DNA of 64,000 bases, taken from Macrostomum lignano (taxonomy: Eukaryota). The notes below the pieces were generated by a model. The model did no database searches. It saw nothing but the letters and a program-made list of their open reading frames with translations, and was not told the origin of the DNA. Numbering within the stretch: position 1 is the first letter of the stretch; every line of letters starts with the position of its first letter. Location of the stretch: contig NIVC01001135.1 in assembly GCA_002269645.1 (NCBI GenBank), positions 124,001 to 188,000 of the forward strand, given 5' to 3'. The translations under genes were made by a program, and so were the position numbers. Positions 1 to 64,000 of the stretch are shown one piece after another.

Positions 1-178
<178 letters not shown>

Positions 179-940
179 GGTTAAATCATTTACAAGGTGC
201 GAGATTCGCGTATGAATTTCCGAGTAGATAGTATCAAAGGACCCCCTCTCGAAAGACCTATCGCAGGACTTGTCCGCCAATTTATTCGTCTTTTCGTTAA
301 TTCTCGAAAAAGAATTTTACAGACGATGAAAAATTCTGAGTGAATTCCAGATCTACAGGTGATTAACAGAGCAGTTCATTGCATCCAAGGTAAGTCCAAT
401 CCGAATCCCCGGGTCTTTGGTGCAACAGAGAAATTCAGCCCGAAACAGAAGCCCCCCCCTAGTCGCATCTATCTTCCCAGGCAGGGGATCAACATTGTTC
501 TCCGATTGCGGGACACCAATTCCACGGGAGGGCAGATTATCCTTAGCTGCCCTGCCACGGTGCCAGCTTCGAGTTTCGGCCAAACAAAACTCCCCAGCAT
601 GACTTTGCCTCTCTCCGCTGGCCCCAAGGTACACGGAAACCCACTGCACTGATGATGCATAGCCGATAAATCATAACACTGCTTCCCGTCCGCTTATAAG
701 TGTAGTTGTGTCTTCCTTCCGCGGGCCTACATGTAAATTCCTCTCATGTCGATAGGGCTAGATCCCAGCTGAAGTCATCGGGCTCTGTGAAGCTGATGCA
801 CAGCCGGCTTGAATATTAATACCAGCCGTAGCAGTGGTAGTTTGTTCATCAGTTTTATATGATTGTCTGTAATAATACTGCTTAGTGTTTTTCTCATTCA
901 TGCACTTGAATGTGCAGCAAGACTAGAGAGGGTGTTCACG

Positions 941-1192
941 CAGCTGGATGAGTCATCTAACTATCGATTAGCCAATGTAAGCAAAACTGGATGAGTCATC
1001 CGACTATCGATTAGCTAATGTGCGCACAGCTGGATGAGTCATCCGACTATCGATTAGCCAATGTGTGCACAGCTGGATGAGTCATCCGACTATCGATTAG
1101 TCAATGTGCGCACAGCTGGATGAGTCATCCGACTATCGATTAGCCAATGTACGCACAGCTGGATGGGTCATCCGACTATCGAGTTGCCAATC
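941..1192. repeat. 43-bp minisatellite
   Basis: Unit cagctggatgagtcatccgactatcgattagccaatgtgcgca, about 5-6 copies. Confidence 0.95.
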
Positions 1193-1215
1193 AATGCACT
1201 ATGTCCCAGGCGTAC

Positions 1216-2121
1216 CTGAGGCATGATGCTGACTACGCTGACAAGCACGATGGTTGTGAGCAGTTTGGTAGTTCGAGTCATCTGCTTGTCATCGTTGGCG
1301 GCTGCGGCCTGATGCTTGCCAGCCGCCGCTGCCGCACCAGTCTTGGCTCCGGAGCGCAGAGTCCGCCGCCTCTCGTCGGTCCGTTTCAGTGATCGAATCA
1401 GAAAGATGCTGAGCACGGTGAGCAGCAGGACTGGCAGGAATTTTATGCCGATGCCCATTATCCAGAAGTTCAGACTGCTCAACACTGAGTCCTGCGAAAA
1501 TTTCAGCCCGAATGTGTAATAAGACCCGTTGATGTCCAGCTGGCAGGAGTGCTGGCGCAGAGACACGGTCTCCGCGTCCGTGGGCACCACGTGATGCCCG
1601 AGAGTGTTCGGCACCACCATGCCGACGGAGGCGGCGGCGGCCAGAGCGATGGCGAGTCGGGCGGTGCGGCCGGTGCACAGCTGCTTGCTCCGGACCGGCA
1701 GCTCGATGTACACCAAGCGGAAGGTGGCCAGGGCTACGGTGATCCAAGAGCTGCAGGCGTGAGCAAAGATTGTCACGCACAGCTGAGCCCATAGAAACAG
1801 TTGCCATGGCAACGGCTCCGGACAGTCCAGCTTCAGCCGGTTGTTCATGGTGAAGTAGAGGCAGAACGGCAGGTAGACGGTGGACATGAGGCAGTCAGAC
1901 AGGGCCAGAGCGGTCAGCAGGGTGTTGGTGGGGTTGCGCATCGAAGGCTGTGCGAACACAGCGATGTTCACCAGGTTGGTGGTGACGCCCAGGCTGCACA
2001 CGAAGGTGGCCAGGTACTTGTGCACGTCCGGGTACCTGCTGGACAGGGCGGCCAGCAGCGGCGGGACCGGGTCGCACTCGAGAGCGGTGCCGTTGTCCAG
2101 CGTTGAAGTCGAGTTGGCCAT
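1216..2121 (-). CDS. Class A peptide GPCR of the Srw / myosuppressin / sex-peptide receptor type; TM1-TM6 exon, last exon not found in window
   Basis: TM1 GVTTNLVNIAVF, TM2 NTLLTALALSD, TM3 SSWITVALATFRL, TM5 NFWIMGIGIKFLP, TM6 TKLLTTIVLVSVVSIMPQ. A donor CAG|GTACGC ends the exon at 1216. ATG at 2121 is directly preceded by an acceptor-like CAG. Confidence 0.88.
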
Positions 2122-2150
2122 CTGCTGTTGAGTTCACTGGAGGGCGGGAG

Positions 2151-3362
2151 AGTGAGCGGGGTGATTAGAGATGCCAGTGATGAGTGAGCGGGGTGATTAG
2201 AGATGCCAGTGATGAGTGAGCGGGGTGATTAGAGATGCCAGTGATGAGTGAGCGGGGTGATTAGAGATGCCAGTGATGAGTGAGCGGGGTGATTAGAGAT
2301 GCCAGTGATGAGTAAGCGGGGTTATTAGAGATGCCAGTGATGAGTGAGCGGGGTGATTAGAGATGCCAGTGATGAGTGAGCGGGGTGATTAGAGATGCCA
2401 GTGATGAGTGAGCGGGGTTATTAGAGATGCCAGTGATGAGTAAGCGGGGTGATTAGATATGCCAGTGATGAGTGAGCGGGGTGATTAGAGATGCCAGTGA
2501 TGAGTGAGCGGGGTGATTAGAGATGCCAGTGATGAGTAAGCGGGGTGATTAGAGATGCCAGTGATGAGTGAGCGGGGTGATTAGAGATGCCAGTGATGAG
2601 TGAGCGGGGTGATTAGAGATGCCAGTGATGAGTGAGCGGGGTGATTAGAGATGCCAGTGATGAGTGAGCGGGGTGATTAGAGATGCCAGTGCTGAGTAAG
2701 CGGGGTGATTAGAGATGCCAGTGATGAGTGAGCGGGTTGATTAGAGATGCCAGTGCTGAGTGAGCGGGGTGATTAGAGATGCCAGTGATGAGTGAGCGGG
2801 GTGATTAGAGATGCCAGTGATAAGTAAGCGGGGTGATTAGGGATGCCAGTGATGAGTGAGCGGGGTGATTAGAGATGCCAGTGCTGAGTAAGCGGGGTGA
2901 TTAGAGATGCCAGTGCTGAGTGAGCGGGGTGATTAGATATGCCAGTGATGAGTGAGCGGGGTGATTAGAGATGCCAGTGCTGAGTAAGCGGGGTGATTAG
3001 AGATGCCAGTGATGAGTGAGTGGGGTGATTAGAGATGCCAGTGATGAGTGAGCGGGGTGATTAGAGATGCCAGTGATGAGTGAGTGGGGTGATTAGTGAT
3101 GCCAGTGCTGAGTAAGCGGGGTGATTAGAGATGCCAGTGATGAGTGAGCGGGGTGATTAGAGATGCCAGTAATGAGTGAGCGGGGTGATTAGAGATGCCA
3201 GTGATGAGTAAGCGGGGTGATTAGATACATGTTTGCCAGTGATGAGTAAGCGGGGTGATTAGAGATGCCAGTGATGAGTAAGCGGGGTGATTAGAGATGC
3301 CAGTAATGAGTGAGCGGGGTGATTAGAGATGCCAGTGATGAGTGAGCGGGGTGATTAGAGAC
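2151..3362. repeat. 32-bp minisatellite
   Basis: Unit gtgattagagatgccagtgatgagtgagcggg, about 38 copies. Confidence 0.98.
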
Positions 3363-4329
3363 GGCAGTGGTGGGGTTAGAACTGACAAGATTAAAAATCG
3401 TGACTGACTGCGCTTCCAGACGGTAGTATGCAAAATTTCTCAAACTGCTCAGCTAAGAAACTTCTTCGAGGTCAAATCTGACAGAGAGGTCCATTCCAGA
3501 CAGACAGACCTAGTGGCGTGAATAACGTTGAAAATCCCTTAAGCCAGTCAGAGGTATTTGAGCGGCTGACAGGCCGGAAATCCCATCAAATCAGGCCGCC
3601 TCTCATCGAGATTATCCAGTAGCTTTTACTGGAGCCCGTTATCCCACTGCTTACTGCTGCTGCAATCTGTCTGACTGTCTATTCTATCTATCTATCTAAA
3701 ACAGAACTGAGACTCTCAAGAGCGGGTTGCAGCGGTGGAAAACAGTTGTAAATCATTGGCTTTCAATTTGAGAAAATCTGCTTTCGCCCTACCGAAGGCA
3801 GACAGACGGTTTGATTTAAATTGCGCTGACAGGGAAAGCAAAGCCAACGGAGATTTCAACACGAATTCCCCCCTAGCAACAGAATGAGACCCGAATGAAA
3901 TGGCGAGTGCTCTGCCTTAGTAATTCCCCAGGATCGGAAGGGTTTGCAGTGCTCCCCTCCCCCAAAAGTTACATCTGTTGCCGGAGAATTTCTGCTACTG
4001 AACAAAGGCTCAGATTGAAATGGGATTTGGACACTCGGAATACGGAAGAACAATTGCTGTGTCTGGGGAGGGGGGCTTAACATGTGAAGGCGAAAAGCTA
4101 TTCAAAGATTTGATTGCGATTCACACGCAGTGTTTGACCTGAGACTGACGACAATAGCCACTCCCCCCCAAGAGCTATGGAAACCGGAGCAGAGAGTTTT
4201 GAATTGCTTCTTTGATTTCTTGGGCGGTGACTCTTCTAGAGGACTTTGCTTTGCTAGCAGCAACTCGGGGTATTGGGACGAGTTTGACAAAGTTAAGCTG
4301 CGAATTTGGTCACAGTAATATGCCGTTTT

Positions 4330-4560
4330 GCCTGCTCTGCCACACCCCCATCGCTCTCCCTTCATCTCCCTACCTCTCTCCCTTCATCTCCTTGCCGCTA
4401 TCCCTCCATTCTCTCTAATTATTGTCCCTTCATCTCAATACCTTTCTCCCTTCATCTTCTTACCTGTCTCCCTTCATCTCCCTACCTCTCTCCCATTATC
4501 TCTCTTCATCTCCCTACCTCTCTTACTACTTTTTCTATTTTCTACCTCTGTCCCCAACGC
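4330..4560. repeat. Degenerate CT-rich ~22-bp repeat
   Basis: Recurrent ctctcccttcatctccctac. Confidence 0.8.
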
Positions 4561-4884
4561 AGACTTCAATTTTAATCATTATTCCCATTAAAACGGGAAA
4601 CTTCCCCAACAAATCTCAATAAAAAAGCGGTACTACTCAATGAAAACTAATGAGCGCTCAGGATCATAAATCCTCTTTGAAGTCTGACTCGCTACGCCAT
4701 GCAGCCATTTGCTTCTTACCTTTTTTTACATTTTCTTCAAAGCCAGTTAAGATTTTTCCTCTGACTTATTTTCATTGCATTGCCTCTCCCGTTGAGAAGC
4801 TCACTGGCTGACTATCGCAACCGATTTTCACTCAACCTCGCTGTTGCCCCCCGCCTGCCTGCCTGCCTGAGTGGCATTCGCCAG

Positions 4885-5970
4885 CTCGTCCCTGCATCCG
4901 TGAGCTGAGCACGGCAACTGGGGAATTTGAGCTGAGCAAGCTTGAGAAGAGCTGCGCTACGTTCGAAAGGGCGGGGCCGCAGCACAGGGTAGGATGGGAC
5001 AAACACGACAGCAAGCTTCACCACCGCTTTGCTACCGGGGATGCGTTCTGGGTTCCGGCCTTTGGTGAGCGAGAGGATGGAGAGCTGGATAATGGAGACA
5101 TTTTTTAATGCAGAAAGCTTCATGCAATTATGAGTATTGAGTCTGTATGATGCCTGTAAACTGGTTTGAGATGTGAGTCTGATGCTTGTGAACTGGTTTG
5201 AGATGTGAGTCTGATGCTTGTGAACTGGTTTGAGATGTGAGTCTGATGCTTGTGAACAGGTTTAGATGTGAGTCTGATGCTTGTGAACTGGTTTGAGATC
5301 TGAGTCTGATGCTTGTGAACTGGTTTGAGATGTGAGTCTGATGCTTGTGAACTGGTTTGAGATGTGAGTCTGATGCTTGTGAACTGGTTTGAGATCTGAG
5401 TCTGATGCTTGTGAACTGGTTTGAGATGTGAGTCTGATGCTTGTGAACTGGTTTGAGATGTGAGTCTGATGCTTGTGAACTGGTTTGAGATGTGAGTCTG
5501 ATGCTGGTGAACAGGTTTGAGATGTGAGTCTGATGCTTGTGAACTGGTTTGAGATTTGAGTCTGATGCTTGTGAACTGGTTTGAGATGTGAGTCTGATGC
5601 TTGTGAACTGGTTTGAGATGTGAGTCTGATGCTTGTGAACTGGTTTGAGATGTGAGTCTGATGCTTGTGAACTGGTTTGAGATGTGAGTCTGATGCTTGT
5701 GAACTGGTTTGAGATCTGAGTCTGATGCTTGTGAACTGATTTCGATTTTTATAATGACTCTCAGGTATTGCTGTAGTGTTACTTAAATAATAAATTTTTT
5801 CAGAACATCTGCACTTCTCTTGGGAAAAATCAGCTCCTCAATGTTTCTATTCATCAGCGAGGTCGGCCACAGATGAACCTTTATCCCAAACCAAAGTCCA
5901 GCTGCCCAGTGATGGAGCAATTCGGCCGTTTGCCGCTGCAATCCCAGAAGTGGCCTTCCCCAAGGCCTGA
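4885..5970 (+). CDS. Putative terminal exons (4885-5064, 5858-5970) of an unidentified gene
   Basis: Open frame bounded by CAG acceptor and G|GTGAGC donor (phase 1), matched by a phase-1 acceptor at 5858 reading to TGA 5968-5970. The intervening intron holds a minisatellite. No recognisable homology. Confidence 0.3.
5160..5738. repeat. 32-bp minisatellite
   Basis: Unit ctggtttgagatgtgagtctgatgcttgtgaa. Confidence 0.97.
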
Positions 5971-6196
5971 CTGCCTCCCCCTTCCCCCAGCAGCTGCCGG
6001 CAGTCTAAGTGGCCCAATGGCCGATACGAAGGGCTCGAAGTCTAATTTAATTTGCCTGTCCGGCCCCCGGAGCGATTCGTTCGTTTAAAAAGATTTTTTA
6101 GGACATGAATTTGGCCTGCAGAGGCATTGGGAAAATATGTTGATCTGTTGCGCTGCGTTCTGAATGCCTCTCAATTTATACTTGAGGCATGATCTG

Positions 6197-6720
6197 ATTT
6201 GAGACTGATGAGATGTGAGACTGATGAGATGTGAGACTGATGAGATGTGAGACTGATGAGATGTGAGACTGATGAGATGTGAGACTGATGAGATGTGAGA
6301 CTGATGAGATGTGAGACTGATGAGATGTGATACTGATGAGATGTGAGACTGATGAGATTTGAGACTGATGAGATACCGTATGAGACTGATGAGATTTGAG
6401 ACTGATGAGATTTGAGACTGATGAGATGTGATACTGATGAGATGTGAGACTGATGAGATTTGAGACTGATGAGATACCGTATGAGACTGATGAGATGTGA
6501 GACTGATGAGAAGTGAGACTGATGAGATTTGAGACTGATGAGATATGAGGCTGATGAGATGAGATATAGATGAGATGTGAGACTGATGAGATATGAGGCT
6601 GATGAGATGTGAGACTGATGAGATTTGAGACTGATGAGATGTGAGACTGATGAGATGTGAGACTGATGAGATGTGATACTGATGAGATGTGAGACTGATG
6701 AGATTTGAGATTATGAGATG
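6197..6720. repeat. 16-bp minisatellite
   Basis: Unit gagactgatgagatgt. Confidence 0.97.
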
Positions 6721-7149
6721 GGAGTACGGAGATATAAGGGACCTGATAAGTTGATCAATTTTTTGCCCAGTGGCATGAGTTTGCTCAGCGATTCAGATCA
6801 TTTTAAACGAATAAAAAATTGTCTTCTCACCTGTTTTTAATATTAATAAATTTGGAGCTGTCAAGATCACCGATATAAAAGGGCGCGTTTTTGAATTGAA
6901 AAATGATTAATTTGCAAAATTGCAGCAGGTTACGCTGAAGCGGTGCTGATCAATATTGTTTGTGCGGATGCAGCCGTTCCCCATGCCTGTCTTGCCTGCT
7001 CTATTATCCACACTCATGCGCCTCATCGGAGCCCTCCCGCCTCCTGATTGGTCAGTGAGGGCAGCGTCACCCTTCTGCCCTGGACCAATAGGATGAGCGG
7101 GAGAAACACTCTGTGACTGCCTCTCCTCTTCCTTTGTAGCGGCTGGCTG

Positions 7150-8339
7150 GTGAGATGTGTGCTCACTCCAACAGGTGTGAGATGTGTGCTCACTCCAACA
7201 GGTGTGAGATGTTTGCTCACTCCAACAGGTGTGGTGAGATGTGTGCTCACTCCAACAGGTGTGAGATGTGTGCTCACTTCAACAGGTGTGAGATGTTTGC
7301 TCACTCTAACAGGTGCAATATATGTGTGCTCACTCCAACAGGTGCATGATATGTGTTCACTCTAACATCTGAGATGTGTTCTCACTCTAACAGGTGTGAT
7401 ATGCGTGCTCACTCTAACAGGTGCATGATATGTGTGTTCACTCCAACAGGTGCATGATATGTGTTCACTCCAACAGGTGCATGATATGCGTGTTCACTAC
7501 AACAGGTGCATAATATGTTTGTTCACTCCCACAGGTGCATGAGATGTGTGTTCACTCCAACAGGTGCATAATATGTGTGCTCACTCCAACAGGTGTGAGA
7601 TGTGTGCTCACTCCAACAGGTGTGAGATGTGTACTCACTCCAACAGGTGCATAATATGTGTGCTCACTCCAACAGGTGTGAGATGTGTGCTCACTCCAAC
7701 AGGTGTGGTGAGATGTGTGTTCACTCCAACAGGTGCATAATATGTGTGCTCACTCAAACAGGTGTGAGATGTGTGCTCACTCCAACAGGTGTGGTGATAT
7801 CTGTGCTCACTCCAACAGGTGTGGTGAGATGTGTGCTCACTCCAACAGGTGCATGATATGCGTGTTCACTACAACAGGTGCATAATATGTTTGTTCACTC
7901 CCACAGGTGCATGAGATGTGTGTTCACTCCAACAGGTGCATAATATGTGTGCTCACTCCAACAGGTGTGAGATGTGTGCTCACTCCAACAGGTGTGAGAT
8001 GTGTACTCACTCCAACAGGTGCATAATATGTGTGCTCACTCCAACAGGTGTGAGATGTGTGCTCACTCCAACAGGTGTGGTGAGATGTGTGTTCACTCCA
8101 ACAGGTGCATAATATGTGTGCTCACTCAAACAGGTGTGAGATGTGTGCTCACTCCAACAGGTGTGGTGATATCTGTGCTCACTCCAACAGGTGTGGTGAG
8201 ATGTGTGCTCACTCCAACAGGTGCATAATATGTGTGCTCACTCCAACAGGTGCATAATATGTGTGCTCACTCCAACAGGTGTGGTGATATCTGTGCTCAC
8301 TCCAACAGGTGTGGTGATATCTGTGCTCACTCCAACAAG
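7150..8339. repeat. 27-bp minisatellite with a 372-bp higher-order duplication
   Basis: Unit gagatgtgtgctcactccaacaggtgt. ORFs at 7546/7918 and 7629/8001 are identical, 372 bp apart. Confidence 0.97.
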
Positions 8340-8890
8340 TGAACCTGTTTACTAGAAGTAGATTTTTACAAATATTACAAGATGTGCTTATTAAAAAGTG
8401 CGGCCAGCAGTATAGATATGTTTCGCGGTTGATAAGGCATAATTATTAATGCTCGTAAATAACAAAATCTGTGCTGCTCTCCGAGTGCCCATTAAATCAA
8501 TATGGAGCAATTGGCGTCGAGACACGGGAGAGAAGACAGGGGAGGCTGGCTATAAAAGCCAAAGCTGAGTACAGCTCCATCCCTCGATCGTGCAGCAGGG
8601 AGAGGGGCGGAAGCAGGATGAAGGCCACTTAAATCTCTTCGAATTTGTACTTTTATTCGATGGCTACAGATATGGCTTCAGTTTTTATCGAAAGCTCCGT
8701 CTGATTAACTTATTTATATTATGGTCAGGCATCCCTCCTCTAATAGCATCTCAATGCAGGTAGGTGATTATTTAGATGGCATATAGTTCGTACTTATTAA
8801 TTTTCTAATTAAAGCATCTGCTCTCAATAAAATGTGCATGCTGGCTCAGTATTCCAATTTTATGGAATTGACAAAGACTACTTAACAACC

Positions 8891-9186
8891 CAGGACGTCG
8901 CGAACGGTAGAATACTTTTCAGTCGCATTCTTTCATGTACATGTACATAACTAAATTCCTAAATTTTCAATTTTTTGAGAATCGTGTTTTCAGCGCTAAT
9001 TTTGGCGCCGCGGGCACTCATTTTGGCGTCAAAGGCGCTATATTTTGGCGCCCTGAAGAAAAATTATTGAGTATCACAACCGGGTCACAAAGTGGGGTGG
9101 GGGTACAAAGCATTGGCATGTCCCCCCATAGCTTTTACTGGAAGGACATGTCCCCCCTGACGGTCCCCCCGGTGGCGACGCGCCTG
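8891..9186. mobile_element. Non-autonomous DNA element (MITE-like), copy 1
   Basis: Internal 8935-9130 is closely similar to 10450-10665. Right end ggtggcgacgcgcctg resembles the reverse complement of the left end of copy 2. Left end is degenerate and no TSD is seen. Confidence 0.65.
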
Positions 9187-9890
9187 AGCATAGACATTTA
9201 GCTGAAGCAATTGCGGCCTTTCATAGAATTTCTACCATTTGCGAGTGCAACATCCTGAATTGTTATAAAGTAGTTGGAAGCTATACGGAATTGTCGATAC
9301 GTGATGAAATGAGAGAGAAGCGTCTCAACAACTAATTAAATATGGTTTAGTTCGATCTGAAACTTGACCTGCTTTCTGCATGCCAAATGCATATTGCGTT
9401 GATGGAATTCGGGGGGGGGGGGGGGCTGTATCTATGTGCATGTACAAGCATGCAAACTCGCGAACATTATTCCATCCTAAATATGGAAATCCTAGACCCC
9501 GAAAAATTAATGATTTGTAATAAGAGAAATTGCACGAAGCATAATCCACTGTATGAAGCCAACGCTTCTAAATGTACATGTAATAGCGTGTGCTCTGTGT
9601 CAGATTGATGTCTGAAAGCAATTCAATTGGTCTGCCGTGATCCGTGAAGCAATCCGTGCTTTCTAGATATCGAAATTCCATATCGATGAAAATTAAAATC
9701 ATACGAAATTTAAGCAAATAGCAGAAAGATAATTCGAAACCAAAATGAAGAAACCGACTGTTGTCCCGTATTCTTCTTTAAAAAAATTGTGCATGTAATG
9801 CGCACACACGAATTTAAATTCAATACACATAGTAATCAACAAAGCGTCTACGCTACTAATACAATAAGAAACAACAAATAAAATACATTG

Positions 9891-10370
9891 TCAGCCAGTC
9901 AGGCGTGAGACAATGTCACAGCTAGGGCGCGTTTGAGGGCTGGGCGCAAATGTAGGCCGCACCGCCGGCAGCCGAATGCGCGCCCTGTCCCCACAGGGCT
10001 GCGTCAGCAGCAGCACCTCCTGCACCGGCTGCGGCCAGTAAACTCGGCTCATGATATGGCCAACCAGCTGGAGTCGCCGACGGCGCAACAGTTCGCTGGG
10101 ACGGAACAGGCTGGCGCGGCGATGGAGTGCCGCATTGGTGACTCGCTCGTAGCCGATCTTGAAGGCGGCGAGCAGCAAGTCAGCGTGCGCCGCATCGACC
10201 TGCTGTTCGAGCGATTCCGTCAGCGTCCAGGTCTCGGCGTCGTACAACAGGACGGTATCGATCACTGCCTGGGACAACGCCGCCCTCTGGCGGTCAGGCA
10301 GGGCCTCGGACTGCAGGACAGCCCTCACGGAACAAAAGGCAGGGCTAGTCCACGGCGACGTCGTCGCAGG
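9891..10370 (-). mobile_element. RTE-clade non-LTR retrotransposon 3' fragment
   Basis: VLLYDAETWTLT...AAFKIG...LLRRRRLQLVGHI matches the post-RT region of RTE elements (LLYG-ETW-L...RL-W-GH). 5'-truncated. Confidence 0.85.
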
Positions 10371-10393
10371 TCCTTGCGAACGTCAGACACCAG

Positions 10394-10688
10394 CAGAGGC
10401 GTCGCCATAGATTTTATGGTGGGGGGACAAAGCTAAAGAATTTAACATGAACATGTACATGACTAAATTCCCACATTTTCATTATTTTGAGAATCGTTTT
10501 GCCAGCACTCATTTTGGGCGCCCCAGGCACTCATTTTAGCGCCACAGGCACTCATTTTGGCGCAAAAAACGCTACACTTTGGCGCCCTAAAGAAAAATTA
10601 TTGATTAGCATAACGGGTCACAAAGTGGGGTGGGGGTACAAAGCATTGGCTTGTCCACCCCCATTAGCTTTTATTATGGCGAAGCCAG
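10394..10688. mobile_element. Non-autonomous DNA element (MITE-like), copy 2
   Basis: Imperfect terminal inverted repeats cagaggcgtcgccata (10394-10409) / tatggcgaagccag (10675-10688). Interior is shared with copy 1. Confidence 0.7.
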
Positions 10689-13600
10689 AATTATGGTTGT
10701 TAATTGATTAATTATCATACTCTAGGCCATCAAAGGCTTTTTGGCAAGTCCCACTTTATATTTTTGTCCAGTATTTTTCATACTTAGCAGAATCATCGAA
10801 GTTTTCGTTCGCTATTTATTTTACTGACAATCTTTCGAGCTCTTACTTTTGCAATAAAATCAGTCGTTTTAGTTAGCTATTTATTAATTCTCTTTTTATG
10901 CGTTTGCACTAGCCCTTCCTACTTAAAATTTAAAGTAAAAAACAGGGTAATAACCAAAGTAAAAAAATATTTAAATTAGTTTTTGCAGCAATTTTTAATT
11001 AAAGTTCTTTATTATATAAAAAGTATATTAGGTTTTGTTTAAGTTTGTCATAGCTTATTTAAAATGTTTCTAAATTCGTTTGATCAATCCACGAAGATTT
11101 ATTTAACAACGAATATTTCGTCCACAAGAGTCAGCCACTCTGCTTCTCTTATCCCTCTCTCTAGACCCACTTACAAGAAAACGGCTTAAAGAAAACCGTG
11201 CTCCTAGTTTATTGATCAATATATTGTTGAAGATTATTGTTCTTCCTTTCTAAATCCCTTAAGTCTGATAACAGTACAATATTTTTAAATACTAGGCTCT
11301 ACTTCCTTTCTATGCAAAGCATAACTAGGTTACTAGGCCTATGACTATGTCGCAAGCCTGCCAACACGATTCGAGACAGGGAACCATATCTAATGTACTA
11401 AAAACGAAGTCTGGCTGTTAATGAGATCAATTAGGTAGTCCACAGCGCAGATTACATCTTAAGGAACAGTGCCAGTGGGGTAGGCCTAGGCCTAGGCTAG
11501 GCCTATCCTAATGCCTATTATAGAGGGCTTAAATTAATAGGCCTAGCCTAGCTGCTATTATGGCATAGGTCATAGTGGAGATCATGCTATGTGCCATACT
11601 GAATAGCAAAGTTGAAGATCATAATTTTATTTCAATTAATAATGAAAAAGTTTTTGTTTTACTTTACTTTTTTAGTCTATTTAGACAATACTAGTATTTT
11701 TTTGCACAAGCTATAAATGCCAATAATAATAGCATGCATATTTAAATTAAGTGCTAAAGCTTAAATATTCTAGTCAGGCCATTATATGTTTATAATTTTT
11801 TGTTAGGCCTAGTTATTATTAGGCCTTAGGCAGGGCCTAAGCTATATATTAGGCCCCATACAGCTATAGTCTAGATCATGCTGGGTGCAAACCTGAATAA
11901 AAATTGAATAATTACAAATATAGTGGCTTACATTAAAAAAATGGAGTGTATGCCCATTCTTACAACTATGCCAATATTGTGACAATAAAAGATCTTTTTT
12001 CAATTGTGTAATAAACCCTTTTTGACAGATAATTAAGTTAATTTTTTACTTTTTGGCAATATTATTTATAATTATAAAAAAAATTGATACTCACAAAGAT
12101 TTTATTATCTACTTTGTTACATATTAAAAAACTAGGGCCTAGAAAGCATGAAATTTACACTTAGAAATGAACTTTTTTCATCTTTTTTTCTACTTTACAA
12201 TAACTTTTTTGCATGATTTTTTAAAGTGCATGCCACATACATGCATAGGCCTAATATTTTTTTAGGTGTGATGCATGCCAATTGTGTATACCTACTTTTG
12301 GCATGCAAGGCTAATGCATACTTAGTTTATTTTAGAGACTCTAGTAAGATTTTTAAAATTGAAAATTGAATTATTGCACTTAATTATATATATCTTATTG
12401 AGAAGTTTAAATAAATATTTTGTTTATAAAAATAGATTTAAGAGTAAAAAAGTTGACTGTTTTGTTGTGATAAATGCTTTGACTTTTAGAGTGTATTTTT
12501 CCTATAAAGTACTGAAAGTAGGACTTGTAAATGTAGATACACAATAATTAAAAAATAGTGGTAAAATATAATGCTCTATTGTATTGTTATACCTTTTTAT
12601 CTTTGTAGCCAAAATTAGTCAAATCTCTGTATTCCAATTTTTTTGTAGCCAAATTATAAATTAACAAAAAACCCTAATTTTCAAAGGCAAAGACCAAAAT
12701 GTGAAGACAAAGCAAAAGCAATTAAACAAAAAGCAAAAACTCTTAGATTTAGGTATGTTTAGTTTGGTACTATAAATATAGATGCATTTTATATGAGATA
12801 GCCAATATTGTGTTTATTTTTTTAGCCAAAAATATAAAAATTTAAATAAAATAAACCTTTTTTACAAAAAAAATTCTGCTTGATTTATATTGTTACAAGA
12901 AATTATATATGATGCTCCAAATCTCTATAATCCATAACCATATCTTTGCCAATTGGCAAGATCTCCATAGTTGCAGTCTGTAATCAAATTTTGCTTGAAA
13001 AAGTGCCACCCTAAATTTCCCATAACCATAGCCATAATTATTGTAGAATGCTATAAAATGTAAGTCAAAAAATGTCTAAATGTTTTTAATAGAAAAATAT
13101 ATCAAAATTAAATTAAGAAAGAAATAATAAAAGTTATGAACAAAACCAAAAACACAATTTTTTGATAAAATAACTTTTAGTGAATATATATTATATTTTT
13201 TTGGCTACAATAATAATTGTCATATGGAGCACCTTTTATTCTTAATATTATACTATACTATACCTTTCAAAAATTTTGTGGTTTACTATTTTTTCTATAC
13301 ATCATATGATGCTTTGTTATCTGCTGTCATTTGTTTAAAAGTTTTGAATAATTCATAGGAATTCTAGCCTCCTACAATCCAGATTTTATCACCCCTCCCT
13401 AGTTCATTAGTGCATATATAAAATTTCTATGCCAACTTTTTATACATTCTTTCAGAAGCAAAAGGCTTATTAAATAAAGTATAAATTGTCATTTTATTTC
13501 TATAAATTTTTTTTCTTATTAAGTTGGACATTATTTTTATTTCAGCTTCCATTTTTTAAAGTTTTTTCAAACAATGTCCAGTTATACCATAAATGCAAAA

Positions 13601-14008
13601 ACTGGAAAATGGGCCATTTTTGCATACCAACTATATGCTAATATTGAACCCAAAATTATATACACTAAGATTCTTAGTTAAAGGCAAAAATATGCCAGTA
13701 TTGCTGTATTTTCCAACAAAGTTACTTTCCATTGTACTTAATGGTTCTATAGGACCATGATATGTACTATACCACCTTGACTATAATGTATTAATATTAA
13801 ACTATGCTGACAAATCTTTCCAATGCTATTGCCTCTTATTCTGTAGAAAGCTTTTGAATCTTGCATCTTTGGTTCCCATCTCACTGCCTCAACCCTGCAG
13901 GTTATTAAAAATCCAATTAGTTTGGGCATTTATTTTTTTTATTATTACCTAAACTAACTATAGTAATGTTTACAGATATATCTATCTTTAATATTCTATC
14001 TAAATATC

Positions 14009-14071
14009 ATGATGATAAAATTCTTAACCTGAACTACAAAAACAGTGATGGTTCAAGCTCAACAGGACTGA
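14009..14071 (+). ncRNA. C/D-box snoRNA (upstream copy), predicted 28S rRNA 2'-O-methylation guide
   Basis: C box ATGATGA 14009-15, D' CTGA 14029-32, C'-like GTGATGG 14045-51, D box CTGA 14068-71. Guide TCAAGCTCAACAGG (14053-66) is complementary to conserved 28S CCUGUUGAGCUUGA. Confidence 0.78.
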
Positions 14072-14179
14072 GAATCTATTCAATTTGTTAACTATCAATT
14101 CATTTTAAAACCAAACAAGTTGTTACTGCAAACGCCGCATCTTCTATTTAATAATTCATGCTGATCGAGTTAGCCAATC

Positions 14180-15195
14180 ATGTCTGGTCGTGCCGGTGGT
14201 AAAGCTGCCAGAAAATCTACTGGAAAGCAGCAGAAAAGCAAATCGTCTCGCGCCGGACTAGTTATGCCGGTTGCTAGGGTTCATCGCTACCTGAAACTCG
14301 GTCGCTACGGTAAGAAAGTTAGCGTCGGCGCCAGCGTCTACCTTGCCGCCGTCATGGAGTACCTGGTTGCGGAGGTCAACGAACTAAGCGGTAAGAGCTC
14401 TACTCAAGCCGTAGAATGTGTACACGGTAATATGATATAATAATTTTGCATATCATATTAGTTTAGAATGAATGATTGCTACTAAGGGGAATCAGCGTAG
14501 CTCTCTACTTTTATTAGAGTCAGGGGACCTGTGTGCACCCTGGCGCACTTTAAGCGACACTTAAGGTCACAACCGGCGAGATGCGTTGCTGCCCATTCCA
14601 CCGACTCCCCTGAGCAGGCACACAAGCGCGCGGATGCGTACGCACTTATATTTAGGCATGAACACTTCACTGTGCCCTGGTTGTGGGCCTCAAGGCCGCG
14701 TTAATTGCGCAAGCAGAGCCAAGCCGAGATTCCAATTTAGCTCCAAAATTATTGTGATTGCACTTGGAATCCAGCCGCTTAGCAGAGTAGCTTCATTACC
14801 CCAGCCCAGTGAACTATTACTAGTAACTCTATGATGATAAAATTCTAAATCACGGACCTAAGCTCATGACGGTTCAAGCTCAACAGGACTGAAAAAAATG
14901 CATTCTTTTTCTCCCATGCGCCAATGGTGCTACTTATCAGTAGCAAGTCAAGCTTAGATTTGTTCTCCCCCCGCTCCGCACAAAACGCCAACATGCAGGC
15001 AACGCTGCCAGGGCTAACAAGAGGAAGACCGTCACGCCCAGGCACATCATGCTAGGCGTGCGCAACGACGCCGAACTGAACGAACTGTTGAAGCACGTGC
15101 ACATCAGCTTTGGCGGCGTGCTGCCCTCTATCCATCCTGTGTTGCTGAAGAAGAAGGGCAGCTTGCCGGCTGTGCCGCAGGGCAAGAGTGGCTAA
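14180..15195 (+). CDS. H2A: Divergent intron-containing histone H2A variant, 135 aa (exons 14180-14390, 14999-15195)
   Basis: [20 protein letters not shown]...[19 protein letters not shown]|[30 protein letters not shown]...[15 protein letters not shown]. Phase-1 GTAAG..CAG intron restores the frame. No histone stem-loop seen after the stop. Confidence 0.95.
14486..14802 (+). ncRNA. Candidate structured RNA of unknown class in the H2A intron
   Basis: GC-richer island whose ends can pair, with several internal helices including a possible pseudoknot. No diagnostic family motif. Confidence 0.3.
14831..14892 (+). ncRNA. C/D-box snoRNA (intronic copy) with the same 28S guide
   Basis: C box ATGATGA 14831-37, C'-like ATGACGG 14866-72, guide TCAAGCTCAACAGG 14874-87, D box CTGA 14889-92. 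Lies 106 nt upstream of the 3' splice site. Confidence 0.83.
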
Positions 15196-17487
15196 GGCCC
15201 GAATCCCCGGGTTTTCTTTGACTAAATTAACTCATTAATTACAGCGTGGCAGCAGGGCAAAATTATTGCTAAATAGCTACATTTTTCATACTAAAAGTTT
15301 GGCCGTTTTTTAATCAAGTAATTTTTTATTATTTAGCCAATCTGTCAAATTGAACTGTTTTGTATAAATTTGTTTTTCTCTTTTCAACTGTCAAGTTATG
15401 CTGATATACCTTAAGCCATAGTTGATTAGTACAAATGTAACTGTAAAAGTTGATTGCTGATTAGCTCTCTTAAAATTATGCGATTTTGTCATCGCGGCAC
15501 TTATTTCTGTTCTGTTCCCCGTTTTTAGCGCAGTCGGTCATCTCTGTTGTAAAAATTCATTCAATACGCATCATCTGTTGCTGTCAGTCTCCATTTCTCT
15601 ACATCCTGCACTGCCCTTGTCTAACTATCTAGCCCGCATCATACTACTAGCAATGAGTAATGCTAGAGCGTTGAAAAGTAAAAAAATACACTACTATATC
15701 AAATATAATTTCTCAACTTAGCGGTGTTAAATATACACGTTTATTAAATGATGTTGTGTTATTGCTGTTTTCTTCATTGTCTCTCTTGAAGTGCGCAGGT
15801 GTGTTGTGGAAACCTGAAATGATGGGGAATTGAAAAGTTTGTTATTGGTATTGCATTACGACTGGGAATCTCCTATATTATGTATTGTTGACTGGCCGAT
15901 TTAATCCGATAGCGTTTGAGCGGGGAAGGTGCAATACGATTTTAGGCGCTTTTTTATTGCGCAATTTGCAACAATTGAGATTAAATATTGCTATTGCAGT
16001 CTTCGCATGTCACCTGCTCGCCCAGCGCTACCGGATCTGTTTTGGTCTGTCAGGCTGGCTATAGTGGAGTAACTCTAATAAGCCGCTGTAATAGTCAAGC
16101 TGAAGCTCCGAGCTCTTTGAGTTTAGCTCTGGGCTCAGCTTGGTCCTACTTATAGGGTTCCTCACGGCGGGCGGCTGTGTGCGTGGCCAGTGCTGTGCAG
16201 TTTGGGGGGGTTGCGACCGTCGCCTGACCCTCACCGCCTCATTGTTGGGTCTTGGAGTTCTTCGGGGGGAGAGAGGGAGGGTTATGACAGCGGGCTGGGG
16301 CTGGGTCAGAACAATGCAGTGCTCGCTATTATGGCTGCAGGCGATCAGGACTGCATTTTTCTTCTCCGAGTGAGGCAAGCAGACGCGCCTGGCTGAGCAC
16401 GTCTGAGTGGTGTGGAGGGGCTGCTTTTGCTGTTGCAGCTGCGTGCCGCCTTAGCGGACCCGCCCAGCCCTGCACCCTCAGGCTAAACACGGGCAGCTCA
16501 CACACTGTTAGCTGCTTTGTGCTTCTCTCCGTGTGCTCAGGCATTCTCCAAGAGCTCAAGATTTTTAAGAATGAGATGGAAGGCATATGCACACCGGCGC
16601 CGGAGCACCTGGTTGAAGAAGATTTGACTTGAATAGCCACCGCGTGCAGGCATTGCTTTATAATAATAGTTCAGCAGCCTTTATGGGCATTATTTGTATT
16701 AGTTTATTATATAGGTGAGTCGAATATTTCAGTCACATCAACAGGGGAGGGGGGTTTTAAAGTAGCATGTGGTTGCAGTGAGCTTCATTTTTGGCCTATT
16801 GTGTTGATTATAAGCTGGCAATTGTGTGGCATATAGTGAGCATATATTAATACTATTCATCCCTCACTCTGCGAATGCAAGCGCGTGCTGCAATTTTCGA
16901 ATATCAAACTAAAAACTTTGTTGAGCTGCATTCATCTACAAGCAGCTCTCTTACCTCTATTTATTATTCAGCTGTATGGTTGAAAACAGTCCAAACTGCA
17001 GATGCAATACATATGTATATGCCATTCGCCACTCTCTGTCGCTCTGTTGGGTGCATTTGCAGTTTTATTCATGCCAATCCTGGCAATTGCAAGTGTTTTT
17101 GCTTTCAAAAAAAGTAAACAGCGGGACGATACCTCGTCACCCATTAGTGCAATACTTTTGGGCTACTATGCATTATCTATAGGCCTTTGAAAGTTGTGTC
17201 GACAACGGCAAATATGCGTCTTAATTGTACATAACATTTTATCTTATCACTTTTCAGTTTCACTCTTTTCCGCACACGCGTATAAACATGCACAAATCAG
17301 TCGCTCCTTAACACAGTCTCGATGGTCTCGCATTATTCCTAAATGTAAGACAAACATTTTTAAATTCGTGTATAATTATTGCAATCTCATTTTAATCGTC
17401 ATAAAAGATAGAGCATTGTATCATTTGCTTATACTTGGTGAGTTTACTGTCACCTTAGTGCATTGTTTGCTATCTTCTGTCAAGCAG

Positions 17488-18166
17488 ATTCAAGCACTGA
17501 GTGAGAGGATTGAGGCAGATTCATGCACTGAGTGAGAGGATTGAGGCAGATTCAAGCACTGAGGGAGAGGATTGAGGCAGATTCAAGCACTGAGTGAGAG
17601 GATTGAGGCAGATTCAAGCACTGAGTGAGAGGATTGAGGCAGATTCAAGCACTGAGTGAGAGGATTGAGGCAGATTCAAGCACTGAGTGAGAGGATTGAG
17701 GCAGATTCAAGCACTGAGTGAGAGGATTGAGGCAGATTCAAGCACTGAGTGAGAGGATTGAGGCAGATTCAAGCACTGAGGGAGCGGAGAGAGGCAGATT
17801 CAAGCACTGAGGGAGCGGAGAGAGGCAGATTCAAGCACTGAGGGAGCGGAGAGAGGCAGATTCAAGCACTGAGGGAGCGGAGAGAGGCAGATTCAAGCAC
17901 TGAGGGCGGAGAGAGGCAGATTCAAGCACTGAGGGCGGAGAGAGGCAGATTCAAGCACTGAGGGCGGAGAGAGGCAGATTCAAGCACTGAGGGCGGAGAG
18001 AGGCAGATTCAAGCACTGAGGGCGGAGAGAGGCAGATTCAAGCACTGAGGGCGGAGAGAGGCAGATTCAAGCACTGAGGGCGGAGAGAGGCAGATTCAAG
18101 CACTGAGGGCGGAGAGAGGCAGATTCAAGCACTGAGGGCGGAGAGAGGCAGATTCAAGCACTGAGG
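17488..18166. repeat. 31/29-bp minisatellite ending ~95 bp before the mannosidase ATG
   Basis: Unit aggcagattcaagcactgagtgagaggattg grading into aggcagattcaagcactgagggcggagag. Confidence 0.97.
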
Positions 18167-18261
18167 GAGAAAAAAAGAAAAAAAGAGATGTCTCTTTTGA
18201 TAATTTTTATATTTCACGACTTTGGACATTATTTCTCTATTCCCCGAAGAAGTGGCATCTA

Positions 18262-21200
18262 ATGAAGATGCACACTGCACTTCTGCCGTCGCTGCTGCTG
18301 CTGCTGCTGACAGCAGCTGAAGTGCCCGGAGCTGCAGCGACAAGCGCCAGCTGCGGCTACAACGGCTGTCCCGCTGCTGTGCCTCGCCGAGTGAACCTGC
18401 ACATTGTGCCGCACACTCACGACGATGTTGGCTGGCTGCGGACGGTGGACCAGTACTATTACTACAGAGTGCAGTTCATTCTGGACAATGTCATTCGCGA
18501 GCTGAGCCTCGATTCCAAGAGGAAATTCACTTATGTCGAGATGGCATTTTTTTATCGATGGTGGCGGGAGCAGAGTAATTCCACTAGGGACCAGGTGCGA
18601 ATTCACATTGACAGCAATGACAAGTTAAAGGTGCTAGATCTCGGGGTCAAGCTCAGGACCTCAGAAAAAACTGCCCCATGGATTATCGATTAGATGATGC
18701 AGGTTTTATTTCTGTTGGGTCTGTGACACATGAATGCCACGAATTGACTGCAGAACATAACCCTAATCCCTAACCCAACCCTAATCCCTAACCCAACCCT
18801 AATCTCTAACCCAACCCTGATCCCTAACCCAACCCTAATCCCTAACCCAACCCTGATCCCTAGCCCAACCCTAATCCCTAACCCAACCCTGATCCCTAAC
18901 CCAACCCTAATCCCTAACCCAACCCTGATCCCTAACCCAACCCTAATCCCTAACCCAACCCTGATCCCTAACCCAACCCTGATCCCTAACCCAACCCTAA
19001 TCCCTAACCCAACCCTAATCCCTAACCCAACCCTAATCCCTAACCCAACCCTAATCCCTAACCCAACCCTAATCCCTAACCCAACCCTAATCCCTTACCC
19101 ATATCTCCCAACCATAAACCCTAACCTTAACCTAACCTTAATCCTATCCTTAAACCCTTACTAACCCTAGTCCCTAAACCTTAAACCTTGCCTAATACAT
19201 GTACCTAACCCTAACCTAAACCCTATTAGATCAATCTGTCAAACTGTCGGCAGTCAATGAGTTGCCAATTAGTCAATTAGTTGCCAATTAGTCAATTAGT
19301 TGCCAATTAGTCAATTAGTTGCCAATTGCTCAATTAGTTGCCAATTGCTCAATTAGTTGCCAATTGCTCAATTAGTTGCCAATTTGTCATTTAGTTGCTC
19401 CCATTTCGATTGTTACTAAACTCACAAGAAAAAAATCAGCTGAAAGCCATCGTTCCTACTTAAAGTAGCAAAGTGAAGCGCAAAAAATGTTTTAAATTCG
19501 TCCACCTCGGTCAGGTCCGCCAACTGGTTGCCAACGGGCAGCTGCACTTCGCCCAGGGCGGCTGGTGCATGAACGACGAAGCCACCACGCACTACGCGGA
19601 CATTGTGGACCAGCAGACCCTGGGGATGCGCTTCTTGAATGACACGTTCGGCGACTGCGCCAGGCCGAGAGTCGGCTGGCAAATTGATCCGTTCGGCCAC
19701 AGCAAAGAGTTCGCCGCCCTGCTAGCTCAGATGGGGCTGGACGCCTTCTACTTTGCTCGGATTCACTTCCTGGATGAAGTGCAGAGAGTGATAACGAGGA
19801 GAATGCAGTTTGTGAGTCATTGGACTGGATGACTCGTCCGTGTGCAGCAGGGGTGAGAGTGTGCAGCAGGGGAGAGAGTGTGCAACAGTGGTAGGGAGAG
19901 TGTGCAGCAGTGGTAGGGAGAGAGTAAACAGGCGATGGGCTGGTGTGTAACACAGGTGATGGGCTGGTGTGTAACACAGGTGATGGGCTGGTGTGTAACA
20001 CAGGTGATGGGCTGGTGTGTAACACAGGTGATGGGCTGGTGTGTAACACAGGTGATGGGCTGGTGTGTAACACAGGTGATGGGCTGGTGTGTAACACAGG
20101 TGATGGGCTGGTGTGTAACACAGGTGATGGGCTGGTGTGTAACACAGGTGATGGGCTGGTGTGTAACACAGGTGATGGGCTGGTGTGTAACGCAGGTGAT
20201 GGGCTGGTGTGTAACACAGGTGATGGGCTGGTGTGTAACACAGGTGTTGGGCTGGTGTGTAACACAGGTGATGGGCTGGTGTGTAACACAGGTGATGGGC
20301 TGGTGTGTAACACAGGTGATGGGCTGGTGTGTAACACAGGTGATGGGCTGGTGTGTAACACAGGTGATGGGCTGGTTTGTAGCACAGGTGATGGGCTGGT
20401 TTGTAGCACAGGTGATGGGCTGGTTTGTAGCACAGGTGATGGGCTGGTGTGTAACACAGGTGATGGGCTGGTGTGTAACACAGGTGATGGGCTGGTGTGT
20501 AACACAGGTGATGGGCTGGTGTGTAACACAGGTGATGGGCTGGTGCGTAACACAGGTGATGGGCTGGTGTGTAACACAGGTGATGGGCTGGTGTGTAACA
20601 CAGGTGATGGGCTGGTGTGTAACACAGGTGATGGGCTGGTGTGTAACACAGGTGATGGGCTGGTGTGTAACACAGGTGATGGGCTGGTGTGTATATCATC
20701 GCCGCGCCTCTCGCGAAGGTTTGGCACGCCAGTCGGGACCTCGGCAGCCCTTCGGCTGACATCTTTGCCGGCGACTTCGTGTCGGGCTACTGCTACCCGC
20801 CCGGCACCAACTACGAAGGCGGCGACCAGCCGGTGCAGGACGACCCTCAACTGCACGACTTCAACGTGGCCGAGGCCGTCAGGAAGTTCATCGTGCAGGT
20901 GGACCTCCTCCGGCTGGCTCATCGCACCAGCCACTTGCTGCTCACCATGGGCTGCGACTTTGCCTACGAGAATGCCAGGAAGAATTTCAAGATAATTGAC
21001 AAACTGATTGCGGCTGTGAACGCCAACACCAGCCAGCACAACCTGACCGCCTACTACAGCTCGCCCGACTGCTACACCAAGGCTGTGAACGATGAGGGCC
21101 TCGCCTACGCCGTGAAGACTGGCGACTTTTTTCCCTACGCGTCCGGGCCGAACTCCTACTGGACCGGATTCTACAGCAGCCGGCCGGCTTTGAAGCGGCT

Positions 21201-24200
21201 GGTCAGGTGGGCGTCCGGCCACCTGCAGGCGGTCAAGCAGCTGGCGGCGGTTGGACCGGCCGTGCTCGGCGACGCCTCGGAGAGGCTGGACCGCCTGCGG
21301 CAGGCGCAGGGGGTGGCGCAGCATCACGATGCAGTGGCTGGTGAGAAACGAGGAGTCTGTGAGGTGTTAGAGGAGTCTGTGAGGTGTTAGAAGAGGCTGT
21401 GAGGTGTTAGAAGAGGCTGTGAGGTGTTAGAAGAGGCTGTGAGGTATTAGAGGAGGCTGTGAGGTGTTAGAGGAGGCTGTGAGGTGTTAGAAGAGGCTGT
21501 GAGGTATTAGAGGAGGCTGTGAGGTGTTAGAGGAGGCTGTGAGGTGTAAGAGGAGGCTTTGGGGTGTTAGAGGAGGCTGTGAGGTGTTAGAGGAGGCTGT
21601 GAGGTGTTAGAAGAGGCTGTGAGGTGTTAGAAGAGGCTGTGAGGTGTTAGAGGAGGCTGTGAGGTGTTAGAGGAGGCTGTGAGGTGTTAGAGGAGGCTGT
21701 GAGGTGTTAGAAGAGGCTGTGAGGTATTAGAGGAGGCTGTGAGGTGTTAGAGGAGGCTGTGAGGTGTAAGAGGAGGCTTTGGGGTGTTAGAGGAGGCTGT
21801 GAGGTGTTAGAGGAGGCTGTGAGGTGTTAGAGGAGGCTGTGAGGTGTTAGAGGAGGCTGTGAGGTGTTAGAGAAGGCTGTGAGGTGTTAGAGGAGGCTGT
21901 GAGGTGTTAGAGGAGGCTGTGAGGTATTAGAGAAGGCTGTGAGGTGTTAGAAGAGGCTGTGAGGTATTAGAGGAGGCTGTGAGGTGTTAGGGGAGGCTGT
22001 GAGGTGTAAGAGGAGGCTTTGGGGTGTTAGAGAAGGCTGTGAGGTGTTAGAGGAGGCTGTGAGGTGTTAGAGGAGGCTGTGAGGTGTTAGAGGAGGCTGT
22101 GAGGTGTTAGAGGAGGCTGTGAGGTGTTAGAGGAGGCTGTGAGGTGTTAGAAGAGGCTGTCAGGTATTAGAGGAGGCTGTGAGGTGTTAGAGGAGGCTGT
22201 GAGGTGTAAGAGGAGGCTTTGGGGTGTTAGAGGAGGCTGTGAGGTGTTAGAGGAGGCTGTGAGGTGTTAGAGGAGGCTGTGAGGTGTTAGAGGAGGCTGT
22301 GAGGTGTTAGAGAAGGCTGTGAGGTGTTAGAGGAGGCTGTGAGGTGTTAGAGGAGGCTGTGAGGTATTAGAGAAGGCTGTGAGGTGTTAGAAGAGGCTGT
22401 GAGGTATTAGAGGAGGCTGTGAGGTGTTAGGGGAGGCTGTGAGGTGTAAGAGGAGGCTTTGGGGTGTTAGAGAAGGCTGTGAGGTGTTAGAGGAGGCTGT
22501 GAGGTGTTAGAGGAGGCTGTGAGGTGTTAGAGGAGGCTGTGAGGTGTTAGAGGAGGCTGTGAGGTGTTAGAGGAGGCTGTGAGGTGTTAGAAGAGGCTGT
22601 CAGGTATTAGAGGAGGCTGTGAGGTGTTAGAGGAGGCTGTGAGGTGTAAGAGGAGGCTTTGGGGTGTTAGAGGAGGCTGTGAAGTGTTAGAGGAGGCTGT
22701 GAGGTGTTAGAGGAGGCTGTGAGGTGTTAGAGGAGGCTGTGAGGTGTTAGAGAAGGCTGTGAGGTGTTAGAGGAGGCTGTGAGGTGTTAGAGGAGGCTGT
22801 GAGGTGTTAGAGAAGGCTGTGAGTTTTTAGAAGAGGCTGTGAGGTATTAGAGGAGGCTGTGAGGTGTTAGGGGAGGCTGTGAGGTGTAAGAGGAGGCTTT
22901 GGGGTGTTAGAGAAGGCTGTGAGGTGTTAGAGGAGGCTGTGAGGTGTTAGAGGAGGCTGTGAGGTGTTAGAGGAGGCTGTGAGGTGTTAGAGGAGGCTGT
23001 GAGGTGTTAGAGGAGGCTGTGAGGTGTTAGAGGAGGCTGTGAGGTGTTAGAGGAGGCTGTGAGGTGTTAGAGGAGGCTGTAAGGTGTTAAAGGATGCTGT
23101 GAGGTGTTAGAGGAGGCTGTGAGGTGTTAGAGGAGGCTGTAAGGTGTTAGAGGAGGTGTAAGGCGTATGAGGAGATGTGGGGTGCGAACCAGGCAGTGGA
23201 CGCTGACGGAGGCTGCACGCTGCCTTCAAGATCGGCCACAAGCGAGTCTCCAACGCGGTACTCTATCGCCGCGCCGGTCTGGTCCGTCCAAGCGACCTGT
23301 TGCGCCGTCAGCGACTCCTTCAGTTTGCAGCCGTACCTGGCCCTGTGACGCTGACTGACTTCTTAAGACCCTGACAGCCTACGAGCGTATTTTTGTGCCA
23401 ATGTCAAGCAGAGGTTCCAATGTCAAGCAGAGGTTCCAATGTCAAGCAGAGGTTCCAATGTCAAGCAGAGGTTCCAATGTCAAGCAGAGGTGCCAATGTC
23501 AAGCAAAGGTTCCAATGTCAAGCAGAGGTCCCAATGTCAAGCAGAGGTTCCAATGTCAAGCAGAGGTTCCAATATCAAGCAGAGGTTCCAATGTCAAGCA
23601 GAGGTTCCAATGTCAAGCAGAGGCTCCAATGTCAAGCAGAGGCTCCAATGTAAAGCAGAGGTTCCAATGTCAAGCAGAGGTTCCAATGTCAAGCAGAGGT
23701 TCCAATGTCAAGCAGAGGTTCCAATGTCAAGCAGAGGTTCCAATGTCAAGCAGAGGTTCCAATGTCAAGCAGAGGTTCCAATATCAAGCAGAGGTTCCAA
23801 TGTCAAGCAGAGGTTCCAATGTCAAGCAGAGGCTCCAATGTCAAGCAGAGGTTCCAATGTCAAGCAGAGGTTCCAATGTCAAGCAGAGGTTCCAATGTCA
23901 AACAGAGGTGCCAATGTCAATGAGGGATGTCAATGTCACGGAGAATGTAGGGTCCTAGTGAAATCAAGAAGGTTCTAGAAAATAGAATTCTCCAGTGTGC
24001 TTTCCCCAATCAGAAGCATACCAATGCCTTCGCCCCCTGCAGGCACCGAGAAGCAGGCGGTCGCCTTTGACTACGCCCTGCGCCTGTCGGACGGCATCGC
24101 GTCAAGCGACCCGCTCTGGCAGGCCCGCCTGGCCCAGCTGCAGTTCGGCAACCTCAGCCAGCGGGACGCCCTGCGCGCCTGCGAGCTGCTGAACGCGTCC

Positions 24201-26086
24201 TACTGTCCGGTGTCCGAGCTGGCTACCGGACGCTTCTTCGTCACATTCTACAATCCGGCCAGCAGATTGAGCTGGCACTCGGCCAGGCTGCCCGTGACCG
24301 GACGGTACTACCGCGTACTGGATGAAGCCGGAGCCCCTGTCACCTCGCAGACAATCCCGGTGAACAATGGCACTCTCCGGGTGCCCGAGAGGAACCTATC
24401 GATAGCTGTCAACGAGCTGGCGTTCTTCGTAGCCTCGATTCCTCCGCTAGGCTACGCTGTGTACTCTGTGGAGCCGTGCAACTCCACGGACCCGGGCGCG
24501 TCCGTGTTCACGCCGATTCTGCCGACGACCAACGCGGGTCGCTCGGCGTCGGAAATTAGCGTCGGTCTGGCGTTCTACATTGGAATGCGCGGCAACTCTA
24601 GTGGAGAGCAGTTCAGACCGTCTGGGGCCTACGTGTTCAGGTGTGTAAGCGGAAGTTGTCGTACATGTATGTTGTTGTTTCCTTCCCCTTGAAGTGCCTG
24701 AGGTGGGTGAGTTTGGTAGCGCCTTCCTGAAGTGACTGATCTGGGGCTTCCTGAAGTGACTGATGTGGGACTTCCTGAGGTGACTGATGTGGGACTTCCT
24801 GAAGTGACTGATCTGGGGCTTCCTGAAGTGACTGATGTGGGACTTCCTGAAGTGACTGATGTGGGACTTCCTGAAGTGACTGATCTGGGGCTTCCTGAAG
24901 TGACTGATGTGGGACTTCCTGAAGTGACTGATGTGGGACTTCCTGAAGTGACTGATCTGGGGCTTCCTGAAGTGACTGAGGTGGGTCTTAAGATGCGTGA
25001 CTCTAAATCTTAGCTCGTAACTGTACTTGAGCTGTGAAACAATTTCCCAGGCCAACAACGGACCGACCCCAGACGCTATCCGCTCGCATTCAAGCCCAAG
25101 TGATCGGTCCCGTAGTCAACGAAACCCATTTTAACTACAACGACTGGGCGTACCTGGTTACTAGGCAGTATCCGGGTGCCAGTTCAAACTATCTAGAAGC
25201 CGAGTCGACTGTCGGTCCGCTACCGCTAGACGACGGTGTCGGTCGGGAAGTTGTCGCCGTCTATTCAGCCGACGGTCTGTCGGCGTCATCCGGCGAATTC
25301 CTGGTGGACTCGAACGGCCGCCAGCTGATGCGGGCTCGGCGAGACCCCAGCCGGCCAGAGGCCGCCCAGTTCCGGCCTGCTAACGCCATCGTCAGCGTTG
25401 CCGATGCCGCTCGTCAGCTGACGGTGCTGACCGACCGAGCCGCGGCCGCATCCTCGCGACCAGCCGAAGGCCAGCTCAGCGTGATGTTGCACCGAGTGAC
25501 GCTCGATGACGACGGATTTGGCGTTGGCGAAGCCCTGCGTGAGCGCGGCTCCGACGGCCGGGGCCTGGTGGTGAAGACCAGCCACTGGTACTTCCTGGCT
25601 GAGCCGGCGGCCTCTGCCGATCGCTACCGCTTGCTGGCAAGTCAGCGGCACCGCTCTCCCCTGGTGACTTTCTCGCTGCTGCAGCCGCGTTCCGCTTGGT
25701 GCCAATGGAGCGCCTTGACCGCTCCGCTGCCGGACAGCGTCCAGATTCTCACTCTGGAGCCCTGGCGTCAAAGTCCCGACCGACTGCTACTCCGGCTGGA
25801 GAACATCTTTCAAGCAAACGAATCGTCAGCTCATTCTGGGCCGGTCACAGTCGATTTGGGAGCCACATTTTCCGCGTTCGCCATCCTGGATGCCGTTGAG
25901 TTGAATTTGTCCGCCAACCAGCGCCTGGCGGATCAGACCCGGCTGAAGTGGCGCTCCATGCAGACAGAGGCAGTTGATCAGCAACCTCGCAGGGGACCGC
26001 TCACCAAGTCGCTCGAGATGACGCTGAGGCCTATGGAAATCAGGACGTTTGAAATTCGAGTAGCTTACAAAGGCGGAACTCTGTAG
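18262..26086 (+). CDS. MAN2B1: Lysosomal alpha-mannosidase (GH38), 961 aa; exons 18262-18594, 19515-19811, 20719-21340, 24043-24640, 25051-26086
   Basis: Signal peptide, [26 protein letters not shown] nucleophile motif, [25 protein letters not shown]-terminal LRPMEIRTF. Intron phases 0,0,1,2 are consistent; total 2886 nt. Confidence 0.96.
18766..19225. repeat. Telomere-like 18-bp minisatellite in MAN2B1 intron 1
   Basis: Unit ccctaacccaaccctaat, built from CCCTAA variants. Confidence 0.9.
19255..19400. repeat. 19-bp minisatellite in MAN2B1 intron 1
   Basis: Unit caattagttgccaattagt. Confidence 0.9.
19840..20692. repeat. 24-bp minisatellite in MAN2B1 intron 2
   Basis: Unit ggtgatgggctggtgtgtaacaca. 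Confidence 0.98.
21350..23160. repeat. 20-bp minisatellite in MAN2B1 intron 3
   Basis: Unit gaggtgttagaggaggctgt. A variant unit recurs with ~440-bp higher-order spacing. Confidence 0.98.
23180..23335 (+). mobile_element. Short degenerate RTE fragment, same family as 9891-10370
   Basis: cagtggacgctgacggag...gctgccttcaagatcggc...cgccgcgccggtctggtccgtccaagcgacctgttgcgccg aligns to the WTLTE...AAFKIG...RPS-LLRR segment with a deletion. Confidence 0.75.
23395..23935. repeat. 19-bp minisatellite in MAN2B1 intron 3
   Basis: Unit ccaatgtcaagcagaggtt. Confidence 0.97.
24722..24985. repeat. 24-bp minisatellite in MAN2B1 intron 4
   Basis: Unit cttcctgaagtgactgatgtggga. Confidence 0.97.
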
Positions 26087-29000
26087 CCACACGTGTAATT
26101 ATGGTCAGAATATGGACACTTGGTTGCCTAGATCAAGTTTTTTAACCCTTTCAAATTGATTAGATTTTTAAAATACATGTAAATGATTATATTATCCAAG
26201 ACGAATCAGAAAATCTGCTTGTGAGCAATAGTTATTTTTCTTTGTGAAGTTGCTTTTATTCAGCATGATGTACACCTATTGGTGGGTGGGTGCTAATGCA
26301 GCAGGTGCTCTAACATCGAGGACAAGCGCGTGTTCGTAGACTGTCTGTTGGAGGACGCTGCCCCCCAGTGTGTCTGTTTGTTTCACAAACTTACAGATTC
26401 CTGCTATACAGATGTCGATCATTGCAGTTGATATCGCTTAGGCATTCCAGGATGTTCAATGCTGAGAGTCTAACACGCACATATATTTACGAATTGCACA
26501 CACCTGTGTAGGTACATTTGTACATAATAAGCAGTTGATCTAGTTTAGTGCAGCTTATGCTGGGTTCGGCCTTCAAAACATTTAATCGATGCCTCGAGGT
26601 AAAGCGAAGATATATGTGGCAGCAGCTAGGTCCTATATAATTAAGAGGTCAGCGAGAGACAAGCAGAGAGAACTTGAAGGTAGAAATCAACTATTACGTA
26701 GATTAGCTAGGCTATCCGCCGCCACAACCCGTGTCCTCCTTTAACTGTCAATCTCGAGGACACAGCCGATTAAAGAAACGTTGCCAAGACAAAATGGATC
26801 GCATTAACCGTATAGGGACAGAGAGGACATTTTGCAGGGGATTCTAGTACTGGCGAGTCATGATACAGTATACAGCAGACGTTGGCAATTGTGAGCCATT
26901 AACCAAAAGTTTAATTAGTTTTTAAGTAGGCCTAGGTAAACCGAGTTTCAAACTCCTATAATTTTTGGAGCCAAAACGGCCCAAAAGTGACAGTCAGACG
27001 AGCATAGGTCATATAAAAACTAAAAAAATAGGAGAAAAAACACACTGAGAGTTGCTTTTCCAGACTTGTGACATCGATCCTTAAAGGTCCTCAAACCGCC
27101 GGCCATAAAGCCAGCCTATTCACTAAGAATGGGTGTTGCTTTGTGGGAAATTTCTAATCTAACGATGTTCCATACATAAAACACGAAGTGCTCTAATAAC
27201 ACGAATTTTACTGTGATTCCAGTTCGCGTTGAATCCTGCATTTTATAATACATAAATAAACTTTTATTTACGTAATTCACGCTTTTGGGATTTATTCGCA
27301 CTGATTTAAATGACCATATTAGACATTTTTACTGAAACAAACTGAAACAGACATATCAGCAGTGAAATAAATCCGCCTTTCCCATTTTTAATTTCCTACT
27401 AAATTAGCACTTAATTAGTATTTAATTAGTTTCCTATCTAATACCTATTTAAATCGTCGTCATTCGCTTAACGTAAAGTCCCTTCGAAGTTCGTTTTTGT
27501 TCATTTTTCTTTCGTTTTTACTTTTATTAACTGCAATACTTTTTTTTAACTCCTTGCTTTTTCTTTCGCTTCGTTAGTCGTCCAAGTATCGTTAATAACT
27601 TTTCCGCGTTCTTTCAAATACCATTTTGCAAAACTCGTACTAATCATAATTAAATAACTAGTGCTAAAATATTGTCTCCTATTCCTGAAGCAATCTTAAA
27701 TACATAGAAATATATTGGCCAAACAGGCTTCTTGCCTGAGCCAACTTACTACTACTACTCTTTGGCTTAAAAGCATCCCTAGTCCCTGATTACTCAAATG
27801 AACGATACCATCATGTCTCATTAATATATTTAAATAGTTGTAAATTATCCAAAAAATACTTGCTATTCAACTTCTCCCTGTTTTTTTTTCTGTCTACTTC
27901 ATTGTGAGACTGAGAGGTTGATTCAAGTGCAATACAATTACTAGGTACTGCCGTTGCCGTTGCCGGGTCCCGGGTCAAGTGGACCTGCACCTGCATAACG
28001 TTCGCTAACCATTTTACGGTAGGCCTACATATTAAAAAAATAGTCTTTATATTAGAGGTCAAATTTCCAGTAGGCCTAACCAGACATTTCGTTTTGTCAA
28101 TGTCAACCAGCACTTCATCGACTAGGGCCTAGGCCTAGCATTTTGTCAACTGTATGAAAGCAGCAAAGCTCAATAAAATGCTCAAAGTATCGCACCAGTG
28201 TTTCAGTCGCGGTAAAACCATTTCTTGCTGCTGTTGCAGTTGAATCCATCCTTATCACACTTGATGCCTTGCCTTGGCTTTTGGTAAGCAGGGCACAGCG
28301 CACAGGTGCAGATCCAGTTTATTTGAATGGGGTGCGTATTACTAAGGTACATGTATTTTATATCATACATCTACAATACTACATGATAATGCATGAGCCT
28401 ATTACCCATAGAAAAAAATAAATAGAAATTAAACTTCATGGGTAGGCCTACTGTGCATCCTGTATGCCTCCCCCTAAATCCATTAAGGTTAATGCCAAGC
28501 TTAGTTATTCTGGCTACTAATAATAGGCCTAGGCCCTAATAATAAAGAGCCTTGCAAAGTGAAAACTTAAATAAGGTATTTAAGTATTAGCTCTAAGTCT
28601 TATGCTATAGTAATAAAAACCTTAAAGTCTTTAATTGCTAGATAGAACCTAGGCCTCTATATTGGCAGCTTTTTTCCTTTTAAATAGGCCTACTAATTTC
28701 ATTAGAAATATCATAAAATTTGCCTATTTACTTATTTAAATCAACCAAGATAGGACCTAGGATAAAAGATTTTTCATGTCAATAGGAAATAAAAAATCTA
28801 TTAAGACAAATTTTATTCTTGCATTCAAAATGTCAAAAAAGACAAAAGGTTACTATAAATGCAAATTTTTTCTTTTTCCTTAGTTAGAACTTAAAAAATA
28901 AATTTGTCTATGGCTTGTTTATTGCTAAGCTTGGCTTTAAATAATTGGCTTAGGCCTATAATTCTATAATATTTGCTAGGTCTAAATACCTTTTTTGCAT

Positions 29001-29996
29001 TGCATAGATCTAATAAGTATAATAAAGGTCTAATAAAAATATTTTTTTGGATTATGATCTTATTTTTACCTCATAGCTAAAGGTATTCACATTAGCATTT
29101 GCTAACTTGACTTGATATTTTAATAAGTGTAACAAGTGTTTAAAATAAAAAGTTCAACATATTTGTTTTTGTAGACAAATTAGTTATTATAATTGTAATA
29201 TAGGGGTCTATATAAATGATCTACATGATTTTGCACAAAAATATAAATTCTTAAAAAGTCTTATTTTTTAAACCATGCCATGTCCTTCTATTATATAGTT
29301 TAAATGGATTATTAAATTTTAATCTAAAATTCGCCTTGTAATACTGCTTAGAATTTTTTATATAGATTATATGTCTAATACTAATAGTTTGACTAAATTG
29401 TATCTAAAAAATCTATTAAAAAATCATATTGTAGAACATTTTGTCAGTTTGTCAATATCATTAAGTCTTTAATGATAAGTAATAAATAATAATATTTAAT
29501 TAGCTTTTGTTTTCTAAATATTTGCTATCAAAATTTAATAACCTTTTATCCAAAAATAAACTGCTATACCAGAAATTTTTGGTATGAAGTTGCTTTGGGT
29601 TCTTTAAAATATTTTGCTTGTATATTGTTTGTTGCAAAATTTTCTGATAGATTGGTAATGGTAATTATAATAAAATCAATAGTATTAAAGTAATCATTAG
29701 ACAAATCCAAAGCAGAAAGTTGCATAATTATTTTATGTTGGACATAAAATGAGCATATTTTATGCTTTATATGTTGGCTGAGTAATTGCATTTAAAATTA
29801 TTAATAAGTCAATCTTTTTTTCATTTCTGTTTCCAATCAAGTTCTGGTAACAAAAGCCAGAATCTAAATTTAGGTGTATTTTTTCTGATTTTCTACTATA
29901 AGTAGCAAAATTGCATCGCCTAAATTGAAAACATGCCATTGTTCCAATTGCTGCCTTAGCAACAGTGCAAGCATTCGAACAGCCATTTAGGCCATC

Positions 29997-32900
29997 ATGA
30001 TCTTTCAAAAGACCGTTAATAATCGTTTCTATGCCAGCCCTAGTGGCGCCCCAGCTAAGCCAGACCCGCCTGGCATTGTGCCAGCTGGCCCTCCAGCTAC
30101 TGGTCTGCCTAAGCTGCTGTCGCTCACTACTCAGGCATCGTCTAGCATTATCTCTGTGGCTGGCGGCGGCGGAAGCGCTGCCGGCGGTGGAGGCGGCGGT
30201 GCGGCCGGAGCGGACAGCCAAGCTGGGGTGGGCCGGCCGGCCGGCGAGTTCATGCACATCGCTGCCGTGGCCAAGCCGCATACGGACGACATTCTGCAGT
30301 TTAGAATTCGCTCATCCAACAATGCGCCAGGTTTGTCCTCATACATGCGCAACCCCCTGATTTACACTGGCCATGCGACTTACTTTTTGACCAAAAATGT
30401 GACTTACATGTGAAAGAAAGAGCAAAATTAAAGCAATTTTGGGTAAACGGCAGGAGTAACAATGACTGTTATATAAGGGCTAAATACCTCGTCATCTAGT
30501 TAGTACTACATATTAGTATTAGTACTATGGCTATGAATTGAATTTGGATAATATCTCTATTAGAATGTGGATATGCTTTTGCAGAGCCTACTATTAGTAA
30601 TATTAAACTAACCATGCGCCATACTTTATAATCATTAGCGGCGGCAGCGGCGGCAGCGGCGGCCGCCCAGGACCCTCTGGCACAGAGCCAATCAGCTGGC
30701 AAGGCCGGCCTCGGCCTGCGTCAGGCGCCGTCAATTCTGCGCAAACGCGGCACTGAACTTGCCACTGCGGCGGCGGGCGCGGCCGGCGCCAACAACGCCA
30801 ATTCCGGCGCTAATCGAGCCGGCGACCCGGCCGGTGCTGCGGACGCCAGTCCGAGAAAGCGGGCCCGGAAACAGCAGCTGCAGCCGGACTCCGCTTCCCA
30901 GCTGCTGGCCGCCGCTGCTGCTGCCGCCGCCGCTGCCTCCGCTGGCAGCATCGAAGCGCTGGCGCCGCAGGCTCAGCCTGCATTGACTCCGGCGTCTGCG
31001 GCATCACCATCCAGCGCAATGTCCCCGGCCGGCGCTGCCACCATGCTGTACCGTCAGAATCATTCGCAGCCACCGCCAGCCGATCCAGGCGGCGGTCGGG
31101 CGCTTCCAGCTGGCGCGGCCGCCGCTGCTGCGTTCGCCTCGCCGGCGCTGCCGAACCAGACGCTGCCAGCTGGCTCGGCTCCGGCCAGCGTCCGGCTGAC
31201 CCGACCGGTCCCGACCGGACAAACGGCCGGCCCGATTCGCCTAGTAAAGGAGGAGCTGGTGCTGGCGGACGCGGATATTGCGCTGGGGTCGCACGAGAAT
31301 GTCGGGCCGGACTCGCCAGCCTGCAGTCCGGAGGATGAGCAGTACAGGCGGATGCTGCGGGTACTCCAGGAGGAGCCTTGCAGGCCGCAGGTTTGTTGCC
31401 ATTTTGCTGTTTGATTGCACTGCTTGACCTGAGAGAGAAGAGGGTGAGAAAGGAGAGGGGAGGTCAGAAAGGCGAGGGGAGATGAGAAACGAGAGGGAAG
31501 ATAAGAAAGGCGAGGGGAGATGAGAAACGAGAGGGGAGATAAGAAACGAGAGGGGAGATAAGAAACGAGAGGGGAGATGAGAAACGAGAGGGGAGATAAG
31601 ATTAGAAAGGAGAGAGGAGATGAGAAACGAGAGGGGAGATACGATGAGAAAGGAGAGGGGAGATTAGAAAGGAGAGAGGAGATAAGAAAGGCGAGGGGAG
31701 ATGAGAAACGAGAGTGGAGATGAGAAAATCGAGGGGAGATGAGAAAGGCGAGGGGAGATGAGAAACTAGAGGGGAGATAAGATGAGAAAGGAGAAAGGAG
31801 ATGAGAAAGGAGAGGGGATATGAGAAAGGAGAGGGGAGATGAGAAAGGAGAGGGGAGATGAGATGAGAAAGGAGAGGGGAGATGAGAAAGGTGAGGGGAG
31901 ATGAGAAAGGAGAGGGGAGATGAGAAAGGAGAGGGGAGATAAGAAAGGAGAGGGGAGATGAGAAAGGAGAGGGGAGATGAGAAAGGAGAGGGGAGATGAG
32001 AAAGGAGAGGGGAGATGAGAAAGGAGAGGGGAGATGAGATGATAAAGGAGAGGGGAGATGAGAAAGGTGAGGGGAGATGAGAAAGGAGAGGGGAGATGAG
32101 AAAGGAGAGGGGAGATGAGAAAGGAGAGGGGAGATGAGAAAGGAGAGGGGAGATAAGAAAGGAGAGGGGAGATGAGAAAGGAGAGGGGAGATGAGAAAGG
32201 GAAGGGGAGATGAGAAAGGAGAGGGGAGATGAGAAAGGAGAGGGGAGATGAGAAAGGAGAGGGGAGATGAGAAAGGTGAGGGGAGATGAGAAAGGAGAGG
32301 GGAGATAAGAAAGGAGAGGGGAGATGAGAAAGGAGAGGGGAGATGAGAAAGGGAAGGGGAGATGAGAAAGGAGAGGGGAGATGAGAAAGGAGAGGGGAGA
32401 TGAGAAAGGCGAGGGGAGATGAGAAACTAGAGGGGAGATAAGATGAGAAAGGAGAGGGGAGATGAGAAAGAGGAGGGGAGATGAGAAAGGGAAGGGGAGA
32501 TGAGAAAGGAGAGGGAGATGAGAAAGGAGAGGGGAGATGAGAAAGGAGAGGGGAGATGAGAAAGGAGAGGGGAGATGAGAAAGGAGAGGGGAGATAAGAA
32601 AGGAGAGGGGAGATGAGAAAGGAGAGGGGACAGAGTGCAGAAGAGGCACGAACCTTGAGCAGGCCGGATTGCTATTGTGAAGTTTCAAAGAACCTAATGG
32701 CCGGATAGAGAGGCTTCGTGGGCCGGAGTTTGCCAACCCTGTGTTGAGAGCTGGTTTTCATTTTGAAAATTGTCTGAAAAGCTATAGAATTATTAGTAGT
32801 TTGTTGTAGCAGTCTGGAATGGAAACTGCTGCATTAAACAACTGACCGAATTTCTTTGCTAATTGATTCTAAAAAACTCTGGGACGAGTCTTGAGTGGCA

Positions 32901-33699
32901 ATCAATAAAATGTCTTATTTGGCGCGAATTTAAATTGAACAAACTGCTGTAGAATGGCCTCATCAAAGCTGCATTTCCCTACTCTGTTAATCACCCAACC
33001 CTCTCCGTACAGGTGTTCAGCCGGCCCCGAGCCTGCCTCCTGCCTCCCGAGCAGCTCTGTCCGGCTCCGGCCGACCGTGGCCGCGCCCGTCTCGGCCATT
33101 TCCTTCGGCCGGCCGACGTCCGCCGAATTCCTCCGTCGAAGCGGCCGAGCCCGATCGAGCTGGGCCGCTCGGCCCGGGGCCTGGCCGACTGCCGGCGGGT
33201 CTGCAGCCTCGCCGACGGACTTGACGATCTGCGAGCCAGCGAGGAGCGCCTGGCCGCTCGCCTGGTTGCCGTCTCCCGCCGGCTGGCACCGTCTGGCAGC
33301 TCGCCAGCCGGCTGCGCCGCCGCCATGGCGCTGTCATCGCCGGACAAAAATTCGGCGGCTGCCGGCCCGGCGCCTCTGCTGCAGGCGTCCGCCCAGCCTA
33401 GCCGGGTGCTGGCCGAGCTGCTGGCTCGGACACGGGCGATGCTGTTGGACTTGCTGTCCGCACACGCGCCCGCAGCTTTTGTCGCGATGCGTTCGGCCAT
33501 GGCCGCCGCTTCTGGATCCGCCTCGTCGTCCTCTTCGTCCGCAGCGGCAGCAGCGTCCATAGCTGACGACGAGCGGGCCTCGTCTGTCGCCTCGCCGACT
33601 TTCGCCAACGTCGAGGTGGACAGCGCACGAAATCGTTCAAGTAGGCGGCGTCGGCGGACCACGTCGATAAGTCGAGGCGAAGTCAGCGACGCCAGCTAG
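29997..33699 (+). CDS. SAP130: SAP130-like Sin3/HDAC complex subunit, ~590 aa; exons 29997-30330, 30639-31390, 33013-33699 (upstream exons possible)
   Basis: SPRKRARKQQL resembles SAP130 SPRKKPRKQQ; RPRACLL...HFLRPADVR resembles RPRPPITLL...HFQRYSDVR. Intron phases 1 and 0 are consistent. The rest is Ala/Gly/Pro-rich low complexity. Confidence 0.72.
31430..32632. repeat. 19-bp purine-rich minisatellite in SAP130-like intron 2
   Basis: Unit gagaaaggagaggggagat. Confidence 0.97.
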
Positions 33700-36600
33700 C
33701 TGGGGCTCTTCAATTAATTGTGAGCCCAGTGAAATTATTTAGATTGCGAGGCGCTATCGTTACTACTGTCAGCTCAGTAGTTGCAACGCAGTGGCAACAC
33801 GGCCTTCTTTCTACATTGTTTTGTTAATAATTAACTGGCCAAGTTCTGTAAAAATGGGAGCGAATTTGAAGCAATCGCTAAATTCATATTTTGACTTGCA
33901 CGCATTGCTTTCTGTTGTTAGTAGCTATATATTTGCAATGTCCAAAATCAGCTTGGCAGTGATGCGAGAGATAATGCCCCCGCCAACTTGGCAGCTTTGT
34001 TTTTCCATTTAGCAAATGCGTTTGTCCCTAAAGCTACAGCACAGTTTTACTTGTTAGATTTGATTGTGTCATTTTAATTAGCCTCTTAATATGCATTTTG
34101 AAATGCATTGACCTCTTATCCCCCCTCTTAAATCGTTATGGTCAAACTCTAGTTCTCCTATGGTCTCTTCAAAGTGCTTGTGTATAACAGTGTAAATTAT
34201 ATCAGTCGTGTCTGGATCGACCGGTTTGGATCTCTTTTAAATCAACTTCTGTCTCGCTTCTTTTTTAATTGTCCATTTAGATTGTTTGGTTAGTGTCATT
34301 GCTAATTGTTCTATACGTTATCCCTGATAGTAGCCGTATGAACGTGCGATAAAGTAGCTGTTTTTTTACAACAAACTCATTTCCATTGACCTCCACATAC
34401 GTAAATTAATTTATTACAGTAAAAGCAATATAATTTGTATAATAATAAAACGCGAATTTCATTATAAAGTTCTTCTATGTACTTTTATTGTTGGTGTGAA
34501 TTATCCTTAACTATCTGAATATATTTATCTCTCTTTTGGATTATGTTTTTCAGCACTTTCTTGATCTGATCTGCTTCTGTTTGCTTGTTGTTCTCTAACA
34601 TAGATTGTGCTTATAAAAATCGCATGAAATTTGCTGCAATTGCTCTCTGCAGCAAGTGCTCTTCTATTGCGCGCCCAGGGCAGCTTTTTGTAGAGCCAAA
34701 TTTTATAAAAATATTATTTGCAACTGGTTTCCCTTTATTGATTCTGATATAATGCTTGGTCTGTATTGTTCATGCTCTATTGTCGGGATTCCCCTTTGTC
34801 GCCTTGAACCTGCTTACTTACATAAATCAGCAATTTCTATTCGTTTCTTACTTTTTCATCCCGTGACTGACTCTAGGAAAGTTCTAATGTAATTACTGTA
34901 ACTCTTGAGCAAGATTGTTTTTAAACATATGCTCGATGTCCGGCATGTATGTACATGTATGCCTTTAGAACAAGGGGCTTTTTGCAAAGTATTTTTGCAG
35001 TTCCTTCAGTTTCTATAAATAAATATATATCAACCATATGATGTAATTTCACTGTACATAACGTATATTTTAGGAAATCAATAAATCAAAAAATTAATGG
35101 AATTCTGTTTTTTGCTTTATTTTTATATTTTACGGCCGATGCTCTTCGACAAGCAAGATATATAGAAAATATTGAGATTTACTTGTCGGTTAAAGCACGC
35201 TACGGTAGCCAGCGATAGCTCAAGCAATATATTTTTAAGGGAGCTGTACCACGTGCAAAAATGTACCAATCGAAAAAAATTGACATTAAATTTGTTACAC
35301 GAAAATTTAGACCCATATAGCGTAGTCCGTGTCTACAGGAGCGCAATATACATGTGCGTTTAAGCTGCCGATTGTGAAGGAATTCACCAGGATGCCATTA
35401 AAATCTTTGTGCGTGAAATTTGTGCGTGCGTCGACTTTAGTCGTGAGTTGCTTTTTTAAAGTAGCTTTTCTTCGAATCGTACTGCCTGCAGTACGTTCGT
35501 CCCCGACTTTTGTGAAATTCAGAATTGTAATACTAATATACTAAAAATGAGTTGTCTGTCGGTAGGTAGGTATGCGATAGATTTCAGAAAAAATGGCTCA
35601 ACCGATTTTCTTCAAATTTGCACCATTCGATCAGAAATTTTCCTGGGACGGTACATGCATCTTGGCTAAGAAATTGCTCAATGTTAAAAGCATTAAATAT
35701 TTGTAATACTAAAGCTAAAGGTAGTGACTTCTCTAAGAGTCCCTTGATTTTAAAGTAGGGCCTATGCATGCAAAAGTCAAATTTGAATAAAAAGTAGGTT
35801 TTTTGCAAGGCAGTTGCATCATGTTTAACAGTTTAATAGGGGCATAGGGCCAAAAACTAAGTTTAATAGGTTTTTAAATTTTTACTTGGTCAACAAAGGA
35901 AAAAATAAAAGAAGCTAGGTTTTAGTCTAGGTTTGGTCTTAAAAGTTTTTAAGGTAATTGAGCACTTTAAGAAAGTTGTGAACTTATATTATGCTTAGGC
36001 CTATCTATGAAGGCCATGAAGGGTCATATGCAAAATTAGTTTTTGAAACCCTAATATTATCTTAGACTTAGGCCTATCTTTGACTGCAGATTAAATATAG
36101 ATTTATCATCTATCTTGGCTATACTTAAGACAAAATAATTAGAATTCAATATGCATAGGGATTGCTATTAAAATGACTATTTAGGACCTATTTAGGTACT
36201 ATACAAAAATGACCAAGTTTAAGTTTTAGTGTAGTCCCTATGTGCATAGGCCTAGTTGAGAAGCTAAATTTTGATCAAAAGAAGTAGAATATAGGCCTAT
36301 TCTAAAAAGTAAATAAAAATAAATTAAAATTTGTTGTATTTAACTTTTCTAAGAAAAAAGACTAAAAGTAGGCCTAGGCCTAAAACAAAAATAATTAAAT
36401 AAACTAGTTCCCTACAATTTTAATAAAATATTACCCAGTTTTCATTTACTTTTTTTGCATAGATTAAAAACCTAAGCTCTAAATATAGTTGGCCAATTTT
36501 CATTTTTGTTTTAGTATAAAGCCTATAAAAGCTAAAGAAACAAATTTCATTCTAGCATGCACTAGTATATAATCTAGATATTGGTCTATATATTATCATT

Positions 36601-36984
36601 TTGTTTTAAATAGCAAGAAAAAATATTAGGCCTATAAATAGATGATAGCTAAAAGCCAAACCAAATAAACTTGTTCTTATTTATCTACAAGCTGTTGAAA
36701 CCTGCGGATTTTGAACCCAGGGAATTCCAATACCTGGAACTTTACTTTTGCATGTATTCTGAAATCTAAGGCCATACACAAAAAAATTTGTTAATAGTTA
36801 GTAGGATAGAGGTAGACATAAAATGGAGCACATTCGTGTAAAATTAGGATTTGAGGAAAAAATTGATACTGTTGGCTGGGGTACTGCGCAGAATGTCAGG
36901 CGAAATGTCTGTTTGACTCTAAAACATGTATTGGCAAACTCTGGCCTCTCCCTGACTCTCCCTACATCCCTTGGATCCTTTAAA

Positions 36985-37435
36985 ATTTCTATCGTCTCTT
37001 CTGTTTCCTTTCTTCTCTCTCATCCCATCTCTCCTCTCTCCTCTCTCCCCTCTTCTCTCGTATCTTCCCTCATCTCTCTTCTCTTTCATCTCTCTTATCT
37101 CATTTCTTGTCTCTTCTTTTCTCTCTCCTCTCCTCTCTCCCCCCCTTTTCTCGTCTCTCCCTTCTCCTCTCTATTCTTTTCTCTTTTCTCTTAACTCTCT
37201 CCTCTAATCTCTCATCTCTCCTCTTTACTCTTTTCTCTCTCTCTCCTCTCATCTCTTCTTTCCTCTCTCCTCTCTCTTTCTCCTCTCTTCTCTATTCTCT
37301 TCCCTCACCTCTTTTCTCTCTCGTCTAGTTGCTCTATCATCTTTCCTTTCTCCTCTTTTATCTTTTCTCTCTTATCTCTTCTCATTTCTCTCTGTTCCCC
37401 TCCCTCTCTCTCCCTCCCTCCCTCCCTGTCCCTCC

Positions 37436-37518
<83 letters not shown>

Positions 37519-38360
37519 TCTCTCTCTCTCTCTTATCTCTCCTCTCCCATCTCTCTTCTCCTCTCTACTCTCTCCCCTCTTCATTGTCCTATTTCCTCTG
37601 CTCTCTCCCTGTCTCTCCTCTCTCCTCTAGTCTCTGTAATCTCTTCTCTCTTATCTCTCCTCTGTTCTCTCTACTCTCCCATCTCTCATCTGCTCTCTCA
37701 TCTGTCATCTTTACTCACTTATACATTCTCTCACTTATCTCCTCTGTACTCTTCTCTTTCACCTCTTCTGACTCCTCTCTTTCCTTTCTCCTCTCTTCTT
37801 TTCTCTTCCTTCTATACTCTCTCTCCTCTATTATCTTCTCTCGTCTCTCTGCACTCTCCTCTCACCTTTTTCATCTCTTATCTTTACTCTCTCATCTCTC
37901 CTTTAATCTGTCTCATCTCTGCAATCTCATCTCTTTCCTCTCTTCTCCTCTTCCCTTTACTCTCTCATCTCTCCTTTCTCCCCTCTTCTTACACCCCTCT
38001 CTTATCACTATCTCTTCTCTTCTCACTCCTCTCTCCCTATCTTATCTCCTCTCTTCTCTATCCTTTCTACTCTCTCCTCTCTAATCTCTCCTTTCCTATT
38101 GACCCTGTCCTCTTCTTTCTGCTCTCTAATCTCTACTATCTTCTCACTCTTCTCTACTCTCCTCTCATTGATCCTCTATCTCATCTCTCCCCTCTTCTCA
38201 CCTTTACTCTTTCCTCTCCCTCCTTTCTCCCCTCCTCTCGCTTCTTCCTCCCTTCTTCTCTGCTCTCTCCTCGTCCTCATCACTTGTCTCTTCCTCTTAC
38301 TCGTATGTTTAATGTTTTCTCAGATCCCCTCTCGCCTCTCCTCTCTTCTAATAGTCTATT
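36985..38360. repeat. Polypyrimidine (CT-rich) low-complexity tract with a (CT)n core at ~37443-37530
   Basis: About 1.4 kb dominated by C and T on the + strand. Confidence 0.95.
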
Positions 38361-38971
38361 CCTTCTCCTTTCCACTCTCATCTGGCCCGCACATAAGCTG
38401 GATTCTTTATCTGGCTTTTGAAGTAAAAATCTGCCCATTCCTGCTTGGAAAGCCAGTTTGTGGGACATAGTACTCTCATGGCTGTTTTCATGCTTTGATC
38501 ATGTCATCTTTCTTGCCAATTTGCAGTCTTGAAAGGAATCTGTGTATCTTCAGCTCCACTGCAGTCTGCATCAGTCTAACAATCAAGGAAATACGCATTT
38601 CTTAGGAGGACATTTAAAATTTAAAGTACTTTTAAGAGAAACTTAAAATTTCCATGGTGTGCCTAATTTATTAGGGTTGTATTGCATTGCATCGCCTTTT
38701 CATAAATCTTTCACTTTTACGAACCATGCCAGATTGCCTTGATTTGCCAATTGCCATCCTCTGTTAAACTGCTGCAGAGTTTGCCAATATAGAAGTGAGG
38801 GCAGTGGTTAGAATTTCTCACTAAACTGTTGTGGCTAAACGTAGCCTCCACGGGGGTGCAAAGAAGGATATAAAGAAAGCTATTCCAAAACACTGTACAT
38901 TTGCTATGTACATTGAGTCCCATTGCCTGACCCTTGGTCTGGCTCTGGGGGAATGAGTGAGTGAGTGGCAC

Positions 38972-39598
38972 AAACAACAGAAAAAGCAGACAAACTTCAC
39001 ATGCTTACAGTTTCTGTTCTGATTGGGTTACAGAGTTGAAACTTTACATGTAAGCAGAGAATGAGTCAATGAAAAATTGTGTCAAGTTTGAAGTCAATCG
39101 CTTTACGTGAAGCAAACTTATGGCAGCTGAAAGTTAGTCAATTTTGAAACCCCTTTTACACATCTAGGCCCAGTTCAAGAAAGAGAGGCAGGCGGGCAGA
39201 GGTTGGGGTGGTTGCTACGCTGAAAAAAACAGCCTAACTTAGAAAGTGCACAGCGCCGTTCAGAATTGACTTTGAGACTCAAAATTTTACATGATCGTGC
39301 CAAAATAGTTGAAGATTGTCTGTGTCAAATTTGAAGAGAATCGGTAGAAGTAGAGCGGCGCTATGGAGGATTTAGTGAAAAAATCGCGCATTTTGAGCAG
39401 TTTTTTGTACTTTTAGGTAGGAAGACTCAAATTTAGGAAATTAAAAGGTAGCCTAAGACATTCTCTGTAGTAAGTTTAGGGTGGGTGTAAAGTTTGGTGT
39501 CATTTGGTTGAGCGGTTTGGGAGTCCATAGCGAAGTAATTTGTCCACAGACAGACAGACAGACAGACAGACAGAGTTTTGATTTTTATATGTATAGAT
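38972..39598 (+). mobile_element. Non-autonomous Helitron/Helentron-like element (Lep1/DINE style)
   Basis: Recurrent caaatttgaag..aatcgg blocks, ggttgagcggtttggga, a short (GACA)n near the 3' end, and terminus atatgtatagat resemble the recalled Lep1/DINE layout. Left boundary is approximate. Confidence 0.55.
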
Positions 39599-41749
39599 TC
39601 TTTTGAGCATTTGAGTTCCTATCTCTCTAGAGCCTAGGTATTCTATTTAGAAGAATTTGAAACAAAATTAATAATTAGCTTCAAGGGTAATGCTTATTCT
39701 CATGTTACCTTTTGAGTAATTGATACTTATATAAGAATAGGCCTAACCCTAAAGAGAAAAAACTATTTAGAATTAAGATATTTACTTTAGAATCTAGTAA
39801 ATTGCTTAAAGGGCAGAATTTCTACCAAAGGGCCACACTCTGGATCATGTAGTATATGCCAAAAAATTTGGGTATTCATTGGCCTTGCATACCAAAAGTT
39901 GGCATACATAGTTGATGTGTAGGACTCCCAAGAAAAAAGTATGCATATACACCTTATGTACATTAGATAGAATCAAGCAAAAAGAGTTAGTGTTACTTGT
40001 AAATAGAAAAAAATCATTTAAAAAAGTTTGCTTTTATCCAGGAATATATATTTAAAAATAAGAATACTCATACAATAGTGTTTTGCATTGCTATAAAATA
40101 ATTTCACTAGGTCTACTTTTACCTGAGATAAATCTTAGAACATTAACTTATTTATGTACTTTGCTTTACAAGCATTGCTATTTTATGTTGATTAATAATT
40201 ATCAATATTATACTTATATGATTGTAATCTTATCTTAAAAGCTAATCTATAGAAATTTGCTCTAAGTATCCATAAAATAATCTAAATATATTAAATCTCT
40301 AATATTTGTATGCTTGTCCATAATGCTCTAGAGCTTGCAATTCTTCACCAATTTTGATGGCGTTTTTGCCAAAAGATAATTTAATAAATTCATAGAAAGA
40401 ATATCTAGATAAATATTTATAAATAGACAAAATGCTTGGTTAGGTCTATAGTGGCTTATAATATACCTTACTAGAAAAGTTGTTAACATTTAAGTTTGGC
40501 AAATAAGCTTACTTATATATCTTTTGGCAGACAACAATAAACAATGCAACAAAAAGCTATGTATATACAATACCTCATTAACCTGGCTAATTGCTATTCT
40601 AGCTAAATTAAAGGCTACTAGCTAAGGTAAATTTTAAATTTGATTATTCCAAAAGTTGAAAGGCAATAAAGATGACAGAGAACCAATGCAAGAAAGATAA
40701 AAGAGAAAGAAAAAAATTAAAAAAAAGATAATAGAAAAAGAGAAAAACCTAAAATTGACTTTTAAAATGAACTAAAGTTGCATAGCAAGTCTAAACTATA
40801 GAATTTGCATATGTATAGATAGGCATATACATGTAGGCATATGATATTTTCATGAGTGATTTAACCAAATACAATTTGTTATGTGGCTAAGATAAAATTG
40901 TTTTGAGACTAGAGACATGGCAGCCATATTATACTAGCTTGTATCAAATATTGTAAAAGAGTAATTATGTTATGAAATAAAATTAAGAGTGAGGAACAAT
41001 AGGATGGAATTATATTACTCAAATTATATTAAAGAAACTTCTATTTGTAAGCTAGGCTTATCTAAAAAGTAAAAGATGTAAACAAATTATTAAAAAAGTT
41101 AATTTTGATTTAAGACCTTTATTTTTTATCAACTATAATGATAAATTGTCAATTTGTATTGTGAGTTGCCAAATTTTAACTTACTAGATCAGTCAGCAGT
41201 TGTATAAATATATGCCTCACTTTTATAGCCCCTAAGAGATCAATACTATTAGGTCAAATATAAATTTCTCAAATACAAAAAATGGCTTGCTTTTACTAAT
41301 AAAGTAAATAGATTTAAAACTTACTAAACTATTGCTCTATTTAGTTAAATGTAATGTCAAAAGTTCACATTTATACTTTATTTTAAAAAGACAATATTTA
41401 GCTACAAAAGTTTTTGTAGGGAGTATTGCAAAAAGTGATTCTATTCATATCTTTTGTATTCATGTTGAGGCATGGGTTTATTGCACTTAAATTTGGAGCG
41501 CGAGCTTCAAGTTATTGATGGCCTGATAGCTAGTCTAAATATTTCGCAGGTAAGCATTCCAATTGTATGGATTATACAACTATAGATTTTTCTAGGGGAC
41601 AGGATTTTTGTGAGCATAAAAACCAATAAATACGACTTGTCAGCTCAGCTTGTTAAAGAGAGTAGATTTTAGTCGATAAAAAAGGTCCCGACTGCAATGG
41701 TTAAAGTTTCTGACTGATTCTCCTGTCTCGCAACTCGACCAGTCTGCAA

Positions 41750-42547
41750 TCAGAACACCTGCTGGCACTCGCAGATGAAAGCTATGGTCGAATCGCAAGC
41801 AAAGTCGTCAATTCCATTTGTAAACCCGCTAAACAGAGCCGTGCAGGCCTGGTCTGGGAATCCATTGTCCGGCTGTCCTTTGCCTTTGTCCCACACGTGC
41901 TGGCTGATTGACAGGTTGCAGTCTGCCCAACGCCAGCCGTCAAGTTTTATGGTGTTGGCCGAAGCCTGACTGCCGCCCAGGTAGTAGTCCAATGCCCCCA
42001 TCTCAGGAGTTGTCAGGCTTAGATTTGTCAGTCGCATTAGATAGGCCGCTTCGTCAGTATCGATTGCGTCAGCCAACTTGGTTAAGCCCGGATCTAAATT
42101 GCAATGCAGATGAGCATTCGCCCAGGTGGCTGGCGATTTGCTCACCAGCTTGTAGGCGGTGCCGTGCAGAGTGTGCTCGTATCCGGGCGGACACAGGCGA
42201 CCCGGAGGTAGGCCGGGTAGAGACCTCACATACACAGTCACCTGACGAGTGCAGCTCGGCACAGACTGCACCCGGTGACTGCACGCATCGAACAGGAACA
42301 GCTTGCACTGACAGGCGCTATCAGTCAGCAGTCGGAAGGCCTGACACTTGCTCTTCCTAGCGCAGGCGATGCTGCACTCTAGCGGAGTGCACAGACCCGG
42401 CACAGTCTGGGTGAAGCTGGCGTTCACGCAGTCCAGTCCAACAGTTTGATGGAATGCCTTCCTGTGCTGCTCGCTGCAGGACTCCGAAAGATTCACCGCA
42501 GTGCTTAGCAGGTGCAGCAGAATCGTTCTGATGATGAAGAGCGACAT
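41750..42547 (-). CDS. Secreted PAN/Apple-like + C-type lectin domain protein, single exon, 265 aa
   Basis: Signal peptide from ATG 42547; PAN-like ECSIACARKSKCQAF...CQC; CTLD CPPGY...TWANAHLHC...YYLGG...WRWAD...W...QPDN...C...DDFAC...FICE. Confidence 0.88.
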   Translation of the reverse strand: MSLFIIRTILLHLLSTAVNLSESCSEQHRKAFHQTVGLDCVNASFTQTVPGLCTPLECSIACARKSKCQAFRLLTDSACQCKLFLFDACSHRVQSVPSCTRQVTVYVRSLPGLPPGRLCPPGYEHTLHGTAYKLVSKSPATWANAHLHCNLDPGLTKLADAIDTDEAAYLMRLTNLSLTTPEMGALDYYLGGSQASANTIKLDGWRWADCNLSISQHVWDKGKGQPDNGFPDQACTALFSGFTNGIDDFACDSTIAFICECQQVF

Positions 42548-43436
42548 TTTAGTCTGCAAAGGCGCAACAATTTATCGGAGGCTGTGTGACTCTGTCTCGG
42601 CTTTTATTGACTGATGAATTTTACTCGATTTTTCCTGTAAAACTGAGTCAATACTTGACCGATGCAAAGCCTTCCACCAGCTATTGTCCCATTGTCGTCC
42701 AACTTGGTAATCATCTAACAATGAATTTTTCCATTAGCTAGCGCTTCTTTCATCGCAAACACAATAGACATGGCCTGTCGTCATTCTGCTTTTTATTAAA
42801 AATTTTCCTCCGTCTATCAATGAATGGCGATCCGTGACCGAATCCTGTCTAAAAATTGCAATAAAATGTTGGATTATTTGCCAATCAACTTTTCAGTGCA
42901 ACTGCTAGCTCGCTCAGATAATTGACCAGAGACAAATAGTCTGACACTGGCATTGTCTGTCTCCCTACTGTCTGTATTTGAATTGGATCTTGCCAATGAT
43001 TGGCAGAGTCTGTTTAGAAGATTTTCCCTGTTCATGGAAAAAATATGGCTGTCCTACTGACATCAATCAACAGGAGAAAATCTTGACTTTCGCTGCAGCA
43101 ATAGTAGGATCTGCGGCTTGTAATGATAGTTGAGGCTGAGAATTTAGCACAGACTTGGACAAAAAGGGCTGGACGCGCAATCTGGGCCTGGTGAAATGTG
43201 GTGCTGGGGCACTCACAAAACACTTCTATGTAGCAATATTATAATAGTATAGTACCTAATGATAGCGAATCTACAGAACAGGCGTGAGGGCGCGCTAGCC
43301 TTTACTGATACGGTACGGTAGCACAGTCCTGGCAATTCCAAAGGAGGAACACAGAAAAGGCAGCGCTTACCGGTCAAGTCACGTGATTCTCATATATAGT
43401 ATATCTTTTATCTCGGGAAAAATCTCTTACTCGTAT

Positions 43437-43462
43437 GTTCTCTTCGGAGAGAGTCGCACTAG
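43437..43462 (+). mobile_element. Possible Helitron 3' end remnant
   Basis: Hairpin TCTC-TTCG-GAGA followed after a short spacer by CTAG|T. Confidence 0.3.
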
Positions 43463-44302
43463 TTCTCTTAATTTCTATATAACTCAACTTGACTTTTCAA
43501 GCTAAAATTGGGCGAAAACCAGAGACGACTCAAACCTCGCAGAGTCGGCCAACATGTACCCAAAAAGAGAGCATAAAAGACAAAAAACACAACCAATCAG
43601 CGTGGCCCGCAGGGCAGAGCTGACCAGCCAGGGAAGGGCATAGCCAATCAAAGCACACAAAGGGGTGGGGCCTAAAGCCTCCCGCCAGAGGACACGGCCC
43701 CCAACCCCCCAACCAGTCGGTACTGGTCTGGAGCAGCCGGCCCCGACAAACAAACAAAACAAGCAGTGCGCCTGCACTACAAAAGAACTGTTTTCCCAAA
43801 CCATAAAATTAACTGTTTAAGTCTCTGGTACATTGCTGCATAAATGGCATTGCTGGCATCACATTCAAAGGCAACAAAAAGATCTTCGGATCTGTAGTAG
43901 TGATTCAAAGGATACAAATTACAAACGGTTGCTACACAATTTGACACATCAATTTTAATCTTTAACAGATCCTTGGAATTTCTTCAGTCAGAGGCTGGCA
44001 AAATTCTGTTTGAAAGGGCAGCGTCAGACATAGCCAGATACTCGTAAAATGAGCGACTTCTGCGAAGCCGACATGAAAGACCAAAGGGTCCAAAGCCAAG
44101 CGACATGTTTTATATAATAATGGATCACAAGTGTACCTCCATTAAGTTTGTTAGTTTGCAACCAGCAATCTGTTAGGCCCATTCCGTTCGTACTTCTGAG
44201 CCACGTGGCTTCTGAGGGTGTACAGCAGCTCTGACTTTCTTTTCGTTGGGCATGCACGCTGTCTTTAGATAGCTAGCTCGTAGATGGATGGATACGAGCT
44301 TG

Positions 44303-44716
<414 letters not shown>

Positions 44717-44760
44717 TAGTTACGTGCGTATTGCTCACTATCTTCATTTCTCTCTCTCAG

Positions 44761-47700
44761 ACAGACGAATTCGACCGGCGGCTGCTGCAGCTGATCGGTT
44801 CCGAAGTTGCCTCCCCGCTGCGACTCCTGCTGGCCAGCGCGCTGCGAGAAGCCGTCGCTGACGCCGACGTCGCCACGGCTGCCGCTGTTCAAGTCCGCCT
44901 GCTGTGCTGGGCAGCCGACTGCGCGACCGTCTTTCAGGTGCCTGATTGACAGCTTATGCAGAGTGTGGTAAACTATCTAAACTAGCCATACAAGCTTTTC
45001 ACGCCACATTCTATACTTTCTACTTATCAGTAGACGAACTCTGACAGTGAGAAAATCTGTCGAAAAGCGTAGAAATTCTGACTGTTCTTTGAAAATCATT
45101 GACTGACTGACTGAGCCCTTCCCCGTGGCCGCTATTGCAGTTCCTCTCCGTGCTGCCGGCCACTCGTCGCCGTGTCCGATTCCGCGAGCTGCTGCAGTTC
45201 TGCTTGGACCGGGACGAATCACTGCCGGCCCTGCGCCTGCTGGACGGCCTCTGGCGCCTGGCTGCGCCGGCTCCTACCGCTAAGGAGGCCAAGGATTCGG
45301 CGACTAAAGTTGCCGATCTGGTTGTCGGGCCGCTGGCTTTGGAAGCGGCGCTACGCTTCGGCGGCGCTCTGCCCGCCCGTTGGGGCCGACCTGCTCAAGA
45401 GGCGGTCGTGCGCGCTCACCTGCTCGTGTTTGCTCGGCTTCCCGCCTCGATATCCGCTCCTAAATCCGCCCCTTCATCCGCCCCTGCGCCTGGCCTACTC
45501 GGCGTCTACCAAACCGCCCAGCGTCTCCTCGGCTCGCCGCCGCCTCCGAAGCCGCTGGCCTCCGCCCTGTCTGGCGACATTTTAAACTTCCTGATTCGCC
45601 AGTTCCTGCACCTCACCGACGGCGAGGAGGCCGACCCGGCTGCCTGGATCGAGGCCGCGTTGTCCTCGGCTGACCTCGCCGAGCTCCTGCCGCTGGCCGA
45701 GGCCGTTGCCGGCCTTCAGCCGCTGCTGTCGACGTCCTCGACGTCGCCTGAGCTTGTCGACCGACTCCGTGTGCTGTGCGCTGAGCTGTTGGCGCCGCTG
45801 CTGGACGCTGGCGGCGCGGCGCTTCGGCCCTGCCTGCCAACCGGCGGTCAGGCCGGCCTGCTCACCTGGCTGCTGGCCAAGCGGCCCGGTCTGGCTGCCG
45901 ATGTGCTCGCCGACTGCCTGCTGGCTGCTGGCGGCGGTGGCGGAGGAAGTCGCGACGATGAACTGCTGGAGAATCTCTAGTGAGATTTATTGGCTGGGTG
46001 ACATGGGCGCTTTTCTAATTTGGGCTTGGGTCTCTGAGACTCTTTAGTAGGGATTCGAAATCTTTGTTATTCAGCCAAGCTTAAACATCATCGGTTAGAG
46101 ATATTTAGAATCCTGGATTGGGGTTCTGTGGGTTCCATTAGGTATATGGATTTGTATGATCCCAGCAGGATTAGGGATCTGTATGATCCCATTCCCAGTA
46201 GGATTAAGGATCTGTATGATCCTAGCAGGATTAGGGATCTGTATGATCTCAGCAGGATTAGGAATCTGTATGATCCCAGCAGGATTAGGGATTTGTATGA
46301 TCCCATTCCCAGTAGGATTAAGGATCTGTATGATCCCAGTAGGATTCGGGATCTGTACGATCCCAGTAGGATTAAGGATATGTATGATCCCAGTAGGATT
46401 CGGGATCTGTACGATCCCAGTAGGATTAGGGATCTGTATGATTCCAGTAGGATTCGGGATCTGTATGATCCCAGTAGGATTAGGGATCTGTATGATCCCA
46501 TTCCCAGTAGGATTAAGGATCTGTATGATCCCAGTAGGATTCGGGATCTGTACGATCCCAGTAGGATTAAGGATATGTATGATCCCAGTAGGATTCGGGA
46601 TCTGTACGATCCCAGTAGGATTAGGGATCTGTATGATTCCAGTAGGATTAGGGATCTGTATGATCCCAGTAGGATTAGGGATCTGTATGATTCCAGTAGG
46701 ATTCGGGATCTGTATGATCCCAGTAGGATTAGGGATCTGTATGATTCCAGTAGGATTCGGGATCTGTATGATCCCAGTAGGATTAGGGATCTGTATGATC
46801 CTAGTAGGATTAGGGATCTGTATGATCCCAGTAGGATTAGGGATCTGTATGATCCCAGTAGGATTAGGGATCTGTACGATCCCAGCAGGATTAGGGATCT
46901 GTATGATCCCAGTAGGATTAGGGATCTGTATGATTCCAGTAGGATTCGGGATCTGTATGATCCCAGTAGGATTAGGGATCTGTATGATTCCAGTAGGATT
47001 CGGGATCTGTATGATCCCAGTAGGATTAGGGATCTGTATGATCCCATTCCCAGTAGGATTAAGGATCTGTATGATCCCAGTAGGATTCGGGATCTGTATG
47101 ATCCCAGTAGGATTAGGGATCTGTATGATCCCAGTAGGATTAGGGATCTGTATGATCCCAGTAGGATTAGGGATCTGTATGATCCCAGTAGGATTCGGGA
47201 TCTGTATGATCCCAGTAGGATTCGGGATCTGTATGATCCCAGTAGGATTAGGGATCTGTATGATTCCAGTAGGATTCGGGATCTGTATGATCCCAGTAGG
47301 ATTAGGGATCTGTATGATTCCAGTAGGATTCGGGATCTGTATGATCCCAGCGGGATTAGGGATCTGTCCTAAATATGAGTCTTAGAGATCTCAAGCCACA
47401 GGGATCATACAGATCCCTAATCCTACGGTGCCTAGAATTTTAGAATCTTAGAAAGTCGAAACTCGAATATCTGCAAAAATTTTAACGACACCCAACTTCA
47501 CCCCTTCCCTTCGCAGTCTGATTCGCCAGCTGTCAGCCAGCCTGTCCCATCTGGACTTACCTGCTCTGTGCCGCCGCCTACACGACGCGGGCTGCCTCGG
47601 CCGCCTGTGCGACATTCTGCCGCGTCTACGTCGAAACGCCGATCTGCTGTCCTCGTCGCGCCGGTCTCGTGAGCTGGCCAACGCCTGGACAGAGCTGTAC

Positions 47701-50700
47701 TGCCGCCTGGTCACAGGCATGCCACCCGACCTGGCCGCCGAGCAGCCGCCGGGCCTGCACGCCTCCGCCCTGGCTGCCGAGCGGATCGAGTCCGGCCTGG
47801 TCCGCCTGGCCAACCGGGTCACCGCCGAGGCCGGGCCCGGCGCCATCGACGACCCGCTGCTGCCAGCCCTGCTGCTGGCTGCCCCGGCTGACACCCTGGC
47901 TAAGCTGATTGGCTGCTGCGCCCAGCTGACTGGCAGGCGGTCGACTGACGCAGTTGTGCAGGTGAGAATTGGGGGTATTTGACTGACTTACCTGTAGTTT
48001 TATTGTTGATAACTTCATTTGAAGCTTCGTGATTCGAATTTATAAAGCTCCAAGTTTGTAAGGCTTCCAGCTGGTAAATCTCCAAGCTGGTAAATTATCG
48101 GGCAGGTAAAGCTTCCAGCTGGTAAATCTCCGAGCTGGTAAATCACCGAGCTGGTAAATCATCGGGCAGGTAAAGCTTCCAGCTGGTAAATCATCGGGCA
48201 GGTAAAGCTTCCAGCTGGTAAATCTCTGAGCTGGTAAATCTCCGAGCTGATAAAGCTTCGAGCTGGTAAAGCTTCGAGCTGGTAAAGCTTTGAGCCGGTA
48301 AAACTTTGAGCCGGTAAAGCTTCTAGCTGGTAAAGCTTCGAGCTGGTAAAGCTTCGAGCTGGTAAAGCTTCGAGCTGGTAAAGCTTCGAACTGGTAAAGC
48401 TTCGAGCTGGTAAAGCTTCGAGCTGGTAAATCTTAGAGCTGGTAAAGCTTCGAGCTGGTAAAGCTTTGAGCCGGTAAAGCTTCGAGCTGGTAAAGCTTCG
48501 AGCTGGTAAATCTTCGAGCTGGTAAATCTTCGTCCTTCGAGCTGGTAATTGGTAAAGATTCCAGCTGGTAAAGCACATCTGGCTTTTATTATAAATTATT
48601 TCATCAAATCCGCAGGCCATCCTCTCCCATCCGCTCGTGGCCGCCGCCCTGTCGGCCAATCCGGGCCTGCTGGCCGACTCCGCTGCCCGGTCGCTGTCCA
48701 ACGCCGCCGACGACCCGGTCGCTCAGGCCAGCATTGTGGCCTCGTTGAACTGTCGACCGGCCGGCTCCGAGTCTGCCGATGCGTCTCAGATGCTGCTGCT
48801 GCCGCAGATTCTGGCCGCAGCCGCAGCCCAGTCTGTCCGGCTTGGCGCCAAATTCTGGTTGGAGCTGATGCGACTCGTGCCGGATGAGGCTGCGCGTTGG
48901 TAAGCCACTGCTGGGGACGAGGGAAGGCCCGGAGCCATGGGAGATACAGTAATGACCAAAATGGGTTGGCTGTGACTGCGGTTGAAGAGAGACTTTGGGA
49001 AGCGAATAAAGGTGAACTGAGGTTAATGAGAGTTGAGCAGAGGGGATTGAGGTGTAACCGGGGGGGGGAAATGAGAGCTGAGCAGAGGGCAGATAGGAAT
49101 GAGGGTCGGGCAGAGGGGAATGAGGGTCGGGCAGAGGGGGAATGAGGGTCGGGCAGAGGGGGAATGAGGATCGGGCAGAGGGGAATGAGGGTCGGGCAGA
49201 GGGGAATGAGGGTCGGGCAGAGGGGAATGAGAGTTGAGTAGAAGGGAATGAATCGCAAGATCAGATGTCACAATTAGGATTAAGGGGCAGGTATATAAAA
49301 GGCCAAGCCGATATGTAGCGTGGCAGACTATGAGTTTCCTATTCCCACTAATTCGCTAACTCCTCACCTTTCCCCTAATTAACGCAGCCTTGAAGGCCTC
49401 AGCGCCGCAGATCTGGCAGCCGCTCTGCTTCTAGTCTTCGGTGCCACCTGCGCGGCCAGTCAGCAGCTGCCCGACACACCGGAAGTGGACTCGGCGATTT
49501 CCGGTCTGGCCGAGGGTCTAGCGGCTTCCACTGACGCTGCCGCGCCCTCGACTGGCCTGGCCGCGTTAGAGGCCTGCGGCCGCCTGGCTGCTGGCCGACT
49601 GTCCGACCGAGTCCGCCTGGTTGCCCTCTGCGGCCCTCTGCTAAGGGCTAACGGCCGGGTTGGTACCGGGTTCGAATTCCTAGGAGCCGAGCTGGCAGCG
49701 TTGACAAACGAATCTGCTGCGATCTGCGTCCTCTTCATCGTTGGTTGCTATGGCGGGGAGGCTGGGTTCGCCTATCTGACCGCCAACGCTGCCATCGGTG
49801 GCTCGTTGGTGCCGCGGCTGACGAAACCGCTGGATGCCGCCGCGGGTTTGGTCTGCTTGAGTCTGGTGAGTCTCGGCTTTCAGTTTAGATTGTGTTCTTG
49901 GCGCCAGCCCTGATAGCTCAGGTGTGTTCATGGCGCCAGCCCTGATGGGTCAGGTGTGTTCATGGCGCCAGCCCTGATAGCTCGGGTGTGTTCATGGCGC
50001 CAACCTTGATGGGTCAGGTGTGTTCATGGCGCCAACCCTGATAGCTCAGGTGTGTTCATGGCGCCAGCCCTGATAGCTCAGGTGTGCTTTAGCGCCAACC
50101 TTGATGGGTCAGGTGTGTTCATGGCGCCAGCCTTGATGGGTCAGGTGTGTTCATGGCGCCAACCCTGATAGCTCAGGTGTGTTCATGGCGCCAACCCTGA
50201 TAGCTCAGGTGTGTTCATGGCGCCAACCCTAATAGCTCAGGTGTGTTCATGGCGCCAACCCTAATAGCTCAGGTGTGTTCATGGCGCCAGCCCTGATAGC
50301 TCAGGTGTGCTTTAGCGCCAACCTTGATGGGTCAGGTGTGTTCATGGCGCCAGCCTTGATGGGTCAGGTGTGTTCATGGCGCCAACCCTGATAGCTCAGG
50401 TGTGTTCATGGCGCCAACCCTGATAGCTCAGGTGTGTTCATGGCGCCAACCCTAATAGCTCAGGTGTGTTCATGGCGCCAACCCTAATAGCTCAGGTGTG
50501 TTCATGGCGCCAACCCTGATAGCTCAGGTGTGTTCATGGCGCCAGCCCTGATAGCTCAGGTGTGCTTTAGCGCCAACCTTGATGGGTCAGGTGTGTTCAT
50601 GGCGCCAGCCTTGATGGGTCAGGTGTGTTCATGGCGCCAACCCTGATAGCTCAGGTGTGTTCATGGCGCCAACCCTGATAGCTCAGGTGTGTTCATGGCG

Positions 50701-52689
50701 CCAACCCTGATAGCTCAGGTGTGTTCATGGCGCCAACCCTGATGGGTCAGGTGTGTTCATGGCGCCAACCTTGGTGAGTCAGGTGTGTTTTAGGCGCCAA
50801 CCCTGATGGGTCAGGTGTGTTTTAGGCGCCAACCCTGATGGGTCAGGTGTGTTTTAGGCGCCAACCCTGATGGGTCAGGTGTGTTTTAGGCGCCAACCCT
50901 GATGGGTCAGGTGTGTTTTTGGCACCAACCCTGATGGGTCATGTGTGTTTAAGGCGCCAACCTTGAAGAGTCAGGTGTGTTTTAGGCGCCAACCTTGATG
51001 GGTCAGGTGTGTTTTAGGCGCCAACCTTGATGGGTCAGGTGTGTTTTAGGCGCCAACCTCAATGATCAGTTGTTTTGGCACCAACCCTCAATGATCAGGT
51101 GTTTTTGGCGCCAGTGGTAAAAGAGATAAAACCATTGATTGACCCCTCAATCCGTTCAATCCTAGCTGGATCAGCGCTGCGGTTCCCACCGATGGCGCCG
51201 CTGCCTGCAGACCCTGGAGCTGCTGTGCGACCGAGGCCTGCTGGACTGTCGGGCCGCGCTGGCCTCCCAGGCTGCTGATGGAGACCGGCTTGACGATTGG
51301 CTGGTCGGCAAAGTCGACGCCCGACTGCAGGCGCTCGGCCTGGCGCTGCTGCACCTCCGCTGCCGACTGGAGGGGTCGGCGGTCGCCGGCTCTCAGGTGG
51401 AGCCGCTGATCAGCGCTGTCAGGGTGAGGAACTGTGCGGATGGGATCTTTGTGCCGGGGGAATTTCCTCTGCGCTCATGTGGTTCGGGTTGTTTCTTTGA
51501 ATTCACTCACTCATTGATTGGTGGGCATTTTCTTTGAACTCACTCATTGATTGGTGGGCATTTTCTTTGAACTCACTCATTGATTGGTGGGCATTTTCTT
51601 TGAATTCACTCATTGATTGAGGGGGTATTTTCTTTGAATTCACTCATTGATTGAGAGGGTATTTTCTTTGAATTCACTCATTGATTAATGGGATATTTTC
51701 TTTGAATTCACGCATTGATTAATGGGGTATTTTCTTTGAATTCACTCATTGATTGAGGGGGTATTTTCTTTGAATTCACTCATTGATTGAGGGGATGTTT
51801 TCTTTGAATTCACTCATTGATTGAGGGGATATTTTCTTTGAATTCACTCATTGATTTGAGGGGGGGGGGGTATTTTCTTTGAATTCAATCATAGATTAAA
51901 GGGGTATTTTCTTTGAATTCACTCATTGATTGAGGGGGTTATTTTCTTTGAATTCACTCATTGATTGAGGGGGTTATTTTCTTTTAATTTACTCATTGAT
52001 TGAGGGGGGTATTTTCTTTGAATTCAATGAGTTCAAAGAGGGGGTATTTTCTTTGAATTCACTCATTGATTGAGGGGGTTATTTTCTTTTAATTCACTCA
52101 TTGATTGAGGGGGTATTTTCTTTGAATTCAATCATTGATTAAGGGGGTATTTTCTTTGAATTCAATCATTGGTTGAGGGGTATTTTTTTTTAATTCAATC
52201 ATTGCTTGAGGGGTATTTTCTTTGAATTCAATCATTGGTTGAGGGGGTATTTTCTTTGAATTCATTCATCGATTGAGGGGGTATTTTCTTTGAATTCATT
52301 CATCGATTGAGGGGGTATTTGTTAGATATTTTCTCTGGTTTTCTGATTCCTTGGGGGTATTTTTCCACTAATCCAGAGATTGCCACTCAGCTGCCAGTCG
52401 CGCCCCCACCCGCATCCCCCAGTCGCAGTGCCACTCGTGGCTCGCCAAACCGACCGACTGCGCCGCCGTTCTCCGCCGTCTCCTGCTGCCAATGGCAACC
52501 GTGGCGTCGCCCGGCCTGGCTCTGCTGGTGGCCGAGACCCTCGCCCGGCTGACTGCTCCGGCCGCTTCCGCCGCGGCTGCCGACTGTCGGATGCTGGCCG
52601 ACTTGGCCGAAGGTCTGCGCGGCTCCAACTGGCTCCGGGATCCCGCTGTGCGCAGGGCCGGAGCGCGCCTGCTCGACATGTCGAGCTAG
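44761..52689 (+). CDS. Unidentified Leu/Ala-rich alpha-helical (ARM/HEAT-like) protein, >900 aa; exons 44761-44937, 45141-45979, 47517-47961, 48616-48899, 49388-49865, 51166-51423, ~52423-52689; start exon not found
   Basis: GC-rich exons with GT-AG boundaries; phases 0,2,0,2,0,0 join into one stop-free frame ending WLRDPAVRRAGARLLDMSS*. The last acceptor is uncertain (52423 or 52429). No family motif recognised. Confidence 0.8.
46145..47370. repeat. 27-bp minisatellite with internal hairpin
   Basis: Unit gggatctgtatgatcccagtaggatta. Confidence 0.98.
48045..48570. repeat. ~16-bp minisatellite (intronic)
   Basis: Unit gctggtaaagcttcga. Confidence 0.95.
49075..49245. repeat. 21-bp G-rich minisatellite (intronic)
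   Basis: Unit gagggtcgggcagaggggaat. Confidence 0.9.
49890..51110. repeat. 32-bp minisatellite (intronic)
   Basis: Unit caggtgtgttcatggcgccaaccctgatagct. Confidence 0.97.
51490..52325. repeat. ~33-bp minisatellite (intronic)
   Basis: Unit attttctttgaattcactcattgattgagggggt with variable G-run. Confidence 0.95.
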
Positions 52690-52849
52690 GGATAATTTTT
52701 CCCTTTTTAACTGATTATTAATATTGCTTTCATTGTGATTATCGAATGGGATTATAATCGCATTTATTTTAGAAATGCACGTATCGAATCTTAATAATGT
52801 ATTCATTGGGATTTTTGGCTATTTGGGTAAATAAAATAGGGTATTGTGA

Positions 52850-53612
52850 AGATTTTTGGGATCTTTATCCTCAATAGTGATTATGGCATCTTTATCCACA
52901 ATAATTGTTATGGGATCTTTATCCTCAATAGTGATTATGGCATATTTATCCTCAATAATTGTTATAGGATCTTTATCCTCAATAGTGATTATGGCATATT
53001 TATCCTCAATAATTGTTATGGGATCTTTATCCCCAATAGTGATTATGGCATATTTATCCTCAATAATTGTTATGGGATCTTTATCCTCAATAGTGATTAT
53101 GGGATAATTATCCTCAATAATTGTTATGGGATCTCTATCCTCAATAGTGATTATGGGATCTTTATCCTCAATAATTATATGGGATATTTATCCTCAATAA
53201 TTATTATGGTATCTTTATCCTCAATAGTGATTATTGGATATTTATCCTCAATAGTGATTATTGGATATTTATCCTCAATAGTGATTATTGGATATTTATC
53301 CTCAATAGTGATTATTGGATATTTATCCTCAATAGTGATTATTGGATATTTATCCTTAATAGTGATTATTGGATATTTATCCTCAATAGTGATTATGGGA
53401 TATTTATCCTCAATAATTGTTATGGGATCTTTATCCTCAATAATAACTATGGGATATTTATCCTCAATAGTGATTATGGGATATTTATCCTCAATAATTG
53501 TTATGGGATCTTTATCCTCAATAATAACTATGGGATATTTATCCTCAATAGTGATTATTGGATATTTATCCTCAATAATAACTATGGGATCTTTATCCTC
53601 AATAATTTTCAA
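52850..53612. repeat. 27-bp AT-rich minisatellite with alternating variants
   Basis: Units ttatcctcaatagtgattatgggatat / ttatcctcaataattgttatgggatct. Confidence 0.96.
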
Positions 53613-53944
53613 TAAGTACAAACGTGACTTGCATAACTACTGTTCTGTTTATAGATTGCAACTCGCCATTACTCTTGTATTCAGTGTCACGTGATGGCAT
53701 TTTGTTTGCTCAATTACACAGCTCTGCATTGCATACCCCAAATGCATTTTGTAGAATTCAGAGCTCCGAAGTTTTTGGTTCATTTTTTTAGAAATGTCAA
53801 AGCAGTTAGTCTCAGAGTTTGTCATTTAATATCTCAGACTGTCTGCATTAAATAGTGGCGTCTTTAGAGGGTGGGGTTTGTGAGGGTATCTCACTGATGC
53901 TGGATTATTTCTAATGGAGTTACTTATTGTCTGTACTAATTGTC

Positions 53945-54825
53945 CAGTCTGATCCAGTCTGTTCTGTGTGTCCTGTCTGATCCAGTCTGGTCTGTGTGTC
54001 CAGTCTGATCCAGTCTGTTCTGTGTGTCCTGTCTGATCCAGTCTGGTCTGTGTGTCCTGTCTGATCCAGTCTGTTCTGTGTGTCCTGTCTGATCCAGTCT
54101 GGTCTGTGTGTCCTGTCTGATCCAGTCTGGTCTGTGTGTCCTGTCTGATCCAGTCTGGTCTGTGTGTCCTGTCTGATCCAGTCTGGTCTGTGTGTCCTGT
54201 CTGATCCAGTCTGGTCTGTGTGTCCTGTCTGATCCAGTCTGGTCTGTGTGTCCTGTCTGATCCAGTCTGGTCTGTGTGTCCTGTCTGATCCAGTCTGGTC
54301 TGTGTGTCCTGTCTGATCCAGTCTGGTCTGTGTGTCCTGTCTGATCCAGTCTGGTCTGTGTGTCCTGTCTGATCCAGTCTGGTCTGTGTGTCCTGCCTAA
54401 CCAAGTCTGGTCTGTGTGTCCTGTCTGATCCAGTCTGGTCTGTGTGTCCTGTCTGATCCAGTCTGGTCTGTGTGTCCTGTCTGATCCAGTCTGGTCTGTG
54501 TGTCCTGTCTGATCCAGTCTGGTCTGTGTGTCCTGTCTGATCCAGTCTGGTCTGTGTGTCCTGTCTGATCCAGTCTGGTCTGTGTGTCCTGTCTGATCCA
54601 GTCTGGTCTGTGTGTCCTGTCTGATCCAGTCTGGTCTGTGTGTCCTGTCTGATCCAGTCTGGTCTGTGTGTCCTGTCTGATCCAGTCTGGTCTGTGTGTC
54701 CTGTCTGATCCAGTCTGGTCTGTGTCCTGTCTGATCCAGTCTGGTCTGTGTCCTGTCTGATCCAGTCTGGTCTGTGTGTCCTGTCTGACCCAGTCTGGTC
54801 TGTGTGTCCTGTTTGATCCAGTCCT
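53945..54825. repeat. 28-bp minisatellite
   Basis: Unit gtctgatccagtctggtctgtgtgtcct. Confidence 0.98.
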
Positions 54826-55001
54826 TGTCTCTGCCACCCTGTCTAGTCTCTATCTCTATCTAGGTCTGGTTCGTGAAATTTTTCCTACTACAATATGTTC
54901 TGCCCAGAAAAGAACAACCAACAGCTGATAGGGAATGCAGCTCAGACTCCTGATCCAGACTCTCCTCCCCATTAATTCCCCATCAAAATCTCCCGCGCCA
55001 G

Positions 55002-56566
55002 GAGGCCCTGCTGAGCGGCGCCGCAGCGGGCCTGCTAGTGGACCTGTCCCTGTACCCGCTGGACACCCTGAAGACCCGCGCCCAGTCCAGCGCCGGCTTC
55101 TGGTCCTCGGGCGGCCTGCGCGGCCTCTTCCAGGGCGTCTCCGTTGTCTCCCTGCTGTCCATGCCGGGCGCCGCCGTCTTCTTCGTCACCTACGACACTG
55201 GCAAGCGGCGCCGACTGCCTGTGCCGGTCGCCGCTTGCCTCGGCGAAGCCGCCGCCTGCCTCGTCCGCGTGCCCTGCGAGGTGGTGAAGCAGCGCGCCCA
55301 GACCGACCGGCTGGGCCGTCGGCCCTACCGGATCTTCGCCGACTGCCTTCGCGAGGAGGGCCCGGCGGGACTCTACCGAGGCTTTCGCAGCACCATCATC
55401 CGCGAGCTACCCTTCGCCAGCCTGCAGTTCCCGCTGTGGGAGGCCTTGAAGGCTCTGGCCGGGCCGGGCTGGGCTGACAAGCCCGCCACCTCCGCCGCCT
55501 CCGGGTTCGCCGCTGGCGGGCTGGCCGCCTTCCTCACCACCCCGCTGGACGTGGCCAAGACTAGGATTATGTTGGCGTCCAGGTGAGCACTGCGGGTCGA
55601 GACCTTAGTGTCCCATAGATTGGCTGAATTCCCACGTAGGCTAAATGAATTCCCCCTGTAGGCTGAATGAATTCTCCACAGTCTGACTGAATTCCCCCCC
55701 GTAGGCTGACTGAATTCCCCCAGTAGAAGCGCGTGTCCTTGGGGTTGTGAGGTGAGCAGAGCAGGCTGACTGAATTCCCCCCGTAGGCTGACTGAATTCC
55801 CCCCCCCCCGTAGGCTGACTGAATTCCCCCCCGTAGGCTGACTGAATCCCCCCCCGTAGGCTGACTGAATTCCCCCCCGTAGGCTGACTGAATTCCCCCA
55901 GTAGGCTGACTGAATTCCCCCAGTAGGCTGACTGAATTCCCCCCCCGTAGGCTGACTGAATTCCCCCCCGTAGGCTGACTGAATCCCCCCCGTAGGCTGA
56001 CTGAATTCCCCCCCCGTAGGCTGACTGAATTCCCCCAGTAGGCTGACTGAATTCCCCCAGTAGGCTGACTGAATTCCCCTCCCCGTAGGCTGACTGAATT
56101 CCCCCAGTAGGCAGACTGAATTCCCCCAGTAGGCTGACTGAATTCCCCCCCCCGTAGGCTGACTGAATTCCCCCCCGTAGGCTGACTGAATTCCCTCAGT
56201 GGGCTGACTGAATTCCCCCGTAGGCTGACGGAATTCCCTCTGTAGGCAGGCTGAATTGCCCGCAGTCTGGTTGAATTTCCCTCAGCTTAAACGAATTCCC
56301 CATGCTCCATCTGAATTCCCTACAACCCAGTGTACAGCAAGCAATTTAACACAGAGAAACTCTTCTCAACTCCTGTCATTTCAAGCCACGACCGCCTGGC
56401 CTCCGGCAGCGTGCTGGCCGCCCTGTCCACGGTGCACTCGGAGCGCGGCCTGCCGGGCCTGTTCGCCGGGGCGGCGCCGCGAACGGCCATGATTGCCATC
56501 GGCGGCGCCGTGTTTCTTGGCGTCTACGACACCGTGAGACTCCTGCTGAGCAGGCTGGCCAGTTAG
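55002..56566 (+). CDS. SLC25A26: Mitochondrial S-adenosylmethionine carrier; exons 55002-55582, 56386-56566; short start exon unresolved (candidate ATG near 53794)
   Basis: Three carrier motifs YPLDTLKTR, VPCEVVKQR, TTPLDVAKTRIML; GLYRGFRSTIIRELPF; GLFAGAAPRTAMIAIGGAVFLGVYD. Phase-2 intron is consistent. Confidence 0.92.
55615..56310. repeat. ~23-26-bp minisatellite with variable C-run (SLC25A26 intron)
   Basis: Unit gtaggctgactgaattcccccc. Confidence 0.95.
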
Positions 56567-57100
56567 TTATTATTTATCACTTAATTAGTTACTGATAATG
56601 ATCTGCATTTCCATCTTTGAATTTTATTGATTAATTTGGACGGCTCTACTTACAACTACTATGATGATAGCTTGATTTTTGCAACTGTTTAAATAAAATT
56701 GCCTCACTTCTCACTATTTTATTTGTACTTTTTGACTGCGTTGAATACCATTATGACTCGTTTTCGGTTGTGGATTATTGATTTTTTCCTTGTCAAGGCG
56801 GATAAGTTGACAATTGGTATTCCAATATTCATTCTGAGGGGGGAATCATGGTTTCAAACCCACGAGTCTCGCGGCCCCTGGTTCGACTCCTTGCGCGGCC
56901 ACATTCATTTGGGGCTGATGTGCACGAAAATTGGCCGTGAGGGCAGGCCACCAAGGCACAGAGAGAGTGTACATGCCGGATGATTAGACAGTCAGGGCCG
57001 CTGTACACCCGTGTGTGCGCTGGTTGTGGGGCGTTGCGCCCGTTCCTGCAAACACATGACCGTATAATCGACCTTCGAATTCCAATACTTTGGGGGAATC

Positions 57101-59490
57101 ATGGTTAAGGTAATGTTTCTCATGCTAAAGCGCCTGTTCGCCTGTGGATAAATCTTGTGGTGCATATCAGCGTTGTCTACTATCAGTAGTCTAAAAAGCA
57201 TGTCAATTGACATTTTCAGCAGGCATCGGTCGGTGTTTATCACTACAGTCGGCGGCTCCAGCCGCTTCGCTGCGAGTTCTGCGGCGGCGTCGGTCGGTTC
57301 TCCGACATTGTGTCACTCAGCCGGCTGACTGTCGCTGACTACGAGGCCCTGTTAAACCGCGGCTGGCGTCGAAGCGCCAGCAGGGTGTACCGGCTGCGGC
57401 CGGACCTGACCTGCTGCGCCAAGTTCCCAATGCGTCACCTGGTCGATGCGTTCCGGCCTAGCCGGAGCCAGCGGCGCTGTCTGAGGCGATTCGCCGGCGC
57501 TCTGTTTGGCAGCGCGCCAGTTGGGCCCGCTGGTGATTCCGATTTGCCAACCGGAAGGGGAGCCAACTATCAAACCGGAAGTGAAACCAACTATCAAACC
57601 GGAAGTGAAACCAACTATCAAACCGGAAGTGAAACCAACTATCAAACCGGAAGTGAAACCAACTATCAAACCGGAAGTGAAACCAACTATCAAACCGGAA
57701 GTGAAACCAACTATCAAACTGGAAGTGAAACCAACTATCAAACCGGAAGTGAAACCAACTATCAAACCGGAAGTGAAACCAACTATCAAACCGGAAGTGA
57801 AACCAACTATCAAACCGGAAGTGAAACCAACTATCAAACCGGAAGTGAAACCAACTATCAAACCGGAAGTGAAACCAACTATCAAACCGGAAGTGAAACC
57901 AACTATCAAACTGGAAGTGAAACCAACTATCAAACCGGAAGTGAAACCAACTATCAAACCGGAAGTGAAACCAACTATCAAACCGGAAGTGAAACCAACT
58001 ATCAAACCGGAAGTGAAACCAACTATCAAACCGGAAGTGGAACCAACTATCAAACCGGAAGTGAAAATATTTTACATTTTATCAGCAGCCGGATGCGCCC
58101 CGGAAAGGCCCGCTACAAGCGCTGGTCAGCCGGACTCGATGCACTGCGCGCCCGAGCCGGCGCCCTCGGCCAATCCGCCGACGCTCTGCTCGCCGAGCGC
58201 GCCAACCGTTGGCGCCGTCGTCGCGAGCTTCGCCAGCGCCGCCAGTCGGCGCCCAGCCTAGCCGAACTCGTCGACCCGCTGATGATTGGCGGTCCAGGCG
58301 GCCGCGGTCGCCTCCTGTGGCGCCTGGTGCCGTCGGACAGCCAGCTGGCCATCAGCTCCGGACACGCCTGCTACTCCGCCTACCAGTGCGCCGTCCACGG
58401 CGACTCCCCGGCCGACTGCGGCGAGGCCAAGTTCCGCCGATTTCTCTGCCTCAGTCCGCTGGCGGCGGAGGCGGCGGAGGCTGAGACCGACGTCCAGTGG
58501 CCGAAGGGATCCCACCATTCCCAGCTGCTGCTGGATGGCCGCCTGATCGGCGTTGACGTCATCGACATTCTTGACAGGTTTGTTGGCGGGGACAGAGCGA
58601 CCACACTAGCAGCTGCCTCTGCCATTCTCAAAGCTGCCACTCAGCCAGTTAAAAACTCCCCTCAGCCCCTCATCTACACTGAGAATCGCCCCTCAACCAC
58701 ACTGAGAATCGCCCCTCATCTACACTGAGAATCGCCCCTCAACCACACTGAGAATCGCCCCTCAACCGCACTGAGAATCGCCCCTCAACCGCACTGAGAA
58801 TCGCCCCTCAACCACACTGAGAATCGCCCCTCATCTACACTGAGAATCGCCCCTCATCTACACTGAGAATCGCCCCTCAACCACACTGAGAATCGCCCCT
58901 CAACCACACTGAGAATCGCCCCTCATCTACACTGAGAATCGCCCCTCAACCACACTGAGAATCGCCCCTCAACCACACTGAGAATCGCCCCTCATCTACA
59001 CTGAGAATCGCCCCTCAACCACACTGAGAATCGCCCCTCAACCGCACTGAGAATCGCGCCTCAACCACACTCCCTCAGCACCGTCTCCTCCGCCTACTTC
59101 TTTTTCGACCCGGCCTTCAAGCGCCTGCAGCTGGGCAAGGTCAGCGCCCTGCTGCAGCTGCGCCGCCTGCAGGGACACCCGAGGCTGAGGCACTACACCA
59201 TGGGCTCATACTCCCCGCTGTCTGTTAAGCTGGCCTACAAGGCGGAGTTTCAGCCGGCGCAGATCATGTGCCCCATCGCTCTGCGCTGGCTTCCATTCGA
59301 CAGAGACTATCGCTGTCGGCTTGAGGCCGGTCAGCTCAGAGGTCTCTATGCCGACCTCGGGGGTGCCGATGATGACGCTGAGGTTGGCGACTCCTCGGAC
59401 TCTGACGGTGTTCGGCGGGCTGGGCTGCGCCGGTTCGCCAGACTGGCTGGGCAGCAGTGCGCCTCTCGCTTTCGGCTGCTTGTTGACTGA
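57101..59490 (+). CDS. ATE1: Arginyl-tRNA--protein transferase 1; exons 57101-57109, 57220-58577 (possibly split by an intron 57504-58085), 59079-59490
   Basis: RCEFC, LTVADYEALLNRGWRRS, TCCAKF, YQCAVHGD...FRRFLCLSPL, LDGRLIGVDVIDIL, SSAYFFFDP...LG..SAL, YTMGSY...KLAYKAEFQP...CP. Phases are consistent. Micro first exon MVK|GTAATG is inferred. Confidence 0.93.
57550..58065 (+). repeat. 24-bp minisatellite (~21 units) in frame with ATE1 (TGSETNYQ)n
   Basis: Unit accggaagtgaaaccaactatcaa. Confidence 0.98.
58655..59070. repeat. 23-bp minisatellite in ATE1 intron
   Basis: Unit cacactgagaatcgcccctcaac. Confidence 0.97.
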
Positions 59491-59504
59491 TGGAGGTCAG
59501 AGAT

Positions 59505-59990
59505 GGAAGAGAGAGGGTGTGAAGGGAGAGGGGGTGAAGAGAGAGGGGTGAAAGAGAGAGGGGTGAAGGGAAAGGGTGTGAAGGGAGAGGAGTGAAGGGA
59601 GAGAGGTGAAGGTAGAGGGGTGAAGGGAGAGGAGTGAAGGGAGAGGGGTGAAGGGAGAGGGGTGAAGGGAGAGGGTTGAAGGGAGAGGAGTGAAGGGAGA
59701 GGGTTGAAGGGAGAGGGGTGAAGGGAGAGGGGTGAATCGAGAGGAGTGAAGGGAGAGGAGTGAAGGGAGAGGGGTGAAGGGAGAGGGGTGAAGGGAGAGG
59801 TGTGAAGGGAGAGGCGTGAAGGGAGAGGGGTGAAGGGAGAGGAGTGAAGGGAGAGGGGGGAAGGGAGAGGGGGAAGGGAGAGGGGTGAAGGGAGAGGGGT
59901 GAAGGGAGATATGGTGAAGGGAGAGGGTGTGAACGGAGAGGCGGGTGAACAGAGAGGCGGGTGAAGGCAGAGAGAGTGAAGAGACAGAAG
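59505..59990. repeat. Purine-rich ~15-17-bp degenerate repeat
   Basis: Recurrent ggggtgaagggagag. Confidence 0.9.
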
Positions 59991-60417
59991 ATGAAGCGAT
60001 TCCCTAGTCAACATGGATTCATGCACAGCTTATTCCGGTTTTATCCAATGTGTTTGCAGTCCATACCGTCAAACTGATAGAGCTACAATGTAAATTCATT
60101 AACAAAATCAATCAAAAAAATAATAAACGAAAGAAGAAATTAATATGTTGATTTTTACTATTTTAAAGCAACGAACAAAAGCGCTCATTTAAAAAAATGG
60201 TTTGTTATATTTCTCTTGTCTTCTTGACTTTCTATGAAATGCGCTACAAAGCCGGAAAAAATCAAATATCGAGCATGCAACTAAAAGCGATGATTTGGAA
60301 GCAATAAAGTTTATAAAACCATTGCAGCAGCTACAGCACTTCTATTGTGTAAAAAGTAACAAGCCGTAAATCACATTAATTGCCATTCTAGAAAGCGACT
60401 ACATTTCTGGGTGGGAA

Positions 60418-60817
60418 AATCTGTCAGACTCCACAGCTTCCACCCCATAGATCTGTCAGACTCCACAGCTTCCACCCCATAGATCTGTCAGACTCCACAG
60501 CTTCCACCCCATAGATCTGTCAGACTCCACAGCTTCCACCTCATAGATCTGTCAGACTACACAGCTTCCACCCCATAGATCTGTCAGACTCCACAGCTTC
60601 CACCCCATAGATCTGTCAGACTCCACAGCTTCCACCCCATAGATCTGTCAGACTCCACAGCTTCCACCCCATAGATCTGTCAGACTCCACAGCTTCCACC
60701 CCATAGATCTGTCAGACTCCACAGCTTCCACCCCATAGATCTGTCAGACTCCACAGCTTCCACCCCATAGATCTGTCAGACTCCACAGCTTCGACCCCAT
60801 AGATCTGTCAGACTCCA
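60418..60817. repeat. 32-bp minisatellite
   Basis: Unit ctgtcagactccacagcttccaccccatagat. Confidence 0.97.
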
Positions 60818-61005
60818 GAACCCCGTCAGCAGAATACTCTCAGCGCAATGTCAGCGCCGGCTCGGTGCGCAAATCCCGAGCCCGTTGACGCCCAGTCGGT
60901 GGCTGCGCTCCCCCAGCCACACCTGGCTGGCCGCCTGCCGCGCCCGCTCGCTTCGGAACGTGTCCAGCCTCGGCTGCACCGTGGCCAGCTTTCGGCTTTT
61001 AGGCC

Positions 61006-61709
61006 TCAGACAGGCTGCCGCTGTTGCCGGCGCAGAAGAACTGCTCGGTTTCCCAGGGCCAATTCAGTGACTTTGCTCTGCTGCTGCTGTTCCTGGCCTC
61101 CCTGGCGTTGAAAAATTCGTGTATGATTGATTAGCCATTTTCTACAGTTGATCTGCTACACAGCTACCTTTGAATGAGAATTTTTCTTAGTCATTTTCTT
61201 TACTTGCTACTTAGTATGAGTAGTGTACTGGTCCATCAAGATCAGGCACTTTTCTTCAGTCAACTTTCGCCTTACCTGAGCAGCTCCGTCGAGTCTGTCA
61301 GCAGAGATGAACTTGTTGGTCAGCAGCTGCTGCACAGAGTCGCCAAATCTGTTGAGTTTTTGTAGGAAATAAAATGTGCAGGTATGAGGCCGATAGAACA
61401 TCATGTACTTTAGTTATTGATACGACATTCCTTACTTGGTCTTGTTGCCATGGCAACGCTCGTGCCGCTGCTGCCGAATCAGTCCGCATTCAACAGTTCT
61501 GCGATTCGATTCGATGAAGTTTTTCTGCAGGCAGCGTTTTGGCCGAATGAGCAGCGACTGCAGGCTGGACTCGATGATGGAGCGGGAGTCTGCGTGGGGT
61601 CGACATGCAGTATTACATCAACAACAATTTTATATCAAAATATAATTTTACCTTTTTGGGTCCGAGTTGATTGGTCTATTTGGCCGGGTTCGCTCCGAAT
61701 ATCATCCAT
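61006..61709 (-). CDS. Small unidentified multi-exon gene; exons 61709-61652, 61589-61436, 61348-61276, last exon uncertain (e.g. 61101-61006)
   Basis: ATG follows tttcag|aaaaaa. Donors GTAAAA, GTAAGG, GTAAGG. Phases 1 and 2 match CAG acceptors, giving MDDIRSEPGQ...SIIESSLQSLLIRPKRCLQKNFIESNRRTV...FGDSVQQLLTNKF. Confidence 0.6.
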
Positions 61710-62805
61710 TTTTTTCTGAAACAATTGACAGTCCATAGTTTGTGAGTTTTGTTTAAATATGCTGGTCAGATGATTTACACAAAATTTTAAATGAAAATGA
61801 CAAGATGACCTGGCACCTGGGGAAAATTGATTTAAATTTCTGATAGAGCCAATGATTTTAATTGCATTGCTATTATATTTATAATCATAAAATAAATTTG
61901 TTTTAACTTTCTCAAAATGTCTTATCACTATAATATATCTATACAACTAATATATATTATTTGTATAAAATGTAAAATATTAACATATTCGATTTAAAAT
62001 TATAAAGGACAGAACACAAGTTGCTAGCTAAAATATAACCGACTAGATAAATTTCACCTATGATAATAAATAAACATTACTTTTTTGCAGATGAATGATT
62101 CTTAGAAATATTGCTTTTTAGTATGTGCATCTCGTGCGTGTAGGTTTACCTCAGAGTCCTGACCTTTTTAAAATAAAGTTTAATTTTGCAATAAAAGATT
62201 CTCTGATTCTTTAAAAACTTAAAAGCACCCGCTCAGACCCCTAAAACGGTGGATTAAATTTCCGATTGCGATTGAACATCATTTATAAAAAAACTGCTTA
62301 CTTGCTCAATGTTCTTCTCAGGAGTCCCAGACGATAAAAGTGATTTAAGTGAAGTGTAGCTCATATGTTAAAATGATCGCATCTACGATATAACTAATTA
62401 TGTGTAGTCGTATGTGTTCTAATTCATATGAAAGCTTTAAAATGTATAGTATGTTCATTACATAAACTAAAATTTATTTACTTGGAATAATAGAGGGCCA
62501 GGTAATAAGCAGAATTAGGAATCTATTTGTTATACGAGTATTTCTTGTTCAAATAATAATTAATTCTTAATTATCCGTAGATTTGGCAATAACATGTACG
62601 AGCGTATGTTTTCAATCAGAAACGGCAATAATTATCTGCTTTGCAACTGATCGCCTGCGCAGAAGTGTTCCATTATGAGTGTATAAATAAAATTAACAGT
62701 TTATTTATTCATCATTGATTTAGTAATTAACAATTCCAATCTGTGTTCAAACGAATCATGAAGAATGTGTATACTGTATAGTATGTTGTAACTACATTGT
62801 ATACA

Positions 62806-62837
62806 CAATAACAACAACAACAACAACAACAACAACA
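62806..62837. repeat. (CAA)n tract abutting the LINE 5' end
   Basis: Direct. Confidence 0.95.
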
Positions 62838-62946
62838 CCCGCTGTGCTTTACGCGCAGCCTGCGGCTCGCCCGCAGCTCCTACCCGGCGCCGCGTCTTCG
62901 TCGCGGAGGGGAGCACCTCTCTTGGGAAGGGGTCGAAGAGCGCCGG
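62838..62946 (+). ncRNA. HDV-like self-cleaving ribozyme at the LINE 5' end
   Basis: P2 62884-91/62938-46; P3 GCG/CGC around L3 TCTTCGT; P1 3' strand GGAGGGG; P1.1 C62896-G62913 and T62897-A62912; P4 ACCTCT/AGGGGT; J4/2 CGAA with catalytic C62934. P1 5' strand is CCC (62838-40) + CTCC (62877-80). Confidence 0.85.
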
Positions 62947-64000
62947 AAAACGGACACTACGTCCCTCGTGCTTTTGGTTACTTGGATTGTTATCTTTCTC
63001 TGCAGCGCGTACCTGGACCACGGGAAGCTCGGCAGTGAGGCCCGCCACCTTCCCACGCTGCTGCTCAGGGCCGGTGATATCGAGCTCAACCCGGGACCTG
63101 CTCTCTGCGGGCAGCGTGAGTGCGGACGCCCGCTCAGAGGGAAGTCCCTCCACTGCCGCATCTGTGATAAGTACTACCACCTCCAACGCGACTGCTCCGG
63201 GCTGAGCAGATGGGCGGCTAACAAGGCCATCGGCTCCACCGAATGGCGCTGCACTAGCTGCACGAACCGAGGCAGCAACGCCGTCAATTCCACTTATTCT
63301 TTCGACTCGGACAGCCAGCCAGAGGTGGCCCCTACTGAAGTCGCCGAAGTTAGCCGGCGACAAGAACTGCTCCAACGCATCCAACGAGACAAGCCGAACT
63401 GCACCCACTGCCGCAAACCCATCCGAATCAGCACTGTTATTGCGTGCCGTAACACCTGCGAAGGTCTCTTCCATAATGCTTGCACCCAGGCCACCCGGGA
63501 TCAGATTAAACGCGAAGTCAGCAGGGGAATGTGGCGCTGCCCTCCTTGCTCGAAAGCAGCCAGCCGTAGTCCACCCTCCCCCACGGGCTCGGACCCGACC
63601 ATCCCTAGGCGCGGCAGCTCAGCTCCCGGTTGGGACAGCTCGAAACCGACCTTAACCATTCTGCAATGGAACGCCGACGGGATCTGCAACAAGATGGGGG
63701 AGCTGGAGGAACTAGCTCAGAGACTTCAGGTCGATATTATCACCGTCCAGGAGTCCAAGCTCACGTCGCTCAATCGAACCCCTAAGCTGTCAGGCTATTC
63801 CACCGTTCGCAAGGATCGCAAAGTAGCTAGGCTCGACCCCAGCATCAAAGGAGGAGGCCTGTTGCTCTTCGTCCGCCAAGGCATTCCGTATCGTAAAATC
63901 CAGGGCTGGAACGGCGGCACCACTGAAGGGAGCCGTATCGTCGTGAACACGTCCGCCCGCGACAGACTTATCATCACCAATATTTATCGCCCCCCGATCC
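62838..64000 (+). mobile_element. Ingi/L1Tc/Vingi-like non-LTR retrotransposon, 5' part (ribozyme, 2A, 2 PHD fingers, APE); runs off the window
   Basis: One stop-free frame 62812-64000: LLLRAGDIELNPGP; C4HC3-like fingers CGQREC..CRIC..H..C..WRCTSC and CTHC..CRNTC..HNAC..WRCPPC; APE motifs LQWNADG, TVQESKL, RKDR..GGGLLLFVR, NIYRPP. Clade is tentative without the RT. Confidence 0.92.

What the first reader, a model, noticed from the sequence alone, without database searches (positions are those of the whole stretch)
14009..14892. Paralogous C/D snoRNA pair at a histone H2A locus guiding a site beside the peptidyl-transferase centre
Two ~62-nt units (14009-14071, 14831-14892) share the C box, the D box and the 14-nt TCAAGCTCAACAGG, while the middle has diverged. 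The guide is complementary to the conserved eukaryotic LSU segment (AGAAGAC)CCUGUUGAGCUUGA (recalled). The D+5 rule predicts 2'-O-methylation of the G in CCUG*UUG, aligning to about E. coli 23S G2067. I do not recall this as a standard human or yeast site, so it may be lineage-restricted. A histone gene acting as snoRNA host is unusual, and the upstream copy implies an unannotated 5' intron or host transcript.
Basis: partly seen in the sequence, partly recalled or inferred. Interest (0 to 1): 0.7.

Follow-up and report, generated by a model that had tools for sequence, protein, structure and literature searches.

The report
Flatworm snoRNA pair at histone gene
Two small guide-RNA genes flank the first exon of a histone H2A gene in the flatworm Macrostomum lignano; they look real and should direct a sugar methylation on ribosomal RNA next to the catalytic centre, at a site already known in plants, so this is a sound but ordinary new annotation.

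Summary
Window 14009-14071 and 14831-14892 (+ strand) each run from a perfect C box (AUGAUGA) to a perfect D box (CUGA). They share 16 nt at the 5' end and 25 nt at the 3' end, including TCAAGCTCAACAGG, and the middle has diverged.

The window is Macrostomum lignano. Unit 2 lies in the single intron of a flatworm-type H2A variant gene. Unit 1 lies 108 nt upstream of its ATG.

The guide gives 14 uninterrupted pairs with the conserved 28S segment CCUGUUGAGCUUGA. The D+5 rule selects the G of CCUG (yeast G2409, E. coli G2067 by my alignment).

The site is not peculiar to this lineage. It is mapped as Gm2410 in Arabidopsis, where the guide is SnoR29, and is listed as Gm2412 in tomato and tobacco. 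It is blank in human and yeast, and no matching site appears in the fly or Dictyostelium tables.

A metagenome scan found many C/D RNAs with the same guide, some in introns of an eIF4G2-like gene whose closest named relative is from Daphnia.

Verdict: very probably genuine C/D snoRNAs, a new member of a known kind. Expression, methylation and how the upstream copy is transcribed were not tested.

The parts
14009..14071 (+). Unit 1, a box C/D snoRNA candidate of 63 nt. It lies 108 nt upstream of the H2A start codon in AT-rich sequence with no annotated gene.
   Evidence: It is kept in L001 and L003, with one A-to-G change at 14026 in L003.
14009..14015 (+). Unit 1 C box, AUGAUGA.
   Evidence: The TGATGA core is invariant in the family alignment.
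14016..14028 (+). Unit 1 spacer upstream of D' (UAAAAUUCUUAAC), a possible second guide. No target was identified.
   Evidence: I compared it only with recalled rRNA and snRNA sequence and found no convincing match.
14029..14032 (+). Unit 1 D' box, CUGA.
14046..14051 (+). Unit 1 C' box, UGAUGG.
   Evidence: The same UGAUGG(U) sits before the guide in most environmental relatives.
14053..14066 (+). Unit 1 D guide, UCAAGCUCAACAGG. It forms 14 uninterrupted pairs with 28S CCUGUUGAGCUUGA. The C at 14063, fifth nucleotide upstream of the D box, pairs with the target G.
   Evidence: The 28S sequence comes from published primers.
14068..14071 (+). Unit 1 D box, CUGA.
14831..14892 (+). Unit 2, a box C/D snoRNA candidate of 62 nt. 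It lies inside the H2A intron in the sense orientation, 106 nt upstream of the 3' splice site. The C box is at 14831-14837, a degenerate C' (UGACGG) at 14867-14872, the guide at 14874-14887 and the D box at 14889-14892. No recognisable D' box is present. An A7 run follows the D box.
   Evidence: There is no substitution in L001 or L003; only the length of the A-run varies.
14180..14390 (+). Exon 1 of the host gene, a flatworm-type histone H2A variant.
   Evidence: The spliced product of 135 aa is 100% identical to BOX15_Mlig005952g1 of Macrostomum lignano. Pfam matches Histone and Histone_H2A_C. The gene is called at L002 3001-4016, which is window 14180-15195.
14391..14998 (+). The single intron of the H2A gene (GT...AG, 608 nt). 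It carries unit 2.
   Evidence: Reading frame and splice sites read directly from the sequence. Apart from unit 2 it has no repeat in the window and no notable fold.
14999..15195 (+). Exon 2 of the H2A variant gene, including the stop codon.

Best explanation
Both units are box C/D small nucleolar RNA genes of Macrostomum lignano, paralogues of one another.

Proposed mechanism, inferred from what is established for C/D RNPs:
- Unit 2 is transcribed as part of the H2A variant pre-mRNA. After splicing, exonucleases trim the intron down to the C/D core particle (Snu13, Nop56, Nop58, fibrillarin), which releases the snoRNA.
- Unit 1 is made either from an undetected 5' intron or trans-splicing outron of the same gene, or from a promoter of its own.
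- In the nucleolus the 14-nt element just upstream of the D box pairs with 28S rRNA CCUGUUGAGCUUGA, in helix 74 a few nucleotides from the central loop of the peptidyl-transferase centre.
- Fibrillarin then methylates the 2'-OH of the G paired to the fifth guide nucleotide upstream of the D box. By my alignment this is yeast G2409, Arabidopsis G2410 and E. coli G2067.

Shown here: the anatomy, the complementarity, the genomic position, the conservation pattern between the paralogues, and the existence of relatives with the same guide.

Inferred: expression, RNP assembly and the methylation itself.
For: 1. Box anatomy. Both units have a perfect C box and D box 62-63 nt apart. Unit 1 also has CUGA as D' and UGAUGG as C'.

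2. Pattern of divergence. The boxes and the D guide are identical between the two units, while the interior and flanks have diverged. That is what selection on a guide RNA would produce.

3. Target. There are 14 uninterrupted Watson-Crick pairs with a 28S segment that serves as a conserved primer site in animals. The guide sits one nucleotide from the D box, the canonical geometry.

4. Relatives. A scan for guide plus D box returned 52 stretches. In 17 units on 15 loci an exact RTGATGA lies 39-42 nt upstream of the guide, where I estimate about 0.07 by chance. Most of these also have 3-5 bp terminal stems.

5. Independent confirmation. Locus L061 was fetched through the host protein, not through the guide pattern. 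It again carries two such units in an eIF4G2-like gene, between the called MIF4G and MA3 products.

6. The target nucleotide is a real Nm site elsewhere. Arabidopsis Gm2410 falls in a SnoR29 T-DNA mutant. The review's Table 2 lists Gm2412 in tomato and tobacco.

7. Position. Unit 2 lies in the sense strand of an intron, 106 nt from the acceptor.

8. Paralogous loci. Both units are retained in all three M. lignano copies of the locus, with 1 substitution in 125 nt against about 4.2 expected from the non-coding background (P about 0.08, weak).
Against: - No terminal stem worth the name: about 2 bp for unit 1 and about 1 bp for unit 2. Folding energies are no better than shuffled sequence. The environmental relatives have clear stems.
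- Unit 2 has a degenerate C' box, no D' box, and an A-run after the D box that could mark a retrocopy.
- Unit 1 has no demonstrable host intron, and the only AG sites between it and the ATG are poor acceptors.
- No Rfam family reaches its gathering score.
- The orthologous H2A loci examined in Schistosoma, Echinococcus, Calicophoron and one unnamed flatworm lack the guide.
- The 28S of M. lignano itself could not be examined.
- There are no expression or methylation data.
Confidence: 0.8

Rival explanations
1. Only one unit is functional. The other is a decaying duplicate or retrocopy that is not expressed, or does not assemble into a stable RNP.
For: - Unit 2 has lost D', has a weakened C' (UGACGG), has essentially no terminal stem and is followed by A7.
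- Unit 1 sits outside any annotated transcript.
- The paralogous loci are too similar (about 3% substitutions) to show constraint clearly.
Against: - The C box, D box and full guide are intact in both units in all three loci.
- No target-site duplication flanks unit 2 (read).
- Unit 2 has the canonical intronic, sense-strand position.
- The relatives in eIF4G2-like genes also occur as two copies per gene.
Confidence: 0.25
2. The RNAs are real C/D snoRNAs, but their main role is not methylation of this G. They might act as a folding chaperone on helix 74, methylate the neighbouring U as well, or use the 5' element conserved in both units (UAAAAUUCU) on another RNA.
For: - In Arabidopsis the same guide element methylates both G2410 and U2411.
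- The first 9 nt after the C box are identical in both units although D' is lost in unit 2.
Against: - In Arabidopsis, tandem targeting was seen only for D' guides. Here the guide uses a perfect D box, where the D+5 rule is normally strict.
- No target for the 5' element was found.
Confidence: 0.1
3. A chance resemblance, or a stray antisense fragment of rDNA, and not an RNA gene at all.
For: No significant secondary structure and no Rfam match.
Against: - An exact 14-mer occurs twice where 0.0005 is expected.
- In both copies the rDNA match stops at the same bases and abuts a D box.
- Perfect C boxes lie at snoRNA distance.
- The same arrangement recurs in unrelated eukaryotic contigs.
Confidence: 0.02

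Closest known systems
Arabidopsis SnoR29 (AtsnoR29); the Rfam plant family snoZ107_R87 carries the same antisense string
   Same: Same target nucleotide. Arabidopsis 25S Gm2410 is the G of CCUG, placed by its offset of 12 from Um2422, which is yeast Um2421. The snoZ107_R87 consensus contains UUCAAGCUCAACAG.
   Different: - In the plant RNA the element lies upstream of a degenerate D' box, not a perfect D box.
- It also methylates the next U (U2411), and the same RNA guides G2392.
- The Rfam score is only 15 bits against a gathering score of 50.
- The shared target could be common descent or convergence.
Unnamed C/D snoRNAs in introns of an eIF4G2/DAP5-like gene of environmental invertebrates (L050, L041, L060, L061), and a second group next to RPL12 (L014 group)
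   Same: Identical D guide and register. They have C and D boxes, usually a UGAUGG(U) C' box just before the guide, a length of about 65-70 nt, and two copies per host gene.
   Different: - The host genes are typical translation genes (MA3/MIF4G protein, uL11), not a histone gene.
- They have clear 3-5 bp terminal stems.
- The 5' spacer differs and, in the L050 group, is self-complementary to the guide.
- The organisms are unknown. The best named host-protein match is Daphnia galeata at 65% identity.
Yeast snR66 and snR78 (human U52/SNORD52)
   Same: They guide methylation on the same rRNA strand 8 and 12 nt downstream (yeast Um2417 and Um2421, human Um3925). Their guides therefore overlap the same conserved segment.
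   Different: Different target nucleotides and different guides. Yeast and human have no Nm at the G targeted here.
SNORD36 and Dictyostelium DdR1 (best Rfam hits for unit 1)
   Same: Generic C/D layout and an A/U-rich 5' spacer.
   Different: Scores of 21 and 18 bits against gathering scores of 30 and 70. The guides do not match, and Dictyostelium has no Nm at this G.

Membership tests
Box C/D snoRNA (fibrillarin guide RNA) | C box RUGAUGA near the 5' end and D box CUGA near the 3' end, about 60-100 nt apart | tested here: met
   AUGAUGA and CUGA are present in both units, which are 63 and 62 nt long.
Box C/D snoRNA (fibrillarin guide RNA) | Antisense element of at least 10 nt, complementary to rRNA or snRNA, ending 1-2 nt upstream of the D or D' box | tested here: met
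   14 uninterrupted pairs with CCUGUUGAGCUUGA of 28S, and one unpaired nucleotide before the D box. The 28S sequence comes from published animal primers, not from M. lignano itself.
Box C/D snoRNA (fibrillarin guide RNA) | Terminal stem that brings C and D together into a kink-turn | tested here: inconclusive
   Only about 2 bp (unit 1) and about 1 bp (unit 2) are possible, and the fold z-scores are -0.4 and +0.6. Short stems do occur in intronic animal snoRNAs (my own knowledge).
Box C/D snoRNA (fibrillarin guide RNA) | Internal C' and D' boxes | tested here: met
   Unit 1 has CUGA and UGAUGG. Unit 2 has only a degenerate UGACGG and no D' box. This feature is often degenerate in genuine snoRNAs.
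Box C/D snoRNA (fibrillarin guide RNA) | A stable small RNA bound by fibrillarin, Nop56, Nop58 and Snu13 | not testable with these tools
   No expression or immunoprecipitation data can be reached from here.
Box C/D snoRNA (fibrillarin guide RNA) | 2'-O-methylation at the D+5 nucleotide of the target | not testable with these tools
   Not known for M. lignano. The equivalent G is methylated in Arabidopsis, tomato and tobacco.
Plant snoZ107_R87 / SnoR29 family | Match to the family covariance model at or above its gathering score | tested here: not met
   15.2 bits against 50, and only over the guide string. There are no hits at gathering thresholds.
Plant snoZ107_R87 / SnoR29 family | The guide for this site lies upstream of a degenerate D' box | tested here: not met
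   Here the guide lies upstream of the terminal D box. For the plant arrangement.
Intron-encoded snoRNA | Sense orientation inside an intron of a Pol II host gene | tested here: met
   This holds for unit 2 only, which lies in intron 14391-14998 and ends 106 nt before the acceptor. Unit 1 has no demonstrated intron.

The most novel reading that the evidence does not exclude
Some animals (a flatworm, and invertebrates whose host protein is closest to Daphnia's) methylate the helix 74 G next to the peptidyl-transferase centre and the macrolide pocket. That site was so far documented only in green plants and algae, and it is absent from the human, yeast, fly and Dictyostelium tables consulted.

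In the flatworm the guide has moved from a translation-factor host to a flatworm-specific histone H2A variant gene. One copy may be released from a 5' intron or a trans-splicing outron.
Probability: 0.4. Interest if true: 0.4.

Novelty: new member of a known kind. Interest (0 to 1): 0.25.

Why it matters
It adds two well-defined C/D snoRNA genes to a regeneration model animal for which my literature search turned up no snoRNA catalogue.

It predicts one rRNA methylation that model animals lack. It also shows that the same guide exists in other invertebrates, so the site looks patchily distributed across eukaryotes and not plant-specific.

The histone-variant host and the copy upstream of the first exon are small curiosities about how snoRNAs change hosts. 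Nothing here changes how C/D snoRNAs are thought to work.

Tried and rejected
- **Rfam.** At gathering thresholds there were no hits on the window, on the orthologous flatworm loci, or on the units in the 18 environmental loci scanned. The only hit was an unrelated snR61-like RNA elsewhere on L040. At permissive E-values only generic or guide-only hits appeared.
- **Weak SNORD107-like hit at 13529-13595 (-).** It has no C box and was rejected.
- **Orthologous H2A loci.** Schistosoma, Echinococcus, Calicophoron and an unnamed flatworm (L004-L008) were searched with up to 3 mismatches and showed no such guide. Hosting by this H2A gene is therefore not conserved across the flatworm loci examined.
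- **Further H2A look-ups.** One gave nothing on record. The other gave only contigs of about 1 kb with the ORF close to one end, which I took to be transcripts.
- **Rest of the intron.** I looked for a second RNA in the GC-rich stretch 14460-14830. The fold z-score was +0.56 and there were no repeats.
- **Retrocopy signature of unit 2.** An A-run is present but there is no target-site duplication.
- **Target of the D' spacer.** I compared it only with recalled rRNA and snRNA sequence and found nothing convincing. The resemblance to the SNORD36 guide breaks down to runs of at most 5 pairs.
- **Literature.** One search on 'R87/Z107' returned only irrelevant papers. Supplements of the fly and zebrafish Nm papers are not held. 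One supplement search timed out.
- **Daphnia host protein (P0121).** Its locus is not on record.
- **Covariance model of the family.** I did not build one. The members were collected by the guide, so a match to the M. lignano units would be circular.

Full report
**What is in the sequence**

On the + strand, 14009-14071 reads:

AUGAUGA-UAAAAUUCUUAAC-CUGA-ACUACAAAAACAG-UGAUGG-U-UCAAGCUCAACAGG-A-CUGA

14831-14892 reads:

AUGAUGA-UAAAAUUCUAAAUCACGGACCUAAGCUCA-UGACGG-U-UCAAGCUCAACAGG-A-CUGA

A scan for RTGATGA followed 40-75 nt later by CTGA finds these two units at 14009 (63 nt) and 14831 (62 nt). Only six other such pairs occur in the whole window, and four of those lie inside one tandem array.

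The 14-mer occurs exactly twice, against 0.0005 expected. The two units share 16 nt at the 5' end and 25 nt at the 3' end. The interior and the flanks have diverged. BLAST of the intron against the window recovers only the other unit, at 79% identity over 68 nt and E about 1e-8.

**Where it is**

The spliced ORF consists of exon 1 (14180-14390), a GT...AG intron (14391-14998) and exon 2 (14999-15195). It encodes a 135-aa histone H2A that is 100% identical to BOX15_Mlig005952g1 of the free-living flatworm Macrostomum lignano. Window 11180-18195 is identical to part of contig NIVC01001135.1.

The protein belongs to an H2A variant conserved across flatworms. It is 73-82% identical to proteins of Schistosoma, Paragonimus, Echinococcus and others, and about 60-67% identical to other H2As.

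Unit 2 lies in the intron in the sense orientation, and its D box ends 106 nt before the acceptor. Unit 1 ends 108 nt upstream of the ATG, at the edge of a 2-kb stretch of 26% G+C with no annotated gene.

**Target**

The element upstream of the D box forms 14 uninterrupted Watson-Crick pairs with CCUGUUGAGCUUGA. Papers that use this stretch as a conserved 28S primer site give the sense sequence GGGAAAGAAGACCCTGTTGAGCTTGACTC, both for animals in general and for Daphnia.

One unpaired A separates the guide from CUGA. The fifth nucleotide upstream of the D box is therefore the C that pairs with the G of CCUG.

By my own alignment of recalled sequences this G is yeast 25S G2409 and E. coli G2067, in helix 74, a few nucleotides from the central loop of domain V. 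The yeast numbering is corroborated by published tables. Yeast Um2421, human Um3925, Arabidopsis Um2422 and Ostreococcus Um2264 are given as equivalent, and the G lies 12 nt upstream of that U.

**Is the site known?**

Yes, in plants.
- RiboMeth-seq maps Arabidopsis 25S Gm2410 and Um2411. They are assigned to the D' guide of SnoR29, and methylation drops in a SnoR29.2 T-DNA mutant (PMC8053127).
- A review table lists the same site as Gm2412 in tomato and tobacco, where Nm sites were located by cryo-EM, and as Gm2252 in Ostreococcus tauri. The text says the Ostreococcus sites were predicted from annotated C/D snoRNAs.
- The human and yeast columns of that table are blank for this site (PMC11542601).

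The Drosophila map has no Nm between Gm2774 and Gm3152, where by my estimate the site would fall near 2942. Dictyostelium lists Um2683 and Um2687 as the equivalents of yeast Um2417 and Um2421, but nothing at 2675.

The Rfam plant family snoZ107_R87 contains the same antisense string. It matches unit 2 only over that string, at 15 bits against a gathering score of 50.

**Relatives**

One scan of metagenome contigs for TCAAGCTCAACAGGNCTGA returned 52 stretches. About half look like chance matches in G+C-rich contigs with no C box nearby.

In 17 units on 15 loci an exact RTGATGA lies 39-42 nt upstream of the guide. I estimate about 0.07 such cases by chance. Most of these units also have 3-5 bp terminal stems and a UGAUGG C' box just before the guide, as in unit 1. 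Four further loci (L016, L019, L023, L033) have near-consensus C boxes. Three of them, with G+C of 64-72%, also show terminal stems.

None of these units reaches a gathering score in Rfam.

Several units lie in a gene with eIF4G2/DAP5-like MA3 exons (L050, L041, L060). Another group lies next to an RPL12 exon. The closest named relative of the L050 host fragment is a Daphnia galeata protein at 65% identity.

The strongest single result is L061. It was fetched through a homologue of that host protein, so independently of the guide pattern. It again contains two such units between the called MIF4G and MA3 products.

A C/D snoRNA with this guide in this register is therefore widespread, and invertebrates closest to Daphnia probably carry it.

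**Evidence on function in M. lignano itself**

Both units are present in the two other copies of the locus (L001, L003). Those copies are only about 3% diverged in non-coding sequence. The units carry 1 substitution in 125 nt where 4.2 are expected, P about 0.08, which is weak support.

The units have almost no terminal stem and no significant fold. Lack of a significant fold is usual for C/D RNAs, but the missing stem contrasts with the relatives.

Unit 2 has lost D', has a weakened C', and is followed by A7 (A6 in L003). No target-site duplication is visible, so a retrocopy origin is possible but unsupported.

The orthologous H2A loci examined (Schistosoma, Echinococcus, Calicophoron, and an unnamed species whose H2A is 81% identical) do not contain the guide. 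The histone host is therefore a local feature of the Macrostomum lineage and not an old association.

In that unnamed species (locus L007) the coding sequence has no intron, and a good acceptor (uugauuugcag) sits 4 nt before the ATG. This shows that a 5' intron or a trans-splice site is plausible for this gene family. In M. lignano, however, the only AG sites between unit 1 and the ATG are poor ones. How unit 1 is expressed stays open.

**Conclusion**

The most likely reading (0.8) is a pair of genuine box C/D snoRNAs. Their D guide directs fibrillarin to the helix 74 G next to the peptidyl-transferase centre.

The mechanism is the standard one. The target is already known from plants, is blank in the human and yeast tables, and has no counterpart in the fly and Dictyostelium tables. 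The histone H2A variant host is unusual but recent.

The main uncertainty is whether both copies are active (rival at 0.25) and how the upstream one is transcribed. This is a new member of a known kind and of modest interest.

Noticed in passing
window 1-64000, e.g. 2150-3369, 7151-8341, 21350-23174, 31445-32630, 46148-47367, 49891-51058: The window is crowded with minisatellite arrays: over 25 arrays, with periods of 14-43 nt and lengths of 0.3-1.8 kb. They coincide with the strong local GC skews and with several long 'ORFs' that have no Pfam match (19492-21327, 31060-32736, 46156-47385).
   Followed up: partly
window 18759-19101: A 343-bp interstitial array with the 18-nt unit AACCCTAATCCCTAACCC, which looks like telomere-type (TTAGGG)n repeats with a variant. 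It lies inside the alpha-mannosidase gene region.
   Followed up: no
window 1168-2121 (-); about 17263-26086 (+); 57310-58728 (+): Neighbouring genes: a rhodopsin-family, Srw-like GPCR; a GH38 alpha-mannosidase, whose gene call starts at window 17263 and whose C-terminal GH38 domains map to 25034-26086; and an arginyl-tRNA-protein transferase (ATE1). The ATE1 'ORF' reads through a 24-nt tandem array at 57549-58066 that I take to be intronic.
   Followed up: partly
window 14180-15195; L004-L008: The host is an H2A variant conserved across Platyhelminthes (73-82% identity) with no SQ motif at the C-terminus. Gene structure varies: one 608-nt intron here, an intronless coding sequence in L007, and gene spans of 2.9 kb in Schistosoma and 9.6 kb in Calicophoron.
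   Followed up: partly
window 9301-9360 (+): Another C-box-to-D-box pair (GUGAUGA ... CUGA, 60 nt) with no obvious terminal stem. Its target was not examined.
   Followed up: no
window 13529-13595 (-): A weak SNORD107-like Rfam hit (27 bits, E 0.75). It has AUGGUA where the C box should be and is judged spurious.
   Followed up: yes
L050 104-173 and 1115-1184; L041; L011; L013: In this eIF4G2-hosted group the spacer after the C box (AAACUUGAUACC in L050 and L041, AAACUUGAUGCC in L011) shares CUUGAU, which can pair with AUCAAG at the start of the snoRNA's own guide (7 nt, CUUGAUA with UAUCAAG, in L050 and L041). That spacer may therefore form an internal hairpin and not serve as a second guide.
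   Followed up: no
L040 1237-1312 (-): A snR61/Z1/Z11-type snoRNA above its gathering score (47.6 bits) lies on the same strand, about 0.9 kb downstream of a unit with the TCAAGCTCAACAGG guide. This suggests a snoRNA cluster in that unknown eukaryote.
   Followed up: no

Follow-up and report, generated by a model that had tools for sequence, protein, structure and literature searches.

The stretch of DNA analysed here (the window) comprises 64,000 nucleotides of the Macrostomum lignano contig NIVC01001135.1 (positions 124,001 to 188,000), and its content is metazoan: an ORF for an Srw-type GPCR, a GH38 mannosidase exon and an arginyl-tRNA transferase ORF. AT-rich and GC-rich stretches alternate around those host ORFs. 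A (CAA)11 microsatellite at 62805-62837, found by TRF and visible in the sequence, is either flank or target of what follows directly 3' of it; unique sequence starts at C62838 and is GC-rich from there to the window end. The 109 nt at 62838-62946, the focus of this work, are the first of a GC-rich non-LTR retrotransposon that encodes a 2A peptide, PHD fingers and an APE endonuclease. The element and all of the features described below are read on the forward strand.

The reading frame that starts at 62839 is open over all 387 codons visible in the window, has no ATG before residue 290 and none upstream of the 2A peptide. A conserved in-frame motif, CGUGCUUUUGGUUA (62967-62980), takes the form CG(U/G)GUUUUUG(G/C) across the family, and the GUG at 62968-70 shares its frame with the 2A peptide. 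That ribosome-skipping peptide, LLLRAGDIELNPGP (63058-63099), was recognised in the translation, and the same motif occurs in relatives. It is followed by two PHD-type zinc fingers within 63106-63549, the first (63106-63261) recognised in the translation and the second (63400-63549) by Pfam (PHD, PF00628, E = 3.1e-6), and then by the start of an APE-type endonuclease domain (63661-64000; Pfam PF03372 and homologues). One ORF thus carries a D(V/I)ExNPGP motif at its N-terminus, next the PHD fingers and then an APE endonuclease, and such a 2A-PHD-APE organisation has been described already (PMC3708506). Because an open frame with these three components runs from 62839, position 62838 was taken as the 5' end of the non-LTR retrotransposon. 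The window stops at 64000, inside the APE domain, and any RT/RNase H region of the element would lie beyond it; the order RVT_1 then RNase_H in three relatives (L001, L002, L003) tentatively suggests an Ingi/I-type clade for the window element. The copy looks young, since its reading frame is intact through 2A, PHD and the start of APE.

The strand order of a nested double pseudoknot is complete at 62838-62946, running P1 5', P2 5', P3-L3-P3', P1 3', P1.1, P4, J4/2 and P2 3'. An earlier note on this DNA, made from the letters before any search, had claimed every one of these core elements in this order, and P2, P3, L3, P1.1, P4 and the CGAA of J4/2 were each found where it had placed them. The P2 5' strand CCGGCGCC (62884-62891; CCGGCGC(C)) forms seven contiguous base pairs with 62940-46, which belong to the P2 3' strand G(A)GCGCCGG (62938-62946; sequence and descriptor), and C62891-G62938 is an extra P2 pair across the bulged A62939. 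P3, identified in the descriptor matches, is GCG/CGC (62892-94 with 62902-04) and carries a 7-nt L3, UCUUCGU (62895-62901), which follows the pattern U-C-x-x-C-G-Y; the corresponding loops of relatives are UCCUCGU, UCAACGU, UCCACGC, UCCCCGU and UCGACGC. The P1 3' strand GGAGGGG (62905-62911), placed by descriptor and by energy folds, is followed by AG (62912-62913), the 3' side of P1.1. Here G62913 could pair with C62896 and A62912 with U62897, two pairs that were read from the sequence and represent pairing potential only; in the relative L002 the same positions hold CC in L3 and GG after P1. The P4 hairpin ACCUCU-CUUGGGA-AGGGGU (62915-62933) has 6 bp, including one U.G, and leads into J4/2, CGAA (62934-62937), whose C62934 is the candidate general-acid cytosine, the equivalent of HDV C75. 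The same C-GAA stands directly before the P2 3' strand in eight relatives (L001, L002, L003, L004, L023, L050, L100, L102).

The 5' strand of P1 comes in two parts. Part a, CCC (62838-62840), pairs with G62909-G62911 in the constrained MFE (pair probability 0.94-0.95), which makes C62838, the first base of the element, the proposed +1 nucleotide. Part b, CUCC (62877-62880), pairs with G62905-G62908 (pair probability 0.95-0.96) and is followed by the J1/2 spacer UAC (62881-62883); by our measure, the distance from the P1 end to the 6-nt P2 core is 4. Between the two parts lie hairpin A, GCUGUGC-UUUAC-GCGCAGC (62841-62859; 7 bp including one G.U, 5-nt loop), and hairpin B, CUGCGG-CUCGC-CCGCAG (62860-62876; 6 bp, 5-nt loop). 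Hairpin B is flush with hairpin A and with P1 part b, with zero unpaired bases, and the claim that two hairpins abut here without a linker was borne out both in the sequence and in the constrained fold. Seven Watson-Crick P1 pairs are possible only across this 36-nt insert; a good contiguous P1 of 6-7 bp is absent, and the register that leaves a spacer has only four contiguous pairs (CUCC/GGAG). The single-stranded (CAA)11 at 62805-62837 cannot pair with P1, and its last base, A62837, would be nucleotide -1 under the split-P1 model. A P1 made from the first 7 nt of the element (CCCGCUG) was also considered and rejected: the sole near-complement, CAGCGCG at 63003-09, has no P3/L3 in front of it.

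An Rfam scan of the whole window and of 62700-63100 gave no match to the HDV-family models (HDV_ribozyme, CPEB3, drz-agam-1, drz-Agam-2-2, HDV-F-prausnitzii) at gathering score, nor any at E <= 10 in the 401 nt. As a nested structure and without constraints, the 109 nt reach their MFE in another, inactive fold (-54.1 kcal/mol, z only -1.25), which retains both hairpins and a P2-like helix and in which the P1 3' strand pairs with the P4 sequence instead. Competing folds of such a kind are usual for pseudoknotted ribozymes; given this one, co-transcriptional folding would have to favour the active fold. The Rfam result, the modest z of the whole 109 nt and the many chance matches that relaxed descriptors yield elsewhere are the points in favour of a GC-rich structured 5' UTR in which an HDV motif arose by chance. 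We consider such a coincidence highly improbable. The Rfam HDV-family models are narrow, as judged from canonical relatives that also stay below the gathering score (three with sub-threshold matches, 22.8-30.9 bits), and the core is complete, in the right order, with a family-typical L3 and C-GAA. A strict descriptor, run on the window and all loci on both strands, rarely matched, and a good P1 close to P2 was found only at element 5' ends. The position, directly upstream of the conserved motif and the 2A peptide, is that of canonical ribozymes in 12 relatives. The suggestion that an HDV-like ribozyme sits at the element's 5' end was therefore upheld by the complete core and by distant relatives that carry canonical ribozymes at the same place, and from its sequence the core at 62838-62946 is almost certainly a genuine HDV-like ribozyme.

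The 12 distant relatives with canonical, contiguous-P1 HDV-like ribozymes upstream of 2A (L001, L002, L003, L004, L016, L023, L027, L050, L066, L100/L101, L102 and L103) provided a family standard. L027 is the same sequence as L028. The proteins closest to that of the window element are 25-36% identical to it, and many relatives share the order leader, 2A, PHD, APE, then RT and RNase H (RVT_1 then RNase_H in L001, L002 and L003). Their ribozymes lie directly after the flank and upstream of the conserved CGUGUUUUUGG motif and 2A. P1 and P2 differ in sequence among them with pairing kept, at sites that had been picked by a pairing descriptor. P1 in the relatives has 7/7 pairs, once 6/7, and its end is mostly 3-4 positions from the 6-nt P2 core, with extremes of 2 and 11; none of the 11 independent relative sites has G as nucleotide -1. 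In L001, L003, L004, L016, L023 and L100/L101, P1 starts 0-2 nt after an upstream microsatellite, and in L100 and L101, which are independent insertions, identity begins exactly at P1 +1. A (CAA)n tail occurs at the element end in L001 (7231-7256), and a link to (CAA)n or (CAG)n repeats seems to characterise the group. In L103, a 21-nt duplicate of the element's own 5' end lies upstream of the predicted cleavage site; extra 5' sequence at the junction is therefore possible, which weakens the argument from the element boundary.

A second copy of the element family was sought by blastn in the window and in the protein collection, which exact look-ups of window ORFs showed not to include the host genome and where identities reach at most 36%; none was found in either. 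When a split P1 was sought in all relatives, only spurious long-range matches were obtained. A mini-hairpin split P1 in L102 was rejected, being less stable than the contiguous P1 of the same ribozyme (-15.4 vs -17.5). A 20-mer scan of bacterial and archaeal genomes returned 19 short matches (20-27 nt), which lie in GC-rich bacteria and were put down to chance, and the corresponding scan of viral contigs returned no match.

P3 and P1.1, one to either side, fix the P1 3' strand. Four possible 5' partners were compared, and this comparison of energies was made without P2, since P2 is pseudoknotted. The split P1 was the most stable (-35.4 kcal/mol), followed by a shifted contiguous P1 (-32.0), CUCC alone with its 4 bp (-31.8) and a bulged P1 (-25.7). 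When P3 and P4 were enforced and the P2 5' strand, L3 and P1.1 were blocked, the MFE was exactly the four-way junction, and in the constrained ensemble the pair probability was 0.94-0.96 for the split P1, 0.013 for the shifted and 0.0 for the bulged one. A terminal triplet that pairs with GGG over a junction without unpaired bases arose in 3/3000 dinucleotide and 0/3000 mononucleotide shuffles of the 39-nt leader, and for the two-hairpin stretch itself z = -3.3, with 6/2000 shuffles folding equally well. The split P1 also agrees with the regularities of the family: its +1 comes right after the microsatellite, its spacer is 4, its pairs are 7/7 Watson-Crick and it has A at -1. The case is made from one sequence, a single copy, through computational comparisons only.

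The proposal of a split P1 with cleavage at 62837/62838 thus fared best in energy, pair probability, shuffles, spacer, -1 nucleotide and 5' boundary, all for a single sequence; what it had overlooked is the shifted contiguous register. In that register CUCCUAC (62877-83) would pair with GGAGGGG, cleavage would fall at 62876/62877, and 62838-62876 (39 nt) would be an upstream leader removed from the RNA, one that could have been acquired at the 5' junction or be part of a transcript starting upstream. We regard it as unlikely. [quoted passage not shown] Its seven positions, however, include one U.G and an A x G mismatch, a defect reported for P1 as rare and inactivating (PMC3774820). Its spacer would be 0-1 nt, as against at least 2 in the relatives, a length at which published constructs were inactive or barely active (PMC4908430). 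Nucleotide -1 would be G62876, paired inside hairpin B, whereas no relative among the 11 sites has G, and the register is 3.4 kcal/mol less stable than the split P1, with the pair probability of 0.013 given above. It is, moreover, an expected by-product of the split arrangement: a 3' strand of GGAG then GGG lets CUCC slip 3 nt onto GGGG, and the shifted register is therefore weak independent evidence. It leaves the terminal CCC and the flush junction unexplained, and the lack of any Rfam HDV match at E <= 10 in the 401 nt stands against the 22.8-30.9 bits of canonical relatives.

CCCGC occurs at both 62838 and 62870, and on paper the second occurrence allows a bulged P1 in which GGAGGGG pairs with CCC (62870-72) and CUCC, the 4 nt GCAG between them bulge out, and cleavage would fall at 62869/62870. 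This arrangement destroys hairpin B at a cost of about 10 kcal/mol (-25.7) and leaves 32 nt of leader unexplained; its pair probability was 0.0. It was rejected on energy and pair probability and is scarcely credible.

More serious is the prospect that the fold is neat and has no function, i.e., that an ancestral contiguous CCCCUCC received a 36-nt insertion after position 3, in this copy or in a short-lived lineage, which cut or abolished cleavage. Without 62841-62876, P1 would indeed be perfect and canonical, with UAC as its spacer; CGCAGC is present at two places 18 nt apart (62854-59 and 62872-77), as fits an origin by local duplication; and a single copy of the element has been seen. A random 36-mer with two perfect hairpins flush to both P1 halves is very unlikely, though, as the shuffles and the z of -3.3 indicate; the frame is intact over the 387 visible codons of a copy that looks young, and no significant duplication of downstream sequence is seen in the leader. 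We judge a crippled ribozyme distinctly improbable. The related idea that the leader is a diverged duplicate of the element's own 5' end, as in L103, was tried and rejected: its local alignment scores were equalled by 792-1349 of 2000 shuffles.

Taken on the modelling, the split P1 with cleavage at 62837/62838 is the best-supported model, to which we would give an even chance. In the mechanism that we propose, transcription of upstream DNA would read through into the element, the RNA would fold into an HDV-type double pseudoknot, and self-cleavage between A62837 and C62838 would give the element RNA its exact 5' end. The 7-bp P1 would be assembled from CCC (62838-40) and CUCC (62877-80) on the continuous 3' strand GGAGGGG, with the intervening 36 nt forming the two abutting hairpins. 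In the resulting perfect four-way junction, P1 would be the stack that runs through and hairpins A and B would make up the other, and the hairpins would either be tolerated or act as a peripheral stabilising domain. The roles that the note proposed for the extra arms, in promoter activity, translation or binding of the ORF protein, are speculative. We infer from the models that this fold may form in vivo and cleave at 62837/62838. A point against it is that only 3 bp flank the putative active site in the split P1. By rough inference, the backbone three steps further on in an A-form helix is turned some 100 degrees from the scissile phosphate, which faces the catalytic cleft, so that a side stack placed there need not clash. 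That the locus is an HDV-like ribozyme, natural and active, with a perfect four-way junction for its P1 (3 bp by the scissile bond, 4 distal and a two-hairpin coaxial stack between them) is a tentative proposal that we place a little short of evens.

P1 is taken to be what sets the cleavage site, and, to our knowledge, published searches for HDV-like ribozymes assume that it is a contiguous helix of 6-7 bp. If the split P1 is real, the HDV fold tolerates, or uses as a built-in clamp, a break in the very helix that defines the cleavage site, and a class of ribozymes systematically escapes searches with contiguous-P1 descriptors and covariance models. The fold space of the family would be wider with a working split P1, which would also supply a new descriptor for genome searches and be an example of a peripheral domain inside a core helix instead of in J1/2 or P4. 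For the biology of retrotransposons, metazoan, microsatellite-associated, 2A-bearing elements join the lineages whose 5' ends are set by HDV-like ribozymes; the combination of ribozyme and 2A has so far been described for trypanosomatid L1Tc/Ingi. If the shifted register or the relic is true, the locus is an ordinary member of a known ribozyme class; if the split P1 is confirmed, it should be of moderate to high interest to specialists in ribozymes and retrotransposons.

Comparison with known systems begins within the family. The window ribozyme shares with those of L001-L004, L016, L023, L050, L066 and L100-L103 its position, its type of L3, the C-GAA of J4/2 and the spacing from P1 to P2; it differs in that P1 is contiguous in all of them and would be split in the window, among proteins that are 25-36% identical. 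The 5' HDV-like ribozymes of animal non-LTR elements were reportedly treated by Ruminski et al. in 2011. Those of R2, R4, RTE and Baggins resemble the present case in that processing of a co-transcript sets the element's 5' end and the downstream ORF has no obvious AUG, and they tolerate long inserts in J1/2 and P4. In R2 the cleavage site follows any contiguous P1 of about 7 nt, at times upstream in 28S sequence (PMC3774820); according to the same paper, mismatches in P1 are rare and go with lost activity. R2 differs in having a restriction-like endonuclease and no 2A, and in belonging to another element clade. No split P1 in R2-type ribozymes is reported in the literature searched, nor was any HDV-like ribozyme with a junction inside P1 found there. 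The earlier note had not known of this topology, and neither the literature search nor the 12 relatives showed an interrupted P1 elsewhere. The structured inserts known so far lie in J1/2 (P1.2 of drz-Agam-2) and in P4, not inside P1.

One HDV-like ribozyme with a structured peripheral domain, P1.2, in J1/2 is drz-Agam-2-1; there a stable helix that holds P1 and P2 together speeds cleavage, and deletion constructs without a P1-P2 spacer were inactive while those with a 1-nt spacer had little activity (PMC4908430). Like it, the window ribozyme has additional helices that are attached at the fold's 5' side and do not belong to the catalytic core, and by analogy it is plausible that hairpins A and B act in the manner of the P1.2 peripheral helix. 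Unlike drz-Agam-2-1, where the insert is in J1/2 after a complete P1 of 6-7 bp, the window ribozyme would have its insert within the 5' strand of P1, after base pair 3 and before base pair 4; P1 itself would become a four-way junction, and a normal 3-nt J1/2 is present as well.

Among the 5' HDV-like ribozymes, the window ribozyme would work most like L1TcRz, which lies within the first 77 nt (Pr77) of L1Tc/NARTc in Trypanosoma cruzi (PMC3185411, PMC3383444, PMC4035085). The likeness to it that had been pointed out at the outset is confirmed by the literature: cleavage of L1TcRz is at C1, and its P1 contains a triple G-C run (PMC3185411), and L1Tc/Ingi elements also bear 2A (PMC3708506). An interrupted P1 is not mentioned in the L1TcRz literature consulted on this point. 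Compared by organisation and description, the two differ in that the window element has a metazoan host, is adjacent to (CAA)n and would have an interrupted P1. Like L1TcRz, the window ribozyme is 5'-terminal in an APE-type non-LTR element that has an N-terminal 2A and a single long ORF, and its first base is a C.

The window element carries a canonical 2A ribosome-skipping peptide, LLLRAGDIELNPGP, at 63058-63099, in a frame that stays free of stops from the element's opening nucleotides onward and that takes in the ribozyme sequence itself. Between the ribozyme and the 2A lies a nucleotide motif, CG(U/G)GUUUUUG(G/C), at 62967-62980 in the window and in nearly all of the distantly related elements (L002:3036, L010:396, L011:1758, L018:390, L019:354, L021:399, L022:432, L026:147, L050:191, L098:188 and L100:199, among others), relatives that otherwise lack nucleotide similarity to one another. 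The motif is in phase with the 2A reading frame in 18 of about 20 loci, where it stands 64-148 nt upstream of the 2A, at a distance of 1 mod 3 in every case; it translates as (V/G)-F-L, and no frame break separates it from the 2A. Because the frame of the window element contains no AUG upstream of the 2A, the in-frame GUG at 62968-70 is a candidate near-cognate start codon. Alternatively, the motif may belong to a conserved leader peptide, or it may be a protein-binding site.

The same 5' region is overlapped on the minus strand by an ORF of 257 aa (62701-63474), which has no record in the protein collection and is probably spurious, produced by the high GC content. Elsewhere in the window, host-gene fragments mark it as metazoan, i.e., a Srw/rhodopsin-type GPCR ORF (1168-2121, minus strand), glycosyl hydrolase 38 C-terminal domains (25034-26086, plus strand) and an ORF encoding the ATE_N/ATE_C domains of arginyl-tRNA transferase (57310-58728, plus strand); the exact sequences of these three fragments had no match in the protein collection. 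Minisatellites with periods of 22, 24, 23, 14 and 32 nt, in up to 33 copies, are densely strung over 55624-60817, and one of them (57549-58066) lies within the arginyl-tRNA transferase ORF.

The 5' ends of the group's elements adjoin microsatellites of the (CAA)n, (CAG)n or (CCA)n type (window 62805-62837; L001:2822-2833; L003:2487-2499; L004:1-54; L016:623-788; L023:62-73; L098:41-66; L099:1429-1441; and the 5' flanks of L100 and L101), and L001 terminates in a (CAA)n tail (L001:7231-7256), which together suggest that these elements insert into repeats of this kind or prime on them. With an unstructured repeat in front of it, the ribozyme would moreover sit in a context that is uniform and does not interfere with it.

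Among the relatives, L008, L009, L010 and L011 form a subfamily with the 2A context QLLLRAGDVESNPGPGP and have in common a conserved 5' region of about 140 nt that starts near ACACAAACAGUCGAUGCCUCAUUGGG (L008:2280-2420, L009:1830-1970, L010:220-360, L011:1585-1725), in which descriptors found no canonical ribozyme; a weak candidate has P1 CUCAUUG/CAAUGGG and L3 UCAAGG. Two further relatives, L098 (60-180) and L099 (1442-1500), start immediately 3' of (CAA)n, and attempts at folding them yielded no complete HDV-like ribozyme; L098 has P3 CCC/GGG, L3 UUCUCGA and a 6-bp P1 candidate, UUCCAC/GUGGAA, with no clear P2 found. In L103, a P0020-family element whose 2A is the variant DVHPNPGP, the canonical ribozyme (region 1218-1260) is preceded by a 21-nt direct duplicate, GUUCCAGAGACAACAGCCUAC, of the 5' part of its own P1-P2, additional sequence at the 5' junction that lies upstream of the cleavage site. 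The HDV-like ribozyme at L004:55-107, immediately 3' of a (CAG)n repeat, is very small at 53 nt, and P4 is almost missing from it, since only about 7 nt separate the P1 3' strand from the C-GAA of J4/2.
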